Source: Nitrospinaceae bacterium
Lineage (GTDB): Bacteria > Nitrospinota > Nitrospinia > Nitrospinales > VA-1
Length of the DNA stretch: 64,000 nt
Direction: 5' to 3'
Assembly (NCBI GenBank): GCA_029261655.1
Contig: JAJDAY010000026.1
Span: 138,362 to 202,361, forward strand
In this document: positions 1 to 64,000 of the stretch, one piece after another
Position numbering within the stretch: the first letter of the stretch is position 1
Layout of the letters: every line of letters starts with the position of its first letter
Program-made: the position numbers and the translations under genes
The notes under the pieces: generated by a model
The model's database searches: none
What the model was told of the DNA's origin: nothing
Seen by the model: the letters and a program-made list of their open reading frames with translations, nothing else

Positions 1-38
1 TTTGCGAATCGTCTTCAGGTTTTTCGCCAATATTGACA
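1..38 (-). CDS. 5' end of an unidentified CDS running off the window (MSILAKNLKTIRK...)
   Basis: ATG at 36-38 on the minus strand, preceded by a strong SD (GGAGAAGGAGAAG, rc of 41-55). Only 13 codons are visible. Confidence 0.25.
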
Positions 39-181
39 TCCAAACTTCTCCTTCTCCAAAAAATGTGTCCGATTTAGCCTATTATAAGCAAATGCCCGTT
101 TCATTATCAATCGTTTATTAGCAAAAGATGCTGACCGGTTTTTTTCCGCTTAATTTTTTGCGGGAAAAACTGGATTAAGGG

Positions 182-1156
182 TCAAGCGTTGAGTATTTTT
201 GCCGCTTCCCTGGCAAAATAAGTGAGGATCATCTGTGCCCCGGCGCGTTTTATACTCAGCAGGATTTCCAGCATCACCCGTTCCCCATCCACCCAATCTC
301 TCTCGGCGGCGGCTTTGACCATCGCATATTCCCCGCTCACGCTGTAGGCGGCCACAGGAACCTGCACCTCCTGTCGAACCCGGCGGATGATATCCAGATA
401 GGATAGAGCGGGCTTGACCATGACTATATCAGCGCCTTCTTCAATATCCTGGAATACTTCGCGCAGGCTTTCGTCACTGTTTCCGGGGTCCATCTGATAG
501 GAACAACGGTCACCAAATTTTGGTGAGGAATCCGCGGCTTCCCGGAAGGGACCATAAAACCCGGAAGCATATTTGGCCGCGTAGGAAAGGATGATCGTGT
601 CCTCATGGCTGGTTTCATCCAGAGTTTTACGGATGGCTTGCACTCTTCCATCCATCATGTCTGACGGGGCGACAATATCCGCTCCGGCCCGAGCATGGGT
701 TTCGGCCATCTTCGATAACAATTCCAGAGTGGCGTCATTGAGTATTTTATTTCCTTCCACCAATCCGCAATGGCCGTGGTCAGTATATTCGTCGATACAC
801 ACATCGGTGATGACAACCATGTCGGGAAATGCCGATTTAACCTCCCGCACCGCTCGCTGGACGATTCCATCCGGGTTATAGGCTTCAGAACCACGGCTGT
901 CTTTTTTATCTGGAATGCCAAATAATATGATTGCGGGAATCCCAAGACTTTGGGTTTCCCTCACATCTTTCAGAAGTTCGTCCAGAGAACACCTGGCGAT
1001 TCCCGGCATGGACGAAATTTCCTGCCGAACTCCCTTGCCCTCACAAACAAACATGGGTTCGATCAGGTCATCCGTAGAGAGGCTGGTTTCCCGAACCATC
1101 CGCAAAATTCCCGCATTGGCTCTCAGTCTTCGATATCTATGAATTGGAAAAGACAT
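182..1156 (-). CDS. hemB: porphobilinogen synthase (delta-aminolevulinate dehydratase)
   Basis: 324-aa ORF with full-length ALAD family features: the active-site Lys regions, metal-binding DVCIDEYTDHGHCG and the ...SDMMDGR... motif. Confidence 0.9.
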   Translation of the reverse strand: MSFPIHRYRRLRANAGILRMVRETSLSTDDLIEPMFVCEGKGVRQEISSMPGIARCSLDELLKDVRETQSLGIPAIILFGIPDKKDSRGSEAYNPDGIVQRAVREVKSAFPDMVVITDVCIDEYTDHGHCGLVEGNKILNDATLELLSKMAETHARAGADIVAPSDMMDGRVQAIRKTLDETSHEDTIILSYAAKYASGFYGPFREAADSSPKFGDRCSYQMDPGNSDESLREVFQDIEEGADIVMVKPALSYLDIIRRVRQEVQVPVAAYSVSGEYAMVKAAAERDWVDGERVMLEILLSIKRAGAQMILTYFAREAAKILNA

Positions 1157-1618
1157 AATAAAAAAAGTCTCTGAAATTTAAATTTTTATAGGAAATTTTT
1201 AACAGCTTTTTCGACAGGTCGGGGTTCAGCAAACCATCCAAGGTTATCACAGTATTTCTCCCACCTTCAACTTATTGAATACTGGGTTGGAGTTGAAAGA
1301 TACTCTTTGAAGCTTTTTTACTCTTCCCGCCAATTCAAGGGACTGGCATCCAGCGGGTCTCGCCCCCTCATCATTGCGTCTTTTTTTGTAACCGGTGTTG
1401 ATATTTTGACACAATTACTTGAATTTAATGGCTGAAGCCCTTGTTTATTTGACACACCCCAAATACCCGGAAACCCGGAAACCATTTTACCTAAAAGCCT
1501 TGACCTGTTTGTCGCCGCCTTTTTCAAAATGGCATCAATTTTGCTCCATAACTTATTGTTTTTCAAAGTTTTGTATAACTACCGTCCACCGACAAATCAT
1601 TTTTCAGGAGAAGGAATC

Positions 1619-2008
1619 ATGGAACCTTTCGACTCTCATTTAGATGAAGCATATGAACACCTCAACAAGGCGATCATGAAAGCCATCGTTTCCTCTGACG
1701 ATGTCAAAAAGGTGCTTTCCGGGTTTAAAGAAAAGGATATGATCAATCATCTTTCAGTTCTGAACTTGATTCTCAGCCTGGAAGAACTTTCGGACATGGT
1801 TTTTACTGATGAGAGTTCCGATGATTATGAATTGGTGAAGGAGGATTTTGCGGCTGAGAAGGAAGAAAGTTCATCCGCAATAGAAGCCTCTAATCCTTTT
1901 AAAATAGACGGGAAAAACTTATCTCCCAATGAGATACTATTTGAAAAGTTTTTCCAGAAAAAATTTGACTCCCAAGGATGGCTCAAAAAAGCAAAACTCA
2001 AACTGTAA
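1619..2008 (+). CDS. hypothetical acidic protein (about 129 aa)
   Basis: ORF 1529..2008. The internal ATG at 1619 is preceded by AGGAGAAGGAA. Acidic/Ser-rich composition and no recognisable domain. Confidence 0.45.
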   Translation: MEPFDSHLDEAYEHLNKAIMKAIVSSDDVKKVLSGFKEKDMINHLSVLNLILSLEELSDMVFTDESSDDYELVKEDFAAEKEESSSAIEASNPFKIDGKNLSPNEILFEKFFQKKFDSQGWLKKAKLKL

Positions 2009-2320
2009 AACTAATAACGCGCCGAAAATTTCATTTTTTCTGAGAAGCTTCCCCGTTGAAATCAGGGGTTGTTTTCAGAGATTGATAGTTTTATTTCTTA
2101 AAGATTTTGGACTCGCAGGATATAAATTTAATCTGCTTTATAGGAATCACAATGATCTCTTCAGCTGTGGTGATTTCGAATAATTCCAAATCGTCGCTGA
2201 AGCCATGCTTTTCTGTGTTTTCGCATTCAAGCTTCTCATTATCTACAAACACCACTTTCAACCGATACTGCATGAATTCTCCTTTTCCCTTTTTTTAATG
2301 TCCCGATAGCTTGTATCTGG

Positions 2321-3523
2321 TCAGTTTGGGGTTGCCATCATTTCAAATTTCTTTGAAAGAGGGTTGCCCAGATAATCTTCCACATAGTTTTTCAGATATC
2401 CCTTCTCATACAATTTCCGGTTGGAAAGGCCTGAGTTGACTTTGTTCAGGACTTTGAAGGTGCACCTGGGAAACCGGGCCTTAAAATCATCAAAAGTCTC
2501 TCCCGTTATATCCATTTCCAGGGCGGAAGATTTTTCCAATATCACCTTTGGCAAATACACCCGTGTCTGGTGAGTGATCCGTTCCGCGACATCCTGGAAG
2601 GTGAGCAAAGTCGTGCAATTGGAATCCCCGCCGAGAGTGGCATTGGGAACATAAAGAAATCTGGCGCGATTGCGGCGAAACAGTGTCAAAATTTTGTGAA
2701 CATTCCCTGCCATCACGACCGTGTCCTTTTTTTCCAATTCACAGGCGTCAAACGTTTTGATGATTTTATTCCGGTTCAAAAAGGAAGTGATATCCGATTC
2801 CGTATGTATCATCGTGGCATTGGGAAGATTTAAATCGTAAGTTTTCCGGGCTTCGTCGGCAAGGAATTTTTTTCCAAAACGCATCAAGGAGGTCGTGTCG
2901 GGGTCTATGTATTTCAAAGGCGTCAAACATCCCATCCACAACAAAACCTTGGGGTTGATCCGGGAAATCCGCCGGGCGTCCTCAGACATGGTGTCCGGCC
3001 CGAAAGAGTAAAAATTGGCCGAAGTCACTGCGGGGCCGTCCAGTATCTGTAAAACCTGTTCGGCACTCGGGCCGTTGGGCATCAGCTTTTTTCGGGCTTC
3101 TCCGAGCGTGATCACCGACAATTCAAAATTGATTCTTCCAGGATGCCTTTCTGCCAGTCTGTTGATCCTCTCCGGATTGGTGTAGCCCACGGTGAACATG
3201 GTGATATTTTTATCCGTATTATCCAGGAACTCCTCGATCCAGTCCATGGCTTTGGGATGAAGCGGCAGGTCGGTCCATTCCATATACTCATTGCCGCCAA
3301 GAACCCAGGATTCATCCTTCCTGGTAGGAACTTTCTTGATCTCACTGAATATAAAATCCCAATCTTCCTGAGTGGTACGCGGCGTATCAAAGGTTTTCCG
3401 ATAACTGTGGTCCTTTTCATAGCAAAACGTGCATTTCACGGGGCAGGTTTTGCCAAGGCTCAACGGAATTTTCAACTCCCGGATTTCGGCTCTTAGAACA
3501 TTATGAAGAAACTCTTTATCCAC
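2321..3523 (-). CDS. radical SAM domain protein, function unknown
   Basis: 400-aa ORF with a CPVKCTFC (Cx3Cx2C) cluster motif near the N-terminus. Long and coding-like. Confidence 0.6.
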   Translation of the reverse strand: MDKEFLHNVLRAEIRELKIPLSLGKTCPVKCTFCYEKDHSYRKTFDTPRTTQEDWDFIFSEIKKVPTRKDESWVLGGNEYMEWTDLPLHPKAMDWIEEFLDNTDKNITMFTVGYTNPERINRLAERHPGRINFELSVITLGEARKKLMPNGPSAEQVLQILDGPAVTSANFYSFGPDTMSEDARRISRINPKVLLWMGCLTPLKYIDPDTTSLMRFGKKFLADEARKTYDLNLPNATMIHTESDITSFLNRNKIIKTFDACELEKKDTVVMAGNVHKILTLFRRNRARFLYVPNATLGGDSNCTTLLTFQDVAERITHQTRVYLPKVILEKSSALEMDITGETFDDFKARFPRCTFKVLNKVNSGLSNRKLYEKGYLKNYVEDYLGNPLSKKFEMMATPN

Positions 3524-3577
3524 TTGTCACCATTCCTTATTAAATTTCCTATGACCTCGGCCACAAAACCAGTCGAG

Positions 3578-3907
3578 TTAATCCCAATTCTTGAAAACCG
3601 CGAGCAATTGGTCGTCCACAGGAACCTCGGTCTTTTGTTCGTCGCTCAATTCCGCGATCAATTGTTTGAGATGAACGGCGGCGCATCCCATATAAGCCAT
3701 GCATTCCTGCTGTTTTTTGAATCCCCCGGCCTTCAGCTTTTTTTCAAGTTCTTCGATATGTTTTTCATCAAAGGGGTGAACTGAGGCCGATTTCCTGAAG
3801 GACTCACTGGCATCATTGAAGTTTTTTTCCTCACTTTCGGTCATTCCGGTTTTAAGATACTCCTGGGCTTCTCTCACCTCTTCAACCGTCACAGAACTTT
3901 CTTGCAT
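3578..3907 (-). CDS. hypothetical protein
   Basis: 109-aa ORF, acidic and helical, 55 nt downstream of the radical SAM gene on the same strand. Confidence 0.4.
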   Translation of the reverse strand: MQESSVTVEEVREAQEYLKTGMTESEEKNFNDASESFRKSASVHPFDEKHIEELEKKLKAGGFKKQQECMAYMGCAAVHLKQLIAELSDEQKTEVPVDDQLLAVFKNWD

Positions 3908-4500
3908 GGGTTCTCATCTCTCCTAAGAATCAACGAACGATTTTTATTGCGTCACAAAGCCCCCTCCCCTTGCTCACCAAGTCTTATCCTCGATATGGAC
4001 AAAACCCTCCAACCGCAAGGGAGTAAAATCAAATTGGGGCTATAGGCCTGGAGTTTTTCAAAGCCATTCTATCACTCTGCAAGACCAATTTGTCAAGAAG
4101 TTAGAAGAATGACGGGCAAAAGAGGGATGGGGAAATAAAATCGGTGGCCAATACGGGCGTGTGGTCGGTCCATCAGAAGATGGATATTTTTACTATTTTG
4201 ATATTTCAAGCCCCAAAAAGAGCGGGCACTCTTTGGGCCTGGTAGGGGGGTGAGGATGAAACATCCGCAAAAGGAAGAACTTTAAATAAACCCGGCTTTC
4301 GTGGAGTTCACCCCGAGCAAACCAGAAACGTCATCGCGAGCCGCAAGGTAGCGTGGCCATTGTATCACTCCAAAGCTTTCGCCCCCCCAGAGGGGCAAGC
4401 CCGGAATCCTGACCAGCTTCGTCACCGTTGACTTCTCGAAATCACGGGTCCCGCAAAGGTCTCCTTAAAAGGGGACGGGATCCATCGGTAAAAAAACCCG

Positions 4501-4626
4501 TTATTTCTTCTCTTCTACGTTATCCGGCTTTACCTGTTTACCGTGGGGAAATTTATTTTCCATCGAACATGAGGTTAGGACCATCAAACTAATCGCTAAA
4601 ACCAAAAAGAACGCTACTTTTCTCAT
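4501..4626 (-). CDS. small lipoprotein (41 aa) MRKVAFFLVLAISLMVLTSC|SMENKFPHGKQVKPDNVEEKK
   Basis: Hand-translated. Signal peptide with an LTSC lipobox, ATG to TAA, below the 60-aa ORF-track cutoff. Divergent from birA. Confidence 0.3.
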   Translation of the reverse strand: MRKVAFFLVLAISLMVLTSCSMENKFPHGKQVKPDNVEEKK

Positions 4627-4798
4627 CCAACTTTCTCCTTATTCATTTTGACGCGCATGCACTCAAAAATTCTTGAAACTCTTGCATTTCGATCTAGCTT
4701 TTTATCAATATTTCTTTGATAATTCAATGATTATTTTTCACTTTTTGCCGATAATCGTCTTCCGAGGACCCTACCCTTTCCCAATACAGAGGACTGTT

Positions 4799-5596
4799 GT
4801 GCTCACTCCCTTGTCTGCCGAAAAAATAAAACGCAAACTGAATTCCCGGCGAATAGGGTCAAAAATCCTTGTTTTGGAAGCCGTCGATTCCACCAACGAG
4901 CAGGCCAAACCATATCTTGAACAGGACGCACCGGAAGGACTGGTCCTGATTGCCGAATCCCAGACCCGGGGACGCGGACGCAGGGGACGGAGCTGGGTGT
5001 CCCTGCCGGGAATCGGAGTCTATCTTTCAGTCATATTGAAACCGAAAATTCAGCCCCGGAGCCTACCGCAACTGACCTTGCTGGCAGGTTTGGCAACGAC
5101 TCTGGCTGTCAATGATTTCACCAAAAAAAAAGCCCGATTGAAGTGGCCAAACGACATCCTTTTGAATGGGAAAAAATGCTGTGGAATTCTGTCCGAGACT
5201 CATCCCGCCCGCACCGGCGAGACCGGAGTGATCGTCGGCATCGGGGTCAACGCCAATCACAGCCTCACTGACTTTCCCGCCGAATTACAGCCAACGGCAA
5301 CTTCCCTCAGGATCGAAACAGGAAACGCCATTGACCGGCTGTCTCTCATTTGCGCCATTTTAGGCTATCTTGACGAACAATACGACGCTTTCCTTAACAA
5401 TGGGGAACAGGCGCTCCTGGAAAAATGGCTGGAAAACTCGGACATGATCGGAAAAAAAATCACCGTCACTCAAGGAAAGTCAGCCACCGACGGGACCGCT
5501 CTCGGGCTGGATTCCCACGGCAGGTTGTTAATGTGTTCTGAAAAAGGCGAGACACTGACTTTTGAATCAGGAGAAGTCAGCCTTCGGTTGACTTGA
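4799..5596 (+). CDS. birA: biotin--[acetyl-CoA-carboxylase] ligase
   Basis: The GRGRRGRSW biotin-binding motif and a BPL/LPL catalytic domain plus C-terminal domain. GTG at 4799 with AGAGGA SD 8 nt upstream. The ORF extends in frame back to 4673 but that N-terminus looks non-native. Confidence 0.8.
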   Translation: MLTPLSAEKIKRKLNSRRIGSKILVLEAVDSTNEQAKPYLEQDAPEGLVLIAESQTRGRGRRGRSWVSLPGIGVYLSVILKPKIQPRSLPQLTLLAGLATTLAVNDFTKKKARLKWPNDILLNGKKCCGILSETHPARTGETGVIVGIGVNANHSLTDFPAELQPTATSLRIETGNAIDRLSLICAILGYLDEQYDAFLNNGEQALLEKWLENSDMIGKKITVTQGKSATDGTALGLDSHGRLLMCSEKGETLTFESGEVSLRLT

Positions 5597-5656
5597 TATA
5601 GCCCGCAAGCTAAAGTCACGGCGATATTAAAGGACGATGAGTCGGCACTTGGATAC

Positions 5657-6163
5657 CTAGAAGGAGCCAAAAAGCCCGAAGCTGAAGTTAACATCCGGTC
5701 CCGTGCGGGTTCGGCCCTGGGGCCAGAGATGATATTCCCTGACACGCAAAATGGGGTAATCGTAGGTGATTTCATCCAGCGACCGGGTTTCGGTCCCCTC
5801 CACTTTCCCGACCAGGGTGATTTTTCGTCCTTTGGCAAAAATCTGCTCGTCCCAGATCTCTTTACTCTTTAACAACAGACGCCCACTGGTTTGGTCGTTC
5901 AGTTCGGGTTCCAGACGGTAACCGAGGGGCCTTTGTAAAATTTCCACCCAGCTTCCTTCCGCGTCATTTCCCGCCTGAACAATGGTCCCCCCAAACAAAA
6001 CAGACATTCCCAGGTATCTCTCAGGGTTCCGTTGCAACTCTCCCAGCAAAACGTTCGGGTTGCTTTCATCAATGACCGCCTGCGATAAAACAGGCCCGCA
6101 ACCGGAAAATAAAAATACCGCCAGCCAAAAGAAATTGTGCCTTACCTTAAAAATTGCGGCCAT
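5657..6163 (-). CDS. Slp-family outer-membrane lipoprotein
   Basis: Signal peptide with FSGC lipobox. Family-like core (GGTIVQ...W.EILQRPLG...). Paralogous to the adjacent gene. Confidence 0.55.
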   Translation of the reverse strand: MAAIFKVRHNFFWLAVFLFSGCGPVLSQAVIDESNPNVLLGELQRNPERYLGMSVLFGGTIVQAGNDAEGSWVEILQRPLGYRLEPELNDQTSGRLLLKSKEIWDEQIFAKGRKITLVGKVEGTETRSLDEITYDYPILRVREYHLWPQGRTRTGPDVNFSFGLFGSF

Positions 6164-6180
6164 ATCCTCCCCACCTCCTA

Positions 6181-6705
6181 TTACCAGTAATGATGCCTGT
6201 GATGACGATGCCCAAAACCACCAAAGTAATAAGGATAAAATGGATCATAATAATAGGGGTAGTAGGGAGTATCAGGATATTCTTGCAATAGTTTCAATTC
6301 TTCCGGTTCGATGACCGGGAACAAATAATCCCGGTCGCCAATTTTACCGGATTGACTTCCCACAATCACTCCCGCTCCAATAACGTCTCGTCCCTTTGTA
6401 TAAACTTCAGGCTCCAGAAATCCTCGGCGACGAAATATAAAACGCCCCAACGTCGCGTCGCCTGTATTCAGGTTACCATAGGAATCAATCGACTTCTGAA
6501 CCACTTCAATATCACTTTGCTCAGGGGAGTTTCGGGTCTGGACAATGTTACCGCCCAGCAACACTTTTTTACCAATATAGGAGTCTGGAGACTCAAACAG
6601 CCCCTGGACACTGACACTGGGATCCAGACTGGCGCGCAGGTCCTTTGAAATGGGGTGGGTGCATCCCACGAATATCAGCAAGAAGAACACTAGAAATACT
6701 CTCAT
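6181..6705 (-). CDS. Slp-family lipoprotein with C-terminal Tyr/Pro/His-rich tail
   Basis: Start moved to the ATG at 6705 (MRVFLVFFLLIFVGC lipobox, GGGAGGGG SD). Core aligns with the 5657..6163 product. Tail is PYYPYYYDPFYPYYFGGFGHRHHRHHYW. Confidence 0.55.
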   Translation of the reverse strand: MRVFLVFFLLIFVGCTHPISKDLRASLDPSVSVQGLFESPDSYIGKKVLLGGNIVQTRNSPEQSDIEVVQKSIDSYGNLNTGDATLGRFIFRRRGFLEPEVYTKGRDVIGAGVIVGSQSGKIGDRDYLFPVIEPEELKLLQEYPDTPYYPYYYDPFYPYYFGGFGHRHHRHHYW

Positions 6706-6936
6706 GGAACCCCTCCCTTCAATATTTCCGATCATTTGGCAAATGAAGATGGTAATGTTAAAAAATATATAATTAAATATACATATATTTGAGTATTTTG
6801 ACAAACAATTTTATCGGGGCAATGAAACCCCCATCCAAAACAACTGGGTTCTTGTGCTGTTTGCCCATTTAAGGATAAAATAGTTGTTTCAAATAGAGAT
6901 AGATCCTTTTTTCTTATCCCGTTTTTCTTGCCGAAC

Positions 6937-7845
6937 ATGGCCACAACAAAAAATTACTATAAAACTCTCGGCGTCGAAAAAAACGCTTCCTTTGCCGACA
7001 TCAAAAAACGTTACCGGGAATTGGCAAAAAAACACCATCCCGACGTCAATAACGGAAGCAAGAAGGCTGAAAACAATTTCAAGATCATTTCAGCCGCTTA
7101 CAACGTACTCAGCAATAAAAAAAGCCGACTGGAATACGACCAAACCTATCGTCAGCAAACCCGTCCCAAGAGCCGTGGAGGCAACGCCTGGTCAGATCCA
7201 TCGAATGACTTTGACTTCAGCGGGCGGCAAAAAACCGGTCAGCAGAGTGACTTTCGCCAAACCACCCCTGAAGAAGAACAAAAGTTCGATCCCGAATTTC
7301 CAACTCGGGGCTTCGATTTGCAGTTCATGGTCGATCTTCCTCTGGCCACCGTGGCCCTGGGCGGAACCCTGCCTTACAGTTACGAAAAATACGTTAAATG
7401 TATGGACTGTCTGGGCACAGGCTTTGTGGACTCCGAAGAATGCTCCGTCTGCAAGGGCAAACGGTTGGTGGTCGAAAGCGTGACCCTGGATGTAAAAATT
7501 CCTCCTGGTATCGGAAACCTTTACACGCTTCGAATTCCCGAAGCCGGGGGAGAAGGCAAAAACGGAGGCCCGCCCGGTGACTTGCTATTAAGAATCAGCG
7601 CAGAAAAACACCCGCGCTTCAAGCGTTTGAAAGACGATATTTATGCTGAAATCTCAATTTCGCCCGAATTGGCGGAAAAAGGCGGCCCACTGGAAATCGA
7701 AACTCTCGACTCGGTACTGACCATCGAAGTGGAAGAAGAAACACTGACGGGAGAAGAATTACGCATTCCCGGTCAGGGGGCTTGCATCAACTGGGGGAAT
7801 AATCGCGGGGATTTTATCGTCAAATTCAAAATTGAGGAAGGCTGA
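6937..7845 (+). CDS. J-domain co-chaperone (DnaJ/CbpA-like, truncated Zn finger)
   Basis: N-terminal J domain with HPD (KKHHPDVN). Only two CxxCxGxG repeats (CMDCLGTG, CSVCKGKR) and a DnaJ C-terminal-like domain. Confidence 0.8.
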   Translation: MATTKNYYKTLGVEKNASFADIKKRYRELAKKHHPDVNNGSKKAENNFKIISAAYNVLSNKKSRLEYDQTYRQQTRPKSRGGNAWSDPSNDFDFSGRQKTGQQSDFRQTTPEEEQKFDPEFPTRGFDLQFMVDLPLATVALGGTLPYSYEKYVKCMDCLGTGFVDSEECSVCKGKRLVVESVTLDVKIPPGIGNLYTLRIPEAGGEGKNGGPPGDLLLRISAEKHPRFKRLKDDIYAEISISPELAEKGGPLEIETLDSVLTIEVEEETLTGEELRIPGQGACINWGNNRGDFIVKFKIEEG

Positions 7846-7885
7846 ACCCTATCCACCGGGAATTCACCTGCGAAGGAAATCCGTT

Positions 7886-8689
7886 TCAGCCTTTTGCCTT
7901 GCGGGCTTTCACGTCCGCCGCATGCGCACGGGCTCTTTTGATCAGAGCTTCTTTTTCTTCTGGAGATCTATTGTATCGGGGGGTCGCTCCAGGAACTTTA
8001 TTGCCAGAACCCGCTTTAGCCGCTTGAGGTTTTGGAGCCGCAGATTTAGCCGCCGCCTTGGCCGTTTTGGAATCGTCGGTTTTGGCTCCGGCTGAATCAG
8101 CCTTGGCGGCAGTCGCATCCGGCTCCGTTCCCGCAGGTGATGCCGCCGCTTCCCCTTCCTTACGCACAAGGCGCATGGAAGACCAGACCTCCTGGGTCGG
8201 ATAAGGAGTGTCGATGCCGATTTTTCCATCAAAGCGAATGATCTGCTCATCCGTACATTCGCTGATCCAGGTATTGCTGGCGCCACCCGCTTCAAATATC
8301 GGGTCGAGCGGAAACATGGTTCCGTTTTTATCCATGCACTCTTTGGTTTTGTCAAAAATAGTCAGCGCTTCGGCCTTATTGGGAATACGCCAGTTGTCAT
8401 GTCCCGCGAACTTTTCCTTGTTGAATTTATCCACGTATTGCCGGTGGTCCATCCAGGTATAAAACTTGTGCATGTCAATCCAGGCGTCGGATTTTTTCCA
8501 CATCAGGCTTGAGGTAGGATCGGTGATGGTGCCATCGCCATTATCCACCAGGGGAGGCGCCGCGGGCTTCTCTTTTTTTGCCGCCGCTTTGGGCTTGGGG
8601 GCTTTTTCGGCAGACTTTTCAGTATCCGCTTGTTTCGCAGGTTTTTTGTCTTCTGCTTTTTTATCCGGTGCGGATTGTGTGTCTTCCAT
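7886..8689 (-). CDS. DUF1566 (Lcl C-terminal-like) domain protein with Lys/Ala/Pro-rich tails
   Basis: Central region matches DUF1566-like sequence (DNGDGTITD...LMWKK...NWRIPN). Both termini are KAAPK-rich low complexity. Confidence 0.55.
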   Translation of the reverse strand: MEDTQSAPDKKAEDKKPAKQADTEKSAEKAPKPKAAAKKEKPAAPPLVDNGDGTITDPTSSLMWKKSDAWIDMHKFYTWMDHRQYVDKFNKEKFAGHDNWRIPNKAEALTIFDKTKECMDKNGTMFPLDPIFEAGGASNTWISECTDEQIIRFDGKIGIDTPYPTQEVWSSMRLVRKEGEAAASPAGTEPDATAAKADSAGAKTDDSKTAKAAAKSAAPKPQAAKAGSGNKVPGATPRYNRSPEEKEALIKRARAHAADVKARKAKG

Positions 8690-8722
8690 AAAAACGTACC
8701 CGTTCAGACGTAATGGTGGGGT

Positions 8723-9013
8723 TTAAGGCGAAGGCTTTGCCTCAATGGGCGTCCATGTACAGCCTTCCAGAATTTGATTCAAGTCTTTCCCCGTTCCCGT
8801 CAGCTTGTTCAATATATCGCCAAGCTCGCGCGCGGAAAACGCGTTCAGACTGACCATAAAACTTTTTCGATAATCCGCCGCGTTGTTTTTGATCCAATTG
8901 ACAACGCCGACTTCTCCATCAGGACCTTCTACTTCCGATTGCTTTCTACCTAAAAGATTTGTCTGTGAAACGCGAATGATTTCACAAATCAAATCATCTT
9001 TTATTCGGCTCAT
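8723..9013 (-). CDS. hypothetical protein
   Basis: 96-aa ORF directly downstream of the dppC-like gene on the same strand. Confidence 0.35.
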   Translation of the reverse strand: MSRIKDDLICEIIRVSQTNLLGRKQSEVEGPDGEVGVVNWIKNNAADYRKSFMVSLNAFSARELGDILNKLTGTGKDLNQILEGCTWTPIEAKPSP

Positions 9014-9269
9014 TTAGATATCTCTTTTCCGTATGGCCGACAACAGCCATTCGGCATCAAAAAGACGCCAATTTATTATTATTTATCCGGGTTGTCAATC
9101 CGATATTTACCTGACAACATTCAAACAAATAAAACAATAGGTTAGACTGAGAATAACGCCTTTCAAAAATCCCTTATTTTCCTTTTATTTTATATCAACA
9201 AGGAGATTGAAAAAAGAAAATAATGATCTGAAGCCGACAACGTGACCTTTTCGTGCGAAATTCCCGGGA

Positions 9270-10076
9270 TCAGGTTCTCGGATCGAGCCTGTCTCTGAGT
9301 CCCTCTCCAAGAAAATTGAAGGCCAGAATGGTTAAAAATATCGCCAATGAGGGAAACAGAATCAGATGCGGATAAAACTTCACCGCTGTCCAGCCGTCGT
9401 TGGCCAGGGTTCCCCAACTGCTGAACGGAGGGGAAATTCCCAACCCGATAAAACTGAGTGTCGATTCCGCGAGAATGGCCACCGGGATACGAAAGCTCAA
9501 GGTAACGATCAATAAGCCAATGATATTCGGAAAAATTTCCCGCACAAAAATCCGCACATGACCAGCCCCAAGAGCCCGGGCGGCTTCAACATAGGTCAAC
9601 TCCTTGATCCTGAGGACTTCCCCACGTACCAGACGGGCCACCGTGACCCAGCTCACCAGCGTCAGGGCAATGAAAATCCCCGTCACCCCCCGCCCCATCA
9701 ACACCGTGATCAGAATGATCATGAGCAGGTCGGGGAGTGCAAAAACCACATCGACGACACGCATCATCAGGTTGTCGGTTCTTTTCCCGGCATAGCCCGA
9801 CACCGCGCCATAAACCGTCCCGATGAGGATCGCGAGCAACGTGGTCACCACCCCGACAAACAAAGAAACGCGGGCGCCATAAATCATGCGCGAAAACAAA
9901 TCCCGGCCCAGGCGATCCGTCCCCATCAGGTTCGCCGAATTGGGCGATGCCAGGGTGTTCATCGTATCCTGTGTTTCATACGAGTGAGGCGCCACCCAGG
10001 GAGCGAAAACTGCGACCAGCGCGACTCCCAAAAGGAACAGGGCGCTGAGTTTGGACGATAGGGGAAATTGTTTCAT
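9270..10076 (-). CDS. ABC transporter permease (DppC/OppC family)
   Basis: Six TM segments and the EAA-like motif EAARALGAGHVRIFVREIFPN. Confidence 0.85.
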   Translation of the reverse strand: MKQFPLSSKLSALFLLGVALVAVFAPWVAPHSYETQDTMNTLASPNSANLMGTDRLGRDLFSRMIYGARVSLFVGVVTTLLAILIGTVYGAVSGYAGKRTDNLMMRVVDVVFALPDLLMIILITVLMGRGVTGIFIALTLVSWVTVARLVRGEVLRIKELTYVEAARALGAGHVRIFVREIFPNIIGLLIVTLSFRIPVAILAESTLSFIGLGISPPFSSWGTLANDGWTAVKFYPHLILFPSLAIFLTILAFNFLGEGLRDRLDPRT

Positions 10077-10112
10077 GGAAGGATTATAATCAATATCAAT
10101 GAATAGAAAATT

Positions 10113-10400
10113 TCACTGTTCTTCATCAAACCACGTAAAACCTGTACCAGGAACTAAGTTTTCCCCAAATGAATCTACCTCATTAAGTTCTTTAACTCGC
10201 ATAATTGGGGGATTAGATAAATCATTTAATGTAATATCTTTCAGATCTTCCTTTATAATTTCAAAGGCAATATTTTCTGCTTGAGATGGACTTCCAGCAC
10301 TTATAAATCTAGTAGTGTAAAAACCAGATTTTTGGAACATTTCCTTTTCGTCCTTAATTAAAAAGTTTTTGCCTTCAATCAAAACGATAAATTTTTTCAT
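10113..10400 (-). CDS. hypothetical protein inserted between the two permease genes
   Basis: 95-aa ORF with protein-like composition filling the gap between the dppB-like and dppC-like genes. Confidence 0.35.
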   Translation of the reverse strand: MKKFIVLIEGKNFLIKDEKEMFQKSGFYTTRFISAGSPSQAENIAFEIIKEDLKDITLNDLSNPPIMRVKELNEVDSFGENLVPGTGFTWFDEEQ

Positions 10401-10430
10401 GCTGGGACGCTAACTTTGGAGGAATACATT

Positions 10431-11351
10431 TTATTTCCCCAGAGAAACCCTGGGGTCGAGCCAGGCGTACATCATATCGACCACGATATTGGCCAGAACG
10501 ATCAACACGGAGTAAACCAGCGTCACCCCCATGATGAGCGGGTAATCGCGGTTGGTCACGGCGGTGATGAAAAAACTGCCCATGCCGGGAATCGAAAAAA
10601 TAAACTCGATCACGAACGATCCCGTCACCAGCCCGGCAACAAGAGGACCCATCACCGAAACCACAGGATAAATGGAATTTTTCAGCGCGTGTTTCAGCAA
10701 AACCATCGGCTCCGACAATCCCTTGGCGCGCGCTGTCCGAATATAATCGGACGCCAGCACGTCGAGAACCGTGGTCCGGGTCAGGCGGGCGATGTATCCG
10801 GCAAAACCCGCCCCCAGAGCGAATGCCGGCATCAACACATGACGCGGCCCCTCCCACAATGCCGGCGGCAACCAATGAAGCTTGTGTGAAAAAGCCCAGA
10901 CCAGAACCGTCCCCAGGACAAAACTGGGAACGGAGATGCCCAGGGTCGCCAAAAACACGCAGGACCGGTCGATCGCGGAATTTCGCCAATAAGCGGCAAC
11001 GAGGCCGCCGGGAATACCAAGCCCGAGAATGACAGCCACCGCGCACAACCCCAGCGTGAGCGATACGGGAAAGGTTTCGGCGATGATGGCGGAAACATCG
11101 CGACCAATGTATTTGTAAGACGGCCCCAGATCCCCCTGAAAAACCTGCTTCATGTAGAGAAAATACTGCATGACCAGAGGTTCGTTGAGGTGATATTTGG
11201 CTTCGATATTGGCGATGATTTCGGGCGGAAGTTTTTTTTCGGTGTCAAAGGGCCCACCCGGAACCAGATGCATGATTCCAAAAGTCAGGGTGGCCACTGT
11301 AATCAATACGGGTATGCCATACAGGATTCGCTTACAGAAATAGACAATCAT
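10431..11351 (-). CDS. ABC transporter permease (DppB/OppB family)
   Basis: N-terminal MIVYFCKRILYGIPVLITVATLTF, six TM segments, BPD_transp_1-like core. Confidence 0.85.
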   Translation of the reverse strand: MIVYFCKRILYGIPVLITVATLTFGIMHLVPGGPFDTEKKLPPEIIANIEAKYHLNEPLVMQYFLYMKQVFQGDLGPSYKYIGRDVSAIIAETFPVSLTLGLCAVAVILGLGIPGGLVAAYWRNSAIDRSCVFLATLGISVPSFVLGTVLVWAFSHKLHWLPPALWEGPRHVLMPAFALGAGFAGYIARLTRTTVLDVLASDYIRTARAKGLSEPMVLLKHALKNSIYPVVSVMGPLVAGLVTGSFVIEFIFSIPGMGSFFITAVTNRDYPLIMGVTLVYSVLIVLANIVVDMMYAWLDPRVSLGK

Positions 11352-11476
11352 TTGGCCATCCTACCACATCGAAAAATTGCCGGGCAATTCGCAAGTTTCC
11401 AGCGTAAGATAATACGTTTCTTTCATGTTAAAATCCTTTTTCCAACTAATCTTATTAATCTTTAGTCGCCGGGTTC

Positions 11477-13306
11477 ATGGCCTTTCACTCCCTCACAGAA
11501 TTTATCGAACAGCTTGAGCGTGAAAACGAGCTGATTCGAATCAGCGAATCGGTTTCCCCCATTCTGGAAATTTCCGAGATCACGGACCGTGTTTCAAAAT
11601 CTCCAGACGGCGGCAAAGCCTTGTTGTTTGAAAATGTCGAAGGCAGTCAAATGCCGGTTTTGATCAACGCCTTCGGAAGCACCCGCCGGATGAGCCTGGC
11701 GCTCGGAGTCGAAGATATCGAAGAAATTCCAAAAGAAATCGACCGCTATTTGAAAATCGCGCCGCCCGCGACACTCCTGGACAAAGTTAAACTGCTTCCG
11801 CTGTTATTGAACGCGGCCAACTTCCCGCCAAAAATGTTCCGTGGAGGTCAAGCCCCCTGTCAGGAGATCGTGCATCTGGGCGACGACGTGGATCTCGGAA
11901 AAATTCCCATACTACAGTGCTGGCCGAACGACGCGGGCCGGTTCATCACCTTGCCCATTGTGGTCAACCGAAGCGCCGACGATAAACTGAGGAACGTCGG
12001 ACTTTACCGCATGCAGATCTATGATAAAAATACCACCGGCATGCACTGGCACATCCATAAAGACGGGGCCCATTTTTTCCACGAATTTCGCCGTCAGAAT
12101 AAGAGAATGGAAGTGGCCGTGGCCATCGGCGCGGATCCGGTCGTTTGTTATTCCGCATCAGCCCCCCTGCCCTACGGCATCGACGAGTTTCTGCTGGCGG
12201 GGTTCATCCGCAAATCAGCGGTTCCGTTGGTGAAATGCAAAACGGTGGACCTCGAAATCCCCGCCACGGCGGAAATCGTGTTGGAAGGATATATCGATCC
12301 ATCGGAGATGCGTCTCGAAGGTCCGTTCGGCGACCACACCGGATACTACTCGCAGGACGGCGACTACCCGGTGTTTCATGTCACCGCCATCACGCACCGC
12401 AAAAATCCCGTTTACCTGACCACCATTGTCGGTAAACCACCGCAAGAAGATTATTATCTGGGCAAGGCAACGGAGAGGATTTTTCTACCGCTCATGCGCA
12501 CTCAGTTGCCGGAAATCGTCGACATGGACATGCCGCTTGAAGGCGTGTTCCACAACTCGGTGATCCTCTCCATCGACAAACGCTATCCCATGCAGGCTAG
12601 GCGCATGATGAGCGCCTTGTGGGGGTTGGGGCAGATGAGCTTTGTCAAAACCATTCTGGTGGTGGACGCTGACGTCGATGTTCATGACACAAAGGCTGTC
12701 TTAAGGGTTCTATTAAACAATATTGATTTTAAACGCGACCTGTTTTTTTCCGAAGGCATTCTCGACGTTTTGAATCACGGCTCGGATCAGGCGTTGTATG
12801 GTTCCAAACTGGGGATCGACGCCACCACAAAAATCGAAGGAGAACCCGGTTTCGGAAAAGATGCGCATTCACGCCAGCCATCTAAAAACCTTCCCAACCC
12901 CAAAGCGGTGGTGGATCGGTTTAAAGAAGTTAAGGACTGCCGCATACTCGATAGCGACAGCCGTCATTCCGTGATGTTTGTCGCGTTCGATAAAACCCGC
13001 GCCCATCAGCCTGGAAAATTCATTTCCGCCTTTTTCAATAATCCGGGGTTTGCAAAAATATCCATCCTCATCGTTCTGGAAGCCCATGTCGATTTGCGGG
13101 ACTATTCTGCCATCATGTGGAAATTTTTCAACAACCTGGACCCCAAACGGGATTTTCATTTCGAGGACGGACACCTGGGAATCGACGTGACCCGCAAATT
13201 ACCCGAAGAAGGTTACGAACAGGACTGGCCCGACGAAATCGCTATGTCCCGGACGATCAAAGATCAGGTGGATAAAAAGTGGAAGCGAATGTTTGGTGAG
13301 AAATAA
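11477..13306 (+). CDS. UbiD-family (prenylated-FMN dependent) decarboxylase with C-terminal extension
   Basis: UbiD signatures (LYRMQIYDKNTTGMHWHIHKDGAHFF, EGPFGDHTGYY). At 609 aa it is about 110 aa longer than canonical UbiD. Confidence 0.85.
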   Translation: MAFHSLTEFIEQLERENELIRISESVSPILEISEITDRVSKSPDGGKALLFENVEGSQMPVLINAFGSTRRMSLALGVEDIEEIPKEIDRYLKIAPPATLLDKVKLLPLLLNAANFPPKMFRGGQAPCQEIVHLGDDVDLGKIPILQCWPNDAGRFITLPIVVNRSADDKLRNVGLYRMQIYDKNTTGMHWHIHKDGAHFFHEFRRQNKRMEVAVAIGADPVVCYSASAPLPYGIDEFLLAGFIRKSAVPLVKCKTVDLEIPATAEIVLEGYIDPSEMRLEGPFGDHTGYYSQDGDYPVFHVTAITHRKNPVYLTTIVGKPPQEDYYLGKATERIFLPLMRTQLPEIVDMDMPLEGVFHNSVILSIDKRYPMQARRMMSALWGLGQMSFVKTILVVDADVDVHDTKAVLRVLLNNIDFKRDLFFSEGILDVLNHGSDQALYGSKLGIDATTKIEGEPGFGKDAHSRQPSKNLPNPKAVVDRFKEVKDCRILDSDSRHSVMFVAFDKTRAHQPGKFISAFFNNPGFAKISILIVLEAHVDLRDYSAIMWKFFNNLDPKRDFHFEDGHLGIDVTRKLPEEGYEQDWPDEIAMSRTIKDQVDKKWKRMFGEK

Positions 13307-13448
13307 AAATAGTTTATTATGCTTTAAACCTAAATCATCTGTGTGGGCTGAAGGCTTTCGTATTTATCTATTCATTTCGAACGTAATATTCACGCGCTAC
13401 CAGATTTTCATTAAAAATGTCTCACCAACACTGGAATGAGTGACTAAT

Positions 13449-13727
13449 ATGGCCAAGGTCAAACGAATTGTTCTTGATGTTTTAAAACCCCACCAACCCA
13501 GCGTGCTCGAATTTGCGAAAGCCATTGCGGACCAGGGAACCCGGTGCAACGTCAAGATCACCGTCGAAGAAGTAGATGAAAAAACGGAGTCGGTCACACT
13601 GGTGATGGAGGGAGAAAATGTCCCGTTCGATGCCGTCGTAGATACCATTAATAATTTAGGAGGATCCCTGCATAGTATTGATGGTGTGGAAGTAGAAGGG
13701 CCGGATGCTTCTCCTGACCAGAAATAA
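13449..13727 (+). CDS. DUF211-family small protein
   Basis: MAKVKRIVLDVLKPHQP... conserved small protein of the DUF211 type. 9 nt from the next gene. Confidence 0.5.
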   Translation: MAKVKRIVLDVLKPHQPSVLEFAKAIADQGTRCNVKITVEEVDEKTESVTLVMEGENVPFDAVVDTINNLGGSLHSIDGVEVEGPDASPDQK

Positions 13728-13735
13728 TTTGAATC

Positions 13736-14311
13736 GTGATTCAACGCCTGAGATTTCTATTAAATCTCTCCCGAGCGCATGGAATCGCTCGCAGATATTT
13801 TTTCACAAACGGCTATGACGGCGCCCTGACTATACTGGGATTGATTGTGGCCTTTTACACAACCGGGGATGTTCCGACGCACACTGCTATCAGCGCCTGC
13901 CTCGGTGCGGCCATTGCCCTTTGCATCAGCGGTCTGACCAGCGCCTATATCAGTGAGTCCGAGGAAAGAAAAAAGGAACTCGCCGAATTGGAAAGGGCTC
14001 TGGTAACCGACCTGGGCGATTCGGAATTCGGTAAAGCGTCGCAATGGGTGCCGGTTTGGATCTCTCTGGTGAATGGGCTTGCCCCCTTCCTGGTCTCCCT
14101 GTTTATAATAGCCCCTTTGTGGATGGACCAAATTGGAATTGCTCTTCCATTTCCTCCACTTGAATCTGCCATTGGTTTCGCTCTTCTGGCTATTTTTTTT
14201 CTGGGCCTTTTTCTGGGTAAAACGAGCGGGTCATTTTGGCTTTGGAGCGGTCTGCGAGCTTTGTTAATCGCTGTGGTCACATGTCTGATTATTTTTGCTT
14301 TGAAATTGTAG
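13736..14311 (+). CDS. integral membrane protein (possibly VIT1/CCC1-like)
   Basis: 191 aa with about 5 TM helices. Likely co-transcribed with the DUF211 gene. Confidence 0.45.
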   Translation: MIQRLRFLLNLSRAHGIARRYFFTNGYDGALTILGLIVAFYTTGDVPTHTAISACLGAAIALCISGLTSAYISESEERKKELAELERALVTDLGDSEFGKASQWVPVWISLVNGLAPFLVSLFIIAPLWMDQIGIALPFPPLESAIGFALLAIFFLGLFLGKTSGSFWLWSGLRALLIAVVTCLIIFALKL

Positions 14312-14368
14312 AAATTTTTATTGATCCAATAAATTAAAAAAATTCATCACCGGAATTAACGCATTAAC

Positions 14369-17203
14369 ATGGCATCAGACAAACTGACAATCAAAGGCGC
14401 GAGGGTCCACAACCTCCGAAACATTTCTCTTTCACTTCCACGCAACAAGCTGGTGGTCATCACCGGGTTGAGCGGGTCGGGCAAATCCTCCCTGGCTTTC
14501 GACACCATTTACGCCGAGGGCCAGCGCCGCTATGTGGAATCCCTGTCCGCCTACGCGCGTCAATTTCTGGAGTTGATGGAAAAGCCGGACGTCGATTACA
14601 TCGAAGGGCTTTCCCCCGCCATTTCCATCGAGCAAAAAACATCGAGCAAAAACCCGCGCTCCACCGTCGGAACCGTCACCGAAATCTACGACTATCTCCG
14701 TCTGCTGTTCGCGCGCATCGGCAAGGTTTATTGTTATGGATGCGACCGTCAGATTTCTTCGCAAACGGTGCAGCAGATCACCGATCAGGTGCAGGCGATT
14801 CCTGAGGGCGAAAAGATTTTAATCCTCGCCCCTCTGGTCCAGGGCAGGAAAGGAGAATTTAAAAAAGAGTTGGCCGGATTACAGAAGAAAGGTTTCGTTC
14901 GCGCCCGTGTGAATGGGGAAGTGGTCGCGCTGGAGGAAGAAATCAACCTGGACAAAAAGTTCAAACACAGTATCGAAGCGGTGGTCGATCGATTAATCAT
15001 TAAAGACAAAATGGGCAAACGGTTGGCGGAGTCCGTCGAGATGGGCCTCAACCAGGGAGAAGGGTCGCTGATCGTGTCCATCCTGGGTAAAAACGGTTCC
15101 GGCAAAGAAATGTTGTTCAGCGAAAATTTCGCCTGCAATTACTGCGGCATCAGTTACCCGGAGCTGGAACCGCGTCTTTTTTCCTTCAACAATCCCACCG
15201 GCGCGTGTTCTAAATGCGATGGGCTGGGGATCAAAATGGTGATCGACCCCGATCTGGTCATTCCCGATCCCGGCTTGTCGATCCGCGAAGGGGCGCTCAA
15301 GCCCTGGGAAAAAAGAAATTCGCTTTATTTCCACCAGATGCTGGACACCATCGCCACGCATTTTAAATTCAAACTCACTAAGCCGTTTAAAGATTTACCT
15401 AAAAAAATACAAAAAATTATTCTGTACGGCGCGGGCGACGAGCCGATCAAATACCAATATGAGAAAGGCGACCGACGGCATTTTTACACCGACACGTTTG
15501 ACGGCATCATCCCCGATCTGGAGCGTCGCTATCTGGAGACCGATTCCTTTTCGGCGCGCGAAGATATCGCCAAATACATGCGCCCCCTCCCCTGCTCTTT
15601 GTGCGAGGGCGCCCGCTTAAAGAAGGAAGCTGTGTCTGTGCGTTGCGGCAACAAAAATATCGTGGAACTGACCGGGTTGTCTATCGGCGGACTCACGGAT
15701 TTTTTCACCGACCTGAAGCTGACCGCAAAGGAACAAACCATCGCCCGCAGAATCATCAAAGAGATCAAGGAACGGCTCGGGTTCCTCGGCAACGTGGGGC
15801 TGGACTATCTGACCCTGGACCGTTCCTCCGCCACACTTTCCGGCGGAGAGAGCCAGCGCATCCGGCTGGCAACTCAAATCGGTTCGAGTCTCATGGGTGT
15901 TCTTTACGTATTGGACGAACCGAGCATCGGCCTGCACCAACGCGATAACGACCGCCTGCTGAACACCCTCACGCGCCTGCGCGATCTGGGAAACACGGTG
16001 ATCGTGGTCGAACACGATGAACAAACCATCCTGAGCGCCGATCACGTGGTGGACCTTGGACCGGGAGCGGGCCGGCACGGCGGCGCCGTGGTGTTTTCCG
16101 GAACGCCGAAAGCGTTGCTGAAAGATAAAAAATCCCTCACGGGGCAATTTCTCTCGGGACGGAAAAAAATTCATCTTCCAAAAAAACGGCGCAAGGGCAA
16201 TGGAAAATCTCTATGCATCAAAGGAGCCTGTCAAAACAATCTCAAAAATCTAGACGTTGAAATTCCGTTGGGAACTTTTGTGTGCGTGACCGGGGTATCC
16301 GGCTCCGGCAAAAGCACGTTGACCATTGAGATCCTCTACAAAGCTCTGGCCCAGCATTTCTGGAGATCCACCGACAAGCCCGGAAAGTTTGAGAAAATCT
16401 CCGGCATTCAGTATCTCGACAAGGTGATCGATATCGACCAATCCCCCATTGGCAGAACGCCCCGTTCGAATCCGGCAACGTACACCGGCGTGTTCACTCT
16501 CATCCGCGAAATGTTCAGTCAGGTTCCGGACGCGAGGGTGCGCGGTTACAAACCCGGACGCTTCAGTTTTAACGTGAAGGGCGGCAGGTGTGAAGCTTGT
16601 CAGGGAGACGGGGTGCTGAAGATCGAAATGCATTTTCTTCCCGACGTGTTCGTCACTTGTGAAGTCTGTTCGGGCAAACGTTTCAACCGGGAAACTCTGG
16701 AGATTCTTTATAAAGGTAAAAATATTGCTGACGTGCTGGAAATGACGGTTGAGGAAGGGTGCTCTTTTTTCAAGAATATTCCCGCCATAAAAACAAAGCT
16801 TGGAACTTTAGCCGAAGTGGGGCTCGACTACATCCATCTGGGCCAACAGGCGACCACGCTGTCCGGCGGAGAAGCGCAGAGGGTCAAACTCTCCAAGGAA
16901 CTCAGCAAACGCAGTACGGGACAGACTTTTTACATTCTCGATGAACCCACGACCGGCCTGCATTTCTCCGACATCGAACAACTGCTCACTGTTCTGACCA
17001 AACTTGTGGACGCGGGCAACACCGTCCTCGTGATTGAGCATAATCTGGATGTGATAAAAACGGCGGATCATATCATCGACCTTGGTCCTGAGGGGGGCAA
17101 TAAGGGAGGGCAGGTTCTCGCGGAAGGCACGCCGGAACAGGTGAGCGAAAACAAACGGTCTTACACGGGGAAGTATTTGAAAGAGGTCTTGCAGAAAAAA
17201 TAA
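14369..17203 (+). CDS. uvrA: excinuclease ABC subunit A
   Basis: 944 aa with two ABC ATPase modules ([18 protein letters not shown]), zinc-finger cysteines and LSGGE signatures. Confidence 0.95.
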
Positions 17204-17247
17204 TTCCGTCTATCCGCTATGCAGGGGGAACGATCGGGGAAGGCTTA

Positions 17248-17652
17248 TTATTTTTCGGTGTGTTCCAGACGGGCAACGGCACGAAACAGGTCATCCTGGG
17301 CATCTTTGAATTCTTCCTCGCTGATTCCTGTCTTAAGAAGAATGGCTTCGGCTTTGGATTTAGCTTTTTCAGCGCGTTCCCGGTCCACTTCGTGGAGAAA
17401 TTCTGCGGATTCCGCCAGAATAATCACCCGGTTGTCGGTCACTTCCAGATAGCCTCCGCTCACGATGAAAGAAGTGGTGGCGCCGCCCTTTTCGTAGGAC
17501 AGGGGTCCGGGGCGCAAATTGGTGATGAGGGGTGCGTGGCCCAGCAGGATTCCAAGATCGCCTTCAGAACCGGGGACGTTGACCTGATCGACATCTTCAC
17601 CCACCAATTGTTTTTCCGGAGTCACCAGACTCAAATGCAAAAAATCAGCCAT
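17248..17652 (-). CDS. atpC: F0F1 ATP synthase subunit epsilon
   Basis: 134 aa, matches the F1 epsilon family. Last gene of the atp operon. Confidence 0.9.
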   Translation of the reverse strand: MADFLHLSLVTPEKQLVGEDVDQVNVPGSEGDLGILLGHAPLITNLRPGPLSYEKGGATTSFIVSGGYLEVTDNRVIILAESAEFLHEVDRERAEKAKSKAEAILLKTGISEEEFKDAQDDLFRAVARLEHTEK

Positions 17653-17702
17653 AATAATTTATTGTGAACCTGTAAAAAAGTTGTGCTAATTTTTGAAGCT
17701 CG

Positions 17703-20022
<2,320 letters not shown>

Positions 20023-20031
20023 AGTTTGTGT

Positions 20032-21534
20032 TTAGAACAACCCTTTGTATTCCTGGATAACTTCCTTGAGCTTGGCTTCCTTCGCGTCGTCCAGTTTTTT
20101 ATCGTTTTCAATTCCGCTGATGATGTCGGGGTGTTTTTCCTCAATGAAATTCAACAAACCGGCCTCAAATCTCTTGACGTCTTCCAGGGCGATGTCTTCA
20201 AGCAACCCGCGCACGCCCGCGAAAATGGCAATGATCTGCCGGGCCACGGAAAGCGGTTTATACTGATCCTGTTTCAGGAGTTCAACCAGCCGCACTCCCC
20301 TGGACAACTGCGCCTGAGTCGCGGCGTCCAGGTCACTGCCAAACTGGGCAAACGCCGCCATCTCACGGTATTGGGCCAGATCCAGCCGCAACTGACCTGC
20401 CACCTGTTTCATGGCTTTGATCTGGGCGGAACCACCCACACGGGAAACCGACAAACCCACGTTGATCGCAGGGCGGACGCCCGAGAAGAACAAATCGGTC
20501 TCCAGAAATATCTGCCCGTCGGTGATGGAAATCACGTTGGTCGGAATATAAGCCGAAACGTCACCCGCCTGGGTTTCGATAATGGGCAAAGCGGTCATGG
20601 AACCCGCACCCAGCTCGTCGCTGACTTTGGCGGCCCGTTCGAGCAATCTTGAATGCAGAAAAAAAACGTCACCGGGATAAGCTTCCCGTCCAGGAGGCCG
20701 TCTGAGCAAAAGAGATAACTGACGGTAGGCGGCGGCCTGCTTGGTGAGATCGTCATAAACAATCAGGCAATGCTGTCCGTTGTCGCGAAAATATTCTCCC
20801 ATCGCGCAACCCGCATAAGGCGCGATGAACTGCATGGGGGCAGGTTCGCTGGCGGACGCGGAAACGACAATGGTGTACTTCATCGCGTCATGCTCTTCCA
20901 GGGTCTTCACCACACGGGCCACCGTGGACCGTTTTTGACCCACCGCGACATAAATACAAAAAACGTTTTGACCTTTTTGGTTGATGATGGTGTCGATCGC
21001 AACCGCTGTCTTACCCGTCTGCCGATCTCCAATGATCAGCTCCCGTTGACCACGCCCAATGGGAATCATCCCGTCAATGGCTTTGATCCCTGTCTGCAGT
21101 GGCTCGTGGACGGACTTCCTGTCGATCACGCCGGGAGCAATTCTTTCGATCGGGCCAAATTTTTGGGTCTTAACGGGGCCACGTCCGTCGATAGGCTTTC
21201 CAAGGCCATCGACGACCCGGCCAATCAACTCCGGTCCAATGGGAACCTCCATGATACGACCGGTGCGTTTGACTTCATCGCCTTCTTTGATATCGCTGTC
21301 AAATCCGAGGAGGATAGCGCCCACATTATCTTCTTCCAGGTTCAGCACCATGCCGACCAAACCGCCGGGGAACTCCAAAAGTTCTCCGGACATGGCATTT
21401 CCCAAACCATAGATACGGGCAATACCGTCACCGACAGATATCACGCGCCCCGTCTCTTTGAGCTCGACACTCTCATCAAACCCCTGGATCTGTTTTTCGA
21501 TCAGAGAACTGATCTCATCGGCTCGCAAACTCAC
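20032..21534 (-). CDS. atpA: F0F1 ATP synthase subunit alpha
   Basis: 500 aa with P-loop GDRQTGKT. Confidence 0.95.
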
Positions 21535-22086
21535 TTAGGCCACCTCCTCTTTTTCCAATTTCTGTTTTAGCAGGGTCAGGCGGTTCTTAATAGTCGCGTC
21601 TGCGACCTGATCTCCAATTTTCAACTGAACCCCGCCAATCAATGATTCATCAATATGAACATCAATCAAAACCGCTTTGCCCAGGATACCGGCCAGCGCG
21701 GATCGTAATCTTTCAATGTTCGCTTTGGTCAACTTATGCGCTGACCGGACGGAAACCCGGACCTGATTCAACCTCTGGTCAACGATCTTTTCAAAAAATT
21801 CTGTTATTTTTCCCAGGAACAGAATCTTTTTCCTTTCGGACAACAGGACCATCAGATTGCAGACCGCCTGCTCTACTTTGAGCCGGTCACACAATGCCTT
21901 CGCCATGCCGGTTTTCTTGTCCAGCGAAATGGTGGGATGGGAGAAAAACCGAACCAACTTCTCCTGGGTATCAAAAGCACTCTTGCATGCCTGCAGGTTT
22001 TCCAATACAGGGTTCAGCAAAGAGTCCTCCTTGACGCTGTCAGAGAGAGCTTCCGCGTATCGTTTGCCTATCAAATTTTCTATCAT
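21535..22086 (-). CDS. atpH: F0F1 ATP synthase subunit delta
   Basis: 183 aa OSCP/delta family. Its stop abuts the atpA start. Confidence 0.85.
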   Translation of the reverse strand: MIENLIGKRYAEALSDSVKEDSLLNPVLENLQACKSAFDTQEKLVRFFSHPTISLDKKTGMAKALCDRLKVEQAVCNLMVLLSERKKILFLGKITEFFEKIVDQRLNQVRVSVRSAHKLTKANIERLRSALAGILGKAVLIDVHIDESLIGGVQLKIGDQVADATIKNRLTLLKQKLEKEEVA

Positions 22087-22145
22087 GGGATTTTTAACGG
22101 TCTCTTTTTTTCACGGAACCTTTGGCCCCATAGTGGTCAACCCAT

Positions 22146-22658
22146 CTACCCTTGTTGCATTTCCTTAAGAACTTCTTCGATGGATTCTTCTGCCAGTTTT
22201 TTCCTGTCCGTGTCATCCATCGTCTTTTTCAAAAACTTTTCCGTCGAAGAGATGGTCAAAGCGGCGGTGAAGCCACGGACTTCAGACATCAGCTTGTTGC
22301 GGGCCACTTCAATTTCCCGCTCCATGTCATTCTGCATTTGCTTGACCTTGGACTGAGTCTCCTCCAATGATTTTTCCTGGATTTTTTTTGACTCGCTGGT
22401 CGCCATCTGAACGATGGTTTTAGCTTTCTCGTGAGCGCTCTTAAGCTCGTTCTCCAGACTTTCTTTGATAGCCACCGCTTCCTGTTTTAATTTATCCGCG
22501 CTTTCAATATCCTCTCGGATTTTCTTCTCACGCTCCTCCAGGGTATCCAGAATAGGAGGAAACACAAACTTCTTGAGGAGAAAAAAGAAAATACCAAAAG
22601 AAAGTAGCGACCAAAAAATAAGTGAGCTGAAGACTTCGAATTGCTCAAATTGTGGCAT
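22146..22658 (-). CDS. atpF: F0F1 ATP synthase subunit b
   Basis: 170 aa with a single N-terminal TM then a long charged helix. Confidence 0.85.
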   Translation of the reverse strand: MPQFEQFEVFSSLIFWSLLSFGIFFFLLKKFVFPPILDTLEEREKKIREDIESADKLKQEAVAIKESLENELKSAHEKAKTIVQMATSESKKIQEKSLEETQSKVKQMQNDMEREIEVARNKLMSEVRGFTAALTISSTEKFLKKTMDDTDRKKLAEESIEEVLKEMQQG

Positions 22659-22744
22659 TGTATCCCTTTCAACAAAAAAGGAAGTGTTAATACAGGAGAC
22701 GGCCCTTTAACGGTAACGGGACCCGTCTTCTGAAAAAATCTACC

Positions 22745-22966
22745 CTAGGGCATGATAATAAACGCGATGACCAGAGCATAAAGAGCAATGGCTTCAACCA
22801 GGGCAAACCCGATCCAGCAATATTTCGCAACATGCTTTTCAGCGTTTGGCTGTCGACCCACGGTTTCAATGGTCTTGGCAAAAATATAGGCAATACCCAG
22901 AGCCGCGCCGAAAAAACCCGCCGCGCACAATCCCATGCCAATTAATGCTGCTGCTTCTGCACCCAT
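22745..22966 (-). CDS. atpE: F0F1 ATP synthase subunit c
   Basis: 73-aa hairpin proteolipid with a conserved carboxylate in helix 2 (...ALVEAIALYALV...). Confidence 0.9.
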   Translation of the reverse strand: MGAEAAALIGMGLCAAGFFGAALGIAYIFAKTIETVGRQPNAEKHVAKYCWIGFALVEAIALYALVIAFIIMP

Positions 22967-22991
22967 ACTGATTCTCCTTTTTTCACAATAA

Positions 22992-23723
22992 TTAATGTAA
23001 CCTGATCACATCACCAATGTACACGCAGGTCAACGTAGTAAAAATATATGCCTGGATAAAAGCGATGGCGACCTCCAATCCATTGATGATGACCGTGAAC
23101 CCAAATGGCATCCACCCAATCCAGACCGGAGCTGTCATCGCCAGCCCAAAGAGCACAGCCAAAACCGTATGCCCCGCCGTCATATTGGCAAACAACCTGA
23201 CCGCCAAAGATAAAGGACGGGCCAGCATGCTGATGATTTCTATAGGAATCATGATCGGAATCATGACTTTTGGAATCCCCGGAGGAACCAGGATGGACAA
23301 AAAGTGCCCCCCGTGCCTGGAGAATCCGATCACCAGTGTCATGAGAAAGATTCCAACCGCAAACGCACCGGTAACGGCTATCTGACTGGTGATGGTGTAG
23401 GAGCCGGGAATCAATCCGATTAAATTACAGGTCAGGATGAAAAAAAACAAAGACGCGACAAAGGAAAAATATTTCTTACCTTCCTCTTTTCCGATGAATT
23501 CATCGACCATCCCCTGAATAAACTCCATCGCAATTTCCAGAACACTCTGAAGTTTTCCGGGAATCAACAGCCGACCTTTTCCTGAAGCCACCATGAACAA
23601 CCCAAAGACCAGGGCCAACCCGATCCACATGGCGATGATGGCCTTGTTGATCGAGATATCCAACCCGCCCAGGCTAAGGTGAATTATGGGGTGTAGTTCA
23701 AAATGATGTAGGGGACTATCCAT
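22992..23723 (-). CDS. atpB: F0F1 ATP synthase subunit a
   Basis: 243-aa polytopic protein with the conserved Arg region (...LAVRLFANM...). Confidence 0.9.
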   Translation of the reverse strand: MDSPLHHFELHPIIHLSLGGLDISINKAIIAMWIGLALVFGLFMVASGKGRLLIPGKLQSVLEIAMEFIQGMVDEFIGKEEGKKYFSFVASLFFFILTCNLIGLIPGSYTITSQIAVTGAFAVGIFLMTLVIGFSRHGGHFLSILVPPGIPKVMIPIMIPIEIISMLARPLSLAVRLFANMTAGHTVLAVLFGLAMTAPVWIGWMPFGFTVIINGLEVAIAFIQAYIFTTLTCVYIGDVIRLH

Positions 23724-23726
23724 TAC

Positions 23727-24014
23727 TTAACTTTTTTCGTCCTTATCCGGTGTATTGTTTTGATCCTGTTCTTCCTTTTCATTCTCTTCAGCCGAAGCCA
23801 ACTCCTCGGTCATCGCCTGAGCGGCTCGATAGACATTCAGCATTCCGGCGGCTCCGCCAAAAATCACGCCCGCTACAATCCCCCAGGGTTTGGTTCCAAA
23901 GAAATGATCGGCCCCGTACCCCATTCCTGCGCCAAGCAGTGTGGCAACCGTCATTTCCGTCCCCAACCTGAATGCTATGCCCAAGCCCTGACGGAAGTCG
24001 TTGCTTTCACTCAT
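23727..24014 (-). CDS. AtpZ/AtpI-family small membrane protein
   Basis: 95 aa, two TM segments, immediately upstream of atpB. Typical position of the atp operon accessory gene. Confidence 0.55.
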   Translation of the reverse strand: MSESNDFRQGLGIAFRLGTEMTVATLLGAGMGYGADHFFGTKPWGIVAGVIFGGAAGMLNVYRAAQAMTEELASAEENEKEEQDQNNTPDKDEKS

Positions 24015-24161
24015 TAATTTTTTGGGAAAAAACGGCCTACAAAGGAAAAAAAGGAGGCTATCTTACAACAAGCGGTTTTATTTGTCCAAATAAACTTTTC
24101 CCCTTACCGATATTCTAACGGAAACCATTCGGAAAACTCAGCAGCTCAAAGAACCTTCGAC

Positions 24162-24500
24162 TTAATAAGCAAGTGTTCCATTCTCTTCCTCGAAATCCTC
24201 GAGGGGAATCATATCAATAGCGTCCCAGGGGCATCCCTCCAGCAGTGTGTCCATAGGTCCTTTAGTGATGCACTTCTTACAACCAATGCACAACAGCGGA
24301 TCGACATAAACCCTGTTGAAAATAGGCGCGTCCGGGTTTTCCACCTCGTACATGCAATTATCAACGGGACATTCGGTGATACAAATGGGCGCCCCACTGC
24401 AACCGGTGCAGGAGTCGTTTATGACCGCCAGTATCTTTGGCTTTCGTTTTCTTTGTACACTTCTTTTTGCCTTTTCGCCAACAGCCATAGGAATTTCCAA
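24162..24500 (-). CDS. 4Fe-4S dicluster ferredoxin-like protein
   Basis: Two Cys clusters (CTGCSGAPICITECP; CIGCKKCITKGP...CP). Confidence 0.7.
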   Translation of the reverse strand: MEIPMAVGEKAKRSVQRKRKPKILAVINDSCTGCSGAPICITECPVDNCMYEVENPDAPIFNRVYVDPLLCIGCKKCITKGPMDTLLEGCPWDAIDMIPLEDFEEENGTLAY

Positions 24501-24909
24501 TTATTCGGTTATAAAATATGAACAAAATAAGGGAATGATGTGCTCTTCACTATTCTAACAAAAACGCATGAGATTAATACCAGATTCTTCAGCCATTTTC
24601 AATATCAACCCTCATTTCAGCGGGAATTTTTTATTTCCCCCTGCAATCATGGCCCTGAAAGCTTTCATGGCCTCGCTTTAGCCTGTGCCGGAAGCAGGTT
24701 TTTCATTTACACTGACTGACGGCTGTATTAAGATAAACGCGGTTTGAGGGTTTTGCGCTCCAATGGAGAGCCTCACTCTCGGTCCGTGCAGAATATTTCG
24801 CGGATGGCGACAATAACTTATTGATTTATAATTGACAATAAACCCTTGAAATCTCCTTTTTCTCAGCTCATCAGGAAAATGAAAGAGTTGGATTCATATA
24901 GACTAAGCC

Positions 24910-25929
24910 ATGTCACTCCTACGGATTTTGGGCCAGGATCAACCCAGGCGAATCATCCAGAATGCGCTTGAAAATAACAGCGTATCGCACGCTTATCTGT
25001 TCTACGGCCCGGAAAGCATCGGCAAAAAACTCACAGCGATAGAGTTTGCCAAGGCTTTGAATTGTGTGGTTTCCGGTCCAGTAGATAATTGCGGCGAATG
25101 CCCATCCTGCCGAAAAATCGATCAAGCCATCCACCCCGATTTCTTCCTACTAGAACCGAAGAAAAGTTCGCCTGCGGGGAGAAACGCGATCATCAACGTT
25201 GATGAGATACGGGAACTGCAAAAAAAACTGGCTTACCTCCCCTATGAGGCAAAAACAAAAGTGGCGATACTCGACGGCGCGGAAACGATGAACCCGCAAG
25301 CCGCCAATACTTTGCTGAAAACTCTGGAGGAGCCGCCTTCATCCACCATACTCATTCTGATTTCATCCAGTCCGTATCAACTGTTGCCGACGATCATCTC
25401 GCGTTGTCAGGGAGTCAAATTTCATCTTTTGTCCACAGACGCAGTCCGGCAGATTCTGCAACAATCCACCTTTGCTGAAACAGACGGGTTTTCCGAAAAG
25501 GAAATGGACTTGCGAACATTGAGATCCAGGGGCCGGATCAGCCGGGCGTTAGAAGAAGACATCGAAGCGACCCGTCACTACCGGGAAGAAATTTTGAAAC
25601 TGCTGGAGCAGGCGTCATTCAAACGCATGGATTTGATTTTTAACTGGACCCGACAATGGGCCAAAAAATCAGATGGAGTCCAATCGGTGTTGGACGAAAT
25701 GCTCCATCTTTTACGCGATCTTGCCGTCATCAAATGCCAGGGGAAAAATACTGAAATTCTTAACCGGGATATTCTGGACCGATTAAAACCTCTGGCGGCG
25801 CAAAAATCGACAAAAACATTGATCGCCATGTTCGATTCAGCCCTCAAAACCAAATCGGCTTTGACGGCAAACGCAAATCTCCAGCTTTCTCTCGACCACA
25901 TGCTGATTCAATTTTGTGAAGCGGCTTAA
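24910..25929 (+). CDS. holB: DNA polymerase III subunit delta'
   Basis: AAA+ clamp-loader fold with a Zn module (CGECPSCRK) and a defective Walker A (FYGPESIGKK). Confidence 0.85.
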   Translation: MSLLRILGQDQPRRIIQNALENNSVSHAYLFYGPESIGKKLTAIEFAKALNCVVSGPVDNCGECPSCRKIDQAIHPDFFLLEPKKSSPAGRNAIINVDEIRELQKKLAYLPYEAKTKVAILDGAETMNPQAANTLLKTLEEPPSSTILILISSSPYQLLPTIISRCQGVKFHLLSTDAVRQILQQSTFAETDGFSEKEMDLRTLRSRGRISRALEEDIEATRHYREEILKLLEQASFKRMDLIFNWTRQWAKKSDGVQSVLDEMLHLLRDLAVIKCQGKNTEILNRDILDRLKPLAAQKSTKTLIAMFDSALKTKSALTANANLQLSLDHMLIQFCEAA

Positions 25930-25941
25930 AATAAATATAAA

Positions 25942-26811
25942 ATGAACTCACCGTCCGAAAAAGTCTCGACTCCCACTCAAAATAACGTTCCGCCCCCTCG
26001 GTTTCTCATTGGAATCCGCGTTCGGGACAAAGGAAAATCCGAACTTTTTGATCCCGGCCAGCTCAAACTTAAAGTCGGAATGACGGTGATCATCGAAGCC
26101 GGGAACAATCAGGAAATGGGCATTGTCGCCTCCAATAAAATCATTAATTTTTTTAAAGAGGGGCCAGCAAACCATCCAAGGGTCCTCAGGACGGCAAATA
26201 AAAACGATCTGCAAGCGCAGGAAAGACGGGAAGCTGTAGAAAAAAGGGCAAAAAACCTGTGCAATGATAAGATCACCGAACTGAAACTGCCGATGAATCT
26301 CAGCCGGGTGGTCCACCTCCCGTCCGAAAACAAGACCATGTTCTTTTTCACCGCCGAAGGACGTGTCGATTTTCGCCAGTTGATCAAAGAACTTGTCTCG
26401 AACCTGCACCACCGAATCGAAATGAAGCAGGTGGGCGTCCGCGATGAAGCCAGGGCGATCGGCGGAAATGGCGTGTGCGGAGAGTCTCTTTGCTGCTCGA
26501 CATTTCTCAATGAGTTCACCCCCGTGACGATTCGCATGGCCAAGGACCAGGGCCTCGCGCTCAATCCCAGCAAAATTTCCGGGGTGTGTGGACGGCTCAT
26601 GTGCTGTCTGCAATATGAACATGGAACCTATAAAGAGTTGATCCGGGGCCTCCCAAAACCGGGAAGCAAAATAGAAACCCCCGATGGGCCGGGTAAGGTG
26701 CTTAAAAACGAAATTCTTGAGCAAAATATCATCGTCCGCCTTGACGATGAAAGTGTGATGACCTACCCACTGAATGAATTGAAAGGCTCGCTCAAACTTC
26801 AACAATCCTGA
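25942..26811 (+). CDS. PSP1 domain protein (RicT/YaaT-like)
   Basis: PSP1 C-terminal region (CGRLMCCLQYE). Conserved position downstream of holB. Confidence 0.8.
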   Translation: MNSPSEKVSTPTQNNVPPPRFLIGIRVRDKGKSELFDPGQLKLKVGMTVIIEAGNNQEMGIVASNKIINFFKEGPANHPRVLRTANKNDLQAQERREAVEKRAKNLCNDKITELKLPMNLSRVVHLPSENKTMFFFTAEGRVDFRQLIKELVSNLHHRIEMKQVGVRDEARAIGGNGVCGESLCCSTFLNEFTPVTIRMAKDQGLALNPSKISGVCGRLMCCLQYEHGTYKELIRGLPKPGSKIETPDGPGKVLKNEILEQNIIVRLDDESVMTYPLNELKGSLKLQQS

Positions 26812-26863
26812 CAAGTTTCTTTATAGAACCCTTATCAATTCGACAGACCTGAAAAGAAAACCC

Positions 26864-28816
26864 ATGCATAAAAACGGACAAAAATTCTTCGTCACGACCC
26901 CTATCTATTACGTCAACGACGTACCCCATATCGGTCACGCCTACACCACCATCGCCGCCGATGTGGTTGCACGCTACAAAAAACTGGACGGTTACGAAGT
27001 CTATTTCCTCACCGGAACCGACGAACACGGACAAAAAGTGCATCAGGCGGCGAAAGACCTGGGCGTCACGGCACAGGAACATGTGGACAAGCTCAACACC
27101 CGGTTCAAGGAACTTTGGGTTCGCTTCAATATCTGCAACGACGATTTCATCCGCACCACGGAGGAGAGGCACAAGGTCATCGTCCTCAATATCCTGAAAG
27201 AGCTTTTCGATAAAGGGGAAATTTACAAGGCCAGTTATGAAGGTTGGTATTGCACTCCTGATGAAAGGTTCTGGACTGAAAAAGACCTCGTCAACGGCAA
27301 TTGCCCGGAATGCGGACGCAAGGTGGAGAAAATCACCGAAAGCAATTACTTCTTCAAAATGGGCCAGTATCAGGAATGGCTGATCGAACATATTAAAAGC
27401 AATGAAAACTTCATTCAGCCTGCGTCCCGGAAAAACGAGGTGCTGGGTTTTTTGAGCAAGCCGTTGGAAGACCTCTGCATTTCCAGGCCCACGTCCCGAA
27501 TGTCCTGGGGAATCCCCCTGCCCTTCGATGACGACTACGTCACCTACGTCTGGTTCGACGCATTGATAAATTATATTTCCACTTTCGGCACGCTGGATAA
27601 AATCCGGGCTTGCGGGTTCTGGCCTGCCGATCATCATCTGGTGGGGAAAGATATTCTTACCACCCATGCCGTGTATTGGTCGACCATGCTCAAAGCCATG
27701 GGCCTGCCCTTGCCCAAAAATATTTTCGCGCACGGCTGGTGGACGGTGAACGGACAAAAAATGTCCAAGTCCCTGTTCAATGTGGTGGAACCGAATTCGC
27801 TGATCGACCAGTTCGGCGTCGATACCATTCGCTATTTCCTTCTAAGGGAAGTTCCCTTCGGGTTGGACGGCGATTTTTCCCATAAGGCGCTCATCGGTCG
27901 GCGCAACAGCGACCTTGCCAACAACCTGGGAAATCTTCTGAACCGCACCACCAATATGATCCAGAAATATTTTGCGGGGACGATCCCAGAAGCCGCGACC
28001 GCCGGGGAGGAAGACACAGCTCTAACTTCCAAGGCGGCACAAACAGTGTCCAATGTAAGAGCGTTTTACGATGACCTTGCCTACAACAAAATTCTCTCCG
28101 AAATCTGGGAGCTGGTGGACGCCACCAATCAATACATCGTCAAGACCGCTCCGTGGAACCTGGCCAAAACCGAAGAAGGAAAAGAACGGCTGAAATCCGT
28201 GATGTACAATTCCGCCGAATCTCTCAGGACCATCGCGATTCTCATCTACCCCTTCATGCCCGAAAGCGCCGAATCCATGAACCGCCAATTGGGGATCGAC
28301 GTTCCCATCGAAGAACAGGGCATGCAATCGGTCGCCAAATGGGGAGGGCTGAAGTCCGGCGGCGAAATTCAATCCGTCTCGCAACTGTTCCCAAGAATAG
28401 AAGATAAGGAAGCTGAAAAAATTCTTGCAGACATACAAACATCCGGGGACTCTAAGAAACCGCAGGCGGCCTCAGCAAAGAGCGATGAGGTGGAACAAAT
28501 CACCATTGAAGATTTCATGAAGGTCGATCTCAGGACGGGAAAAATTCTGGAAGCGGAGAAAGTTAAAAAATCCAAAAAACTGATCAAACTGAAAGTGGAT
28601 ATTGGCAATGAAACGAGGCAGGTGTTGGCGGGAATCGCCGAAGCCTACGAACCCGATCAGTTGATCGGCCGCACCATCATTCTGGTCGCCAATCTCAAAC
28701 CGGCAAAACTGATGGGGATTGAATCTCAGGGAATGATTCTGGCAGGGTCGGCAGATGGAAAAATCATTCTCGGCGGTTTCGACCAGGAACTTCCCGAAGG
28801 AGTGCGTGTTCGATGA
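26864..28816 (+). CDS. metG: methionine--tRNA ligase
   Basis: HIGH (HIGHAYT) and KMSKS motifs, Zn knuckle, C-terminal tRNA-binding (EMAP-like) domain. Confidence 0.95.
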   Translation: MHKNGQKFFVTTPIYYVNDVPHIGHAYTTIAADVVARYKKLDGYEVYFLTGTDEHGQKVHQAAKDLGVTAQEHVDKLNTRFKELWVRFNICNDDFIRTTEERHKVIVLNILKELFDKGEIYKASYEGWYCTPDERFWTEKDLVNGNCPECGRKVEKITESNYFFKMGQYQEWLIEHIKSNENFIQPASRKNEVLGFLSKPLEDLCISRPTSRMSWGIPLPFDDDYVTYVWFDALINYISTFGTLDKIRACGFWPADHHLVGKDILTTHAVYWSTMLKAMGLPLPKNIFAHGWWTVNGQKMSKSLFNVVEPNSLIDQFGVDTIRYFLLREVPFGLDGDFSHKALIGRRNSDLANNLGNLLNRTTNMIQKYFAGTIPEAATAGEEDTALTSKAAQTVSNVRAFYDDLAYNKILSEIWELVDATNQYIVKTAPWNLAKTEEGKERLKSVMYNSAESLRTIAILIYPFMPESAESMNRQLGIDVPIEEQGMQSVAKWGGLKSGGEIQSVSQLFPRIEDKEAEKILADIQTSGDSKKPQAASAKSDEVEQITIEDFMKVDLRTGKILEAEKVKKSKKLIKLKVDIGNETRQVLAGIAEAYEPDQLIGRTIILVANLKPAKLMGIESQGMILAGSADGKIILGGFDQELPEGVRVR

Positions 28817-30204
28817 TCATTGACACTCACGCCCATCTCGACATGGACCAATACGACGCCGACCGTGATGAAGTCATCCAACGCGCCCAGGACAACGGCG
28901 TCGATTATATCCTCAACATCGGATGCGATGTGGAAAGCAGCGCCCGGTCTCTTGAACTTGCGGAACGGTTCGATTTTATATACGCCACAGCGGGCATTCA
29001 CCCGCACGATGTAAAATCCATCAACGGCGACACCTATGCGGATCTCAGACAACTGCTGGCGCATCCTAAAATGGTCGCGGTGGGCGAAATCGGTCTGGAT
29101 TATTTTAAAAATTATTCGCCGCCGGAACAACAGAGGGAACACTTGAGAAAACAGGTGCAACTCGCTAAAGAACTCGACAAACCCATCATCGTGCATTGCC
29201 GGGACGCCAACGAAGACATGATCTCTATATTGTCCGAGTTTTACAGCGTCAACGACAAGGCCCGGTCAGGCATTTTTCATTGTTTCTCCGGCGACCAATG
29301 GCTGGCCGACAAAGCCCTCGCAATGGGTTTCTATATTTCCTTTTCAGGGTCGGTGACTTTCAAAAAATCAGAAGACCTTCGTTCCGTCGCAAAAACCGTT
29401 CCCGCCGACCGCCTGTTTGTGGAAACCGATTGCCCCTATCTCGCGCCCGTTCCCAAGCGGGGAAAGCGCAACGAACCCGCTTTTGTCAATCACACCGCCC
29501 AATTGATCGCGGACGTACGCGGCTTGCGGGTTAAAGATGTGCAACGCACTTCCGAACTCAATTTTTTTGAACTGTTCGGCATCGGAAAAAACGCTCCGAC
29601 AGGAACCGTTTCGTATCAGATCCGAAACTCACTTTATCTCAACCTGACGACGCGATGCACCGACGATTGCGTGTTCTGCACGCGCCTCACCCGCCCGGTG
29701 GTGCAAGGGTACAACCTCAAGCTCGACCGCGAACCGACGGCTGAAGAAGTTTGGGAATCCATCGACGATCCGGCAAAATATGACGAGGTGGTGTTCTGTG
29801 GTTACGGAGAACCCACTCTGCGTTTGCCCGTCATTCTGGAAGTGGCTAGAAAAATCAAAAACGCCGGAGGCCGTGTCCGTCTGAACACCAACGGTCACGG
29901 CAACGTCATCAACAAACGCAATATTTTGCCGGAGCTGGAAGGGCTGATAGATGAAATCTCGGTCAGCCTGAATACCGACAGCTCGGAAGCCTACGACGAA
30001 ATCTGCCGTCCATTACCGGGCCTTAAAAACGGGATTTACGACAAAATCAAAATTTTCATTGAAGAAGCAAAAAAATACATCCCAAAGGTGCAAGTGACCA
30101 TCGTGACGAACCAGAAAGATGTGGATGAAATCGCCTGTGAGGAAATCGTCAAAAAAGAGTTCGGAGTGGATTACCGCGCACGCAAATACAACATGGTGGG
30201 GTAA
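28813..30204 (+). CDS. TatD-family metal-dependent hydrolase fused to a TatD-associated radical SAM domain
   Basis: N-terminal 265 aa is TatD (DTHAHLD, His/Asp metal ligands). The C-terminal 190 aa carries a CTDDCVFC Cx3Cx2C cluster and resembles the TatD-associated radical SAM family. Start overlaps the metG stop. Confidence 0.8.
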   Translation: MIIDTHAHLDMDQYDADRDEVIQRAQDNGVDYILNIGCDVESSARSLELAERFDFIYATAGIHPHDVKSINGDTYADLRQLLAHPKMVAVGEIGLDYFKNYSPPEQQREHLRKQVQLAKELDKPIIVHCRDANEDMISILSEFYSVNDKARSGIFHCFSGDQWLADKALAMGFYISFSGSVTFKKSEDLRSVAKTVPADRLFVETDCPYLAPVPKRGKRNEPAFVNHTAQLIADVRGLRVKDVQRTSELNFFELFGIGKNAPTGTVSYQIRNSLYLNLTTRCTDDCVFCTRLTRPVVQGYNLKLDREPTAEEVWESIDDPAKYDEVVFCGYGEPTLRLPVILEVARKIKNAGGRVRLNTNGHGNVINKRNILPELEGLIDEISVSLNTDSSEAYDEICRPLPGLKNGIYDKIKIFIEEAKKYIPKVQVTIVTNQKDVDEIACEEIVKKEFGVDYRARKYNMVG

Positions 30205-30299
30205 GCGGAGTACCTCCGCAGGTAAAATGAACAATCGGACCCTAAATCGTAATTAACATTTCACTGGCAAAACAAGCGTTTTCTTATGGGAGAGAACCT

Positions 30300-30686
30300 A
30301 TGAACTGGATTTCATTAGGCGCAGGATTCGGCGGATTGAGCGTCATGCTGGGCGCGTTTGGAGCGCACTCCTTGAAAGAACATCTGACCGAACAAAAGTT
30401 GGCGACCTTTCAAACCGGCACTCAATACATGGGGTATCACGCGTTGGCGCTCATTCTGGTCGGCATCCTTGTTCTGAACTTTGGGGAAGCCGGCGAGCAG
30501 AGATTAAAGAAGGTGGGCCTCTTTTTCACCACGGGGATTTTTCTTTTTTCCGGCAGTCTCTATGCCCTGGCCTTCGATGGGCCGCGTTTTTTCGGACCCG
30601 TCACTCCTTTAGGCGGCCTGTGTTTCATGATCGGCTGGTTCACTCTGGCGGTCGTCGTCGCCAAATTGCTTAAAGCGAATAACTAA
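30300..30686 (+). CDS. DUF423 family membrane protein
   Basis: 128 aa, 4 TM, MNWISLGAGFGGLSVMLGAFGAHSL typical of DUF423. Confidence 0.65.
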   Translation: MNWISLGAGFGGLSVMLGAFGAHSLKEHLTEQKLATFQTGTQYMGYHALALILVGILVLNFGEAGEQRLKKVGLFFTTGIFLFSGSLYALAFDGPRFFGPVTPLGGLCFMIGWFTLAVVVAKLLKANN

Positions 30687-31483
30687 ACCTGCTTCCATTT
30701 CATTCTGTAAGCCAAATACAGCATCAGGCTCATCAAAGCGATCACCGCTGAATGAACCCCGAATGTCCGAGAATCCAACACCGACCCGAATTGAATTTTA
30801 CCCCGAATATCTCCGGAAAAGTGTTTGAGCGTTTCGCCGTACTCAATCATCAAATGCACAGGATAACTGCCGTCGAGGCTTTGGGCCGACCGTTGGACCG
30901 GCACTTCAAAATATTTCTTTTCGCCGCTTCGTAGCGTCAACCCCATCATCCCCTTGAACTTTTCCGCAATAACTCCGGGAGGAAGCAAAAGCATCATGCG
31001 CACATTTTTGAGCGCCGACGAATTGTTTTGCAACAGCACTTTCAAAAATGACCCCTTAGGTTCAACCACAGACTCGATCCTGCCATCGACCGCCGAAACC
31101 ACCGGTTCCTGATAGAAAAAGGAATCGGTATGCAACACGGAGACAGGTACCTGCGCTTCCCTGTTATTTTTATAATGCGCCATCACCACAAGAGGGTATC
31201 TCCCGGCCCGGATCACCGGGGGATGATCGTTATTTTCCAGTACAACGGTTTTTCCCGGTTCCAGTTGCGGGATCATTGGCATCATCGAATTGGTGTGATG
31301 AAAATGAAACATGGGATGAATTTCAAACAAAGGTTTGTTGCCGGTATTTTTGAGAGTCAAAAAAACCGTCACCCCTCCCATTTCATCGACCTGGCTTTCA
31401 GTCGAGACTTCCAAGGAGTTTCCTCCCGCAACCACCGCTTGCGGAATCATCCACACCAAAAAAATCAGGGATTGCAATCTCAT
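30683..31483 (-). CDS. hypothetical exported protein with C-terminal TM anchor
   Basis: Start chosen at the ATG at 31483 (MRLQSLIFLVWMIPQAVVA signal, AGAAGGA SD). No known domain. Confidence 0.45.
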   Translation of the reverse strand: MRLQSLIFLVWMIPQAVVAGGNSLEVSTESQVDEMGGVTVFLTLKNTGNKPLFEIHPMFHFHHTNSMMPMIPQLEPGKTVVLENNDHPPVIRAGRYPLVVMAHYKNNREAQVPVSVLHTDSFFYQEPVVSAVDGRIESVVEPKGSFLKVLLQNNSSALKNVRMMLLLPPGVIAEKFKGMMGLTLRSGEKKYFEVPVQRSAQSLDGSYPVHLMIEYGETLKHFSGDIRGKIQFGSVLDSRTFGVHSAVIALMSLMLYLAYRMKWKQV

Positions 31484-31622
31484 TCTAAAAAGTCCTTCTG
31501 TATCATGCAAAAGAATTGGGTCCGACGTCATGCTGGACAATGCCTTTATTTTACCATATAGCCACTGGAAAACTGCTATTATAGGGTGTTAGCTTCCGGA
31601 AATTTTTAGAGGAGACACGCTC

Positions 31623-32378
31623 ATGGATGGTTTCTTGGTCATATTCATTCTTTTGGCTCTCTTGGTCTTCTCCGCGGTAAAAATACTGCGGGAATACGAG
31701 CGCGGCGTTGTTTTCCTCCTGGGAAAATTCTGGAAAGTCAAAGGCCCCGGCCTCATCATCGTCATCCCCGGCATCCAGAAGATGGTCAAGGTGAGTCTCC
31801 GCACCGTGGTCATGGACGTACCCCCGCAAGACATCATCACCAAGGACAACGTAACGGTGAAAGTGAATGCCGTGGTTTATTTTCGCGTGATCAATCCCAG
31901 AAGCGCCATCATTGAAGTGGAAGACTACCTCTATGCCACGTCACAATTGTCGCAGACGACGTTACGAAGCGTCCTTGGGCAAAGTGACCTGGATGATTTG
32001 TTGTCACGGCGCGATGAGATCAACAACCAGTTACAACAGGTCATCGACCAACAAACCGAACCCTGGGGCGTAAAAGTAGCAAATGTGGAAGTCAAGAACG
32101 TGGATCTGCCGCAGGAAATGCAAAGAGCGCTGGCCAAACAGGCGGAAGCGGAACGGGAACGACGGGCCAAAGTGATCAACGCCCAGGGTGAGTTTGAAGC
32201 GTCGCAAAAATTGAGTGAAGCGGCAGACCAGATCGGAGCGCACCCACCTGCCCTGCAACTCCGGTTTTTGCAGACTCTCGTTGACATGTCAACCGAGCGA
32301 AGTACAACGACTTTTGTGCCCATCCCCATGGACCTGTTCGATCAGTTCCAGAAGACAAGGCCGAAAAAGGACGATTAG
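31623..32378 (+). CDS. SPFH/band-7 (stomatin/prohibitin-like) membrane protein
   Basis: N-terminal TM, SPFH core and a C-terminal coiled coil ([21 protein letters not shown]). Confidence 0.85.
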
Positions 32379-32437
32379 GAAAAATGATAATTTGATGGAT
32401 AACACCTGACACATTTTTCCTGAAAAACTGCGTCCTC

Positions 32438-33445
32438 TCACCCGACCTTAACATTCTCCAGCAGTTTTCCGATGATATCGGCGGGAGTGATGTTTTCCGC
32501 CTCGGCTTTAAAATTGAGAATGATCCGGTGTTCCAGAACCTGGCGGGCGACACTGCGGACATCGTCCACGGTGACGCTGACGCGCTCGTCCATCAACGCC
32601 CGGGCTTTCGCCCCCAGCAACAGGAATTGCGAAGCGCGAGGTCCTGCGCCCCAGTCGATCCATTCGTTGACAAAGCTTGGCGAACTGCCATTCTGATTAG
32701 GGCGGGTACTCTGAACCAGATCCACCGCATAATGCGCGACGTGTTCCGATACGGGAACGCGGGGAACCAGTTTTTGCAGTTCCTGCACCCGTTCGGCATC
32801 CACAATCACTTCGATTTCCGGATGGTGACCGGAAGTGGTGGCAAGAGCGATCCCAACCTCCTGTTCCCGGGTTGGATAGGCAACGTTTATGATGAACATA
32901 AACCGGTCCAATTGGGCTTCCGGCAGAGGATAGGTTCCCTCATGCTCAATGGGGTTCTGGGTGGCGAACACCAGAAAGGGTTGATCCAGATGATAGGTGG
33001 CCCCGCCCACGGTCACCTGCTGTTCCTGCATGGCCTGTAAAAGAGCGGCCTGGGTTTTAGGGGGCGTACGATTGATTTCATCGGCCAGAATGATGTTTGA
33101 AAAAACCGGTCCTTTGATGAACTGGAAGGACCGTTTGCCGGTCGCCTGATCTTCATGAAGTATGTCCGTTCCGGTGATGTCCGACGGCATCAGGTCGGGC
33201 GTGAACTGGATTCTGCTGAATTTCAGTTTCAGAACCTGAGCCAGAGTGCTGACCAGAAGAGTTTTCGCCAGTCCGGGCACACCCACGAACAAACAATGGC
33301 CTTTGGAAAAAAGCGCGACCAACAAATCCTCGATCACGTCATCCTGCCCGACAATGACCTTTTGAATTTCTTTCACAATATTTTTTTTAGCCTGCACCAG
33401 CTCTTTTGCCAACTCCAGATCTTCCATAAAAACCTTTCCCCTCAC
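32438..33445 (-). CDS. MoxR-family AAA+ ATPase
   Basis: Walker A GVPGLAKT, Walker B ILADEINR, MoxR-type C-terminal region. Confidence 0.9.
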   Translation of the reverse strand: MRGKVFMEDLELAKELVQAKKNIVKEIQKVIVGQDDVIEDLLVALFSKGHCLFVGVPGLAKTLLVSTLAQVLKLKFSRIQFTPDLMPSDITGTDILHEDQATGKRSFQFIKGPVFSNIILADEINRTPPKTQAALLQAMQEQQVTVGGATYHLDQPFLVFATQNPIEHEGTYPLPEAQLDRFMFIINVAYPTREQEVGIALATTSGHHPEIEVIVDAERVQELQKLVPRVPVSEHVAHYAVDLVQSTRPNQNGSSPSFVNEWIDWGAGPRASQFLLLGAKARALMDERVSVTVDDVRSVARQVLEHRIILNFKAEAENITPADIIGKLLENVKVG

Positions 33446-33448
33446 TGA

Positions 33449-35020
33449 TTAATCGATATAGCTAAATAATTTTTCCTGAAACTTTTTTTCTTCTTCCATA
33501 TTTAAAGAGGTATAAATCTGAATGAGCCTCAGGTGGACAAATGGATTGAACGGATTGATCCTGAGAGCACGCTCGAAATAATCCCTTGCTTCCGGCAACC
33601 GGCCCGTTTCCAGGCGCAATTCCCCAAGGTTGACGAGGGACGTATGAAATTCGGGGTAGTGCTCCAGGCTTTTTTTAAGATAGGATTCCGCCTGCTCGTA
33701 GTTTTTCAGGACCAGATAAGTTCCCGCCAGTTTGTTATAAAGAACCGGCGACAGAGTGCCGCTTTCCTCAAAGGCCTTCTCATATTCGATGATAGCGGCC
33801 TTGAAAGAGTTTCGGGACTTGAGAATATCGCCAAGAAAAGTCAAATCCTGCGCTCGTTTTTCACCGACCTCCTGATAATCCTTTTTGTCATCTTTTGCGG
33901 TGCGGCTCGATTTAAATCGGGTTTCGAGAGCTTTGATGCCGGGAATGGTTTTAAATTTTTTCTGTTTCGTGAAATTTTTCCAGTTTTCCTGAAACTCAGG
34001 AAGCCCCATCCCCAAACGATTCTCCAAAGCGCCTTCAAATTCCTTACCTCCGGCAAGATCATCCAATAAGCCGGGGAGGATCGCATCGCCCTTTTCCCGG
34101 ACCATGAAATCAATCATGGAGGCCACTTCCGCATAAGCCAGTTGAACGTCTTCCTGACTTTTTAATTTTGCCAACGAGGGCATCATCGCACTCAGCGCAA
34201 TCAAATAATCATTTTCCAGTCCTGCGGACAAAACAGTTTTCATCAACGGACTCAGAAATTCCCCGGCCTCACGCCACTTCCCTTCGGAGTATTTGGCGAT
34301 GCCTTCGTGCATCCACAAGGGTAGCTTATTCCGACTTTTCTGGGTTAATAGATAGTGCGTGTATTCGTGACTGAGGGTATCCATCCAGGGATAACCGCGC
34401 ACCAGAGAGGCGGGCGAAATTATCATGATCCTGTTGTACTTGCATAAAGCCACCGTCCCGGAGGTGATGATATCTTTGCGGGTCAGGGGGGAGACACGGG
34501 ACAAGGGTTCCCGGTCAGGATAGATTTCCACCAAAACTTTTTCCTGAGGGTAATGATTCAGAAATTGGCCCAATACCTGGTAAGACCGCTCCAGCACTTC
34601 TTCGGCGAAATGAATCAGAATCTCGTCCGCACCTTTTTCAAAACGAAAAATAAAATGTTCCGATTCTCTGGAAATGAAATTGGCCGCCGCCTGCCGGGTC
34701 TCTTTTACCAGTGTTTTAAATTCCCGTACGGGCTGGTGGCTGACCGCCACAGGCTTCAACGCCTTCCAGGCCGCATCATAATTCCCCTTAAAAAACTCAA
34801 CCCGGGCCAGCAAAAACCGGACATCTCCCGATTTCGGATACTTTTGCAACAAGGTTTTCACGAGGGCCTCAGCTTCGGAAATCCGCCAATCCTCCACCAG
34901 CTCATGACCTTCAAAAACCCGTTTGGGAGAGATCTCAATAACAGATTCCGCAACTGCCAGAACGGGCATTCCACCCAGAAGCCCGGCAATCAGCAGAAGT
35001 ATCAGAAAACGCCTTTTCAT
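33449..35020 (-). CDS. secreted HExxH (zincin-like) + TPR repeat protein
   Basis: Signal peptide, an HEYTH motif (HExxH), C-terminal TPR repeats. Translationally coupled to the moxR gene. Confidence 0.55.
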   Translation of the reverse strand: MKRRFLILLLIAGLLGGMPVLAVAESVIEISPKRVFEGHELVEDWRISEAEALVKTLLQKYPKSGDVRFLLARVEFFKGNYDAAWKALKPVAVSHQPVREFKTLVKETRQAAANFISRESEHFIFRFEKGADEILIHFAEEVLERSYQVLGQFLNHYPQEKVLVEIYPDREPLSRVSPLTRKDIITSGTVALCKYNRIMIISPASLVRGYPWMDTLSHEYTHYLLTQKSRNKLPLWMHEGIAKYSEGKWREAGEFLSPLMKTVLSAGLENDYLIALSAMMPSLAKLKSQEDVQLAYAEVASMIDFMVREKGDAILPGLLDDLAGGKEFEGALENRLGMGLPEFQENWKNFTKQKKFKTIPGIKALETRFKSSRTAKDDKKDYQEVGEKRAQDLTFLGDILKSRNSFKAAIIEYEKAFEESGTLSPVLYNKLAGTYLVLKNYEQAESYLKKSLEHYPEFHTSLVNLGELRLETGRLPEARDYFERALRINPFNPFVHLRLIQIYTSLNMEEEKKFQEKLFSYID

Positions 35021-38000
35021 TTCACTAATTCCTTATAGTATTCCATGACCATTCGCCGATAGTCCTGCGGAGCCTGTTTTTTCATGGCGCGCAATATTTC
35101 ATCTCGAAACTCTCCGGGCACTTTATACTGATCCTCAGAAGGCAGATTGACCTTTTCTTTTTGCATACGCTCCGAACCGCCGCGTCTGGAATCTCTGGAC
35201 TGACCTGTGCCAAATTTCATCGCGGTCGAACGGGATGTTTGTCTGCCTTTTTCACTACTGGCTTCTTTCATTTCCTTGAGCATTTCACGGGTTTCCTGAA
35301 GTTCTTTCAGCGCCTGGTTTTCAGCATTGATGCTCTTTTGCACCTGCTTCTGATTGAGGTTGGTTTCCGCTCTTTGCATGTACCGCCCGGTGCGTGACAT
35401 TTTTGCAGACAGCTCCGGCGTTATGGTCGGATTTTGTTTGTTCATCTGGCTGAATTGTTTCATGAGTTCTTCGGATTCATCCTTCAATCGTTTTTCAGCA
35501 TCAGCCATTTTTTGCAAATCGGCTTTATTCTCCTCCGACAAAAGATTTTCATCGCTTTCCTGAATCATGCGCATCATGGACCCCAGTTTTTTAGAGATCT
35601 CGCTGTTCAGGCGGGTGACTTGTTTGAGGTCAGGAAGGATCCGCTCCCCGAGATCCTCCCTTTGGTTCGGAGTGGTGCGGATATTATTCTGCCACTGGAA
35701 AACCTCGGGGTAAGTATTTTTAAATATATTATTGAATTCGTTCAAGTCGTGCAATTTCGCCAGTTCTTCCAGCGTATTGTATTTCCCCTGAAGCTTGGGC
35801 AACGTGGTTTTGAATCTTTGAAACACCCGGACTCTCAGGGAATCCATTTCCGCCAGTACCAGGGACAGTTCCTTTTTAGCTGAATTCAATTTTGAAAAAT
35901 TTTTCTCCAGCGAGGGGCTTTGATTGGCGTCGACCGTTTTCTGGCCAAGCGTCTGCAGTTTCTGATTAATTTCGATTTCTTTTTCCAGGAGAACGTCCAG
36001 GGATTTCATCGAGGGATGCTCCTCCAGAAATTTACCGTCTTCTCGAAAGATCATCTGGATTTCGTTCACCAGATTTTTTATTTCCGTGAATATCTGTTCG
36101 ATGGGTTCTTCAAACATTTTAGACTGGGCTTCGCGTAGAGATTTGTTAATTTCAGCCGTTTGATCGAGAAGTTTTTTCTGTTTTCCTTCCAAATCCTGAA
36201 TTTTATTCAGCGAATCGTCCAGTTTTCTCATCAACTCCATATCCATCACGTTTTCCATGTCGGATTGGGCTTGCTCTAACTGGCGGGTGAGATTTTTCAT
36301 GGCTTCCGCCATTTTATTCAGTTCTTCCTGCGCCTTGTCCATGTCTCCATTCTTCATCATTTCCATGATTTTATCGAGAGAGGCGGTGAATTGCTCAAAG
36401 TTCATTCCCTTAAAAGCATCGGGGTTAAGAAACTCATCGGGAAGGGACTGGTTCTGACGGGCAAGCTGGTCCATGATTTTTTCCAGCGTTTCCCGGATTT
36501 GATCGACCTTTTTTACGAGCTCCTCGGAATTCATGGGACTTTTTTTGTTGAGAATTTTATCGAACTCTTCTTTGAGCGATTCCGTCAGTTCATGGAGGCG
36601 GTTTTCCAGATCCATGACCTGATCCATTTTTTGCCGGTTCGTCAGCCGCAATAGAAATAGTATATTTGTTTCCAACTGCGAGGTCAGCCTTTCGTTGATG
36701 GAATCCAAATCGAGGACACTGTAGCCAACGGGAGTGGGTTTGTTGATCGTACTTTCAATTTTGTTGATGGCATTGATCTGCTCATCGCGTATTTGGTTCA
36801 GACCGTTGACGATATTATCAAGCAGATTAAAATAAGACCGTGACATATTTTCAAGGGTCTTGGCGCGTTCCCGGATTTGTTGAGCCAGTCCGATGATTTC
36901 AATCAGCGAATCGGCGCTGGCAATGAGGTGATTTTTCCATTTCATCACCGAGATAGGAGTGGCTTTTGATTCCGCCCCCGTGACCAGACTTGTGGCCAGT
37001 TCGGCGATCATTTTTTCAGTCAGTTGATCCTGCAATGCGATCAGGTTTTCCTGTTCCTCCCTGGAGTCAAAGATAGCGAAAGCAAAAGTTTCTGATTGCC
37101 CTTTGTTGGGTCCCTGGACATTATCATTGTCCAGAATCTCCATGAAGTATTCCACCTCATCCCCTGGGTCGAACGCCATTTCGGCAAGAGCCCAGGTATA
37201 GCTCCCCTGTATTTCACTCTCCCCGTTCTTCACCCGCTTGACATGTCGGCGGACTTGTTTGCCGTTGACATAAGCGACCAGCTCAATTTGCTGAATACCG
37301 AAATCATCTTTCGCATCGTAAAACAATTCTATTTTGGCATTTGGGTAATAAATCGGCTTTGGGTTGGCAATGAAAAGCACGATACCCGGAGACTGATCCT
37401 GGGTCAGCGCAACCGAATATTTTTTCGGCAATAGATGCTTTCGGCCTTCGGGATCTTTGATTCTGAACTGGTAATGTCCCTGTTCCTTGACATAAAACCG
37501 GGACGAAAGAACATTGTTCTCCAGTTTCTGCATCGAAAAATTATCCCTGGAATTCCAGACCAGTTCACCGCCGGCAACGGGAGGCTTGGCGGTTGCCTCC
37601 ACCTGGACCTCGGTGCCAGGCAGCACTTTGATGTTTCCATCCGCGGGGTGGATCACCCTGGACGGCAGGCCGGAATACGCAGGATAACTGAATGTAAGTT
37701 TCAAATCCGAAATTTCATATTCGACACTCGTTGCTTCCACCTTCGGGGCCGGCTCCTCTTTGCCTTTCGAGGTTTGGGAATTTTGGACAACAGGTGGAGA
37801 GGCCCAGTTATGGATTCCTCTGGACAAAAAATCCGGCAAAATGACGGTCGCGAGCAACAGGGATAGCACAACCCCCAGAAACCAGTTACGGTTTCGGTTC
37901 GTTTCCTTGAAATCGACAATTGTTTCCGGCTTGAGTTGTTCTACAAGTGAACGGGTCCGGCGAATGTGCTCTTCAATGAACGCGTGCGAGACTTCCCGGT

Positions 38001-38355
38001 CATCTTCCGGGCGGGACAGGCGCCTCTGCAATTGACTGGCGTTGATGAGAGAATTATTCAGATCGGGAAATTTTTTTTCCGTCAACAGGGCGGCGTGATC
38101 GAGAGGAAATTCGGTGAGTTTATTGCGTAGAAAACAATGGATCAGCAGACCCACGAAAACGACTGCAAATAGAACCGCGAGAGGCAACCCAAACTCGCGC
38201 ACTCGATCAGCATAAAAATAGGAAAGCAGGTTGCCGCAAAGAAAACCACCCAGCAAAAAAGCTGAAACGAGATAGACTCCCTGACGGGTCAGAGCCCCCC
38301 TGCTTTTTTTCCGCACCCGGCGGAGAAATTCCTCTATATATTTGAAGGGTTCCAT
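35017..38355 (-). CDS. large membrane-anchored coiled-coil protein (MoxR-module partner, no obvious VWA/MIDAS)
   Basis: 1112 aa with 3 N-terminal TM helices, a beta-rich middle and a very long coiled coil. Overlaps the downstream gene by 4 nt. Confidence 0.6.
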   Translation of the reverse strand: MEPFKYIEEFLRRVRKKSRGALTRQGVYLVSAFLLGGFLCGNLLSYFYADRVREFGLPLAVLFAVVFVGLLIHCFLRNKLTEFPLDHAALLTEKKFPDLNNSLINASQLQRRLSRPEDDREVSHAFIEEHIRRTRSLVEQLKPETIVDFKETNRNRNWFLGVVLSLLLATVILPDFLSRGIHNWASPPVVQNSQTSKGKEEPAPKVEATSVEYEISDLKLTFSYPAYSGLPSRVIHPADGNIKVLPGTEVQVEATAKPPVAGGELVWNSRDNFSMQKLENNVLSSRFYVKEQGHYQFRIKDPEGRKHLLPKKYSVALTQDQSPGIVLFIANPKPIYYPNAKIELFYDAKDDFGIQQIELVAYVNGKQVRRHVKRVKNGESEIQGSYTWALAEMAFDPGDEVEYFMEILDNDNVQGPNKGQSETFAFAIFDSREEQENLIALQDQLTEKMIAELATSLVTGAESKATPISVMKWKNHLIASADSLIEIIGLAQQIRERAKTLENMSRSYFNLLDNIVNGLNQIRDEQINAINKIESTINKPTPVGYSVLDLDSINERLTSQLETNILFLLRLTNRQKMDQVMDLENRLHELTESLKEEFDKILNKKSPMNSEELVKKVDQIRETLEKIMDQLARQNQSLPDEFLNPDAFKGMNFEQFTASLDKIMEMMKNGDMDKAQEELNKMAEAMKNLTRQLEQAQSDMENVMDMELMRKLDDSLNKIQDLEGKQKKLLDQTAEINKSLREAQSKMFEEPIEQIFTEIKNLVNEIQMIFREDGKFLEEHPSMKSLDVLLEKEIEINQKLQTLGQKTVDANQSPSLEKNFSKLNSAKKELSLVLAEMDSLRVRVFQRFKTTLPKLQGKYNTLEELAKLHDLNEFNNIFKNTYPEVFQWQNNIRTTPNQREDLGERILPDLKQVTRLNSEISKKLGSMMRMIQESDENLLSEENKADLQKMADAEKRLKDESEELMKQFSQMNKQNPTITPELSAKMSRTGRYMQRAETNLNQKQVQKSINAENQALKELQETREMLKEMKEASSEKGRQTSRSTAMKFGTGQSRDSRRGGSERMQKEKVNLPSEDQYKVPGEFRDEILRAMKKQAPQDYRRMVMEYYKELVK

Positions 38356-38596
38356 AGAAATTTCCCGAAATAAATTCCATTCGGATTATACTCTTTGCTC
38401 AACTCTATTTTCTCATACTTTTTGATTATAAAAAGGCCGATCACTCGAATATTCAGGCCGGGATCTGGGGCTAAAACCCTTTTAAAGCAATAATATAGAC
38501 GATAACCCCCTGTACGTGGCCTCCCTCTTCAGAGAGTTGCCCGGAAATTGTGCTAAAATTTTGTCACCTTTTTATAAATAAATCAAACTTCCTAAA

Positions 38597-39844
38597 ATGG
38601 CTGAAACAGAACAACCCTCCAAAGACATCGCCAACGACATAACCGAGGAATATCGGATCCTTCATAAAGTAGCCCAGATATTGCAGGCCTCTGGAGAATT
38701 AAAGACCACATTGAATGCGGCGATGCAAGCCATCACTGGATTTCAGGAATTGAAGGTGGAAAATAAGGCGGGAATTTTTTTAGTCGATGAAGATAAAAAG
38801 GTTTTAAAGCTGTTCACCACTGTGGGCGACTTTTCAAAGGAATTCCTTGAAAAAGAAAAGGAAGTGCCGTTTGGAGATTGCCTGTGCGGGCGAGTCGCTG
38901 TTTCAGGCGATTTATTGATGAGCGAAAGTTGTTATTCCGATTCCCGCCATGAAAGAATTTTTTCTGATATGACCGCTCACGGGCACTACATCGTTCCCTT
39001 GAAAACCAGCAATAACTTGATAGGAGTGATGTTTCTTTATACCAACACGAATCCCGTCTGGTACAAGCACAGTCAGGAAGTATTGCTCTCCATAGGCGGA
39101 CTGATTGCGGACACCATTAGAAAGAAGAAAGTTGACCAGGAACTAGAGGAGTACCGAAATCACCTCGAAAGATTGGTCGATACCCGCACCGGTGAGTTGC
39201 GTCAATTGAGTCATCAGATTCAGAAAATACGGGAAGAAGAAAAAAGCCGGCTGTCCAGAGAAGTCCACGATGAATTGGGGCAATCATTGACCGCATTAAA
39301 AATGGATATATTCCAATTGGAGAAAAAGTTGCCGGAGGACGGCCTGGACTTGAGTAAGCGCACTCAGTCAATGGTGGCCCTGGTGGACGATACCATTAAA
39401 TCCGTTCAACGGATTGCCATGGAATTACGCCCGCCAATTCTGGACGCTTTTGGCCTTTGCGAGGCCATTGCCTGGCAGGCGGGCGAGTACGAAAAAAGAT
39501 TTTCAATCAAGTTTGACCTCAACTGTCTTGAAAGTCATCTGGAACTCGAAGAAGATTTGAAAACCACATTTTTTCGGGTTTTTCAGGAATCAATCACCAA
39601 TGTTGTACGTCACGCCAAAGCGAGCAAGGTCCAGGTGAGCATGAACCATCAGAGTGATCAATTGGTGATGAAAATAAAGGATAATGGAAAGGGTATCCAA
39701 AAGGACCAAATCGAAGGCTCCAGTTCACTTGGTCTCATTGGGATTAGAGAGCGGGTTCGCTATTGGAATGGAGAAGTTCTTTTTCATGGCGCTCCTGAAA
39801 AAGGGACCACGGTAGAAATTCGCATTCCCCTATCTAAAAAATGA
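38597..39844 (+). CDS. GAF-sensor histidine kinase (HisKA_3/NarX-type)
   Basis: GAF region with a CLCGR Cys pair, H-box EVHDELGQSLTALK and a HATPase_c domain. Coupled to the following LuxR regulator. Confidence 0.8.
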   Translation: MAETEQPSKDIANDITEEYRILHKVAQILQASGELKTTLNAAMQAITGFQELKVENKAGIFLVDEDKKVLKLFTTVGDFSKEFLEKEKEVPFGDCLCGRVAVSGDLLMSESCYSDSRHERIFSDMTAHGHYIVPLKTSNNLIGVMFLYTNTNPVWYKHSQEVLLSIGGLIADTIRKKKVDQELEEYRNHLERLVDTRTGELRQLSHQIQKIREEEKSRLSREVHDELGQSLTALKMDIFQLEKKLPEDGLDLSKRTQSMVALVDDTIKSVQRIAMELRPPILDAFGLCEAIAWQAGEYEKRFSIKFDLNCLESHLELEEDLKTTFFRVFQESITNVVRHAKASKVQVSMNHQSDQLVMKIKDNGKGIQKDQIEGSSSLGLIGIRERVRYWNGEVLFHGAPEKGTTVEIRIPLSKK

Positions 39845-40494
39845 CTTCCAAAAAAACAAATTCCATCAAGGTATTTATAGCCGACGACCATGACGTGGTC
39901 CGTCAAGGCATCAAAACCATTATATCGGACGCCTCGGATTTAAGCGTGGCGGGAGAAGCTGAAAATGGCGAAGACGCACTGGAAAAGATTCGCGGTCTTG
40001 ATGTCGATGTGATAATCATGGACTACGATATGCCAAAGAAAAACGGGCTGGACGCGTTGATCGAACTGAAAACTTTTCGCCCCAAACTACCCGTCATAAT
40101 CCTGAGTGTTTTTCCCGAAGATCATTACGGCATCCGGTTTCTGAAGGCCGGCGCGTCAGGATATTTGGGAAAATCAAACGTCACCCGGCAATTGGTTGAA
40201 GCCATAAGAAGAGTGGCGAACGGAGGAAAATATATTTCCCAGACCCTCGCCGACAAACTGGTTTCGGGACTTAACAAAGATTCCGAAAAACTCCCGCACG
40301 AAAACCTGACCGACCGGGAGTTCCAGGTATTTCATCTCATCGCCACCGGTAAACGTCTGAAGGGGATCGCTGAAGACCTGCATCTCAGCGTCAACACAGT
40401 CAGCACCTATCGTTCCCGTATACTTGAAAAAATGGAAATGAAAAGCAACGCGGATATCATTCATTACGCCATCAAAAATGATTTGATTAAGTAA
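39841..40494 (+). CDS. LuxR/NarL-family response regulator
   Basis: REC domain (DDHD...D) plus a C-terminal GerE/LuxR HTH. Confidence 0.9.
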   Translation: MTSKKTNSIKVFIADDHDVVRQGIKTIISDASDLSVAGEAENGEDALEKIRGLDVDVIIMDYDMPKKNGLDALIELKTFRPKLPVIILSVFPEDHYGIRFLKAGASGYLGKSNVTRQLVEAIRRVANGGKYISQTLADKLVSGLNKDSEKLPHENLTDREFQVFHLIATGKRLKGIAEDLHLSVNTVSTYRSRILEKMEMKSNADIIHYAIKNDLIK

Positions 40495-40702
40495 CCCCAA
40501 TCAATTCAATAAGCTTTAATTTATCCCTCCTTTCATTCACCTCCCGGTAGTAAAAACACTACAAAAACTCCTGAGTTTTCGTCACGGATCTTTAGTGGTT
40601 TGGATGATTTTTTTCATGCCGGAATTTTCCTATAGTGACTCCAGTGACAATAAAAAAGGGAACAACGCTCTCTTTTCTCGATAAATTTACAGGAGATTCA
40701 AT

Positions 40703-41236
40703 ATGAAAATCAGAAAAACATTCCAGGCGACTCTGGTGTCCGTCTTCATGGTCGGATGCAGTTCAATGGGTGTCAACGCGGATAACACGCCCCCGCCAAA
40801 CCCACTTGCGGGTTACACCATTCATGTATCAGCACCTCATATCATGAATGGCGAGGTTGTCGGACCTTTTCATCATTTTTGCAAGCCCATCAATGACGAC
40901 ATCATCCAGTGCGTCCTGTTTGAATCCACCGAACCCAACGCAAGGATGACGGAAATTGAATACATGGTCTCCAAAAAATTGGTGAAAGGCGTCATTCCAA
41001 AACATTCGCACGAATTGAACTGGCACGATCACGCGGAAGAGATCGCGACGGGCCGCGTTGTGATCCATAACCCGACCGATCCAGAGGAGCAGAAAAAACT
41101 GGCGGAGTATGTTGGCAATACCGATGGAATCATTTTTCATCTCTGGCCTGAAGGAGCGCCTATTCCAGATGGCTCCGTCATGATTCCGCAGTCTATAGGC
41201 CATTGGGAAGCAAGACATGGAAAGGTAAAAGAATAG
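40703..41236 (+). CDS. lipoprotein, DUF1264-like
   Basis: Signal peptide with VGC lipobox. HHFCKP and NWHDH motifs resemble DUF1264. Confidence 0.45.
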   Translation: MKIRKTFQATLVSVFMVGCSSMGVNADNTPPPNPLAGYTIHVSAPHIMNGEVVGPFHHFCKPINDDIIQCVLFESTEPNARMTEIEYMVSKKLVKGVIPKHSHELNWHDHAEEIATGRVVIHNPTDPEEQKKLAEYVGNTDGIIFHLWPEGAPIPDGSVMIPQSIGHWEARHGKVKE

Positions 41237-41348
41237 CCCATTTTTTGGCTCCGTCGGTTCTGGTTCACCATTTTTAACCTAGACGCTTTACGGAGATAAG
41301 GAGCCGGCGGAGTTTCAAACTAACTTCAACCCAGGAGGCACGAAAACA

Positions 41349-41555
41349 ATGAAACACAATATTGGAAAGAGCGATCGAATTCTCAGAGTTGTTGTCGGGT
41401 GCGTTCTCATAACGGGAGGAGTCGTCATCGCTGGAACGGCTGGAATGATTATGGCGGCAATCGGCCTGATTCCCCTTGGAACCGGATTAATGGGAAACTG
41501 CCCCGTCTATTCCATTTTTAATGTCAACACCTGTAAAAATAAAATTTTTCATTAA
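41349..41555 (+). CDS. DUF2892 (YgaP-like) small membrane protein
   Basis: 68 aa, 2 TM, with a C-terminal GNCPVYSIF motif. Confidence 0.55.
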   Translation: MKHNIGKSDRILRVVVGCVLITGGVVIAGTAGMIMAAIGLIPLGTGLMGNCPVYSIFNVNTCKNKIFH

Positions 41556-41589
41556 TAACAAAATTTTTAATTAAAAAAAGAGAAACAAA

Positions 41590-41985
41590 ATGGCTAAAGG
41601 AAAAGTTTTGATAATCGACGATGACGAGGATGTAAGAGAAATTTTAAAACTCCATTTGAGCGAGCAAAATTTTAAAATCATTGAAGCTGAAAATGGTGAG
41701 GATGGAATTAAATTACTTAAATCTGAAGATAATATGGTCAATGTGGGAGTCATTTTATGCGATATCCGTATGCCAAAAGTCAACGGCATTGATTGTATCA
41801 AATACATTCATCAGGAAGCTCCCGGCATCCCTGTAGTTGTTGTCACAGGTTTTCCTGACACCGAAATGGCAACACAATTATTAAAAAACGGTGTCAAAGA
41901 TTATTTGATCAAGCCAGTAGACAAGGAAAAATTAGTGTCCGTAGTTCAACAACAGGTAATGTCTAAAAAAGGGGTTGAGCTTTAA
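41590..41985 (+). CDS. stand-alone response regulator receiver (CheY-like)
   Basis: 131 aa, REC only: DDDEDV, phospho-acceptor D (ILCDIRMP), conserved K (IKP). Confidence 0.85.
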   Translation: MAKGKVLIIDDDEDVREILKLHLSEQNFKIIEAENGEDGIKLLKSEDNMVNVGVILCDIRMPKVNGIDCIKYIHQEAPGIPVVVVTGFPDTEMATQLLKNGVKDYLIKPVDKEKLVSVVQQQVMSKKGVEL

Positions 41986-42140
41986 AAGCGGTTGGATGGG
42001 GGCTATTTCAAGATTGCTCGGCAATAGCTCCTCATCCCGAAGGATTCCCTTTTATTAAAACATGAATAACGACCGTTGGAATCAAGAAACCGGTTTTTAG
42101 GGGCAACACAACCACTCATCTTAAAACAAGGAGAACTCTC

Positions 42141-42551
42141 ATGAAAAAATTAAACCTGATTTTGGTCCTTTCGCTGATTACGGGATTGACGGCTTCCGCC
42201 TCTTTTGCGAACGATTATCAAGCGGTGACGATTGCAAAACCCAAAAACAATTCCATGGTTTACAGCCCTGTAACCGTGTGTATGGCTACATGGGGAGTAC
42301 AAGTAGAACCTGCCAAAAATGGAGTGAATGAGGGGAAAGGTCATCATCACATCATTGTCGATGTTGAACTTCCCGATTTAGGCAAACCTGTTCCCAAGGA
42401 TTCAAATCACATCCATATGGGAGACGGTTCAACATGTAAAACGATCGAACTCTCCTCTGGAAAGCACACGATTCGAACGTTGTTTGCCCTGGGGAACCAT
42501 ATGCCCTACGTGCCCGCGCTTTCAGACACTGTCGTCGTGGAAGTGAAGTAA
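42141..42551 (+). CDS. DUF4399 domain exported protein
   Basis: Signal peptide. His-rich core GKGHHHIIVD...H.H.GDG typical of DUF4399. Confidence 0.5.
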   Translation: MKKLNLILVLSLITGLTASASFANDYQAVTIAKPKNNSMVYSPVTVCMATWGVQVEPAKNGVNEGKGHHHIIVDVELPDLGKPVPKDSNHIHMGDGSTCKTIELSSGKHTIRTLFALGNHMPYVPALSDTVVVEVK

Positions 42552-42672
42552 GAATGTGACAGGAATTTACAGGAGGCCGGAAAATATGGCTTCCTGTAAT
42601 TTTTCCCATGTGTATGATTGAAAAACTTTAAGTAATTTTGAATTTAATTAACCCTCACCAAAGGGACCTGCA

Positions 42673-43362
42673 ATGAAAACTACCCGAAAATTTGAACGGA
42701 AGACGCTTCATTGGTCTCTTGCCGTTCTGACCCTTTTTGTTTTTGCCCTGGGACAAGACAGAATTGCTGGCGCTGATGAAGCCAGGTTTGGCTTTAAACA
42801 AACAGAAACCATGTCCGGATTTGATTTTACTCAAATCCAACACAGAGGACCTCCTGAAGGAAGAGGCTCAAGACATGACAATTGCCCGGAAATGAGCGAT
42901 GAAAAAGGGTGCATGGGTGGCCAAGGCATGCGGCATGGAGGGGGCAAGCACCATGGAGGTGGTATGGGAATGCATCATGGCGGTGGACAAGGTGGTTCAG
43001 CTCAATGCCCACAACCAAGAGCAACCGTGAAGGCCCCCGGTGAGTTTTACAATCTGGTCAATCCGCTGAAAAATACTCCAGAAAATATTGAAGCAGGGCG
43101 ATCTTTATTTTCCACAGACGTGCAACCCACCTGCGTCATGTGCCATGGCGACAAGGGAGATGGGACGGGAGGTTTCGGTTCCGACATGAGTCCAAAACCA
43201 AGAAACTTTACTTGCATGGAAACGATGAAAGATATTCCAGACGGGCAACTTTTCTGGGTCATCCAAAAAGGTTCTCCAGATACCGGCATGCCGCCATTTC
43301 AAGGTTTGCAAGATGAGCAAATCTGGCAACTGGTTCTATATATTCGTGAATTTGGGAAATAA
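42673..43362 (+). CDS. mono-haem c-type cytochrome with Met/His/Gly-rich N-terminal region
   Basis: Signal peptide, one CVMCH haem motif in a class-I-like domain, and an upstream GGQGMRHGGGKHHGGGMGMHHGGGQGG stretch. Confidence 0.8.
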   Translation: MKTTRKFERKTLHWSLAVLTLFVFALGQDRIAGADEARFGFKQTETMSGFDFTQIQHRGPPEGRGSRHDNCPEMSDEKGCMGGQGMRHGGGKHHGGGMGMHHGGGQGGSAQCPQPRATVKAPGEFYNLVNPLKNTPENIEAGRSLFSTDVQPTCVMCHGDKGDGTGGFGSDMSPKPRNFTCMETMKDIPDGQLFWVIQKGSPDTGMPPFQGLQDEQIWQLVLYIREFGK

Positions 43363-43432
43363 GAAACCTTCGCGGCAAAAATACGGACTCTGGTTTTAAA
43401 CACGGCTTTTATTCAAATTATCGGGTGATAGC

Positions 43433-43891
43433 ATGAATCGAACTCTTGTGAAGAAAAGAATCAAATGGTTCACAGTTTTCATAATGATTCTGGTCTGGCC
43501 TGCCCACTTGCTGGCAATGGAACCCCAGCAGTGCCCGCAACCAAGGTTCACAAAAAAGGCGCCTGAAAAAATCTATGACCTGATGAACCCGGTTGAATCA
43601 ACAACCGCAAACTTAAAAAAAGGCAAGATGCTGTATCAGACCAGAGCAAAACCCATGCCCTGCAAGCTCTGTCATGGAACCAGCGGGGATGGCAGTGGAC
43701 CTATGGCCGGGGGATTCACCCCTCCGCCAAGAAATTTCACTTGCGCGGAAACGATCAATGGAGTTTCTGATGGACAACTGTTCTGGATCATTAAAAATGG
43801 TTCTCCAGGAACAGGAATGCCTGCGTACAAATCTTTGCGGGACGAACAAATCTGGCAGATTCTCCTTTATGTGAGACAACTGGCTCAGTGA
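43433..43891 (+). CDS. mono-haem c-type cytochrome (class I-like)
   Basis: Signal peptide and a CKLCH motif. Domain paralogous to the preceding cytochrome. Confidence 0.8.
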   Translation: MNRTLVKKRIKWFTVFIMILVWPAHLLAMEPQQCPQPRFTKKAPEKIYDLMNPVESTTANLKKGKMLYQTRAKPMPCKLCHGTSGDGSGPMAGGFTPPPRNFTCAETINGVSDGQLFWIIKNGSPGTGMPAYKSLRDEQIWQILLYVRQLAQ

Positions 43892-43939
43892 TATATTTAC
43901 AGGAAGAATTGAATCACAATATAGCGTGAGAGGTAGATC

Positions 43940-45217
43940 ATGAAATTAGATAAAAGTGAGCCATTATCCGAAGAAGCAGAAGAACAAATCCGCAAGAGAA
44001 CCGAAGAATACCGGGTTCTCCATAATGTAGCGAAATCCCTTCAGTCCCCCGAAGGAACAGAAAAAATGTTGCAAGAGGCCATGAAGGCCATTGTCGAATA
44101 TGGAGAGCTCAAGGTCGAATATAAAGCCGGAATATTTTTGGCAGACGAGGAAAAACGGGTCCTGAATCTTTACACCTGGATTGGAAACTTTTCAAATGAG
44201 TTTCTTGAATCTGAAAAAGTAGTCCCCTATGGAGAATGTCTATGCGGACGGGCGGCGGCGTCGGGTGAAATGATTATCAGCAACAATTGTTTTTCCGATA
44301 AACGCCATGACAACCAGTTTAAAGACATGACGGCGCATGGGCATTATATTGTTCCTCTGAAAAGCCGAAATAAATTAGTGGGTATTTTGTTTCTTTATAC
44401 CGACCCGGACCCGCCCTGGTTCGAACGCAATCAGGAAATTCTTTTAACGATGGGCAGTCTCATTGCGGATGCCATTGAACAAAGAAAAGGCGAGGAGCAA
44501 ATCCGTAAAAAAAATAAGGAGCTTCATGAGTTAAATGAACTAAAAAACAAATTTCTTGGCATCGCCTCGCATGATTTGCGAAATCCGCTTTTCCTCATTC
44601 GATCCTATAGCGAAATATTGATTGACGGGACTCCTGGGAGCATCAATGAAAAGCAAAAGAAGCTCCTGCAAAAAATATTCACCTCCAGTGACTTCATGAA
44701 AGCTCTCCTTGAAAATCTGCTGGATATTTCAAAAATCGAGAGCGGAAATATCGAGCTGGATAAAAAGGTGCAGGATTTTAATGAGACCACCAAAAATCAG
44801 ATGGAATTATTCGAGCTTCTTGCTCAAAAAAAACAAATCAATCTTCACCTGAAACTGGGAGAGCTTCCTCCTTTTGCTTACGACAAAAATGCTGTGGTCC
44901 AGGCCATTGGTAACTTTATTGGCAACGCCATCAAATTCTCCCCCGCCAATACAAACATTTATGTCTCTACAGAAAACAAAAAGAGCCGGGCGCAATTTTC
45001 GGTTCGTGATGAAGGACCGGGAATTTCAGAAGAAGATCAAAAGTTGTTATTTGGAGAGTTTCAAACTTTGAGCGCTAAACCAACTGGAGGAGAAAAGTCC
45101 ACCGGCCTTGGGTTGGCAATTGTGAAAAAATTGGTCAACCTTCATGGGGGAGAAGTCGGAGTTACCAGCGAATTGGGTAAAGGGAGTACATTCTTTTTCA
45201 CCCTTCCCCTGGATTAA
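43940..45217 (+). CDS. GAF-sensor histidine kinase (classical HisKA)
   Basis: GAF region about 65% identical to the 38597 kinase, including CLCGR. H-box GIASHDLRNPL, then N/G1/G2 boxes. Confidence 0.85.
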   Translation: MKLDKSEPLSEEAEEQIRKRTEEYRVLHNVAKSLQSPEGTEKMLQEAMKAIVEYGELKVEYKAGIFLADEEKRVLNLYTWIGNFSNEFLESEKVVPYGECLCGRAAASGEMIISNNCFSDKRHDNQFKDMTAHGHYIVPLKSRNKLVGILFLYTDPDPPWFERNQEILLTMGSLIADAIEQRKGEEQIRKKNKELHELNELKNKFLGIASHDLRNPLFLIRSYSEILIDGTPGSINEKQKKLLQKIFTSSDFMKALLENLLDISKIESGNIELDKKVQDFNETTKNQMELFELLAQKKQINLHLKLGELPPFAYDKNAVVQAIGNFIGNAIKFSPANTNIYVSTENKKSRAQFSVRDEGPGISEEDQKLLFGEFQTLSAKPTGGEKSTGLGLAIVKKLVNLHGGEVGVTSELGKGSTFFFTLPLD

Positions 45218-45248
45218 CAACTAACAGGTTTCTAAAAAGGAAAAACTC

Positions 45249-46736
45249 ATGGGCAATTACTTTCCAGTGAAATCATCTCAGAATACAGCTATGAAACCGC
45301 CATCAACGAATTTTTTGAATGCCGGAAATTCTTCGTTAAAGCTTAAAACGACATTTCAATTTTGTTTCTTTTTTATGGTTCTATTCATTTGGTCCTGTGT
45401 CGGAGCATGGGCCGCCAATGATGAAAGCACCAGGAATCTAATAGAGAACCAATGTTCCAGTTGTCATAAGTTTGAAGGAAAACACGAGTCCAAATTCAAT
45501 TTAAAAGGCCCCGATCTCATGTGGGCGGGAAACAAATATCAGCGCCCGTGGTTGATCCGCTGGTTGACCGGAAAAGAAGAAAACCTTTATCCCAATGGAT
45601 TCCGGTGGGATATCTCCAGAGACCAGATAAAACATCCTGTTCTTTCGGAAGCCGTGGCCAACGACGTGGCCGATTATTTTGAAAAACATTTTCTTGATTC
45701 CAGAATAAAAAAGAGTTTTGTCGATCTTTCAACTTTCACAGAACAGGAGTCCCAGTTTGGGGCTGCAATTTTCAAGGAATTTTCCTGCCTGGGATGCCAT
45801 CAGATCAAAGAGGACGGTAAAAAAATTGGCGGACCCATCAGCGCTAATCTTTACGATTCGGGAAATCGATACAATTTGGATTGGTGGTCCAAGTTCGCGG
45901 AAAACCCGCAGAATTTTACTCCGCACAGTGGTGAATATCTTGCCGACCTCAGCATGCTGGGAGCGCGATACATCATCGGCTATTTAATGACTTTGGGTGT
46001 TGAGGATTTTAAATATTTTGAACCGTGGAAAGCAGAGCCATTTCAAAAAGCCGATGTCAAACGCGGAGCTACGGTTTACCGCGAGTATTGCGTTCAATGT
46101 CATGGACCACAAGGGGGCGGCGATGGTCCGGGAGCCTCTGGACTGGAACCGAAACCCGCAGTGCACGCGAAAATGGACCTCAATGAATTTCCAGAAGATT
46201 ATCTTTACAATCTGGTTTATTACGGCGGAAAAACGGTTGGCAAATCCCCAAACATGCCCGACTGGGGAATGACCATCGGAGAGCAGGGTGTGGCCGATGT
46301 CATCGCTTATATGCAAGAAACCTTCAAAACCGGTGAAGCGGTATCAGACGATCCAGGAAAGAAGGCCCAGGGAGACTGTCCACAAAAACGCAACACCAAA
46401 ACGGTTTCCTTTAAATACAGCAACAGGAAAAATCCCTTGGAACCCACACCCGCCAACCTGAAAGCGGGAGAAGCTCTGTATCAGAAAACGGCCAAACCCA
46501 TGGCTTGCAAGCTCTGTCATGGGAAACTGGGCGATGGCAAAGGTCCCGGAGGGGCGGGCGTCAAACCCGCACCTCGGAACTTCACCTGTCAGGCGACCAT
46601 GCAGGAAATATCCGACGGACAAATGTTCGGCGTCATCAAGGCCGGTTCTCCCGGTACAGCAATGCCTGCTTTCAAAAATCTCAAGGACAAAGAAGTGTGG
46701 CAACTGATTCTTTATATTCGGAGCTTCTCAAAATGA
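45249..46736 (+). CDS. tetrahaem c-type cytochrome (four class-I-like domains)
   Basis: Signal/TM, then CSSCH, CLGCH, CVQCH and CKLCH. The last domain is paralogous to the two mono-haem cytochromes. Confidence 0.8.
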   Translation: MGNYFPVKSSQNTAMKPPSTNFLNAGNSSLKLKTTFQFCFFFMVLFIWSCVGAWAANDESTRNLIENQCSSCHKFEGKHESKFNLKGPDLMWAGNKYQRPWLIRWLTGKEENLYPNGFRWDISRDQIKHPVLSEAVANDVADYFEKHFLDSRIKKSFVDLSTFTEQESQFGAAIFKEFSCLGCHQIKEDGKKIGGPISANLYDSGNRYNLDWWSKFAENPQNFTPHSGEYLADLSMLGARYIIGYLMTLGVEDFKYFEPWKAEPFQKADVKRGATVYREYCVQCHGPQGGGDGPGASGLEPKPAVHAKMDLNEFPEDYLYNLVYYGGKTVGKSPNMPDWGMTIGEQGVADVIAYMQETFKTGEAVSDDPGKKAQGDCPQKRNTKTVSFKYSNRKNPLEPTPANLKAGEALYQKTAKPMACKLCHGKLGDGKGPGGAGVKPAPRNFTCQATMQEISDGQMFGVIKAGSPGTAMPAFKNLKDKEVWQLILYIRSFSK

Positions 46737-47212
46737 ACAAAATTAGCGGTTCGATGGATAAGGGTAAATTGATCGAAATGGCAAAGGACTTAACGAAAGA
46801 GTACCCAGCCAGTCCTCGCAAAATGCTGGGGGGCTATGTGATTTTGGCTCGCTGTCTGGAAAAGTGCCGGGCGTATCTTGCCGGAACCAATGGCGACTAT
46901 AATTACTGGCCCTGTACCTTATGCGCGGAATTGGAGGCTTTCACAGGCGTTGACCATGAACTTTTCAAGGATTTTGTGGCGACAGGAGCAAGCGATGAAG
47001 AAGTCGCTGATTGGGTACATGCTCAATCCACGGTAAAAGATAAAATGGCGATCATCCGCTGGAATAACAAAATGCGTGACATGCGGATCAGCGACATGCC
47101 GGACCAGATGCAGGAGTTTATGGAATCCTACATACCGGAAAACCTGCCAGAAAACCATCGACCTGTCTATGTCTGGTTCGATGTATTCGATATTGAAGAA
47201 GGGAGACTATGA
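46733..47212 (+). CDS. hypothetical protein (DUF5069-like?)
   Basis: ATG at 46733 overlaps the upstream stop (ATGA). 159 aa with a conserved-looking LGGYVILARCLEKCRA motif. Confidence 0.45.
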   Translation: MNKISGSMDKGKLIEMAKDLTKEYPASPRKMLGGYVILARCLEKCRAYLAGTNGDYNYWPCTLCAELEAFTGVDHELFKDFVATGASDEEVADWVHAQSTVKDKMAIIRWNNKMRDMRISDMPDQMQEFMESYIPENLPENHRPVYVWFDVFDIEEGRL

Positions 47213-47262
47213 GGAAACGGACACCTGTTTTTTCTGATTTTTCAATGAAATGATAAAAGCAA

Positions 47263-48270
47263 TTATTTTGAAAGATCCTTGTACGTATTGGGAACGTTGA
47301 CCCCTGAGTGAACCCATCCCCAAAGGGCGTATCCCTGGAATTCCTTCATGGTAATGTCTTTTTGGGCTTGCTCTAAAGTCATTCCTTTCTCCACAGCATT
47401 TTTCACTTCTTTATGGAGAGTTTCCAGATATCTGATTTTGAATTCAATGTCTTTGGGTTTTATGGGAATTCCGTGCCCTGGAACAACAATCGCGTCATCA
47501 GGGAGAAACTCGCGCACCTTTTTCATAGTGACTAATACTTCCTCATGTTTTCCATCCAGTAACCAGGGAAGAGCCGGTGGCATGGCGACAACCGGGTTTC
47601 CAGTCCAAAAAATTTTATTGCCCGGAACCCATACAAATAAATCCCCCTCGGTCTGAGCAAAACCCAGGTGTAATATTTCAACCTCCTTATTTCCAAGATT
47701 GATAATTTTTTGATCGTCTACAATGATATCCGCGGTTCGCGCCACGACATCCTCAATTCCCCGATTAGCCCCAAAATATTGCATCATGAATTTTTTATCT
47801 GCTTCAAAAGCCTCCTTGTTGTCCATGAACGCTTTGGTCTTGCTGTGCTGGATGATTTTCGCGGTCTTTGGGAAAGCGTAGTTCCCGTAAGCATGGTCCC
47901 CATGGTAGCTTGTGTTGACAACATATAATACTGGCTTGTCCGTGACCTTTTTTACAAACCCCAACACCTGATCCGCAAGGCGTTTATTCACCATCGATTC
48001 GACAACCAGCACCCCGTTATCTCCCACGACAAACCCACCTGAAGTAGCAACCGGATATCCCTTTGGATTTTTACCTTTAGCATCGGTTGGATAAAAAGCA
48101 TAAACTCCTTCCGCCAGCTTTTCCAATTCCAGTTGAACAGTCCCTGAATCCCAAACAAGTTGTTCTTTCTTTTCAGCTTTTTTCTCTGACGCATTGGCCA
48201 AACCCCATCCAAAAAGAAAAACTATCGGGACGATCAAAAAAAGATGTCTCCAAATAAATCGCATTTTCAT
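47263..48270 (-). CDS. secreted MBL-fold metallo-hydrolase
   Basis: Signal peptide. YHGDHAYGN (HxHxDH) and downstream His/Asp ligands. Confidence 0.8.
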   Translation of the reverse strand: MKMRFIWRHLFLIVPIVFLFGWGLANASEKKAEKKEQLVWDSGTVQLELEKLAEGVYAFYPTDAKGKNPKGYPVATSGGFVVGDNGVLVVESMVNKRLADQVLGFVKKVTDKPVLYVVNTSYHGDHAYGNYAFPKTAKIIQHSKTKAFMDNKEAFEADKKFMMQYFGANRGIEDVVARTADIIVDDQKIINLGNKEVEILHLGFAQTEGDLFVWVPGNKIFWTGNPVVAMPPALPWLLDGKHEEVLVTMKKVREFLPDDAIVVPGHGIPIKPKDIEFKIRYLETLHKEVKNAVEKGMTLEQAQKDITMKEFQGYALWGWVHSGVNVPNTYKDLSK

Positions 48271-48321
48271 TTTCCAGTTTCCTTTGAGATAAAGAGACCA
48301 ATTAAAAAAAGAGGTCCCTAT

Positions 48322-49107
48322 TTATGACTTTTTGTTTTTATTTAAAATACCCACCATCTCATCATGCACCAGGCCGTTGCTGGCGAGGATTTGGCGGTCG
48401 TAGACACTGAGGGGGTTGCCATCCAGTTTTGTCACTTTGCCGCCCGCTTCCTGCATGATTAAAAATCCGGCGGCGACGTCCCATGAATGCAGTTTCAATT
48501 CCCAGAATCCCTCGAACCGTCCCATTGCGGTGTAGCATAAGTCAATCGCCGCAGAACCCGGACGGCGCACCGCCTGACTGGCTTTCATGAAATCCCGGAA
48601 ATAGCCCATATTGTCACCCAGGGAATGAACCACTTCCGGGGTGAAACCCGTCACAAGCAGGCTGTCTTCTAATTTTGGGATGGTCGATACGGCGATGGGC
48701 GAGGAATTGAGAGTCGCCCCTTTGCCTTTTTCGGCCACAAACAATTCGTCCAGGTTGGGGTTATAAACCACGCCGACGATGATCTCGCCCTCATGCTCAA
48801 GGCCAATCGACACGCAGTAGCAGGGAAACCCGTGCGCGTAATTGATGGTGCCGTCCAGCGGGTCGATGATCCATTTACTGGGAGAGGAGTCGCCTTCACT
48901 CACTCCCGATTCTTCTGCGAGAATCTGATGATCGGGAAAGCGTTTTTTGATGATGCGGATGACCTCCTCTTCGCAAAGGATGTCCACTTCCGTTACAAGA
49001 TCGTGAATGCCCTTGGGAGAAATCCTGCCGATATTCTCACTGCGGTCACGCTGGATCTTCCCCGCCGCCCGCGCCGCTTCCACAGCGACTTCGAGAGCGT
49101 CCTTCAT
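48322..49107 (-). CDS. inositol monophosphatase family protein
   Basis: IMPase motifs (WIIDPLDGT, ...DG...). Confidence 0.85.
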   Translation of the reverse strand: MKDALEVAVEAARAAGKIQRDRSENIGRISPKGIHDLVTEVDILCEEEVIRIIKKRFPDHQILAEESGVSEGDSSPSKWIIDPLDGTINYAHGFPCYCVSIGLEHEGEIIVGVVYNPNLDELFVAEKGKGATLNSSPIAVSTIPKLEDSLLVTGFTPEVVHSLGDNMGYFRDFMKASQAVRRPGSAAIDLCYTAMGRFEGFWELKLHSWDVAAGFLIMQEAGGKVTKLDGNPLSVYDRQILASNGLVHDEMVGILNKNKKS

Positions 49108-50183
49108 TCAATCCAGCCGCCGCCGATGATGCAGTCGTCCCGGTAAAACACGGCTGACTGACCGGGCGCAATCGACATTTGCGGTTCTTCAAACTGCACA
49201 CGCGCCCGCTTGCCGACAAGCGGCGTGACCCGCGCAGGCACAGCCTGATGACGGTAGCGTATCTGCACGTCCGCCGTGAAGGGGCCGGATTGCGGCAAAT
49301 ACCAATTGGTGTTTCCGGCGTTGAACTCCGGGAGAAACAACTCCGGTTTGGTTCCAGCGGTGATTCGGTTATTGTCGGGATCGATCTTCGTCACAAACAA
49401 AGGTTCTTTCAATCCGCCCAGGTTCAATCCCTTCCTCTGCCCCACGGTGAAAGCGGGATATCCGTTGTGCTTGCCCAGCACCTCGCCCTTGGTATCGACG
49501 ATGTCGCCTTCCTTAAAATAATCACCGTTGACCTGATTGGCGATGAATTTGGAATAATTGTTGTCGGGTATGAAACAGATTTCGCGTGACTCGGCTTTCT
49601 CCGCAACCGTCAACCCCAACTCCTTCGCCAGACGACGGACTTCGGTCTTTTCCACATCCGCCAGAGGGAACTCCAATCGGGACAACTGATCCTGCGATAA
49701 ATTGAACAAAAAATAACTCTGATCGCGGGAAAGATCCCTACCCCGCCGAACCGTGTAGCGCCCCGATTCATCCTTAACGATGGACGCATAATGACCGGTG
49801 GCCACCCGCCGGTAGCCAAAAGCTTCCGCTCTCTGGATCAATTCATCGAACTTCAGTTTCTGATTACAAAGGGTGCAGGGGATAGGCGTTCTGGCCTGCA
49901 GGTACTCGGAAACAAAATAATCGACAACCTCCTTTTGAAATTCCTTTTCCAGATTCAGGACATAAAAAGGAATCCCGATTTTATCCGCCACCCGGCGTGC
50001 GTCCGCGAGATCATCCAAAGAACAGCAGGTGCCAAAGCGTTCATCGGTATCGGTGCTGTAATTCCACAATTGCAGGGAAATACCCACCACGTCGTAGCCC
50101 CGCTCCTTCATCAGCGCCGCGGCCACCGAGCTGTCCACCCCGCCGCTCATAGCGATAACAATTTTTTCTTTATTCTCAATCAT
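49104..50183 (-). CDS. mnmA: tRNA 2-thiouridine(34) synthase
   Basis: PP-loop AMSGGVDSS with catalytic Cys residues. Matches the MnmA family over its length. Confidence 0.9.
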   Translation of the reverse strand: MIENKEKIVIAMSGGVDSSVAAALMKERGYDVVGISLQLWNYSTDTDERFGTCCSLDDLADARRVADKIGIPFYVLNLEKEFQKEVVDYFVSEYLQARTPIPCTLCNQKLKFDELIQRAEAFGYRRVATGHYASIVKDESGRYTVRRGRDLSRDQSYFLFNLSQDQLSRLEFPLADVEKTEVRRLAKELGLTVAEKAESREICFIPDNNYSKFIANQVNGDYFKEGDIVDTKGEVLGKHNGYPAFTVGQRKGLNLGGLKEPLFVTKIDPDNNRITAGTKPELFLPEFNAGNTNWYLPQSGPFTADVQIRYRHQAVPARVTPLVGKRARVQFEEPQMSIAPGQSAVFYRDDCIIGGGWIE

Positions 50184-50228
50184 ATAGTCAAATAAACTTA
50201 CTAAATTGGATTAATTAAAATAAAAAAT

Positions 50229-50828
50229 CTATTTTTCCGAAATTCCAGGTTCTTCCTTCCACCGATAATAAGAAAGACAGGAATCCCCCAGTTTTCGCTC
50301 GTATTGATGGATCAGTTTACCATATTTTTTCGGCAAAACATTTTTGTGGTGATGCTCAGCCACGACTATTGAAGATTCATCCAAAAGGCCGGAACAGGCT
50401 AATTCTTTCAGAGATTCCTCGTACAGACCGTCGGCAAAAGGCGGGTCCACGTACACGATATCGAAACGGATTTCCTTCTCCCGAAGCATGGAAAGCGCAT
50501 GCAGGACGGAGGATTTCAGAAGGACCCAGTTTTTCGCATCGTCCCCTATCCCGTCCGGCCCAAAATGGCATCGTTCAAGATTGCTATAGATCAAGCTCTG
50601 CGCCTGATGATTGTTCTCAACGAACACGACTTTTTGCGCGCCCCGGCTGAGAGCCTCGATGCCCATGCTTCCCGTTCCGGCAAACAAATCAAGGAAGACC
50701 ACGCCTTCCAGGGTCTGCCCCACTTTATTGAAAAAAGATTCCTTCACCCGATCCAGAGTGGGCCGGATACGGGTTCCCTTCAAAGACCCAAGCCGGGTGC
50801 CTCTTGCTGTGCCCGCGATCACGCGCAT
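50229..50828 (-). CDS. rsmD: 16S rRNA (guanine966-N2)-methyltransferase
   Basis: SAM MTase motif LDLFAGTGSMGIEALSRG and DPPF. Confidence 0.8.
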   Translation of the reverse strand: MRVIAGTARGTRLGSLKGTRIRPTLDRVKESFFNKVGQTLEGVVFLDLFAGTGSMGIEALSRGAQKVVFVENNHQAQSLIYSNLERCHFGPDGIGDDAKNWVLLKSSVLHALSMLREKEIRFDIVYVDPPFADGLYEESLKELACSGLLDESSIVVAEHHHKNVLPKKYGKLIHQYERKLGDSCLSYYRWKEEPGISEK

Positions 50829-50962
50829 CGAATATCGCCCTCCCCCGATGATTTATCATCCACCTTTTTTAGCCCTGACCCGCCCTATTCTGTCAAAGGA
50901 AATATCATTTGACAGCTAAAATTTATAAATCTATCATGAGCCAGGATAGAAATATTTAGCGT

Positions 50963-51036
50963 TCGGGCATGGTCTAATGGTACGACGTCAGGTTCTGGTC
51001 CTGAAGATTGAGGTTCGATCCCTTGTGCCCGAGCCA
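50963..51036 (+). tRNA. tRNA-Gln (anticodon CUG)
   Basis: Hand-folded cloverleaf. 7-bp acceptor TCGGGCA/TGCCCGA with U1-A72, anticodon stem TCAGG/CCTGA, loop TTCTGGT, T-loop TTCGATC, encoded CCA. Confidence 0.8.
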
Positions 51037-51073
51037 TTTTTTTGCCCGCTTAAACAGATCAATAAGGACGTGA

Positions 51074-51547
51074 ATGAATATATACCGTAATCCTTTTATT
51101 GTCGGCCTCTGGGCCCCTGCTTACCTGGTGGTTGCCACGGGTGCGACCATGATGGACTTTCTGATGACCGCCATATTCATCATGGGCACATTGGGCGTGA
51201 TAGGCGCTTACGTCTCGGACTTTCCCTTGCTTTCAGGCTTGTACCCGAACGAAATGGCGCACAAGACGGCTCTGTCCTCTTTACTCGGCATGTTGTTCGG
51301 CCTGATCTTGTTTTTTGTTTTCACCACCGTTGAAGAAGGTGCAGACTCCAGCCCCATGTCGCCGCAGGGCATGTTCTTCGCTACGTGGGCGGCGATGTCG
51401 GCACCGGCTTATCCTCTCATGGTATTTTTCGTTTCACGGGTGAACAAACGGGACCTGGAAGCAGAACAAAAGATTCGCGATGAAAAGAAAAAAGCGCGTC
51501 GAGCCAAAGGCGGTGGACCGCCGATCAAAAAGGGATCGGGTTTTTAG
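51074..51547 (+). CDS. hypothetical membrane protein between two tRNA genes
   Basis: 157 aa, 4 TM, C-terminal basic tail. Confidence 0.45.
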   Translation: MNIYRNPFIVGLWAPAYLVVATGATMMDFLMTAIFIMGTLGVIGAYVSDFPLLSGLYPNEMAHKTALSSLLGMLFGLILFFVFTTVEEGADSSPMSPQGMFFATWAAMSAPAYPLMVFFVSRVNKRDLEAEQKIRDEKKKARRAKGGGPPIKKGSGF

Positions 51548-51582
51548 AGCAAGACTCCGCTTAGAGCAGGAAAAAAGAATAT

Positions 51583-51657
51583 GGCCCCATCGTCTAGGGG
51601 TAAGGACGCTGGCCTCTCACGCCGGAAACAGGGGTTCGATTCCCCTTGGGGCTACCA
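51583..51657 (+). tRNA. tRNA-Glu (anticodon CUC)
   Basis: Hand-folded. Acceptor GGCCCCA/TGGGGCT, anticodon stem CTGGC/GCCGG, loop CTCTCAC, T-arm AGGGG-TTCGATT-CCCCT, encoded CCA. Confidence 0.8.
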
Positions 51658-51775
51658 TATTTCAAATAGTTACAGAAATTTTGAGAATGCCGGAATTCAT
51701 TTAGGCAACCTTGTAAAAGTAAGTGAAGGAAATGATCTCGTCAAGACAAAAGGCTCAACTTTTTTTAGACTCTAA

Positions 51776-53926
51776 TCAAAAGAACGCTCGTGCTCCGAGT
51801 GAAAAGAAATAGTTGGTGGATTTTTGCGAATCGCCAATTACCGTTTCATTGATCCATTCCCTCCCGCCTTCCAACTCAAATCGGAGCCATCGTTTCCAAC
51901 GGTAATCCAGTCTCACCAGCGGTCGGATGTTGACCCGGTCTCCATCGTCATTTTTATTTTTACGATAATCAATTCGTACTCTGGGGTTGATCCGTAAATC
52001 GCGGGTTATGGGAAACCGCAAGTTTAAGTCGGCAGAATAGCTGTCAACGTTTTGCAGGTCTGAATAACGCAGTCCAAATATTGCAATGTCGTTCTCCATA
52101 AAAAGACTACTGCCTATCAATTGGCTACTATAGAAAAACTCCGCTCCGGTGCTGGGCAATGCAGGGACTCCTCCTGAAGCGGGAGTTCCGGATAGTTCGG
52201 ATACGGAAAATTCCCCGTTTAATTGAAACTGTTCATTTAACTCCTGAGTCACGCTGAATATCATGGATCGACTCTTAGCGGTTCGGTCCTTAGCCAATTG
52301 CCGAACCTCCTCTTCACTCAATGTTCTCAACAAATCGGAAATATTACTCACTCCCTGTTGGCCTTGCAACGCGTTGCTTGTGGTTAGAATCGGACTTTTT
52401 CTATAGTCCAAAGTAAGACGCCAACGTGTTTTTACAGGAAAAACATAATCCCCTGAAAAAATAAACAAGTTCAATTCCTTGAAAGAAACATCGTAATCAA
52501 CAAGAGTCAAAAATGACCGTTGGGGATGAAAATAACGAGTCTCTCCTCCCACCGCCTGACGATCCGTTATCCCATCAACATCCTGATTGATTCCATAGAT
52601 GTTAAAATTCCAGTACTTGGCAAATGTACCGAGGTCTAAACTCATTCCATAAAAACGTTTGTTTATGTCCAACGGCTCCACTCTAGTGGATTGAACCGGA
52701 ACGCCTGCAACGCCATTTATTTTAACTTTGGAATTGATTCCATAACTTAGCAAACCTCCATCATATCTTCCAAGAACTCCCCCTGAGCTTTCAAATTGTC
52801 GACCAAACCTGCCAAATAATTTTCGTTTTAAATCTTTAACCTCAATATTCAGGGTATTGACGGAGGCTTCGCCTTCATCACCATTTTCCCTAAAGTCCTG
52901 GTCATACCCTCCCACAAACTGGGTGCGGATCTCATATTTGTCAGATCGGGAACGCGTGCTGAAATCAAAATCAGAGCTTAGGTCAGAACGATTGATCCGG
53001 GACGCCCCCGTACTGTCCGAATCAGTTTCATCAAAACTGTAAAATTGCGAAAAACTGCCAAAAACCTGAGTATCCCAAACCGTTTCCTCAGGATCCCTGG
53101 AAATTTTTGCGCTACGTAATCTTTCTTTAGGCTTGTCTCCGGCAGTGAGCAATCCATTCAGTCTTTGTTTAACCCGGTCCGCACCCTCCCCTTTTGGATA
53201 TTTTTTTAAATATTTTTCATACTCAGCTTTCGCATGGGCCAATTGATTGTTTCTATCGCGTGCCAATCCAATTAATTCCTGAGCATCCTGAGAAAGATCT
53301 GATTCCGGACGACTCAAAATTTTTGTATACAACTGAATGGCGCGCGGGTAGTTTTCCGCCGTCATTTCCTTTTTGGCCTCTTTCATGGCCTCGATGAGTT
53401 TGGGGTCGGCCTTCGAGGGTTTGGCAAGAGGCAAGCCGGGTTCCTTTGGTTCTCGTACTTTTTTTTCTTCTTTGGGTTTGACGTCAGATTTTACGAAAAA
53501 AATCAGCGACCGGAGGTCCCCACTACTTTGCAAATTAAAATCCACTTTACGGGAAAACCTGAATACCAGGACAGGGAGTCTTGGGCTACTGCCGTCAAAT
53601 GTCATTTCTTTCAGAGGTACAGGAATAGAGCGATCCCAGCTCAAGGCCTCCCTGTCTTCAAACTGTTTCAATATTTCCGTGTCCTCCAACGTGACTCCGG
53701 AAATGGGGCTCATTTCAATGAGAACAGTCTCGGATGGCGTAGTGGGTCGATGTTTTACATAACGTAAAGGCAGAATAAAATTAACGCGTATTTCATAGCC
53801 CGTGGCCCGTGTCTCGATTTCGACGTTATCCACAATACGCGCCGAGACCTGTGAGGCACTGAACAACAAGGTCGCCACGCACAAAAATAAAGTAAAAACC
53901 GGTATGATTTTGTTTCTTAAAACCAC
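51776..53926 (-). CDS. outer-membrane protein: periplasmic N-domain + TPR-like linker + C-terminal beta-barrel
   Basis: Signal peptide (..SQVSA|R), Lys/Pro-rich linker, TPR-like helices, then about 450 aa of alternating amphipathic strands ending in ...YFFSLGARAFF (aromatic C-terminus typical of OM barrels). Last gene of the cytochrome operon. Confidence 0.7.
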   Translation of the reverse strand: MVLRNKIIPVFTLFLCVATLLFSASQVSARIVDNVEIETRATGYEIRVNFILPLRYVKHRPTTPSETVLIEMSPISGVTLEDTEILKQFEDREALSWDRSIPVPLKEMTFDGSSPRLPVLVFRFSRKVDFNLQSSGDLRSLIFFVKSDVKPKEEKKVREPKEPGLPLAKPSKADPKLIEAMKEAKKEMTAENYPRAIQLYTKILSRPESDLSQDAQELIGLARDRNNQLAHAKAEYEKYLKKYPKGEGADRVKQRLNGLLTAGDKPKERLRSAKISRDPEETVWDTQVFGSFSQFYSFDETDSDSTGASRINRSDLSSDFDFSTRSRSDKYEIRTQFVGGYDQDFRENGDEGEASVNTLNIEVKDLKRKLFGRFGRQFESSGGVLGRYDGGLLSYGINSKVKINGVAGVPVQSTRVEPLDINKRFYGMSLDLGTFAKYWNFNIYGINQDVDGITDRQAVGGETRYFHPQRSFLTLVDYDVSFKELNLFIFSGDYVFPVKTRWRLTLDYRKSPILTTSNALQGQQGVSNISDLLRTLSEEEVRQLAKDRTAKSRSMIFSVTQELNEQFQLNGEFSVSELSGTPASGGVPALPSTGAEFFYSSQLIGSSLFMENDIAIFGLRYSDLQNVDSYSADLNLRFPITRDLRINPRVRIDYRKNKNDDGDRVNIRPLVRLDYRWKRWLRFELEGGREWINETVIGDSQKSTNYFFSLGARAFF

Positions 53927-53994
53927 AATACCCCTGAGACGAATTTTCTATTTCCTGTCGCGAATTAAAAAAGATTATTGCGAAAATAAACCAA

Positions 53995-56625
53995 TCAAAA
54001 ACCTCCGCCACTAGGTCGATGCTCAGGGCCATTACGAGTTTTACTGATGCCGCCGTTATTGTTAAGTATGTGGCATGACCCCGCGCAATCCCTCAATTCG
54101 CTGACGGTGTATTTACGATCCGGGTTCTCAGACTTTTTATGAGGATCCGTTTTGTAATCATTTGCGTGGCAACCGGCGCAATCGGGCTTGAACCCTGCAG
54201 AGGTATAAGTTGGAATTTGATTGTTACTCTTATGACAATCGAGACAACCCACACTGGATCTGTGATCTCCCGGATAATTCGGTGACGAATGCCTGAAGTC
54301 GATTGGCGTAAATCGATTGGTGTTGTGGCATTCATCGCATTGCACATTCGTCACAAAATGGTTGCCCGGTTTGCCCGTTGCCGTGGTGCCGTTGTGACAG
54401 GAGGAACAACTCCCATTGACGGAAGCATGATCGAAATTGGCCGGACTCCAGGCCAAAGTGGTATGGCAGTCATCGCATTGTGCAGAGGTCTGAACGTGGG
54501 TCGGGTGTTTTCCCGTTGCCGTAGTCCCATTATGACAACTGGAACAGGTTCCCGTCACACCGCTGTGGTCGAAATTGACATTCGTCCAACTACTGGTGAC
54601 ATGACAGTCGTCGCACAAATTGTTGGTAGAAATATGATTTTGCGATTTACCCCGCGCTGTTGTTCCATTGTGGCAGTTGAAACAAGTCCCCACAACGGAG
54701 GCGTGATCGACCCGCGTCACCGGGCTCCAGCGCGTGGTGACATGGCAGTCGTCGCAGGTGTTGGCGGTATTGATGTGCGTGCTGTTCTTGCCCGTAGCGG
54801 TTGTTCCATTATGACAACTCGCGCAGTTTCCCGTCACACTGCTGTGGTCAAACCGGGCTCCCGACCAGCTTGAGGTGGTATGACAATCGTCACAGGTGTT
54901 TGCACTCTGAATATGATTGTTGCCTTTGCCTTGCGCGGTCGATCCATTGTGGCAGTTGAAACAAGTCCCAACAACGGAGGCGTGATCGACCCGTGTCACC
55001 GGGCTCCAGCGCGTGGTGACATGACAGTCGTCGCAGGTATTGGCCGTATTGATGTGCGTGCTGTTCTTGCCCGTAGCGGTTGTGCCATTGTGGCAACTCG
55101 CGCAGTTTCCGGTCACACTGCTGTGGTCGAAATTGACATTCGTCCAACCACTCGTGGTATGACAATCGTCACAGGTGTTTGCACTCTGAATATGATTGTT
55201 GCCTTTGCCCTGTGCGGTCGATCCGTTGTGACAGCTGGAACAGGCACCAACAACGGAGGCGTGATCGACCCGTGTCACCGGGCTCCAGCGCGTGGTGACA
55301 TGACAGTCGTCGCAGGTGTTGGCCGTATTGATGTGAGTGCTATTTTTCCCGGTCGCGGTTGTGCCATTATGACAACTCGCGCAGGTTTGGGTGATGCCCG
55401 TGTGATCGAAAGTAGCGGCGGCCCAACTGCTGGTGATATGACAGTTGTCGCACGGCGCGTTGGTCTGCAGGTGATTCGGCGATTTGCCGCGTCCCGCCCC
55501 GCCGGTCACGTGACAGCTGGCGCAGGTGCCCTGCACCGACAAGTGATCCACACGGGTGGCCGGGGTGAACGTGCTGGTGTTGTGACAGTTGTCGCAGGTA
55601 TTGTCGGTGCGCATGTGGTTCGGTGATTTCGCCGTTCCCGCTCCGCCGGGGGTGTGACAGCTCACGCAGGTTTGGGTGATGCCGCTGTGGTCAAAAGTAG
55701 CGACGGCCCAACTGTTGGTGATATGACAGTTGTCGCACGGCGCGTTGGTCTGTAAGTGGTTCGGCGATTTGCCTTGTGCTGTTATTCCATTGTGACAGCT
55801 CACGCAGTTTCCTGTCACACTGTTGTGGTCAAATTTGGCTCCGGACCAGGTTGCTGTGGTATGGCAAGTATCGCAGGTGTTGGGGCTGACGATATGTTGG
55901 GTCCCCTTGCCTTGTGCCATTTTTCCATTATGGCAACTGGAGCAGGTTCCCATGACCGCGTCATGATCCACTCTAACGACGCTTGACCAGGTGCCGCTGT
56001 CGTGGCAGGACTCGCATGTTTTAGTGGTCAGGGGGTGATTGACTGACATGGGTGAGGCCGCTATCTGGCCACCAAGAGTATGGCATGAAGAACAGGTTTT
56101 TGGAGTCCCTGCGAAAACACCGCGTACATGACAACTTTCACATTCAACTTTTGCATGCGCGCCGTCCAAAGGGAATCCGGATGAAAGATGATCAAACTCT
56201 GAAGGTTCTGTCCAATTTTTTTCATCGTAGGTTTTTTCCTGAACCAGTGGATTTTTCTCCTTGAGAGGATCACTGCCTGGTTGAATATTTTCTTCCTCCG
56301 GCGCAGTTTTTATTAAGGCTTTTTCGTCATCACTTTTTCCAAAGAAAAAATCTAAAATCCCCGCAGTGCGTATTATTTTTTCTTTTTGGCGGACTTGAGG
56401 GTTTTGCTCAATTGCGCCAATAGAGGCATCCTCTGAAAATGAAAAATGCGATGGCGTCGAAGCCAATGAACTCAGGGGCAAGACAAGTGTAATCGCCAAT
56501 ATCCAAAACGTTAGAAGACTTTTAAACACGATCAAGCGTTTATGGGGTACCGTGTATTCAAGTCTGACGGGTCTATCGCCAACCTTGAAGGATTTAAATT
56601 TACGACAAACCATCTCGCTTTTCAT
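53995..56625 (-). CDS. giant multihaem c-type cytochrome (29 CxxCH + 1 Cx3CH), paired-CXXCH repeat type
   Basis: 876 aa with a signal/TM anchor. 29 CxxCH motifs were counted by eye in about 90-aa modules (..CASCHNG..H..T.NTCDDCH..), plus CAGSCH. ATGA overlap with the upstream cytochrome gene. Confidence 0.85.
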   Translation of the reverse strand: MKSEMVCRKFKSFKVGDRPVRLEYTVPHKRLIVFKSLLTFWILAITLVLPLSSLASTPSHFSFSEDASIGAIEQNPQVRQKEKIIRTAGILDFFFGKSDDEKALIKTAPEEENIQPGSDPLKEKNPLVQEKTYDEKNWTEPSEFDHLSSGFPLDGAHAKVECESCHVRGVFAGTPKTCSSCHTLGGQIAASPMSVNHPLTTKTCESCHDSGTWSSVVRVDHDAVMGTCSSCHNGKMAQGKGTQHIVSPNTCDTCHTTATWSGAKFDHNSVTGNCVSCHNGITAQGKSPNHLQTNAPCDNCHITNSWAVATFDHSGITQTCVSCHTPGGAGTAKSPNHMRTDNTCDNCHNTSTFTPATRVDHLSVQGTCASCHVTGGAGRGKSPNHLQTNAPCDNCHITSSWAAATFDHTGITQTCASCHNGTTATGKNSTHINTANTCDDCHVTTRWSPVTRVDHASVVGACSSCHNGSTAQGKGNNHIQSANTCDDCHTTSGWTNVNFDHSSVTGNCASCHNGTTATGKNSTHINTANTCDDCHVTTRWSPVTRVDHASVVGTCFNCHNGSTAQGKGNNHIQSANTCDDCHTTSSWSGARFDHSSVTGNCASCHNGTTATGKNSTHINTANTCDDCHVTTRWSPVTRVDHASVVGTCFNCHNGTTARGKSQNHISTNNLCDDCHVTSSWTNVNFDHSGVTGTCSSCHNGTTATGKHPTHVQTSAQCDDCHTTLAWSPANFDHASVNGSCSSCHNGTTATGKPGNHFVTNVQCDECHNTNRFTPIDFRHSSPNYPGDHRSSVGCLDCHKSNNQIPTYTSAGFKPDCAGCHANDYKTDPHKKSENPDRKYTVSELRDCAGSCHILNNNGGISKTRNGPEHRPSGGGF
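54598..55434. repeat. three tandem near-identical ~279-bp repeats inside the 29-haem cytochrome gene (plus a second duplicated block at about 55400-55490 and 55690-55780)
   Basis: ggtatgacaatcgtcacaggtgtttgcactctgaatatgattgttgcctttgcc recurs at 54877 and 55156 (period 279 nt = 93 aa). Flanking copies are about 90% identical. Antisense ORFs 54289..54873 and 54880..55626 show the same repeating peptide. Confidence 0.85.
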
Positions 56626-58613
56626 TGCAATAGCCCCCTGCGTTGCATGTTGACTTCTTTAAAAGATTCCGTTGTGTGGCATCTTTCGCACTGGTTTCCA
56701 AATCGACCCCTGTGAGTATCATCTCCCTGATGGCACTCTGAACAGTATTTTGGAAGTTCCATTTTCTTTTCCACTTCCTTGGTATGACATGCTTTGCACT
56801 CCAACCCGGAATGAGCCCCATCAAGTTTAAATTTTGACTGCGTGTTGTGGTCAAACTTCCACAGGTTCCAATGGTTGGGGTTATGACAGGTTTCACAGCG
56901 AGTGCCCTGGCGTTTCTTGTGAAAATCATCCTTGAGATGGCAATTGATGCAATCTGCCTTAACAGCGTTGAATTCCATGGAAGAGTGGCAATCGTCGCAA
57001 GTCGTAATTGCATGAATTCCGATAAGAGGAAAATTTGTCAGATCATGATCGAATTGAATATTTTTTCCCCAGGCGATATTGTTATGGCAACGGTCGCATT
57101 TTTCGCCTACCTGTCCTTTATGAACATCATCGGCTTTGTGACAGCCATAACAGGTTTTGGAAACCTGAATCTTTTTCTCGACCGGTTGGGTATGGCATAA
57201 GTGACAGTTCAAGTCTTTATGGTAACCACGCAAAAGAAACTTTGTTTGCCGGCTGTGATCAAATTGCCAGAGGTTCCATCCTTCCGATTTGTGACACAAA
57301 CCGCAATCGCTTCCCAGCCGTTTTTTATGCATGTCATCCTTGATATGGCAATCCACACACTTGGACCCCACATTTTTAAATTCAGCTGAAAGATGGCATT
57401 GTTCGCAGGTGGTTGCCACGTGCAATCCCATTAGAGGAAACAGGGTTTTATTGTGATCAAACTTAACGTTTTTTTTCCAGCTTTGCTGGTCATGGCATTT
57501 ATCGCACTTCTTTCCCTCCTGGCCTTTATGCACATCGTCAGCTTTATGACAGTCGTAGCACTTGGTTTTATTTTTTTCTTTTTCTGGAAGTCCTTTATGA
57601 CAATTCTGGCACTGGAGTTTCGTGTGCTTTCCGACCAGCTTAAATTTGGTGTCTTTATCGTGATCAAAATGCACTGTTTTCCATACTTTTGAGTTGTGGC
57701 AGGATTCGCATTTGGTGCCGAATCCGCCTTTATGCTCATCATCATTTTTATGGCAGGAAATGCAGGTTATCTTTAGTTTTTCTTTTTTGGGATTGCCTTT
57801 GTGGCAATCATTGCATTTCAACTTTGCGTGGCTGTCTTTCAATGGAAATTTGGTGTCCTTGGCGTGATCGAAGCTCGTTTTTTTCCATGTTTTTGGGGTG
57901 TGACATTTTTCACATTTTATTCCCAGATCTCCTCGGTGTACGTCGTTCAGAGCGTGACACCCGTTACAAGTTTTAAGCGTTTTTTTGTATCTCTCATCGG
58001 GGTGGCAACTGTTGCATTTGACTTCCCGATGCTTGCCTTCTAAAGCAAATTTGGTTTTCTTGTCGTGATCGAAAAAAGCTTTACTCCAGGCTGTTTCCTT
58101 GTGGCAGTCCTGGCATTTCTTTCCCAGTCTTTCAAGGTGCGGGTCATCGTTCTTATGGCAGAAATAGCAGTCCACAGGAGATTCCCGGTATTTCTTTTTA
58201 GAATCATGGCAGTCGTAACATTTGACCGAGGTGTGAGCCCCTTTTAAGGGGAAGTCTGTGAATTGGTGATCAAACGTGTCTTCATCCAGATGAATAATGT
58301 CCGCGCTACGTCCTTCATGATCGGTGTGACAGAGTTTGCATTTTTTTCTGGCGATATCTTTTTTCAGGCCGTGAAACCCCTTTTTATCAACGATGTCCTT
58401 ATTCACTTTCTTGTGGCAATCACGGCACAATTTATTTTGCGTCTTCTTGTCAAACAGGGAATGGCATTCAGTACACTCGGTTTCAATCTTGGCGTGTCCC
58501 TCAATTACGGGTCCTGGCATCACAAGATTTTCCAAAGGCCCTGCAACTGCCCGCGATGAAGAAAGCATTAAACAGACTCCTATTGCCAATCCAATTAAAA
58601 AACGAACATTCAC
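56622..58613 (-). CDS. 27-haem c-type cytochrome: nine tandem triheme cytochrome-c7-like modules
   Basis: 27 CxxCH motifs in a regular about 75-aa unit (F.H.....F.L.G.H....C..CH-(10-12)-C..CH..D.H...G..C..CH), as in PpcA/c7 polymers. Start placed at the GTG at 58613 (VNVRFLIGLAIGVCLMLSSSRAVA signal), because the longer ORF would overlap the upstream gene by 82 nt. Confidence 0.85.
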   Translation of the reverse strand: MNVRFLIGLAIGVCLMLSSSRAVAGPLENLVMPGPVIEGHAKIETECTECHSLFDKKTQNKLCRDCHKKVNKDIVDKKGFHGLKKDIARKKCKLCHTDHEGRSADIIHLDEDTFDHQFTDFPLKGAHTSVKCYDCHDSKKKYRESPVDCYFCHKNDDPHLERLGKKCQDCHKETAWSKAFFDHDKKTKFALEGKHREVKCNSCHPDERYKKTLKTCNGCHALNDVHRGDLGIKCEKCHTPKTWKKTSFDHAKDTKFPLKDSHAKLKCNDCHKGNPKKEKLKITCISCHKNDDEHKGGFGTKCESCHNSKVWKTVHFDHDKDTKFKLVGKHTKLQCQNCHKGLPEKEKNKTKCYDCHKADDVHKGQEGKKCDKCHDQQSWKKNVKFDHNKTLFPLMGLHVATTCEQCHLSAEFKNVGSKCVDCHIKDDMHKKRLGSDCGLCHKSEGWNLWQFDHSRQTKFLLRGYHKDLNCHLCHTQPVEKKIQVSKTCYGCHKADDVHKGQVGEKCDRCHNNIAWGKNIQFDHDLTNFPLIGIHAITTCDDCHSSMEFNAVKADCINCHLKDDFHKKRQGTRCETCHNPNHWNLWKFDHNTQSKFKLDGAHSGLECKACHTKEVEKKMELPKYCSECHQGDDTHRGRFGNQCERCHTTESFKEVNMQRRGLLQ

Positions 58614-58639
58614 ATCGATTCCAAAACTAAATTTCTGGT

Positions 58640-59593
58640 TTAATAAGCATGCACCGCTATCACATGAAATATGCCCGAACACAACAGCATGATCGCAAGC
58701 GGTAGATGAAACACATGCCAAAGAGAGAACATGCGCTCGTAGAAATTAAATTCTGCGACTTTACGAACATGGCGTAAAAGGGTCCAAACCCTGCGATTGG
58801 CTTCTTTTTGCATCCTTCGTTGATGAGAGGATTCCCCGTCACCGCGCTTTCTTCGGAAATTCAATTCAAGTGTCATCAAACGTCTGATTTGCCAAAATTC
58901 AACACGGGTCGTAATTCCCATAACAAGGACACTTGCCAAACTTTGAAAAAAACCTTGGCGGGAGTTCAACACTTTTTCTGAAAAAGTAAGCAGGTGTTTG
59001 GAAATCGGGGGAGAAAAATCCAACATTTCCGCCATCTCCCCTTTTTCGGTTTCGTATCTCTTCCGCAAATCGTTTAGAGTTGCGCGGCGCCCATACAAAC
59101 CATAGTGAATTCTTTTGTACATATACCGTCCAATCAGACCACTGGAAGCGACCACGATCATTGAAAAGAAAGCCACGTTGCTATTGAGTGATCCGAGTTG
59201 AAAATTTGCATGGAATAAAATGCATACAGGCCCAATAACCCCCATGATCATGTGAGTCTGGAACATTGTTTTTACGCTTCCAAAAGGCTCCATGAAACGG
59301 TATCGCTTACGCAATGGATAAATAACCAGAGCGAGCATCAGGACCGACCCTACGATCCCCAGGACATAACCCGTTCCTGATTCCGCAGTGAAATACTCGC
59401 GCGCGCGAATTTTCCATCCGGCGTAGATAACAAAGCAGACCGTAAAAAAGAAAAATACATTCGCGATTTTGGCTAAAAGTTTTTCTTCTCCCTTGGAGGA
59501 AACAGCCTTCACTTTTTTTTCATCCAGTGAGTTGGTGTCACCCAGAAAATCTGTTGACGTATTTCCAGTCTGGTGTTTTGACAATGCATTCAT
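58640..59593 (-). CDS. integral membrane protein, putative di-haem b-type cytochrome (quinol-interacting)
   Basis: 5 TM helices with His pairs inside TM3 (QTHMIMGVIGPVCILFH, spacing 14) and TM5 (WHVFH...FHVIAVH). Positioned between the Sel1/ANK protein and the multihaem cytochromes. Confidence 0.5.
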   Translation of the reverse strand: MNALSKHQTGNTSTDFLGDTNSLDEKKVKAVSSKGEEKLLAKIANVFFFFTVCFVIYAGWKIRAREYFTAESGTGYVLGIVGSVLMLALVIYPLRKRYRFMEPFGSVKTMFQTHMIMGVIGPVCILFHANFQLGSLNSNVAFFSMIVVASSGLIGRYMYKRIHYGLYGRRATLNDLRKRYETEKGEMAEMLDFSPPISKHLLTFSEKVLNSRQGFFQSLASVLVMGITTRVEFWQIRRLMTLELNFRRKRGDGESSHQRRMQKEANRRVWTLLRHVRKVAEFNFYERMFSLWHVFHLPLAIMLLCSGIFHVIAVHAY

Positions 59594-59604
59594 GATTGGA
59601 TCGG

Positions 59605-62496
59605 TTATTTGGTTGAAAAAATATCAGCCAGCCAGCTTTTAGAATTATTATGGTTTTCAAGAAGTGCCAAGATGTCGTTCCTGCCTTTAGGCACAATCAT
59701 ATGAGCCTGCTCACGATTATTATTCCTGAGATAGGGATCGGCTCCATTTGCCAACAAGATTTCGATGGTCTCCAGATGCCCTCCTGTCACAGCCATTAAT
59801 AAAGCGGTATTGCCGGCGATATTTTTTTCATTAACCTTTGATCCCTTGTTGATGAGCTGACGTACAAGAGCAGAATTTCCCAGGTCCGCGGCAAGCATGA
59901 GAGGGGTATTTCCGGTTTTGCTCTTTACAAAAATATCGGCTCCTGCCAAAACCAAACGCCGGGCAGTTGCCTCATGCCCTTTTGCAGTGGCCTGCAATAA
60001 TGGAGTGTTCCCATCGCGGTCTTTAAATTCCGTGGTTGTTTTTTTACCCAACAAAGTTTCAACGACCATCGTCTGGCCGGCGTCGGCAGCAAACCACAAC
60101 ACGTCACGCCCTTCCGAGTCCTGAGAATTCAAACGGGCGCCTTTATTGAGCAACGATTTCACCAAATCGATCTTTCCTGAATAGGATGCGAGCATCAACA
60201 CGGTAATTCCATCACCACGCTTCAGATTGGTATCAGCGCCGCGATCCAATAACAGTTGCGCCACCTGTTCATGAGAGTTCAGGGCGGCGTTGATCAATGG
60301 GCTGGCTCCATCACTTGATTGAGCATTGGGGTTTGCGCCCGCATTCAACAACTGTTCGACAACAGAAAGATGGCCCTTTTCAGCGGCCCAATGCAGGGGC
60401 GATTTTCCATCCGGTTGCGCCACCTTTGGGTCCGCCCCTTTGGATAATAAAGCGCGCGCAATTTCTTCATGGCCTTTCCAGGCGGCACGGCTGAGGGGCG
60501 TGTGCCCCTGGGGGTCGGTGAAATTCACGTTGTCGCCTCTGGAAAGCAAGGCGTTAACGACTTTGGTTTGCCCGCGCCAGGCGGCAGTCATTAATGGAGA
60601 CCAACCTTTAAAGGTAGCCTCCGGCGAAAGGTTTGCGAGAATACTTTTTGAACTGGAAGCAAACGGGGAGGAATTCTTATTTCTGCTTGTATCCAGAGTC
60701 GCGCCCCTGGCAAGGAGCGTTTGCAGAATGGGTTTATATCCTCTGACATGGGCGATCTGAGCCGCCGTCATATCCTTATGGTTCTTGATCTCAACGTCAG
60801 CGCCTTTTTCCAAAAGGACCCCCACAATGGTTTTGTTTCTTTTTTGCGTCGCCAATAATAAAGGTGTGTTTCCGTTTGGGTCTTGAGAGTTTAGATCTGC
60901 CCCCGCTTCCAGCAATTGGAAGATGGTGGAAGGGTCTCCCCTGTTCACCGCCATAAAAAGAGCGTTGTCTCCGTATTTATTGACCGCGTGAACATCCGCG
61001 CCCGCCTTAAGCAAAGTATTGATCACGTCCAGGCGATTTTCTTCCACCGCCAGTATCAGAGCGGTTCGCCCCGACGCTTCGCGCGCATTGATATTCACAC
61101 CCAGTTTGATCAAGGAACCCACCTCCTCCGCCAAACCCCGGCTTGCTGCCTGCAGTAAATTTTTCTCTGCGACGCCATTGATATTGGCTTTCAGCTTTTG
61201 ACGTTCTTCCTGTTCTTGCTCCAGCTTTGCCTTGGCGGTCAAATGACCTTGTTCAAATGCCGCCTGAAACCATTTCCTAGCCTTGCTCTGGCTCCGCTTC
61301 ACTCCCAACCCATTTTCAAACATGACTCCCAGGTTGTATTGAGCATTGGCATGGCCTTGAGACGCGGACATTTCCAGCCAACGAACTGCTTCTTTCTGAC
61401 TTTTTGGCAAACCCAGTCCCGACCGATATAAATTCGATAATTGAAATTGCGCTTCGGCATGTCCAGCCTTTGCAAGCGGTTTTATTAATTGAATCGCTTT
61501 AGAAAAGTCTTCATTGAGTACAGCGGTTTTGGAGGTTTGCAGTTGTTGCGTGGAATAAAGACTCTTTAAGATGAGTTTGTCTTGCTGAGATTTTGCGATT
61601 TGGATTGCGGTCTGGTCGTCGCTGTTTTTGATTTCTAAATCTGCTCCATGGTTCAGTAACGCCAGGACCAGTTTTGAATCATTTTTTTGAGTGGCCAGGA
61701 TCAAAGACGAGTTGCCATTTTTATCCTGAGCATTGGTATTTGCATTGGCGTTCAGAAGCCAGGTCACAACGGGAAGATGCCCTTTGCCAGCCGCGATCAA
61801 TAGAGCAGAATTGCCAAAATCGTCGATGGCATGTATATCCGCTCCTGCTTTCAACAGAGATTGTACAATTTCCAAATATCCCTGATCGGACGCCAGCATC
61901 AAGGGGGTCCGTCCTTTTTCATCCGTGACATTGACATTTATTTTTTTCTCGATGAGTTCCTTTATTTTTTTAATATCGCCAGTAAAGGAATGCCGTAGTA
62001 AATTCTTTTTATTGATAAGGACCGAATCGGTTTTGAAACGCTTCTGGATTTTCTCTTCCCTTTCCAGTTTGCGTTTCGCCATCACATGATCTTTTGCCGC
62101 CGCCGCGCGGAACCAATCCAACGCCTCCTGTTGGTTTTTCTCCACACCCCAGCCGTTTTCATACATGATTCCCATCGTGTACTGAGCGTCCAAATTGTCC
62201 TGTGCGGCGGCGCGATTCAGCCATTTGATGGCCTGCTCATAATCTCTGGGGACGCCTTTTCCTGAACGCAATAAACTGGCCAGTTGATACTGGGCTTCAG
62301 AATTCCCGTCCCTGGCCAAAGGCTCCAGCAACTCAGCGGCTCTGGAGAAATCTCTCACGCGGGCCGCGGCTTTGGCCGCATCCATGTCTCCGGCATGGCT
62401 GAGGGAAAAATTAAAAGCCCAGGATAAAATCAAAAAGCTCAGGTTTGCCAAAGCGATTATTGGGATTTTTGATTTCATTGAATATGAAAAGTTCAT
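59605..62496 (-). CDS. secreted Sel1-repeat + ankyrin-repeat protein with internally duplicated [3xSel1-4xANK] architecture
   Basis: Signal peptide. Two Sel1-like blocks (GDM.AAKAA...AQYQLASLLRSGKGVPRDYEQAIKWL; GHAEAQFQLSNLYRSGLGLPKSQKEAVRWL) each followed by ANK repeats (TPLMLAS..G..E.V..LL.AGAD...D..G.T.L), about 20 ANK repeats in total. Confidence 0.8.
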   Translation of the reverse strand: MNFSYSMKSKIPIIALANLSFLILSWAFNFSLSHAGDMDAAKAAARVRDFSRAAELLEPLARDGNSEAQYQLASLLRSGKGVPRDYEQAIKWLNRAAAQDNLDAQYTMGIMYENGWGVEKNQQEALDWFRAAAAKDHVMAKRKLEREEKIQKRFKTDSVLINKKNLLRHSFTGDIKKIKELIEKKINVNVTDEKGRTPLMLASDQGYLEIVQSLLKAGADIHAIDDFGNSALLIAAGKGHLPVVTWLLNANANTNAQDKNGNSSLILATQKNDSKLVLALLNHGADLEIKNSDDQTAIQIAKSQQDKLILKSLYSTQQLQTSKTAVLNEDFSKAIQLIKPLAKAGHAEAQFQLSNLYRSGLGLPKSQKEAVRWLEMSASQGHANAQYNLGVMFENGLGVKRSQSKARKWFQAAFEQGHLTAKAKLEQEQEERQKLKANINGVAEKNLLQAASRGLAEEVGSLIKLGVNINAREASGRTALILAVEENRLDVINTLLKAGADVHAVNKYGDNALFMAVNRGDPSTIFQLLEAGADLNSQDPNGNTPLLLATQKRNKTIVGVLLEKGADVEIKNHKDMTAAQIAHVRGYKPILQTLLARGATLDTSRNKNSSPFASSSKSILANLSPEATFKGWSPLMTAAWRGQTKVVNALLSRGDNVNFTDPQGHTPLSRAAWKGHEEIARALLSKGADPKVAQPDGKSPLHWAAEKGHLSVVEQLLNAGANPNAQSSDGASPLINAALNSHEQVAQLLLDRGADTNLKRGDGITVLMLASYSGKIDLVKSLLNKGARLNSQDSEGRDVLWFAADAGQTMVVETLLGKKTTTEFKDRDGNTPLLQATAKGHEATARRLVLAGADIFVKSKTGNTPLMLAADLGNSALVRQLINKGSKVNEKNIAGNTALLMAVTGGHLETIEILLANGADPYLRNNNREQAHMIVPKGRNDILALLENHNNSKSWLADIFSTK

Positions 62497-62499
62497 GGA

Positions 62500-63810
62500 T
62501 TATTCAGTCCCATGTTTGGTTTCAACCGTGATTCCTATTTCTTTAAGAAACGGTGTCGGGAGTATCCCGCCGGCGCACACGAGGATGGCGTCGTTACTGA
62601 TTTCCTGAACCTCGCCCGCGTTGTCGATTTTCACTTTGTCTTTTGTAATGGATTTGACGTTGGATTCCATCAATACATTCAATCTCCCTTCTTCATCCAT
62701 CCGAGCGACCGTATCCCGGTTTTTTTGTTTGGCGCGGGAAAAGGATTCACTGCGATAAGACAGCGTGACGGTTGTCCCCTTCTCCTCTGCAATGCTGGTC
62801 GCGGCTTCCAGAGCGCTGTCTCCCCCGCCGACCACCAAGACGTGCTGGCCCCTGTATTGTTCAGGGTCGATGAGGCGATAAACCACTTTGGAAAGGTCTT
62901 CTCCAGGGACGCCAAGTTTTCTGGGAGTTCCCCGTCTGCCGATGGATAGTAAAACTCCCCTCGTTTTGTAGGTGGCACGCTGGGTTTTTACTTCAATGAA
63001 ATTTTCCCTGCGGGTCACGGACTCGACCCGTTCGGAATAATTGATTTTGACGTTTGTCTTTTTTTCAACATCTTCCCAAAATTCGAGCAGAGCTTCTTTG
63101 GTGGTTTCCTTGAATGTTGTTTTCCCGAACAGGGGAAGAATGACAGGGGAAGTCATGACGACTTTGCCGCGCGGGTAATGAGAAACGGTTCCGCCCAATG
63201 TTTCCTGTTCCAGGGTCACCGAACGAAGCTTGTGTTCCATCGCCGCTAAAGATGCGGAAAACCCCGCAGGTCCGGCACCGATGACCACCAGATCCAAAAG
63301 ATCTCCTTTACCAATACCCTCTAATTTACGAATGGAATCCACGGCCTGTTTGCCCTGAGTCACGGCGTTACGTATTAGCCCCATGCCGCCCAATTCACCG
63401 GCAATGAAAACTCCTGGAATATTTGTTTCAAAGCTGGGTTTGACCAAAGGGATGTCCACCCCTCGTTTTTCGGTACCAAAAACCAAAGTGATCGCTCCCA
63501 TAGGGCAGGAAACCTTGCAAGACCCGTGACCGATACAATGGGTGGGTCCAATCAACTCGGCCTTCCCCTGTATCATTCCTAATACATTTTTTTCCGGGCA
63601 GGCAGAAATACAGGCCTTGCACCCCACGCATTGAACGGGGTCAATTATGGGATGCAGTGAGGAGGGTTCTATCAATCCGGCTTCGCGTTCCTTGTCCCGA
63701 TGAGCCAGGCTTCGTATCTCCAACCTTTTTCGACGGGCCAAATACCAAACCCAGACCAAAAACGCCGGGACGAGATAAACTAAAGAACTTTGGAGGGTCA
63801 GTCGCATCAT
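62500..63810 (-). CDS. membrane-anchored 2x[4Fe-4S] ferredoxin-domain / FAD-NAD(P)-binding oxidoreductase (thioredoxin-reductase-like)
   Basis: N-terminal TM, CVGCKACISACP and CIGHGSCKVSCP clusters, FAD GxGxxG (VIGAGPAGFSASLAA) and an NAD(P) site (VLVVGGGDSALEAA). 3 nt upstream of the Sel1/ANK gene. ORF open to 63864, with alternative starts at 63810 or 63807. Confidence 0.75.
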   Translation of the reverse strand: MMRLTLQSSLVYLVPAFLVWVWYLARRKRLEIRSLAHRDKEREAGLIEPSSLHPIIDPVQCVGCKACISACPEKNVLGMIQGKAELIGPTHCIGHGSCKVSCPMGAITLVFGTEKRGVDIPLVKPSFETNIPGVFIAGELGGMGLIRNAVTQGKQAVDSIRKLEGIGKGDLLDLVVIGAGPAGFSASLAAMEHKLRSVTLEQETLGGTVSHYPRGKVVMTSPVILPLFGKTTFKETTKEALLEFWEDVEKKTNVKINYSERVESVTRRENFIEVKTQRATYKTRGVLLSIGRRGTPRKLGVPGEDLSKVVYRLIDPEQYRGQHVLVVGGGDSALEAATSIAEEKGTTVTLSYRSESFSRAKQKNRDTVARMDEEGRLNVLMESNVKSITKDKVKIDNAGEVQEISNDAILVCAGGILPTPFLKEIGITVETKHGTE

Positions 63811-63949
63811 TGAAAATGTGATTTTTGGGAGGAAAATTGTTTGATTTGCTCGATAGTTAAGCAAATTTCAAGCCAGTATAAAAAACACGATATAAACCAA
63901 TGCTTTAAAAAATATCGAAATATAAATTTTTAGGATTACCAGTAACAAG

Positions 63950-63988
63950 TTTATCCTTTTGGATAAATAGTGGGAATATTTCCCACTA
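63950..63988. promoter_or_regulatory. two perfect palindromes upstream of the oxidoreductase/cytochrome operon (candidate operator sites)
   Basis: TTATCC-tttt-GGATAA (63950-63965) and TAGTGGGAA-tat-TTCCCACTA (63968-63988) in the AT-rich 5' region of the minus-strand operon. Confidence 0.4.
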
Positions 63989-64000
63989 ATATTAGGTTAT

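Follow-up and report, generated by a model that had tools for sequence, protein, structure and literature searches.

A PCC3-type porin–cytochrome gene cluster accompanied by Fe-S/FAD oxidoreductase and Sel1/ankyrin genes in a Nitrospinaceae genome

The window analyzed here is a 64,000-nucleotide stretch of a Nitrospinaceae contig (JAJDAY010000026.1, assembly GCA_029261655.1). We identified six intact, tightly packed ORFs on the minus strand between positions 51776 and 63864 (Table 1), which recovers in full the six-gene set proposed in an earlier note on this DNA. The gene for the Fe-S/FAD oxidoreductase (FdFAD) probably starts at ATG 63807 and encodes 435 aa instead of the 454-aa ORF, because a 100%-identical database protein (P0241) and most homologues have this length. 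For the 27-haem cytochrome gene, GTG 58613 is the probable start; it yields a signal peptide and 663 aa, instead of the 699-aa ORF. With these starts, the genes are separated by gaps of 3, 11, 26 and 68 nt, and there is one 4-nt overlap. The genes had been described as partly overlapping; the overlap between the stop of the 27-haem gene (MHC27) and the start of the 29-haem gene (MHC29) stands, but the 27-haem gene does not overlap its upstream neighbor if it starts at GTG 58613. Terminator-like and promoter-like sites are no more common than in shuffled sequence, and nothing was found against the co-transcription that the earlier note had assumed. Pfam agrees with the domain content suggested there (Fer4 and Pyr_redox, Sel1 and ankyrin, C7 and c3 repeats in both cytochromes, and a weak YfiO/TPR match in the 716-aa ORF).

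Table 1. Genes and repeat located in the window, with the evidence for each.
Feature	Position	Strand	Basis or remark
Outer-membrane protein, 716 aa, signal peptide	51776..53926	-	AMIN-like, TPR, barrel
Second cytochrome, presumed outer/extracellular	53995..56625	-	29 CXXCH + 1 CX3CH, 876 aa
Tandem DNA repeat within 29-haem gene	54512..55384	.	279 bp, 3.1 copies, 85% matches
Periplasmic 27-haem cytochrome c	56622..58613	-	27 CXXCH; ORF open to 58721
PCC3-type inner-membrane protein (IMP), 317 aa	58640..59593	-	motifs, AF2 model
Secreted (periplasmic) Sel1 + ankyrin solenoid, 963 aa	59605..62496	-	Pfam, signal-peptide-like N-terminus
FdFAD, membrane-anchored Fe-S/FAD oxidoreductase	62500..63807	-	ORF open to 63864

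The 56 haem motifs in two adjacent ORFs, set in regular repeats of 67-68 and 46-47 aa, are far beyond chance, and the motif counts bear out the 27 and 29/30 haems claimed previously. The other four proteins contain no haem motifs. No catalytic domains, which the earlier note had named as counting against a conduit, were found in either cytochrome with Pfam and NCBIfam-level profiles. The 27-haem cytochrome consists of nine c7-like tri-haem units (24.6 aa per haem, about 15% Lys), and Pfam Cytochrome_C7 matches it in eight stretches. The equivalent protein in related loci mostly has 21 haems, otherwise 18, 24, 27 or 33.

The second cytochrome is rich in T, S, G and N and is built of di-haem repeats, the shorter of the two repeat types. 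Its Pfam matches are Cytochrome_C7, c3, Paired_CXXCH_1 and MtrC/MtrF domain II/IV, and it scores 143 bits against the DmsE/MtrA-family model (cut-off 192). A signal peptide is present and a lipobox is absent; an outer location is predicted. The number of haems in its relatives ranges from 9 to 49. The tandem repeat within the gene, detected with Tandem Repeats Finder, is also visible in the protein, and one copy encodes a 93-aa four-haem unit.

The IMP is predicted to have five transmembrane (TM) helices and two b haems. The AF2 model (pLDDT 71) has five long TM helices, and TM4 and TM5 are separated by a helical, K/R-rich insert of about 110 aa on the predicted cytoplasmic side. Two His pairs, each HX13H (H114/H128 on TM3 and H296/H310 on TM5), are invariant in 81 sequences, as are H163 and W292; H293 is present in 80/81 and H315 in 79/81. 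The SGxxG motif (SGLIG; S151, G152, G155) is invariant in a 15-sequence alignment (A1). The TM5 motif reads WHVFH-X13-H, and the TM3 motif has M at the position where the family consensus is W. There were no matches in Pfam, NCBIfam or PDB, and the fold search returned only generic helical bundles. Relatives of the IMP were found in 507 species-representative genomes from many phyla; thus, the cluster is common rather than rare.

In FdFAD, an N-terminal TM helix and the RRKR after it are joined to a ferredoxin domain of the 2x[4Fe-4S] type and a TrxR/YpdA-like FAD and NAD(P)H domain (Pfam Fer4_10 and Pyr_redox_3/2). By sequence, its fold class is that of flavoproteins with two dinucleotide-binding domains, and we infer that it uses NAD(P)H. 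The second Fe-S motif is C-x2-H-x2-C-x3-CP, with a His that is invariant in 69 homologues, which rules out a plain four-Cys motif. Also invariant in these homologues are C79, C85, C89, C110, H113 (the His of this motif), C116 and C120, along with GxGxxG, GGGDSA, and R371 and R377, the two Arg in the TrxR 2'-phosphate region. Seven of the eight Cys are inside the Fe-S motifs. Thus, there is no CxxC redox disulfide and, lacking a spare Cys pair, the protein is not a disulfide reductase. The N-terminal helix followed by K/R is kept among homologues and no twin-arginine signal was found in FdFAD, so the domains should be cytoplasmic. The nearest NCBIfam and PDB matches (YpdA, TrxR and TrxR-type FNR) all fall under family cut-offs. 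Assignment to YpdA was rejected (TIGR04018, 160 bits against a cut-off of 340), as was assignment to thioredoxin reductase (TIGR01292, 86 bits against 343, with no Cys pair outside the Fe-S motifs). FdFAD is the best-conserved component of the locus, at 54-71% identity across phyla. Database searches found no FdFAD–IMP fusion protein.

The Sel1/ankyrin protein consists of two Sel1x3/ANKx5 modules and, at the C-terminus, an ANK array (Pfam Sel1 in four stretches and Ank in 12). A cleavable-type signal-peptide-like N-terminus is present here and in 61 of 70 homologues. The length of the solenoid follows the haem number of the first cytochrome: about 511 aa for 18 haems, 663 for 21, 962 for 27 and 1254 for 33. 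Across these four states the solenoid gains about 150 aa per added tri-haem unit. Few independent lineages carry this relationship: the short form comes from Bradyrhizobium, the long forms from Nitrospinaceae. An exception is the relative L015, which has 27 haems but a short solenoid of 616 aa. The scaling appears to be new and fits the idea of a scaffold.

In the model of the 716-aa protein, an AMIN-like beta-sandwich occupies residues 32-145, a YbgF/BamD-like TPR region residues 175-261 and a 22-strand barrel residues 285-716. The closest folds are 22-strand barrels of a generic kind, with 22-strand receptors at the top and MtrB of the Mtr complex among the matches. The earlier note had raised the possibility of a PgaA/BcsC-like export porin, which would place the barrel, TPR and Sel1 proteins in polymer export (as in AlgK/AlgE, PgaA or BcsC) beside unrelated cytochromes; we consider this very improbable, since neither PgaA nor BcsC is among the top 60 fold matches, the conserved neighbors include no synthase, glycosyltransferase or polymer-modifying gene, barrel and cytochromes co-occur across phyla, and membership of that group calls for a 16-18-strand export barrel with TPR and polymer synthase genes.

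The earlier note held that no described conduit family fits this locus. This did not survive comparison with the literature: by their sequence features, the four core genes are a complete cluster of the PCC3 type, a known porin–cytochrome family whose conduit function is putative (He et al., 2017, Front Microbiol 8:1584, PMC5566968). Examples are Slit_1446-1449 and Slit_0867-0870 of Sideroxydans lithotrophicus ES-1; according to work on Gallionellaceae, the order in Slit_1446-1449 is IMP, periplasmic multihaem cytochrome (MHC), extracellular MHC and porin, and the order here is identical. A PCC3 IMP has about 300 aa and five TM helices, with SGXXG on TM4 and a WX3HX13H motif on each of TM3 and TM5, a motif pattern that it shares with the PCC4 IMP (He et al., 2017). 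The 317-aa protein conforms, except that the W of the first WX3HX13H motif is M. PCC3 periplasmic cytochromes have about 21 haems in repeats of about 66 aa (21, 24 or 27 haems in Gallionellaceae), a series into which the 27 CXXCH and nine units of 67-68 aa fall. The extracellular cytochromes are described as low in complexity, T/S/A/G-rich and with many haems (He et al., 2017); the second cytochrome, predicted to be extracellular, has 29+1 motifs and 37.6% T+S+A+G. The PCC3 porin of Leptothrix cholodnii is reported to have 22 strands, as does the barrel model here. The likeness to the Sideroxydans ES-1 and Leptothrix proteins is by published description. Homology to the family is provided by Bradyrhizobium sp. 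STM 3843, which is listed as a PCC3 carrier (He et al., 2017): its IMP (locus L062) is 41% identical to ours over residues 31-317 (E 3e-64), and the gene is followed by genes for 18-haem and at least 14-haem cytochromes.

The core order is the same in 40 of 42 related loci, and the only recurrent extra neighbors are cytochrome c maturation genes. This order of inner-membrane protein, haem wire, second large cytochrome and barrel, kept in dozens of genomes, supports the structural reading offered earlier (inner-membrane entry or exit, a wire long enough for the periplasm, a second cytochrome and an outer-membrane barrel). Unlike the proteobacterial hosts of the published PCC3 definition, the host here belongs to Nitrospinota. 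The definition also covers only four genes, whereas this locus and 55 of 58 related ones also carry attached Fe-S/FAD and Sel1/ankyrin genes.

These 58 loci, in which the upstream side of the IMP gene extends for 5 kb or more, are the informative ones among the best 80 of 507, a sample distinct from the Gallionellaceae and Leptothrix clusters that defined PCC3. A homologue of FdFAD adjoins the IMP gene in 56 of the 58, as does a Sel1/ANK homologue, with the partner genes co-directional in 20 loci, divergent in 34 and downstream in two. The partner-bearing loci belong to Nitrospinaceae, Nitrospirota, Omnitrophota, Planctomycetes, Thermodesulfobacteriota, and Alpha- and Gammaproteobacteria. Reverse sampling from three FdFAD homologues gave two that adjoin an IMP-sized gene and a cytochrome gene; the contig of the third, from Thiogranum longum, ends in a truncated upstream gene. 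The PCC3 literature that could be searched makes no mention of either partner, and their near-constant company with the core seems to be unreported. The earlier note had singled out both proteins as odd parts of the locus; this holds for the two, and the remaining four genes are known.

We favor, as the probable reading, a split route resembling that of NOX enzymes, in which electrons would pass from NAD(P)H through FAD, Fe-S clusters, b haems, periplasmic wire and barrel to the outer cytochrome. The same judgment includes FdFAD and the Sel1/ankyrin protein as parts of the system, although both are outside its published definition. FdFAD, tethered to the membrane by one helix, would exchange electrons with NAD(P)H via FAD in the cytoplasm and relay them to the cytoplasmic-side b haem of the five-helix IMP by way of two Fe-S clusters, of which the outer has a His ligand. 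The two b haems could then carry electrons across the inner membrane to the lysine-rich c7 polymer, which may be long enough to span the periplasm. The outer membrane would be crossed inside the 22-strand barrel, whose AMIN-like and TPR domains would fasten it to the cell wall, and the route would end at the surface in the T/S/G-rich 29/30-haem cytochrome. The solenoid may run beside the wire in the periplasm and scaffold or sheathe it. Taken together, the system would resemble a NOX or ferric reductase enzyme split into separate proteins and stretched across the full envelope. Net flow most likely runs out of the cell, with NAD(P)H as the donor and an oxidant outside as the acceptor (e.g., Fe(III) or Mn(IV) minerals, humics or a partner cell). 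Because no sequence or profile relation of the IMP to ferric-reductase domains, MsrQ or cytochrome b561 was detected, the analogy with NOX rests on the motifs and the adjacent flavoprotein.

Energetics count for the opposite direction. As in redox loops, energy is conserved when electrons move inward via two b haems. Sending them outward from NAD(P)H dissipates membrane potential, a cost to a chemolithoautotroph that weighs against the outward model. In the published PCC3 model, an extracellular donor (e.g., Fe(II) or reduced minerals) supplies electrons that move inward through the IMP to the quinone pool; FdFAD and the solenoid would then be accessory, for example in maturation, regulation or repair, off the electron path. 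He et al. (2017) based this model on the HX13H motifs and on the presence of PCC3 in iron oxidizers. PCC3 is common in Sideroxydans (Gallionellaceae work), and in Sideroxydans CL21 the IMP gene of one copy is up in cells able to oxidize iron. However, PCC3 is not induced but down-regulated on Fe(II) in ES-1, a result silent on outward flow, and PCC3 proteins are unresponsive to magnetite. Most of the carriers found are not known iron oxidizers (among the best 80 of 507: Nitrospinaceae, Emcibacter, Bradyrhizobium, Thalassolituus and Methylococcaceae). If the IMP were coupled only to quinones, it would also be hard to explain why a membrane-tethered Fe-S flavoprotein of the NAD(P)H type is so highly conserved and almost always linked to it, a linkage that points to a cytoplasmic partner. 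We regard the inward model as a rather unlikely alternative.

A third reading is that the giant cytochromes form a periplasmic electron store, a capacitor charged from the inner membrane, with no crossing of the outer membrane and with the barrel in some other role, such as anchoring or transport. Capacitor behavior was suggested earlier for large PCC3 cytochromes (Gallionellaceae work), and the location of the second cytochrome is a prediction for a protein with a signal peptide and no lipobox. We consider a store improbable.

Among other known systems, the PCC4 IMP has the same motif pattern, and in subgroup II of PCC4 the gene immediately upstream of the IMP gene encodes an Fe-S protein. 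PCC4 differs in having no extracellular cytochrome and only small periplasmic cytochromes, and its IMP family is unrelated in sequence to that of PCC3 (He et al., 2017). The MtrCAB, MtoAB and PioAB systems combine a decahaem MtrA/DmsE-family cytochrome with a 26-strand MtrB/PioB-family barrel. Neither is present here, where no protein has a family-level match to MtrA, MtrB or MtrC, the cytochromes have 27 and 29 haems rather than 10 and 10, the barrel has 22 strands and is fused to AMIN-like and TPR domains, and a b-type inner-membrane protein takes the place of tetrahaem CymA. OmbB–OmaB–OmcB and Ext of Geobacter share the module of porin, periplasmic cytochrome and outer cytochrome. No homology to their proteins was detected, although homologues of the 716-aa barrel were found in Desulfuromonas and Desulfuromusa MAGs. 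In the Geobacter systems the proteins carry 8 to 12 haems, the outer cytochromes are lipoproteins, and electrons come from the quinol oxidases ImcH and CbcL.

NOX/ferric reductase (FRD) and MsrQ with Fre have two b haems, as predicted for the IMP, and two His pairs 13 residues apart, as seen in it; also common to them and the model proposed here are like-oriented helices, a cytoplasmic flavin/NAD(P)H feed and quinone-independent electron export. The FRD domain (PF01794) is a six-helix domain whose His pairs sit on TM3 and TM5, and its flavin partner is a fused, FNR-like domain. The IMP does not belong to it: Pfam Ferric_reduct reached E 1.8 in one of 15 members, and hhalign to E. coli MsrQ gave a probability below 1%. 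The IMP has five helices, and its flavoprotein is separate, TrxR-like and equipped with two Fe-S clusters. The 27-haem cytochrome has no sequence match in PDB at E <= 0.001, but it resembles the polymeric c7 of Geobacter (the GSU1996-type 'nanowire' dodecahaem) in its tandem tri-haem units and elongated chain. The Geobacter protein has four such units, whereas the cytochrome described here has nine, and its gene shares an operon with those of a barrel and a membrane protein.

We identified six intact ORFs on the minus strand between 51776 and 63864 of the window, which bears out the earlier note's claim of a six-gene cytochrome operon. CXXCH motifs number 27 in MHC27 (a c7-polymer cytochrome) and 29, plus one CX3CH, in MHC29 (the second cytochrome), with none in the other four: a membrane-anchored Fe-S/FAD oxidoreductase (FdFAD), a secreted Sel1 and ankyrin solenoid (Sel1/ANK), a 317-aa inner-membrane protein (IMP) and a 716-aa barrel protein. 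With revised starts, the junctions comprise four gaps (3, 11, 26 and 68 nt) and an overlap of 4 nt, that of the MHC27 stop with the MHC29 start. Judged from this tight spacing, co-transcription of the six genes is likely; promoter-like and terminator-like sites across the operon occur at chance frequency only and speak neither for nor against it. The FdFAD start is favoured because the resulting length equals that of a 100%-identical database protein and of most homologues. For MHC27, only the GTG start gives a signal peptide (a normal one), and it removes the apparent overlap with the IMP gene, into the end of which the longest ORF (from TTG 58721) runs. This gene is thus prone to mis-annotation. 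In the automated annotation of one related locus (L001), the equivalent gene begins at an internal Met and lacks a signal peptide.

Coordinates of the operon genes, the repeat within the MHC29 gene, and cytochrome c maturation genes at related loci
Feature	Sequence	Coordinates	Strand	Description
Barrel protein	window	51776-53926	minus	beta-sandwich, five TPR-like helices, 22-strand barrel; model pLDDT 83
MHC29	window	53995-56625	minus	46-47-aa di-haem repeats; T/S/G/N-rich
Tandem repeat in MHC29 gene	window	54512-55384		279 bp, 3.1 copies, 85% matches
MHC27	window	56622-58613	minus	most likely start GTG 58613
IMP	window	58640-59593	minus	five long TM helices and a ~110-aa helical basic insert between TM4 and TM5 (structure model)
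Sel1/ANK	window	59605-62496	minus	signal peptide, two Sel1x3/ANKx5 modules, then ~10 further ankyrin repeats
FdFAD	window	62500-63807	minus	most likely start ATG 63807, 435 aa
Cytochrome c maturation genes	L084	15422-21305
Cytochrome c maturation genes	L003	2976-3965
Cytochrome c maturation genes	L017	12746-14695
Cytochrome c maturation genes	L007	5840-6367

Downstream of the barrel gene are a convergent ORF and then housekeeping genes, for an RsmD-like methyltransferase, MnmA and inositol monophosphatase. The remainder of the window is ordinary chromosome (including an ATP synthase operon, UvrA, MetRS and HemB), and the window ends ~190 bp upstream of the likely FdFAD start. About 5 kb from the operon, three genes for c-type cytochromes (42673-46736; 229, 152 and 495 aa; Cytochrome_CBB3/Cytochrom_C) surround a GAF-domain histidine kinase gene (43940-45217), a possible redox-sensing module. 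Elsewhere, one 463-aa ORF (28813-30204) joins complete TatD-type DNase and radical SAM domains, an unusual fusion, and the sole match of a 1112-aa ORF (35017-38355) is DUF4175.

Based on its sequence features, the cluster is a member of PCC3, a porin–cytochrome cluster family that is already known and widespread. PCC3 was defined by four genes, encoding a porin, an extracellular multihaem cytochrome (MHC), an MHC of the periplasm and a hypothetical inner-membrane protein (He et al., 2017; PMC5566968). The extracellular MHC has a median of 34 haems and is T/S/A/G-rich and built of repeats, the periplasmic MHC has a median of 21 haems, and the inner-membrane protein (~300 aa, five helices) carries SGXXG on TM4 and WX3HX13H on TM3 and TM5 (PMC5566968). 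Later work describes 21, 24 or 27 haems in the periplasmic PCC3 cytochromes of Gallionellaceae, the order inner-membrane protein, periplasmic cytochrome, extracellular cytochrome, porin at Slit_1446-1449, and, for Leptothrix, a porin with 22 transmembrane segments and periplasmic cytochrome repeats of ~66 aa. All of these published features occur in the window cluster (Sideroxydans and Leptothrix being compared by description only), with the sole exception that the Trp of the first WX3HX13H motif is replaced by Met. Direct sequence comparison established homology of the window IMP to that of Bradyrhizobium sp. STM 3843, a PCC3 carrier named by He et al. (PMC5566968), whose locus continues with genes for 18-haem and at least 14-haem cytochromes. 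Given the feature match and this homology, the earlier note's view that the parts correspond to no described conduit family is not supported: its reading as a porin–cytochrome conduit is supported, and the claim of a wholly new one falls, as the window encodes an ordinary PCC3. In papers up to 2025, PCC3 is still described as four genes of unverified function.

Nine c7-like tri-haem units, each 67-68 aa long, make up MHC27, which has ~15% Lys and 24.6 aa per haem. A PDB sequence search found no match to MHC27 and a single marginal match to MHC29 (E 7e-4). Each copy of the repeat in the MHC29 gene encodes a 93-aa four-haem unit, which suggests that haem modules may have been gained or lost recently through recombination. 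This repeat fits the wide haem range of the equivalent gene in relatives.

One homologue of the barrel protein has a Pfam AMIN match, and many others have SPOR domains in its place. These matches, together with the modelled domains, suggest that the N-terminus may be periplasmic and cell-wall-binding, and the AMIN-like and SPOR N-termini appear to be alternative cell-wall-binding modules. The SPOR-bearing homologues (P0052-P0120), in which SPOR replaces the AMIN-like sandwich of the window protein, are named Desulfuromonas or Desulfuromusa where labelled.

No relatives of IMP were found in Pfam, NCBIfam or the PDB. Two pairs of His, each 13 residues apart (H114/H128 and H296/H310), are invariant in 81 sequences, as are H163 and W292, and H293 and H315 are nearly so; SGxxG is invariant in a 15-sequence alignment. 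By the positive-inside rule, the insert and H114/H296 would be cytoplasmic and H128/H310 periplasmic. Known b-haem families were rejected as candidates, none being related by Pfam (E <= 10), PDB profile search or hhalign against E. coli MsrQ and YodB. The N-terminal extensions of long IMP homologues (e.g., P0383, P0376) are TPR, SPOR or unassigned, and never FdFAD or ANK.

FdFAD comprises an N-terminal TM helix, RRKR, a two-cluster ferredoxin domain and a thioredoxin-reductase/YpdA-like FAD and NAD(P)H domain. Of the eight Cys, seven lie within Fe-S motifs, so a redox-active disulfide is absent. GxGxxG and GGGDSA are invariant, and so are two Arg of the region in which thioredoxin reductase (TrxR) binds the NADPH 2'-phosphate and, in 69 homologues, the His of the second Fe-S motif (C-x2-H-x2-C-x3-CP). 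His-ligated [4Fe-4S] clusters are typically at the protein surface and serve as the electron exit (e.g., the distal cluster of [NiFe] hydrogenases). By analogy, this His is a lead to a surface electron-exit cluster in FdFAD. Each of the top 120 homologues of FdFAD is about 435 aa long, and neither these nor the long IMP homologues revealed FdFAD–IMP or ANK–IMP gene fusions.

Homologues of IMP and of the barrel protein number roughly a thousand or more each, and an IMP profile search against 1.84 billion representatives gave 3147 clusters at E <= 0.001. Scanning one genome per species identified 507 loci with IMP relatives. Among the best 80 of these, Nitrospinaceae are nearest (44-51% identity), by which the host is probably Nitrospinota-like, and the others are from Nitrospirota, Leptospirillia, Omnitrophota, Planctomycetes, Thermodesulfobacteriota and many Alpha- and Gammaproteobacteria, with three Bradyrhizobium isolates among the proteobacteria. 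The gene after IMP encodes a cytochrome, mostly of 21 haems and otherwise of 18, 24, 27 or 33, followed by a second cytochrome gene (9-49 haems) and then the barrel gene, which was found in 40 of the 42 loci whose downstream sequence was long enough. Some loci (L006, L027, L054, L075) have three multihaem cytochrome genes between IMP and barrel rather than two (21+27+11 haems in L006; 21+12+49 in L027).

Partner genes were counted in the 58 loci, among the best 80 of 507, with >= 5 kb upstream of the IMP gene. An FdFAD homologue adjoins the IMP gene in 56 of the 58, a Sel1/ANK homologue likewise in 56, and both in 55. In 20 loci the layout is co-directional, like that of the window; in 34 it is divergent, and in 2 the genes follow the barrel. 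In two gammaproteobacterial loci (L039, L049), the FdFAD–Sel1/ANK pair is past the barrel gene on the opposite strand, still within the cluster. Unbiased clustering of all ORFs in related loci recovered a conserved set of exactly these components. For two of three FdFAD homologues on longer contigs, from an FdFAD-based search, the neighbours are a cytochrome gene and one of IMP size; the remaining contig (isolate Thiogranum longum) ends within a truncated upstream gene. A frequent extra neighbour is cytochrome c maturation (table), and CcmB-H genes, including those for a CcmH/CycH TPR protein, a CcmG-like thioredoxin and CcmF, are beside PCC3 in roughly 10-22 related loci. In L003, the closest relative among the best 80 of 507, a CcmH-like gene is immediately upstream of FdFAD; by this parallel, one may also be present just past the window end.

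That FdFAD and Sel1/ANK are tightly linked to PCC3 appears not to have been reported previously in the literature searched. The main text of He et al. (PMC5566968) has no mention of ankyrin, Sel1, tetratricopeptide, TPR, ferredoxin, FAD or pyridine nucleotide, and in full-text searches nothing relevant turned up for PCC3 together with ankyrin or with Nitrospina, or for multihaem cytochromes combined with ankyrin and extracellular electron transfer. Sel1/ANK length also scales with the haem number of the first cytochrome: ~511 aa with 18 haems (three Bradyrhizobium loci), ~663 aa with 21 (48 loci), ~962 aa with 27 (3 of 4 loci, the window included) and 1254 aa with 33 (L003). This is ~150 aa per tri-haem unit, with few independent lineages sampled. 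The rule is broken by L015, a Nitrospinaceae locus (bin1391) whose reduced cluster (around 8560-12991) comprises IMP, a cytochrome of 27 haems and a Sel1/ANK shortened to 616 aa; no FdFAD or barrel gene was detected within 10 kb.

The best-supported reading is a trans-envelope conduit whose inner-membrane module would be a split counterpart of NADPH oxidase (NOX) or ferric reductase. We predict that electrons would start at the cytoplasmic NAD(P)H/FAD/2x[4Fe-4S] protein FdFAD, pass to two b haems of IMP and then to the periplasmic MHC27, and go through the barrel to MHC29 as the outer cytochrome, with the Sel1/ANK solenoid lying along this wire in the periplasm as a scaffold. Data back the cofactor motifs, the side of the membrane predicted for each protein, the conservation and the linkage; we infer all protein–protein contacts, the use of NAD(P)H, the surface location of MHC29 and the direction of flow. 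Outward flow is favoured on bioenergetic grounds, as delivery inward to NAD(P)+ would be thermodynamically uphill. Moving electrons outward from NAD(P)H dissipates the membrane potential; the benefit could be reduction of mineral Fe/Mn, acquisition of iron, or balancing of redox state when oxygen is limiting.

The chief alternative is the model already published, in which electrons from Fe(II) or minerals pass inward to quinones via IMP. This is possible. It leaves the flavoprotein linkage unexplained, and the expression data from Sideroxydans ES-1 give it no support. Inward delivery to NAD(P)+ is rejected by thermodynamic inference, being uphill in redox potential and opposed by the membrane potential. 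Finally, the PgaA/BcsC-like polysaccharide exporter that the earlier note had named as an alternative to a conduit is rejected on the strand number, the fold ranking and the neighbourhood.

PCC3 is among the most widespread predicted extracellular electron-transfer systems and has the largest cytochromes known in such clusters, and since 2017 it has had neither a verified function nor an established link to cytoplasmic metabolism. What is added here is two conserved partner genes and the length scaling, which provide testable hypotheses on that link. One lead is an Fe-S flavoprotein of NAD(P)H type as a dedicated partner at the inner membrane, which, if confirmed, would alter the assumed direction and quinone coupling; the other is a periplasmic solenoid with a length that tracks the haem wire. 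The family reaches well past Proteobacteria (to Nitrospinaceae, Nitrospirota, Omnitrophota, Planctomycetes and Thermodesulfobacteriota), which bears on how multihaem cytochromes in marine and groundwater metagenomes are read.

A bolder and tentative reading, which we consider somewhat doubtful as a whole, takes PCC3 as a six-component machine rather than an iron oxidase of four genes that is linked to quinones. In it, an NAD(P)H:Fe-S flavoprotein tethered to the membrane would supply electrons to di-haem b membrane proteins of a new family, giving quinone-independent, NOX-like electron export across the whole Gram-negative envelope. The Sel1/ankyrin solenoid would be a length-matched scaffold of the periplasmic haem wire (at the ratio of residues to tri-haem units found here), and the system would be found widely among aerobes and microaerophiles from many phyla, Nitrospinota among them. 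Its role would be redox balancing or the reduction of extracellular acceptors, Fe(III) or Mn(IV) for example, and not iron oxidation. No sequence, profile or fold relation was found between IMP and ferric reductase domain (FRD), MsrQ or b561 proteins, and the analogy of the window's inner-membrane module with NADPH oxidase and ferric reductase is one of function only.

Follow-up and report, generated by a model that had tools for sequence, protein, structure and literature searches.

The analysed window comprises 64,000 nucleotides of a Nitrospinaceae bacterium genome (assembly GCA_029261655.1, contig JAJDAY010000026.1), and its minus strand carries a tightly packed six-gene operon, with gaps of 3, 11, 26, −4 and 68 nt between consecutive genes, that includes a gene for a cytochrome with 27 predicted haem-binding sites. 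The genes, in the direction of transcription, and the parts of this cytochrome are:

62500..63864, minus strand: membrane-anchored 2x[4Fe-4S] ferredoxin plus FAD/NAD(P) pyridine-nucleotide-disulfide oxidoreductase (Fe-S flavoprotein)
59605..62496, minus strand: secreted Sel1 and ankyrin repeat protein, 963 aa, co-operonic through the 11-nt and 3-nt gaps on its two sides
58640..59593, minus strand: PCC3-type inner-membrane protein, 317 aa, by the definition of He et al. 2017
56622..58613, minus strand: 27-haem periplasmic multihaem cytochrome c gene, 663 aa, from ORF, motif and profile evidence
58542..58613, minus strand: its signal peptide, aa 1-24 (ending ...SSSRAVA, before GP), with a GTG start, read from the sequence; homologues are equally long
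58326..58541, minus strand: its atypical N-terminal three-haem cap, aa 25-96, motif spacing 16/29
56676..58325, minus strand: its eight regular three-haem repeats of ~68 aa, aa 97-646, with six invariant His per repeat
53995..56625, minus strand: second multihaem cytochrome, 876 aa, from motif count, profiles and tblastn
51776..53926, minus strand: putative outer-membrane barrel/porin, 716 aa, with a signal peptide and the C-terminus ...ARAFF

The cytochrome ORF runs from the GTG at 58613 to a stop codon at 56622-56624, and the mechanical ORF reaches further, to a TTG at 58721. The 663-aa start is favoured because it yields a signal peptide (MNVRFLIGLAIGVCLMLSSSRAVA, followed by GP), the upstream gene ends at 58640 and homologues have the identical length. 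The mature apoprotein has a mass of ~74 kDa, or ~91 kDa with its haems, so that each haem is carried by 23.7 aa, or 2.74 kDa, of peptide. The protein contains nine triplets of CXXCH motifs, 27 in all, as against 0.38 on average and never more than 4 when its residues were shuffled 20,000 times. This agrees with an earlier reading from sequence alone (the sequence-only reading), which had counted nine triheme repeats and 27 haem-binding sites. No CX3CH, CX4CH or CXXCK variant was found in the 663-aa protein, and the mature protein has no Cys outside the CXXCH motifs. Cys-to-Cys spacings are 16/29 in the cap and 40/17/18 in the first regular repeat, followed by 33/16-18/18 in the remaining seven.

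Given that assembly errors are common in repetitive genes, and that the adjoining cytochrome gene carries 279-nt tandem repeats with 87% and 76% identity, the motif count might reflect a frameshift or a repeat array that was collapsed or expanded in assembly, or the ORF might be spurious. However, repeats at the DNA level within the 27-haem gene share no more than 61-74% identity over 72 nt, a homologue of equal length and 87% identity lies beside the same neighbours on an independent metagenome contig, and 24 database homologues share the identical 27-motif layout. Because the internal repeats have diverged, the layout recurs in these 24 homologues and haem counts are multiples of three (21-45) in 79/79 scored homologues from other genomes, we reject an inflated count and give an artefactual origin a practically negligible probability.

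The eight regular repeats follow the consensus W..FDH...T.F.L.G.H....CxxCH(~11)CxxCH..DDxH.G..G..CxxCH, and the N-terminal cap is marked by invariant extra His residues at 40, 81 and 99. Across 25 orthologues, exactly 27 His residues outside the motifs are conserved at ≥96%, matching the 27 motifs and providing a candidate second ligand for each haem, the pattern of bis-His conservation that had been proposed as a check on the modules. No conserved Met ligand was found in the repeats of these orthologues, and all 27 haems appear to be bis-His rather than His-Met.

The sequence-only reading had further assigned the modules to the c7/PpcA fold. A single-sequence phmmer search of the PDB with the cytochrome gave only a weak NrfH match and none to c7, and a profile of the repeat was therefore needed; its best PDB match was GSU1996 (3OV0), with an E value of 3e-7, a remote homology that ranged from E=1e-4 to 3e-7. 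The Pfam model Cytochrome_C7 (PF14522) matched the whole protein in eight stretches with 123.4 bits against a cut-off of 24.8 bits, although this is a broad model for which the unrelated-looking neighbouring cytochrome reaches the same score. The c7-like domain does not coincide with the repeat as first delineated; the actual unit is shifted and combines motif 3 of repeat n with motifs 1 and 2 of repeat n+1, giving eight c7-like units and three terminal haems. In this register, PF14522 spans the unit nearly entirely (profile positions 6-66 of 67) and matches 40/40 single units at E≤0.01, the unit from the 27-haem cytochrome itself scoring 24.1 bits, just below the cut-off. The shifted unit aligns contiguously with domain A of GSU1996 over all three motifs, and hhalign, at 58% probability, matched its three motifs to PpcA together with the His ahead of motif III, using a PpcA sequence whose length and matched residues agree with the PDB profile match. 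The modules can thus be aligned to PpcA and c7 domains, as had been suggested, albeit remotely and in the shifted register.

What does not carry over is the ligand pattern. In the c7 register, the order expected for c7 is His, His, [I], His or Met, [III], [IV] (HH[I]H[III][IV] in PpcA), where Roman numerals denote haem motifs, whereas the 27-haem cytochrome has His, [I], His, His, [III], [IV]. The CH..DD.H spacing that had been taken as the c7/PpcA signature accordingly has a different meaning: in the GSU1996 and PpcA alignments, the first Asp of DDxH falls at the position of the PpcA His17-type ligand, which is the first His of the GSU1996 sequence HDIH, and the relocated distal His would be the one in FDH. 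The more specific models also remain distant. Neither TIGR04257, the model for the c7-type triheme domain found in Geobacter "nanowire" cytochromes, nor NF043011 (CytC7_Geobact) matched the whole protein at E≤0.01. Among single units, 20/40 were matched by TIGR04257, whose cut-off is 40 bits, with E=0.0033 at best, and 6/40 by NF043011, with E=0.019 at best. At the sequence level, the assignment is therefore supported as a remote kinship to class III/c7-type cytochromes, through PF14522 and GSU1996, and not supported as membership of the PpcA type, with both models far below cut-off and a different ligand order. The repeat family appears to be only distantly related to cytochrome c7.

The comparison with the Geobacter c7-type polymers is of interest here, since the earlier premise that such polymers have about four modules does not hold: a 27-haem polymer, GSU2210, is in the literature. 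Like GSU1996, GSU0592 and GSU2210, the present protein is a single polypeptide of concatenated three-haem units forming a putative haem wire; GSU1996 is its closest solved structure, with three CXXCH motifs that align and a III-to-IV spacing of 17 compared with 16-18 here, and PpcA (PDB 1OS6/2LDO) likewise packs three bis-His haems into ~70 residues. The haem count shared with GSU2210, the PF14522 match and the contiguous alignment to GSU1996 domain A might therefore be read as signs of a genuine Geobacter c7-polymer orthologue, that is, a GSU2210-like nonamer of PpcA-fold domains. By contrast, the Geobacter units measure ~80 aa rather than ~68 aa, and each GSU1996 domain holds one His-Met haem (PMC10138318), whereas the 27-haem cytochrome has no conserved Met for such a haem and its conservation pattern points to bis-His ligation throughout. 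Its ligand order is unlike that of PpcA, from which it also differs in having no free-standing domain and in falling outside CytC7_Geobact; TIGR04257 leaves the whole protein unmatched, and genomic context and taxa are those of PCC3 clusters. We consider orthology very unlikely, the separation from the Geobacter polymers being drawn from comparison with GSU1996, PpcA and the models, with GSU2210 entering through its published haem count.

At least 565 species-level genomes encode relatives of the 27-haem cytochrome, which form more than 1,000 clusters at 50% identity (E≤1e-30). The 27-haem form is the second commonest in the family, and larger relatives reach 94 haems. The nearest relative in a genome is from a Nitrospinaceae MAG (57% identity), and loci in Gallionellaceae, Methylotenera and Aquabacterium encode full-length homologues at 45-47% identity (45-46% in Gallionellaceae) in the same gene order. 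Relatives are also present in Sedimenticolaceae, and all of these are groups in which PCC3 was described, so that the protein is homologous to cytochromes of the PCC3-defining taxa; the likeness to Slit_1447 is by description rather than alignment. PCC3 periplasmic cytochromes have a median of 21 CXXCH motifs, with 21, 24 or 27 in Gallionellaceae (He et al. 2017; Hoover et al. 2023), and Slit_1447 of Sideroxydans lithotrophicus ES-1 and the Gallionellaceae "cluster 20" of Hoover et al. 2023 are likewise secreted, peptide-minimised and built from repeats, as is the present protein with its signal peptide, nine repeats and 23.7 aa per haem. The presumed novelty of a chain of this length falls away, since PCC3 cytochromes with these haem numbers, potentially spanning the periplasm, have already been described. 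By sequence and context, the 27-haem cytochrome would be a further member of this very widespread periplasmic "wire" family.

The gene neighbourhood agrees with this assignment, and the six-gene operon appears to match PCC3 of He et al. 2017, in that the cytochrome gene follows that of a five-helix HX13H inner-membrane protein and precedes those of a Thr/Ser-rich giant cytochrome and a putative barrel. He et al. 2017 described the PCC3 inner-membrane protein as ~300 aa long, with five transmembrane helices, SGXXG in TM4 and two (W)X3HX13H motifs in TM3 and TM5. The 317-aa upstream protein has this layout, with five hydrophobic helices, HX13H at 114-128 and 296-310 and SGLIG at 151; its second HX13H motif reads WHVFH..., and Met replaces Trp in the first. 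It is predicted to be a di-haem b carrier. Downstream, the 876-aa cytochrome gene begins with an ATG that overlaps the 27-haem gene's stop codon. This protein carries 29 CXXCH motifs and one CX3CH with a ~23-aa period, is rich in Thr, Ser, Gly and Asn (T 12.6%, S 10.4%, G 8%), and, as the second Thr/Ser/Ala/Gly-rich giant multihaem cytochrome of the cluster, is the counterpart of the PCC3 "extracellular" cytochrome. A short TPR-like part forms the N-terminus of the 716-aa protein, and scans of Pfam, NCBIfam and the PDB matched only this TPR/BamD-like stretch and no barrel family; we infer that it is an outer-membrane barrel. Unlike the described PCC3 bacteria, the organism studied here is not known to oxidise iron.

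The arrangement is conserved in related loci. The inner-membrane-protein gene lies directly upstream in 74/80 of them, and a homologue of the 716-aa protein was found in 38 of the 42 loci with ≥8 kb of downstream sequence. A tblastn match to the 876-aa cytochrome (MHC29) was obtained in 80/80 loci, some of these matches being weak and overlapping the 27-haem homologue itself. The Fe-S flavoprotein and the ankyrin/Sel1 protein are also conserved beside PCC3 clusters: in 48/58 loci, a flavoprotein homologue lies no more than 6 kb upstream of the gene for the inner-membrane protein, and a Sel1/ankyrin homologue is found in 35-41 of 80. A literature search for ankyrin or flavoprotein genes beside PCC3 found nothing relevant, and their conservation there may be new. 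In the present lineage the two genes are co-directional in the same operon rather than divergent, another difference from PCC3. The Fe-S flavoprotein is 454 aa as listed, and its true start is probably an internal Met.

Taking these observations together, we consider it likely that the gene encodes the periplasmic cytochrome of a PCC3-type extracellular-electron-transfer operon, forming a continuous wire from the inner membrane to the outer-membrane module. After Sec export and haem attachment, the protein would carry 27 covalent, bis-His, low-spin haems on a minimal peptide of ~24 residues per haem, consisting of the three-haem cap and eight ~68-residue repeats that may be remote, compacted relatives of c7-type domains. 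Its haems would form one continuous chain of roughly at least 20 nm, passing electrons between the inner-membrane protein, with its di-haem-b-like character, on one side and the putative barrel and second cytochrome on the other, and so bridging the periplasm with no need for diffusible carriers. A periplasm-spanning wire is plausible in view of a literature estimate that ~27 haems are needed to cross a periplasm of ~200 Å, and AlphaFold models of PCC3 cytochromes with 21, 24 or 27 haems are described as "long and mostly linear". Our own full-length AlphaFold2 model from 25 orthologues was unusable (pLDDT 41, pTM 0.18); haem loading, the linear shape and length, and contacts with both the inner-membrane protein and the putative barrel are predictions of the proposed pathway. 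Electrons might be taken up from Fe(II), minerals or cathodes, or might be exported. Weighing against this reading, PCC3 proteins were at low or zero levels in S. lithotrophicus ES-1 proteomes, and PCC3 transcription in strain CL21 was only moderate.

A soluble periplasmic store holding up to 27 electrons, rather than a fixed bridge, would be a different use of the same chain. The literature proposes such a capacitor role for GSU1996, GSU0592 and GSU2210, the first of which is the nearest solved relative, and Hoover et al. mention it for PCC3 cytochromes as well. However, haem numbers in the family are quantised, centring on the 21-27 that are estimated to suffice for crossing the periplasm, and the gene's strict synteny with those for a redox protein of the inner membrane and for an outer-membrane module favours a fixed pathway. 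Storage as the principal function is thus rather unlikely, although capacitor and wire are mutually compatible.

In known porin-cytochrome complexes such as MtrCAB, the multihaem cytochrome on the periplasmic side is housed within the barrel. An equivalent position for the 27-haem cytochrome, threaded MtrA/MtoA-like into the 716-aa barrel, reaching partway into the periplasm and fed by diffusible carriers, would follow this arrangement and the model of He et al., and is compatible with the gene order cytochrome-cytochrome-barrel. MtrA, MtoA and DmsE (of MtrCAB/MtoAB) resemble it in serving as the wire on the periplasmic side of a porin-cytochrome conduit and in using few residues per haem, but they have 10 haems in pentahaem NrfB-like units rather than 27 in triheme units, and show no meaningful sequence match to it (TIGR03508 E=0.0076). 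By contrast, the neighbouring 876-aa cytochrome matches this DmsE/MtrA porin-threading family with E=8e-42, a point that also weighs somewhat against the contacts assumed in the wire model. Twenty-seven haems would also far exceed the length needed to fill a barrel, and the inner-membrane-protein gene is immediately upstream in nearly all loci (see above), suggesting that the threading role has a small probability for the 27-haem protein, and the inner-to-outer-membrane wire remains our preferred reading.

How such a wire connects to the cytoplasm allows a bolder proposal, which we regard as improbable as a whole, namely that PCC3 is not quinone-linked and instead constitutes a split, NOX/ferric-reductase-like trans-envelope chain. 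Through the Fe-S/FAD oxidoreductase, electrons would move between the cytoplasmic NAD(P)(H) pool and the pair of b-haems in the HX13H protein, which would pass them directly to the 27-haem wire, its length matched to the periplasm; the secreted ankyrin/Sel1 protein might act as a scaffold or chaperone. On this view the repeat would be derived from the c7 domain but distinct from it, being compacted, bis-His at every haem and altered in the place of one axial ligand.

The present gene is one more example in the catalogued PCC3 cytochrome family, which is notable for its very wide distribution and for haem numbers that rise by threes and lie near the figure calculated for bridging the periplasm. 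As a single-copy, compact operon with a 27-haem cytochrome, the locus would lend itself reasonably well to expression in a heterologous host and to structural work, and the conserved flavoprotein and ankyrin neighbours offer a testable lead on how the pathway may be linked to cytoplasmic metabolism.

The 27-haem cytochrome is encoded on the minus strand with a stop codon at 56622-56624, and its longest mechanical open reading frame starts at a TTG at 58721. Starting instead from the GTG at 58613 gives a 663-aa product with a classical N-terminal signal peptide (MNVRFLIGLAIGVCLMLSSSRAVA|GP), stays clear of the upstream gene (end at 58640) and agrees with the length of the closest homologues. 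The product carries 27 CXXCH motifs, with variants of the motif absent; 20,000 shuffles of its own residues gave a mean of 0.38 and a maximum of 4. The nine groups of three claimed by the sequence-only reading are real. Every cysteine of the mature protein lies within a CXXCH motif, with Cys-to-Cys spacings of 16/29 in group 1, 40/17/18 in group 2 and 33/16-18/18 in the seven following repeats. The repeats, which are old and diverged, share 38-57% identity as protein and only 61-74% as DNA over 72 nt, and the same 27-motif layout occurs in 24 database homologues, which together rule out the rival explanation of an artefact, a count inflated by frameshift or assembly collapse.

An alignment of 64 repeats from the 27-haem cytochrome and diverse relatives yielded the consensus W..FDH...T.F.L.G.H....CxxCH(~11)CxxCH..DDxH.G..G..CxxCH, in which the invariant residues comprise the three CxxCH, a pair of His ahead of motif 1, a single Asp, and a single His separating motifs 2 and 3. 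Outside the motifs, exactly 27 His residues, one per haem, are conserved at ≥96% among 25 full-length 27-haem orthologues, and no Met is conserved within the repeats, so that all 27 haems are predicted to be bis-His ligated. Each haem is served by 23.7 residues (2.74 kDa) of peptide, a ratio that groups the protein with the peptide-minimised wire cytochromes that Edwards et al. discuss.

The sequence-only reading took the nine groups for modules of the c7/PpcA fold, and our comparisons support a c7 relationship in part. Pfam Cytochrome_C7, a broad model that scored equally on the differently built neighbouring cytochrome, matched the whole protein in 8 stretches (3e-36). A PDB search with the single sequence returned no c7 match, and the best match to the repeat profile was the Geobacter c7-type dodecahaem GSU1996 (3OV0, E=3e-7). 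This alignment reveals a shifted register of the c7-like unit: the 'HDIH...CRICH' of haem I pairs with DDxH and motif 3 of one repeat, and the haem III/IV region pairs with FDH...G.H and the first two motifs of the repeat that follows. When the unit was rebuilt in this register, all three of its motifs fell within one contiguous alignment to residues 20-80 of GSU1996 (E=1e-4), and all three also aligned to PpcA (hhalign probability 58%). Pfam Cytochrome_C7 covered 40 of 40 shifted units almost completely (profile positions 6-66 of 67), and on the whole protein its best stretch (aa 157-220) has exactly the boundaries of a shifted unit. In c7 terms, the protein thus comprises not nine modules but eight units, with two further haems at the N-terminus and one at the C-terminus. 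By contrast, TIGR04257, which models the c7-type triheme domain of Geobacter 'nanowire' cytochromes, did not match the whole protein and reached E=0.0033 at best on single units, short of the 40-bit cut-off of this specific NCBIfam model, and the Geobacter c7 NCBIfam model likewise fell short (best E=0.019).

The differences from c7 are substantial. An Asp occupies the position of PpcA His17 and GSU1996 His20, and the FDH motif contributes an extra invariant His, giving a ligand order of H[I]HH[III][IV] rather than the HH[I]H[III][IV] of c7. In addition, each GSU1996 domain contains one His-Met haem without counterpart in the repeats, and the unit spans ~68 residues, compared with ~80 in c7-type polymers. 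'CH..DD.H' is thus a hallmark of the protein's own family and not, as had been proposed, a c7/PpcA signature.

Six co-directional, tightly packed genes lie together (gaps of 3, 11, 26, -4 and 68 nt), and that of the 27-haem cytochrome is number four:

62500-63864, minus strand: membrane-anchored 2x[4Fe-4S] and FAD/NAD(P) oxidoreductase (Fe-S flavoprotein)
59605-62496, minus strand: secreted Sel1/ankyrin repeat protein
58640-59593, minus strand: 317-aa inner-membrane protein
56622-58613, minus strand: 27-haem cytochrome
53995-56625, minus strand: 876-aa Thr/Ser/Gly/Asn-rich cytochrome with 29 CXXCH and one CX3CH
51776-53926, minus strand: 716-aa secreted protein with C-terminus ...ARAFF

In the porin-cytochrome gene cluster PCC3 of He et al. 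(2017), a porin goes with two multihaem cytochromes, one extracellular and Thr/Ser/Ala/Gly-rich, the other periplasmic (median 21 haems), and with a conserved inner-membrane protein defined by five helices, two HX13H motifs and an SGXXG motif. The 317-aa protein fits this definition: it has five hydrophobic helices, SGLIG at residue 151, and HX13H motifs at 114 and 296. The neighbouring 876-aa cytochrome, whose PCC3 counterpart is labelled 'extracellular' in the literature, has a ~23-aa period, a CAGSCH variant motif and, as its best specific family, DmsE/MtrA decahaem (E=8e-42, below cut-off). It also contains three 279-nt tandem DNA repeats at 54631-55467 (87% and 76% identity), and the number of repeats may therefore be unstable or affected by assembly.

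Elsewhere in the window, a 495-aa protein with four CXXCH motifs (45249-46736, plus strand) has a C-terminal domain resembling cytochrome 579 of Leptospirillum (NF033864, E=1e-19, below cut-off), which is linked to iron oxidation. For a 1,112-aa open reading frame (35017-38355, minus strand), NCBIfam gave no match at E≤1e-10. The window also encodes a menaquinone biosynthesis decarboxylase of the futalosine pathway (11477-13306, plus strand; TIGR03701, above cut-off), which, with the genes for UvrA, MetG and ATP synthase alpha/beta, shows that the DNA is ordinary chromosome of a menaquinone-using bacterium.

Relatives of the 27-haem cytochrome are very common. A word-indexed search gave >6,000 matches among the 8,000 candidates scored. 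At 50% identity there are 4,779, 2,815 and 1,069 clusters for E≤1e-3, 1e-10 and 1e-30, respectively, and at least 565 species-representative genomes carry relatives; hosts include Nitrospinaceae, Nitrospira, Methylotenera, Gallionellaceae, Aquabacterium, Chromatiaceae, Thiodiazotropha and Sedimenticolaceae. In 80 related loci fetched for neighbour comparison, the inner-membrane-protein gene lies directly upstream in 74, a homologue of the 716-aa protein occurs in 38 of the 42 with sufficient downstream DNA, and the second-cytochrome tblastn query matched all 80, some matches being weak and inside the 27-haem homologue itself. Haem counts are multiples of three throughout, with 21 (n=49), 24 (n=2), 27 (n=24), 30 (n=2) or 33 (n=2) per genome locus and 21-45 among the best database matches. 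More distant relatives with related haem repeats (P0136-P0139) carry 78-94 CXXCH per chain of 1,855-2,321 aa, the largest having 94 motifs in 2,321 aa. The family's 27-haem variant is thus common rather than extreme.

The sequence-only reading put described polymers at about four modules, which was incomplete, as GSU2210 of G. sulfurreducens has long been noted as a 27-haem c7-type polymer and Hoover et al. (2023) reported Gallionellaceae PCC3 periplasmic cytochromes with '21, 24, and 27' haems. Nor is a nanowire across the periplasm new for this family, since Edwards et al. (2019) calculated that crossing a ~200 Å periplasm takes ~27 haems and pointed out the same clusters. Building on the observed architecture, ligand conservation, homology and synteny, we propose that the cytochrome is probably exported by Sec, probably loaded with 27 bis-His haems, and would form a roughly linear chain relaying electrons, through putative protein contacts, between the di-haem-b-like inner-membrane protein and an outer-membrane module of a putative barrel and the second cytochrome. 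Such a relay could serve oxidation of Fe(II), a mineral or a cathode, or reduction of an extracellular acceptor. Less probable rival explanations would assign the cytochrome a capacitor role or make it a porin-threading analogue of MtrA, and a still less probable one would make it a true Geobacter-type c7 polymer. PCC3 proteins are low or absent in proteomes of Sideroxydans lithotrophicus ES-1, and PCC3 transcription is moderate in strain CL21. Taken together, the observation is confirmed and its interpretation partly supported, and the protein belongs to a family already known from sequence.

The PCC3 papers searched contain no mention of the flavoprotein or ankyrin/Sel1 neighbours, whose conservation beside PCC3 may be a new observation. 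Homologues of the 963-aa ankyrin/Sel1 protein, encoded between the flavoprotein and inner-membrane-protein genes, occur in 35-41 of the 80 related loci, and the protein could serve the long cytochromes as scaffold or chaperone. Of the 58 loci with sufficient upstream DNA, 48 have a Fe-S flavoprotein homologue ≤6 kb upstream of the inner-membrane-protein gene, usually divergent and 76-700 nt away, and co-directional in the window and in one Nitrospinaceae locus (L001). In the flavoprotein, ARRKR comes directly after a single N-terminal helix, which should place the redox domains on the cytoplasmic side. As He et al. likened the PCC3 inner-membrane protein to the ferric-reductase/NOX transmembrane domain, a split, NOX/ferric-reductase-like chain from NAD(P)H to haem b to wire is conceivable as a hypothesis, and the conserved Fe-S flavoprotein suggests a possible NAD(P)H link to PCC3.

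Follow-up and report, generated by a model that had tools for sequence, protein, structure and literature searches.

Tandem four-haem DNA repeats in the predicted distal cytochrome of a PCC3 porin-cytochrome cluster from a Nitrospinaceae bacterium

How can a cytochrome change its number of haems while its partner in the same gene cluster keeps its own? This question is raised by a gene for a long multihaem cytochrome at 53995-56625 of a 64,000-nucleotide stretch of DNA (the window) from a Nitrospinaceae bacterium (contig JAJDAY010000026.1, assembly GCA_029261655.1). Set against published descriptions, its product is, as judged from sequence and gene context, the 'extracellular' multihaem cytochrome of a PCC3 porin-cytochrome cluster. 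PCC3 is widespread (>1700 cytochrome homologues and >1000, in our searches 1064, inner-membrane-protein homologues, none with a Pfam domain) and is predicted to be a leading candidate for mineral electron exchange. PCC3 periplasmic cytochromes carry 21, 24 or 27 haems in tri-haem repeats of 66-67 aa, and the distal cytochromes carry 10-35 haems in Gallionellaceae and up to 63 elsewhere (PMC5566968, PMC9900912). Variable haem number and protein-level repeats have thus been published for these clusters, in a literature where their function and 'extracellular' location are predictions (PMC5566968, PMC9900912). To this already described type, the gene at 53995-56625 appears to add DNA-level evidence on length change. 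We consider it likely that the gene encodes the distal PCC3 haem chain (30 haems) and that its length is changed by 4-haem DNA cassettes, with the periplasmic partner fixed at 27 haems. Whole-cassette length change would offer a concrete mechanism for the published spread in haem number (10-63).

The genes and repeats discussed here are listed in Table 1. The motif count of the cytochrome agrees with an earlier note on this DNA, which had called it a 29/30-haem protein. Its CXXCH motifs are spaced at 23-24 residues (n = 29), with the lone CX3CH at aa 847. All 60 cysteines of the haem domain lie inside the 30 haem motifs, and its 62 histidines suffice for two His ligands per haem. A hydrophobic signal-type segment (aa 31-49) and a linker of ~100 aa precede the haem part, in which haems 1-5 make up an N-terminal cap, haems 24-30 a conserved C-terminal one, and haems 6-23 between them the variable array. 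The protein spends 29.2 aa per haem overall and 24.4 within the haem domain, and is rich in T (14%), S (11%), N (9%) and G (9%). The frame is open through the array, all Cys and His ligands are kept in every unit, and the haem-binding residues are invariant. Two ORFs on the plus strand, 54289-54873 and 54880-55626, are antisense shadows of the repeat array and not genes. Neither the cytochrome nor MnmA nor the antisense ORF 54880-55626 gave a match when looked up as an exact sequence, and an AlphaFold2 model of the whole cytochrome (25-sequence alignment; mean pLDDT 45, pTM 0.21) was too poor for geometry.

Table 1. Genes, repeat units and the indel block of the locus, in window coordinates.
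Feature	Position	Strand	Details
Multihaem cytochrome, 876 aa	53995-56625	minus	29 CXXCH + 1 CX3CH; predicted PCC3 'extracellular' cytochrome
Periplasmic PCC3 cytochrome, 648 aa	56622-58568	minus	27 CXXCH, 9 tri-haem c7-type repeats
PCC3 inner-membrane protein, 317 aa	58640-59593	minus	two HX13H (H114/H128, H296/H310), WX3HX13H at 292, SGXXG at 151
Putative outer-membrane porin, 716 aa	51776-53926	minus	signal peptide, C-terminal ...ARAFF, weak BamD/TPR-like N-terminal region
Ankyrin/Sel1 protein, 963 aa, signal peptide	59605-62496	minus	conserved upstream neighbour
Membrane-anchored 2x[4Fe-4S] + FAD/NAD(P)-binding oxidoreductase	62500-63864	minus	conserved upstream neighbour
Tandem 279-bp unit A	55105-55383	minus	haem register; 93 codons, 4 haems
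Tandem 279-bp unit B	54826-55104	minus	haem register; 93 codons, 4 haems
Tandem 279-bp unit C	54547-54825	minus	haem register; 93 codons, 4 haems
Second direct repeat, 119-nt pair	55370-55488 / 55655-55773	minus	91% identical, 285 nt apart
Block absent from the L023 orthologue	55237-55800	minus	564 nt, 188 aa, 8 haems

The cluster runs from the inner-membrane protein through the 27-haem periplasmic cytochrome and the distal cytochrome to the porin, with all genes on the minus strand and abutting or overlapping. The ATG of the distal cytochrome overlaps the stop codon of the upstream gene (ATGA), as it does at the related locus L023. The same order is found in Slit_1446-1449 of S. lithotrophicus ES-1 and at loci L005, L007, L008 and L023. 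Described along with this order, PCC3 inner-membrane proteins are of ~300 aa and have five TM helices, two WX3HX13H motifs (helices 3 and 5) and SGXXG in helix 4 (PMC5566968). For the protein in the window, a simple hydropathy scan gives 4-5 hydrophobic segments, and the W at position -4 is present for the second HX13H motif only. The periplasmic cytochrome, for which the mechanical ORF reaches a TTG at 58721, has CXXCH spacings of 16-18/18/33 and Pfam Cytochrome_C7 matches. It keeps 27 haems and 648 aa in the window, L024 and L025, and 27 haems in L023. Published distal cytochromes combine a very high haem count with a low number of aa per haem, a T/S/A/G-rich composition and repeat units each with a haem site (PMC5566968). 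The distal cytochrome found here is alike in its T/S/G/A richness, its ~24-29 aa per haem, its internal repeats and its 29-30 haems, which lie within the published range, and the Riftia-endosymbiont example of PCC3 has the same 23-24-aa haem periodicity. Gene order, the ~300-aa inner-membrane protein with its two HX13H motifs and SGXXG, the 27-haem periplasmic cytochrome and the distal cytochrome all agree with PCC3 (PMC5566968, PMC9900912).

The porin position is likewise filled in L005, L008 and L023; the putative porin of the window has no barrel family match, and all that a contig scan with it returned was a partial match of 31% from a Sedimenticola MAG. On the other side of the cluster, the pair formed by the ankyrin/Sel1 protein and the Fer4-FAD oxidoreductase adjoins the inner-membrane protein in L005, L006, L008 and L023-L026; these conserved neighbours are not mentioned in the PCC3 papers (PMC5566968, PMC9900912). 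As to cellular location, the orthologues P0009 and P0052 carry an N-terminal SPOR domain. This hints at a periplasmic position for the N-terminus at least, and casts doubt on a fully extracellular location.

At the DNA level, the centre of the array consists of three 279-bp units (A-C), each made up of an 'a' di-haem and a 'b' di-haem. Tandem Repeats Finder reports 54512-55384 at period 279, with 3.1 copies and 85% matches, and a repeat search finds three 279-nt copies spanning 54631-55467. The second direct repeat pairs haems 6-7 with haems 10-11. The earlier note had described both the 279-bp tandem repeats and a duplicated block at about 55400/55690, and these are recovered by Tandem Repeats Finder and as the 119-nt pair. 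Its figure of about 90% is fair for a 450-nt core (~54945-55395) that has a mean identity of ~90% with the copy 279 nt away, but 'near-identical' overstates the likeness of whole units, which is 87.8% for A/B and 82.1% for both A/C and B/C. The best 90-nt window at period 279 is 97.8% identical, and the array holds exact tracts of 71 (the longest exact repeat), 56 and 38 nt. On/off phase variation via frameshift is ruled out, since all repeat periods are multiples of 3.

Such likeness could be the mark of old, static cassettes that purifying selection and codon bias keep alike with no ongoing turnover. The low dN/dS between units A, B and C (0.14-0.29, at a dS of 0.45-0.69), the invariant haem-binding residues and the modest DNA identity between the units of P0009 would all fit that explanation. 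However, after codon shuffling of the gene no 90-nt window exceeds 0.53 identity, against 0.98 in the real gene, and the adjacent 27-haem gene, which is equally constrained and has protein-level repeats too, reaches only 0.69; because of these two maxima, the repeat signal stands far above chance. Silent-site identity is moreover clustered in long tracts. Units A and B share identical runs of up to 71 nt, a length with a permutation P of 0.0005 (third positions, P = 0.0135), and the site patterns of the three units are mosaic, with runs of BC|A, AB|C and AC|B sites.

Comparisons between genomes point in the same direction. Identity among the 'a' units is 90-94% in the window and 100% in L023, against 85-87% between genomes. 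At third positions, units agree at 72-100% of sites inside a genome and at 64-70% from one genome to another, the latter being equal to the value for the orthologous N-terminal cap. When four more distant orthologues are compared, the closest relative of a central unit is another unit of its own protein, and that of an edge unit is its positional orthologue. Because central units are closer within than between genomes, silent sites included, their similarity indicates lineage-specific duplication or gene conversion. Codon bias or protein constraint alone is ruled out as the source of the similarity by the shuffled and neighbour controls, the clustering of tracts and the third-position comparison. 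With L023 units that are 100% identical over 197 nt and an 8-haem difference between syntenic orthologues also standing against it, a wholly static array is very unlikely.

This 8-haem difference concerns L023, which is collinear with the window (78-83% nt identity, with the rsmD/mnmA flank in common). Its cytochrome has 22 haem motifs (21+1) versus 30 (29+1) here. The gap is clean and in-frame, and its length equals 285 + 279 nt, i.e. both repeat periods. MAFFT divides the missing block into 95 aa + 93 aa, although its precise position within the repeats is ambiguous. Repeat copy number, which the earlier note had proposed to compare among related genomes, is thus not fixed, and the repeat-driven change in haem number that it had anticipated is borne out over evolutionary time. 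The window and the outgroup L025 (GCA_029261495.1) share a 'TGGAG'-type unit that the sister pair L023/L024 lacks, a pattern that suggests a deletion in the L023/L024 lineage. In the window itself, the units differ by 12-18% at the dS given above, which means that no very recent events have occurred here and that the present-day rate may be low.

A different source of such numbers would be the assembly: the number or order of 279-bp units could be wrong (collapsed, expanded or chimeric), so that neither the 30 haems nor the difference from L023 would be biological. The locus is indeed assembly-prone, as had been foreseen from its repeats. Logan contigs 100% identical to the window end at 55723 and 54796, within 37-nt and 38-nt exact repeats, and 54797-55722 is not spanned in independent k-mer assemblies of the same population. 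Relatives' contigs, those of L024 and L025 among them, break off inside the gene and its array, a 64-kb and a 46-kb contig doing so after ~1 kb of the gene. A metagenome scan with the cytochrome gave 14 loci (best identity <=69%, no same-species copy), and at 10 of these the contig stops within the gene. In L023, the array holds a 197-nt exact repeat that could mask collapsed copies, and its copy number could therefore be under-assembled; P0074 has an odd half-unit junction ('CFSCHTCDDCH'). In the window, however, units A, B and C are distinguishable (82-88% identity), and no exact repeat exceeds 71 nt, which is less than the length of ordinary reads and less than the large k values of standard assemblers. 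The open frame and the intact ligands in all units also speak against an artefact, as do flanks that match independent contigs at 100% up to the exact repeats. Loss of the TGGAG-type block, seen in both L023 and L024, would not come from the collapse of identical copies, because there is no near-identical copy for it to collapse into. An assembly artefact is thus quite improbable. Haem counts from short-read bins are nevertheless unreliable for this family, as the gene is often truncated or possibly collapsed.

We consider it likely, then, that the cytochrome changes length by whole cassettes, and the following mechanism could account for it. Fixed N- and C-terminal caps would flank a central array whose 4-haem cassettes have 93-95 codons each. 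Being long in-frame direct repeats, these cassettes could be gained or lost whole by unequal recombination or replication slippage, and gene conversion would reshuffle patches among them. The haem count would thereby shift in steps of four over evolutionary time, leaving the fold intact. The 30 closely packed haems, probably all bis-His, would pass electrons between the porin of the outer membrane and a partner outside. The periplasmic partner would stay at 27 haems, its length presumably being set by the width of the periplasm.

Whether this happens often enough to be seen within a population is a separate matter. At a contingency-type locus, cassettes would be gained and lost so frequently that cells or co-existing strains of one population differ in haem number. 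Tandem-repeat variants of Borg multihaem cytochrome genes do occur within one population (PMC9879509). Here, every repeat period (279 and 285 nt) is in frame, and the exact tracts, of 37-71 nt in the window and 197 nt in L023, are above the minimum for exchange. For RecA-dependent exchange, this minimum is ~25-30 nt. Short-read assemblies break exactly in the array, and mixed alleles could cause such breaks; yet the exact repeats of at least 31 nt explain the breaks fully, so no polymorphism is needed, and the flanking sequence is identical in both samples that carry it. Divergence of 12-18% between units should strongly depress recombination and, together with perfect identity over no more than 71 nt, argues against a highly mutable locus in this genome. 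We regard frequent turnover of this kind as unlikely. A speculative and rather improbable reading is that the array serves as a length-tuning locus. Recombination at 279/285 bp would then yield heritable within-population polymorphism in the reach or charge capacity of the wire, in steps of four haems (an estimated ~3-4 nm each, by analogy with MtrA) and with the 27-haem periplasmic wire locked. Which lengths persist would be decided by selection through the distance to minerals, the redox partner or surface predators. In that case, natural alleles with 22, 26 and 30 haems would form a ready-made series for relating electron-transfer rate and range to haem number. The closely related natural alleles with 22 and 30 haems could be used side by side to study the effect of wire length.

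Changes by whole cassettes distinguish this cytochrome from several known haem wires. The PCC3 papers treat repeats and variable haem number at the protein level only; relative to them, the DNA-level cassettes, the within-genome homogenisation and an indel of repeat-period length set against a fixed periplasmic partner appear to be new (PMC5566968, PMC9900912). MtrCAB and MtoAB follow the same logic of a periplasmic haem wire, a porin and an outer haem protein, and the best PDB profile matches of the cytochrome are to MtrC (4lm8, E ~4e-17) and MtrA (6r2q, 6e-14), which are distant and driven by haem motifs. Sub-threshold matches include the NCBIfam DmsE family and Pfam MtrC/MtrF domain II/IV. 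Mtr proteins, however, always carry 10 haems and lack a tandem cassette array. Membership of the MtrA/DmsE decahaem family (TIGR03508) was rejected on a score of 143.4 bits versus a cutoff of 192.2, the 30 haem motifs and the partial, haem-driven nature of the matches. The Geobacter polymeric c7 'nanowire' (GSU1996 dodecahaem, 3ov0; profile match E = 8e-13) is alike in that small haem modules are concatenated linearly into an intramolecular wire. It is of the tri-haem type, as is the 27-haem neighbour, whereas the cytochrome here has di-haem pairs in 4-haem cassettes at 23-24 aa per haem; its match to NCBIfam nanowire_3heme is below cutoff (20 vs 40 bits). Borg multihaem cytochromes also have tandem DNA repeats, in fast-evolving genes for extracellular proteins (PMC9879509). 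Those repeats are short, perfect and encode Pro/Thr-rich disordered linkers, adding or disrupting no haem domains, whereas the repeat here is a predicted folded 4-haem cassette. Among surface proteins of Gram-positive cocci, alpha C/Rib and Aap/SasG contain in-frame repeats of hundreds of bp, each a module of an elongated protein, and change length by whole modules via recombination, with documented strain-level variation. These proteins are unrelated and their repeats are usually >95-100% identical, against 82-94% here, which makes the likeness an analogy only.

Across the family, named cytochrome homologues come from Rhodocyclaceae/Rhodocyclales and from Paucibacter, a relative of Leptothrix, the genus of the PCC3 reference strain L. 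cholodnii SP-6; homology to the reference proteins is no more than suggested by this. Searching proteins with the non-repetitive first 181 aa of the cytochrome gave no match. Among the best 120 homologues, CXXCH counts range from 17 to 57, and a 46-aa window is repeated at >=85% identity in 51 and at 100% in 12. At related loci, 90-nt repeats are 84-100% identical, with periods of 138, 279, 414, 561 and 702 nt.

The subject cytochrome is encoded by a single long ORF (ORF listing) of 876 aa, with 29 CXXCH motifs at 23-24-residue spacing and one CX3CH motif at aa 847. These 30 motifs account for all 60 haem-domain cysteines, and the 62 histidines are sufficient for a second His ligand on every haem. 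Pfam matches are to generic multihaem families only (Cytochrome_C7, Cytochrom_c3_2, MtrC/MtrF domain II/IV, Paired_CXXCH_1), and every NCBIfam match falls under its cutoff. A PDB profile search returned no solved structure for any close relative, the best matches, all partial, being MtrC (E ~4e-17), MtrA and GSU1996. The gene is part of a run of six minus-strand genes whose neighbours abut or overlap. PCC3 porin-cytochrome clusters, for which He et al. 2017 (PMC5566968) gave the definition and Hoover et al. 2023 (PMC9900912) a survey, have the order inner-membrane protein, periplasmic cytochrome, extracellular cytochrome and porin; the gene order of Slit_1446-1449 in S. lithotrophicus ES-1 is the same as that of the window cluster. 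The 317-aa membrane protein resembles its PCC3 counterpart in having SGXXG and two HX13H motifs (one with W at -4), and the periplasmic cytochrome has 27 haems, within the published values of 21, 24 and 27. Like PCC3 distal cytochromes, the subject protein has a high content of T, S, N and G and one haem per 24-29 aa, and a Riftia-endosymbiont example (paper supplement) shows the same 23-24-aa periodicity. Judged by gene order and these defining features, the cluster is a PCC3, with a putative porin. The mechanical start of the 27-haem ORF (TTG 58721) adds 58568-58721 to it and makes it overlap the inner-membrane protein gene; the ATG at 58568 (648 aa), used by public gene calls in three genomes, is the likelier start.

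Genes of the cluster and repeat units of the distal cytochrome gene (window positions)
Feature	Position	Strand	Remarks
Fer4 + FAD/NAD(P) oxidoreductase	62500-63864	-	
Ankyrin/Sel1 protein	59605-62496	-	963 aa
Membrane protein	58640-59593	-	317 aa
c7-type cytochrome	56622-58568	-	27 haems
Subject cytochrome	53995-56625	-	
Putative porin	51776-53926	-	716 aa; signal peptide; C-terminal ...ARAFF
Unit A	55105-55383		haem register, 93 codons, four haems
Unit B	54826-55104		haem register, 93 codons, four haems
Unit C	54547-54825		haem register, 93 codons, four haems
Direct-repeat pair, 119 nt	55370-55488 and 55655-55773		91% identical, 285 nt apart

Tandem Repeats Finder reports a repeat at 54512-55384 (period 279, 3.1 copies, 85% matches), and a separate repeat search finds three 279-nt copies. 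Whole units are 87.8% (A/B) or 82.1% (A/C and B/C) identical, with dS of 0.45-0.69 and dN of 0.06-0.14, while a 450-nt core shows a mean identity of ~90% to the copy 279 nt off, rising to 97.8% in the best 90-nt window, with exact tracts of 71, 56 and 38 nt. No codon-shuffled version of the gene rises above 0.53 in any 90-nt window and the adjacent 27-haem gene, which has protein-level repeats too, reaches only 0.69, so the two controls show that the similarity reflects neither chance nor simple constraint. The tandem 279-bp repeats described in the earlier note are real and lie where it puts them; its wording 'near-identical' mildly overstates the likeness of whole units. Two plus-strand ORFs spanning the array, 54289-54873 (+) and 54880-55626 (+), were rejected as antisense shadow ORFs. 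On a shortened Logan contig (L003:2-508), the gene caller marked an antisense ORF, not the cytochrome.

For the inner-membrane protein, far closer relatives were found (72-83% identity), one of them on L023, a 245-kb JGI contig. This contig and the window are collinear over the stretch that runs from the Fer4 gene as far as rsmD/mnmA, where their nucleotide identity is 78-83%. The orthologue there has 681 aa with 21 CXXCH and one CX3CH and, apart from one region, aligns end to end with the window protein at 80% identity. The length gap is 188 aa (564 nt), placed by MAFFT as 95 + 93 aa and by a global aligner as one block, 55237-55800; because 564 = 285 + 279, it equals one period of each flagged repeat family. 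In each of the four related genomes (window, L023 and the contigs L024 and L025) the periplasmic cytochrome carries 27 haems; its length is 648 aa in three of them, and pairwise identities are 81-88%. The window and L025 have TGGAG-type units, which L023 and L024 lack; since inner-membrane protein identities make L023 and L024 sisters and L025 the most distant, at least one of the differences would most simply be a deletion in the L023/L024 lineage. In L023, a phage-type integrase gene (14172-15383) separates the porin gene from the 157-aa/rsmD/mnmA genes; the window has none at that position.

We consider it probable that the gene encodes a distal haem wire of the PCC3 type, in whose central array 4-haem cassettes are gained and lost in frame. 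Unequal recombination or slippage would add or remove cassettes, gene conversion would act among them, and the periplasmic partner would keep a locked length; we infer both the wire function and the cellular location of the distal cytochrome. The 'a' di-haem units are 90-94% identical within the window (72-83% at third positions) and 100% within L023 (100%), where 197-nt and 80-nt exact repeats lie at a spacing of 279 nt. Between the two genomes they share 85-87% (64-70%), which we read as no higher than the orthologous N-terminal cap (79.5%; 64%). Set beside these values, ancient repeats that have stayed static are very unlikely. Among units A, B and C, variable sites are grouped in stretches of BC|A, AB|C and AC|B; units A and B are identical over at most 71 nt in a row (permutation P = 0.0005, or 0.0135 for third positions only), and one stretch of unit B is similar to the haem-5 region at a distance of 981 nt. 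Taken together, these patterns indicate gene conversion in addition to unequal exchange. The stronger reading of the earlier note's claim, frequent cassette variation among strains or cells, is doubtful given the 12-18% divergence between units in the window genome.

A protein search gave 1756 relatives at E <= 1e-10, and the best 120 of these have 17-57 CXXCH motifs (median 37); among the 120, 51 repeat some 46-aa stretch at >=85% identity, and 12 do so at 100%. The nearest database proteins, P0009 (25+1 haems), P0052 (21) and P0074 (19+1), are encoded in syntenic clusters. They have the window protein's fixed N-terminal cap (three haems) and its C-terminal cap; in the array between the caps, 'a' and 'b' di-haem units alternate with the same period of 93 aa. 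In a nearest-neighbour comparison of two-haem units, central units were nearest another unit of their own protein (window protein: 0.98-1.00 internally vs 0.72-0.74 to others), and the first and last units were nearest their positional counterparts in other proteins. Such a split is the mark of lineage-specific duplication or homogenisation at the array centre. In P0074 (L008:8001-9644), two haem motifs meet at aa 240-250 ('CFSCHTCDDCH') with the intervening segment missing; this junction either arose by genuine out-of-register recombination or was made when the assembly was joined within the repeats. P0009 (aa 58-130) and P0052 (aa 77-144), which are more distant orthologues, have a SPOR (peptidoglycan-binding) domain at the N-terminus, and a SPOR domain is found in their porins too (L005:10857-13403); the window protein has no match to it. 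The domain is hard to square with a wholly extracellular protein. P0002 and P0059 are attributed by NCBI to Kaarinaea lacus, placed by taxonomy in Nostocales cyanobacteria, an unexpected PCC3-type host; the sequences may belong to another bacterium that grew with it in a culture that was not axenic.

As the earlier note anticipated, the locus is assembly-prone. In run SRR15505512, two Logan contigs 100% identical to the window stop at 55723 and begin at 54796, both ends lying inside exact repeats of 37 and 38 nt and leaving 54797-55722 unspanned. L024 (64-kb JGI contig) and L025 (46-kb NCBI MAG contig) both stop ~1.0-1.1 kb into the gene, the terminal 31 nt of L024 reappearing 279 nt upstream, and contig ends cut the gene in 10 of 14 metagenome loci. 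An assembly artefact is nevertheless unlikely: the 30-haem structure is plausible because in the window no exact repeat exceeds 71 nt, the frame is open and every unit is intact. The L023 haem count could be an underestimate, but its missing TGGAG-type block cannot be explained by collapse of identical copies.

Published PCC3 cytochromes have protein-level repeats and variable haem numbers, with 10-35 haems in Gallionellaceae and as many as 63 outside that family (PMC5566968, PMC9900912). Our literature search found no paper on DNA-level cassette dynamics of PCC3 cytochromes, on a repeat-period indel between syntenic orthologues, or contrasting a variable distal cytochrome with a fixed periplasmic partner. 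Tandem repeats in Borg cytochrome genes add disordered linkers, whereas those described here add haem cassettes. The outcome is a useful mechanistic refinement on a known cytochrome type, and a practical warning that haem counts from short-read bins call for caution.

Beside the inner-membrane protein gene, 59605-63864 (-) encodes a 963-aa ankyrin/Sel1 protein that has a signal peptide, and a membrane-anchored oxidoreductase with 2x[4Fe-4S] and FAD/NAD(P) binding. This pair adjoins the inner-membrane protein in every related locus showing that side (L005, L006, L008, L023-L026); ankyrin is not mentioned in the PCC3 paper. The inner-membrane protein looks like a di-haem b protein, and together the three resemble a split NOX/FRE-type module, which could couple cytoplasmic NAD(P)H to the conduit for outward electron flow. 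About 5 kb downstream of the cluster, 43940-46736 (+) encodes two further proteins, a GAF histidine kinase and one of 495 aa that contains two cytochrome c domains of the class-I/cbb3 type.
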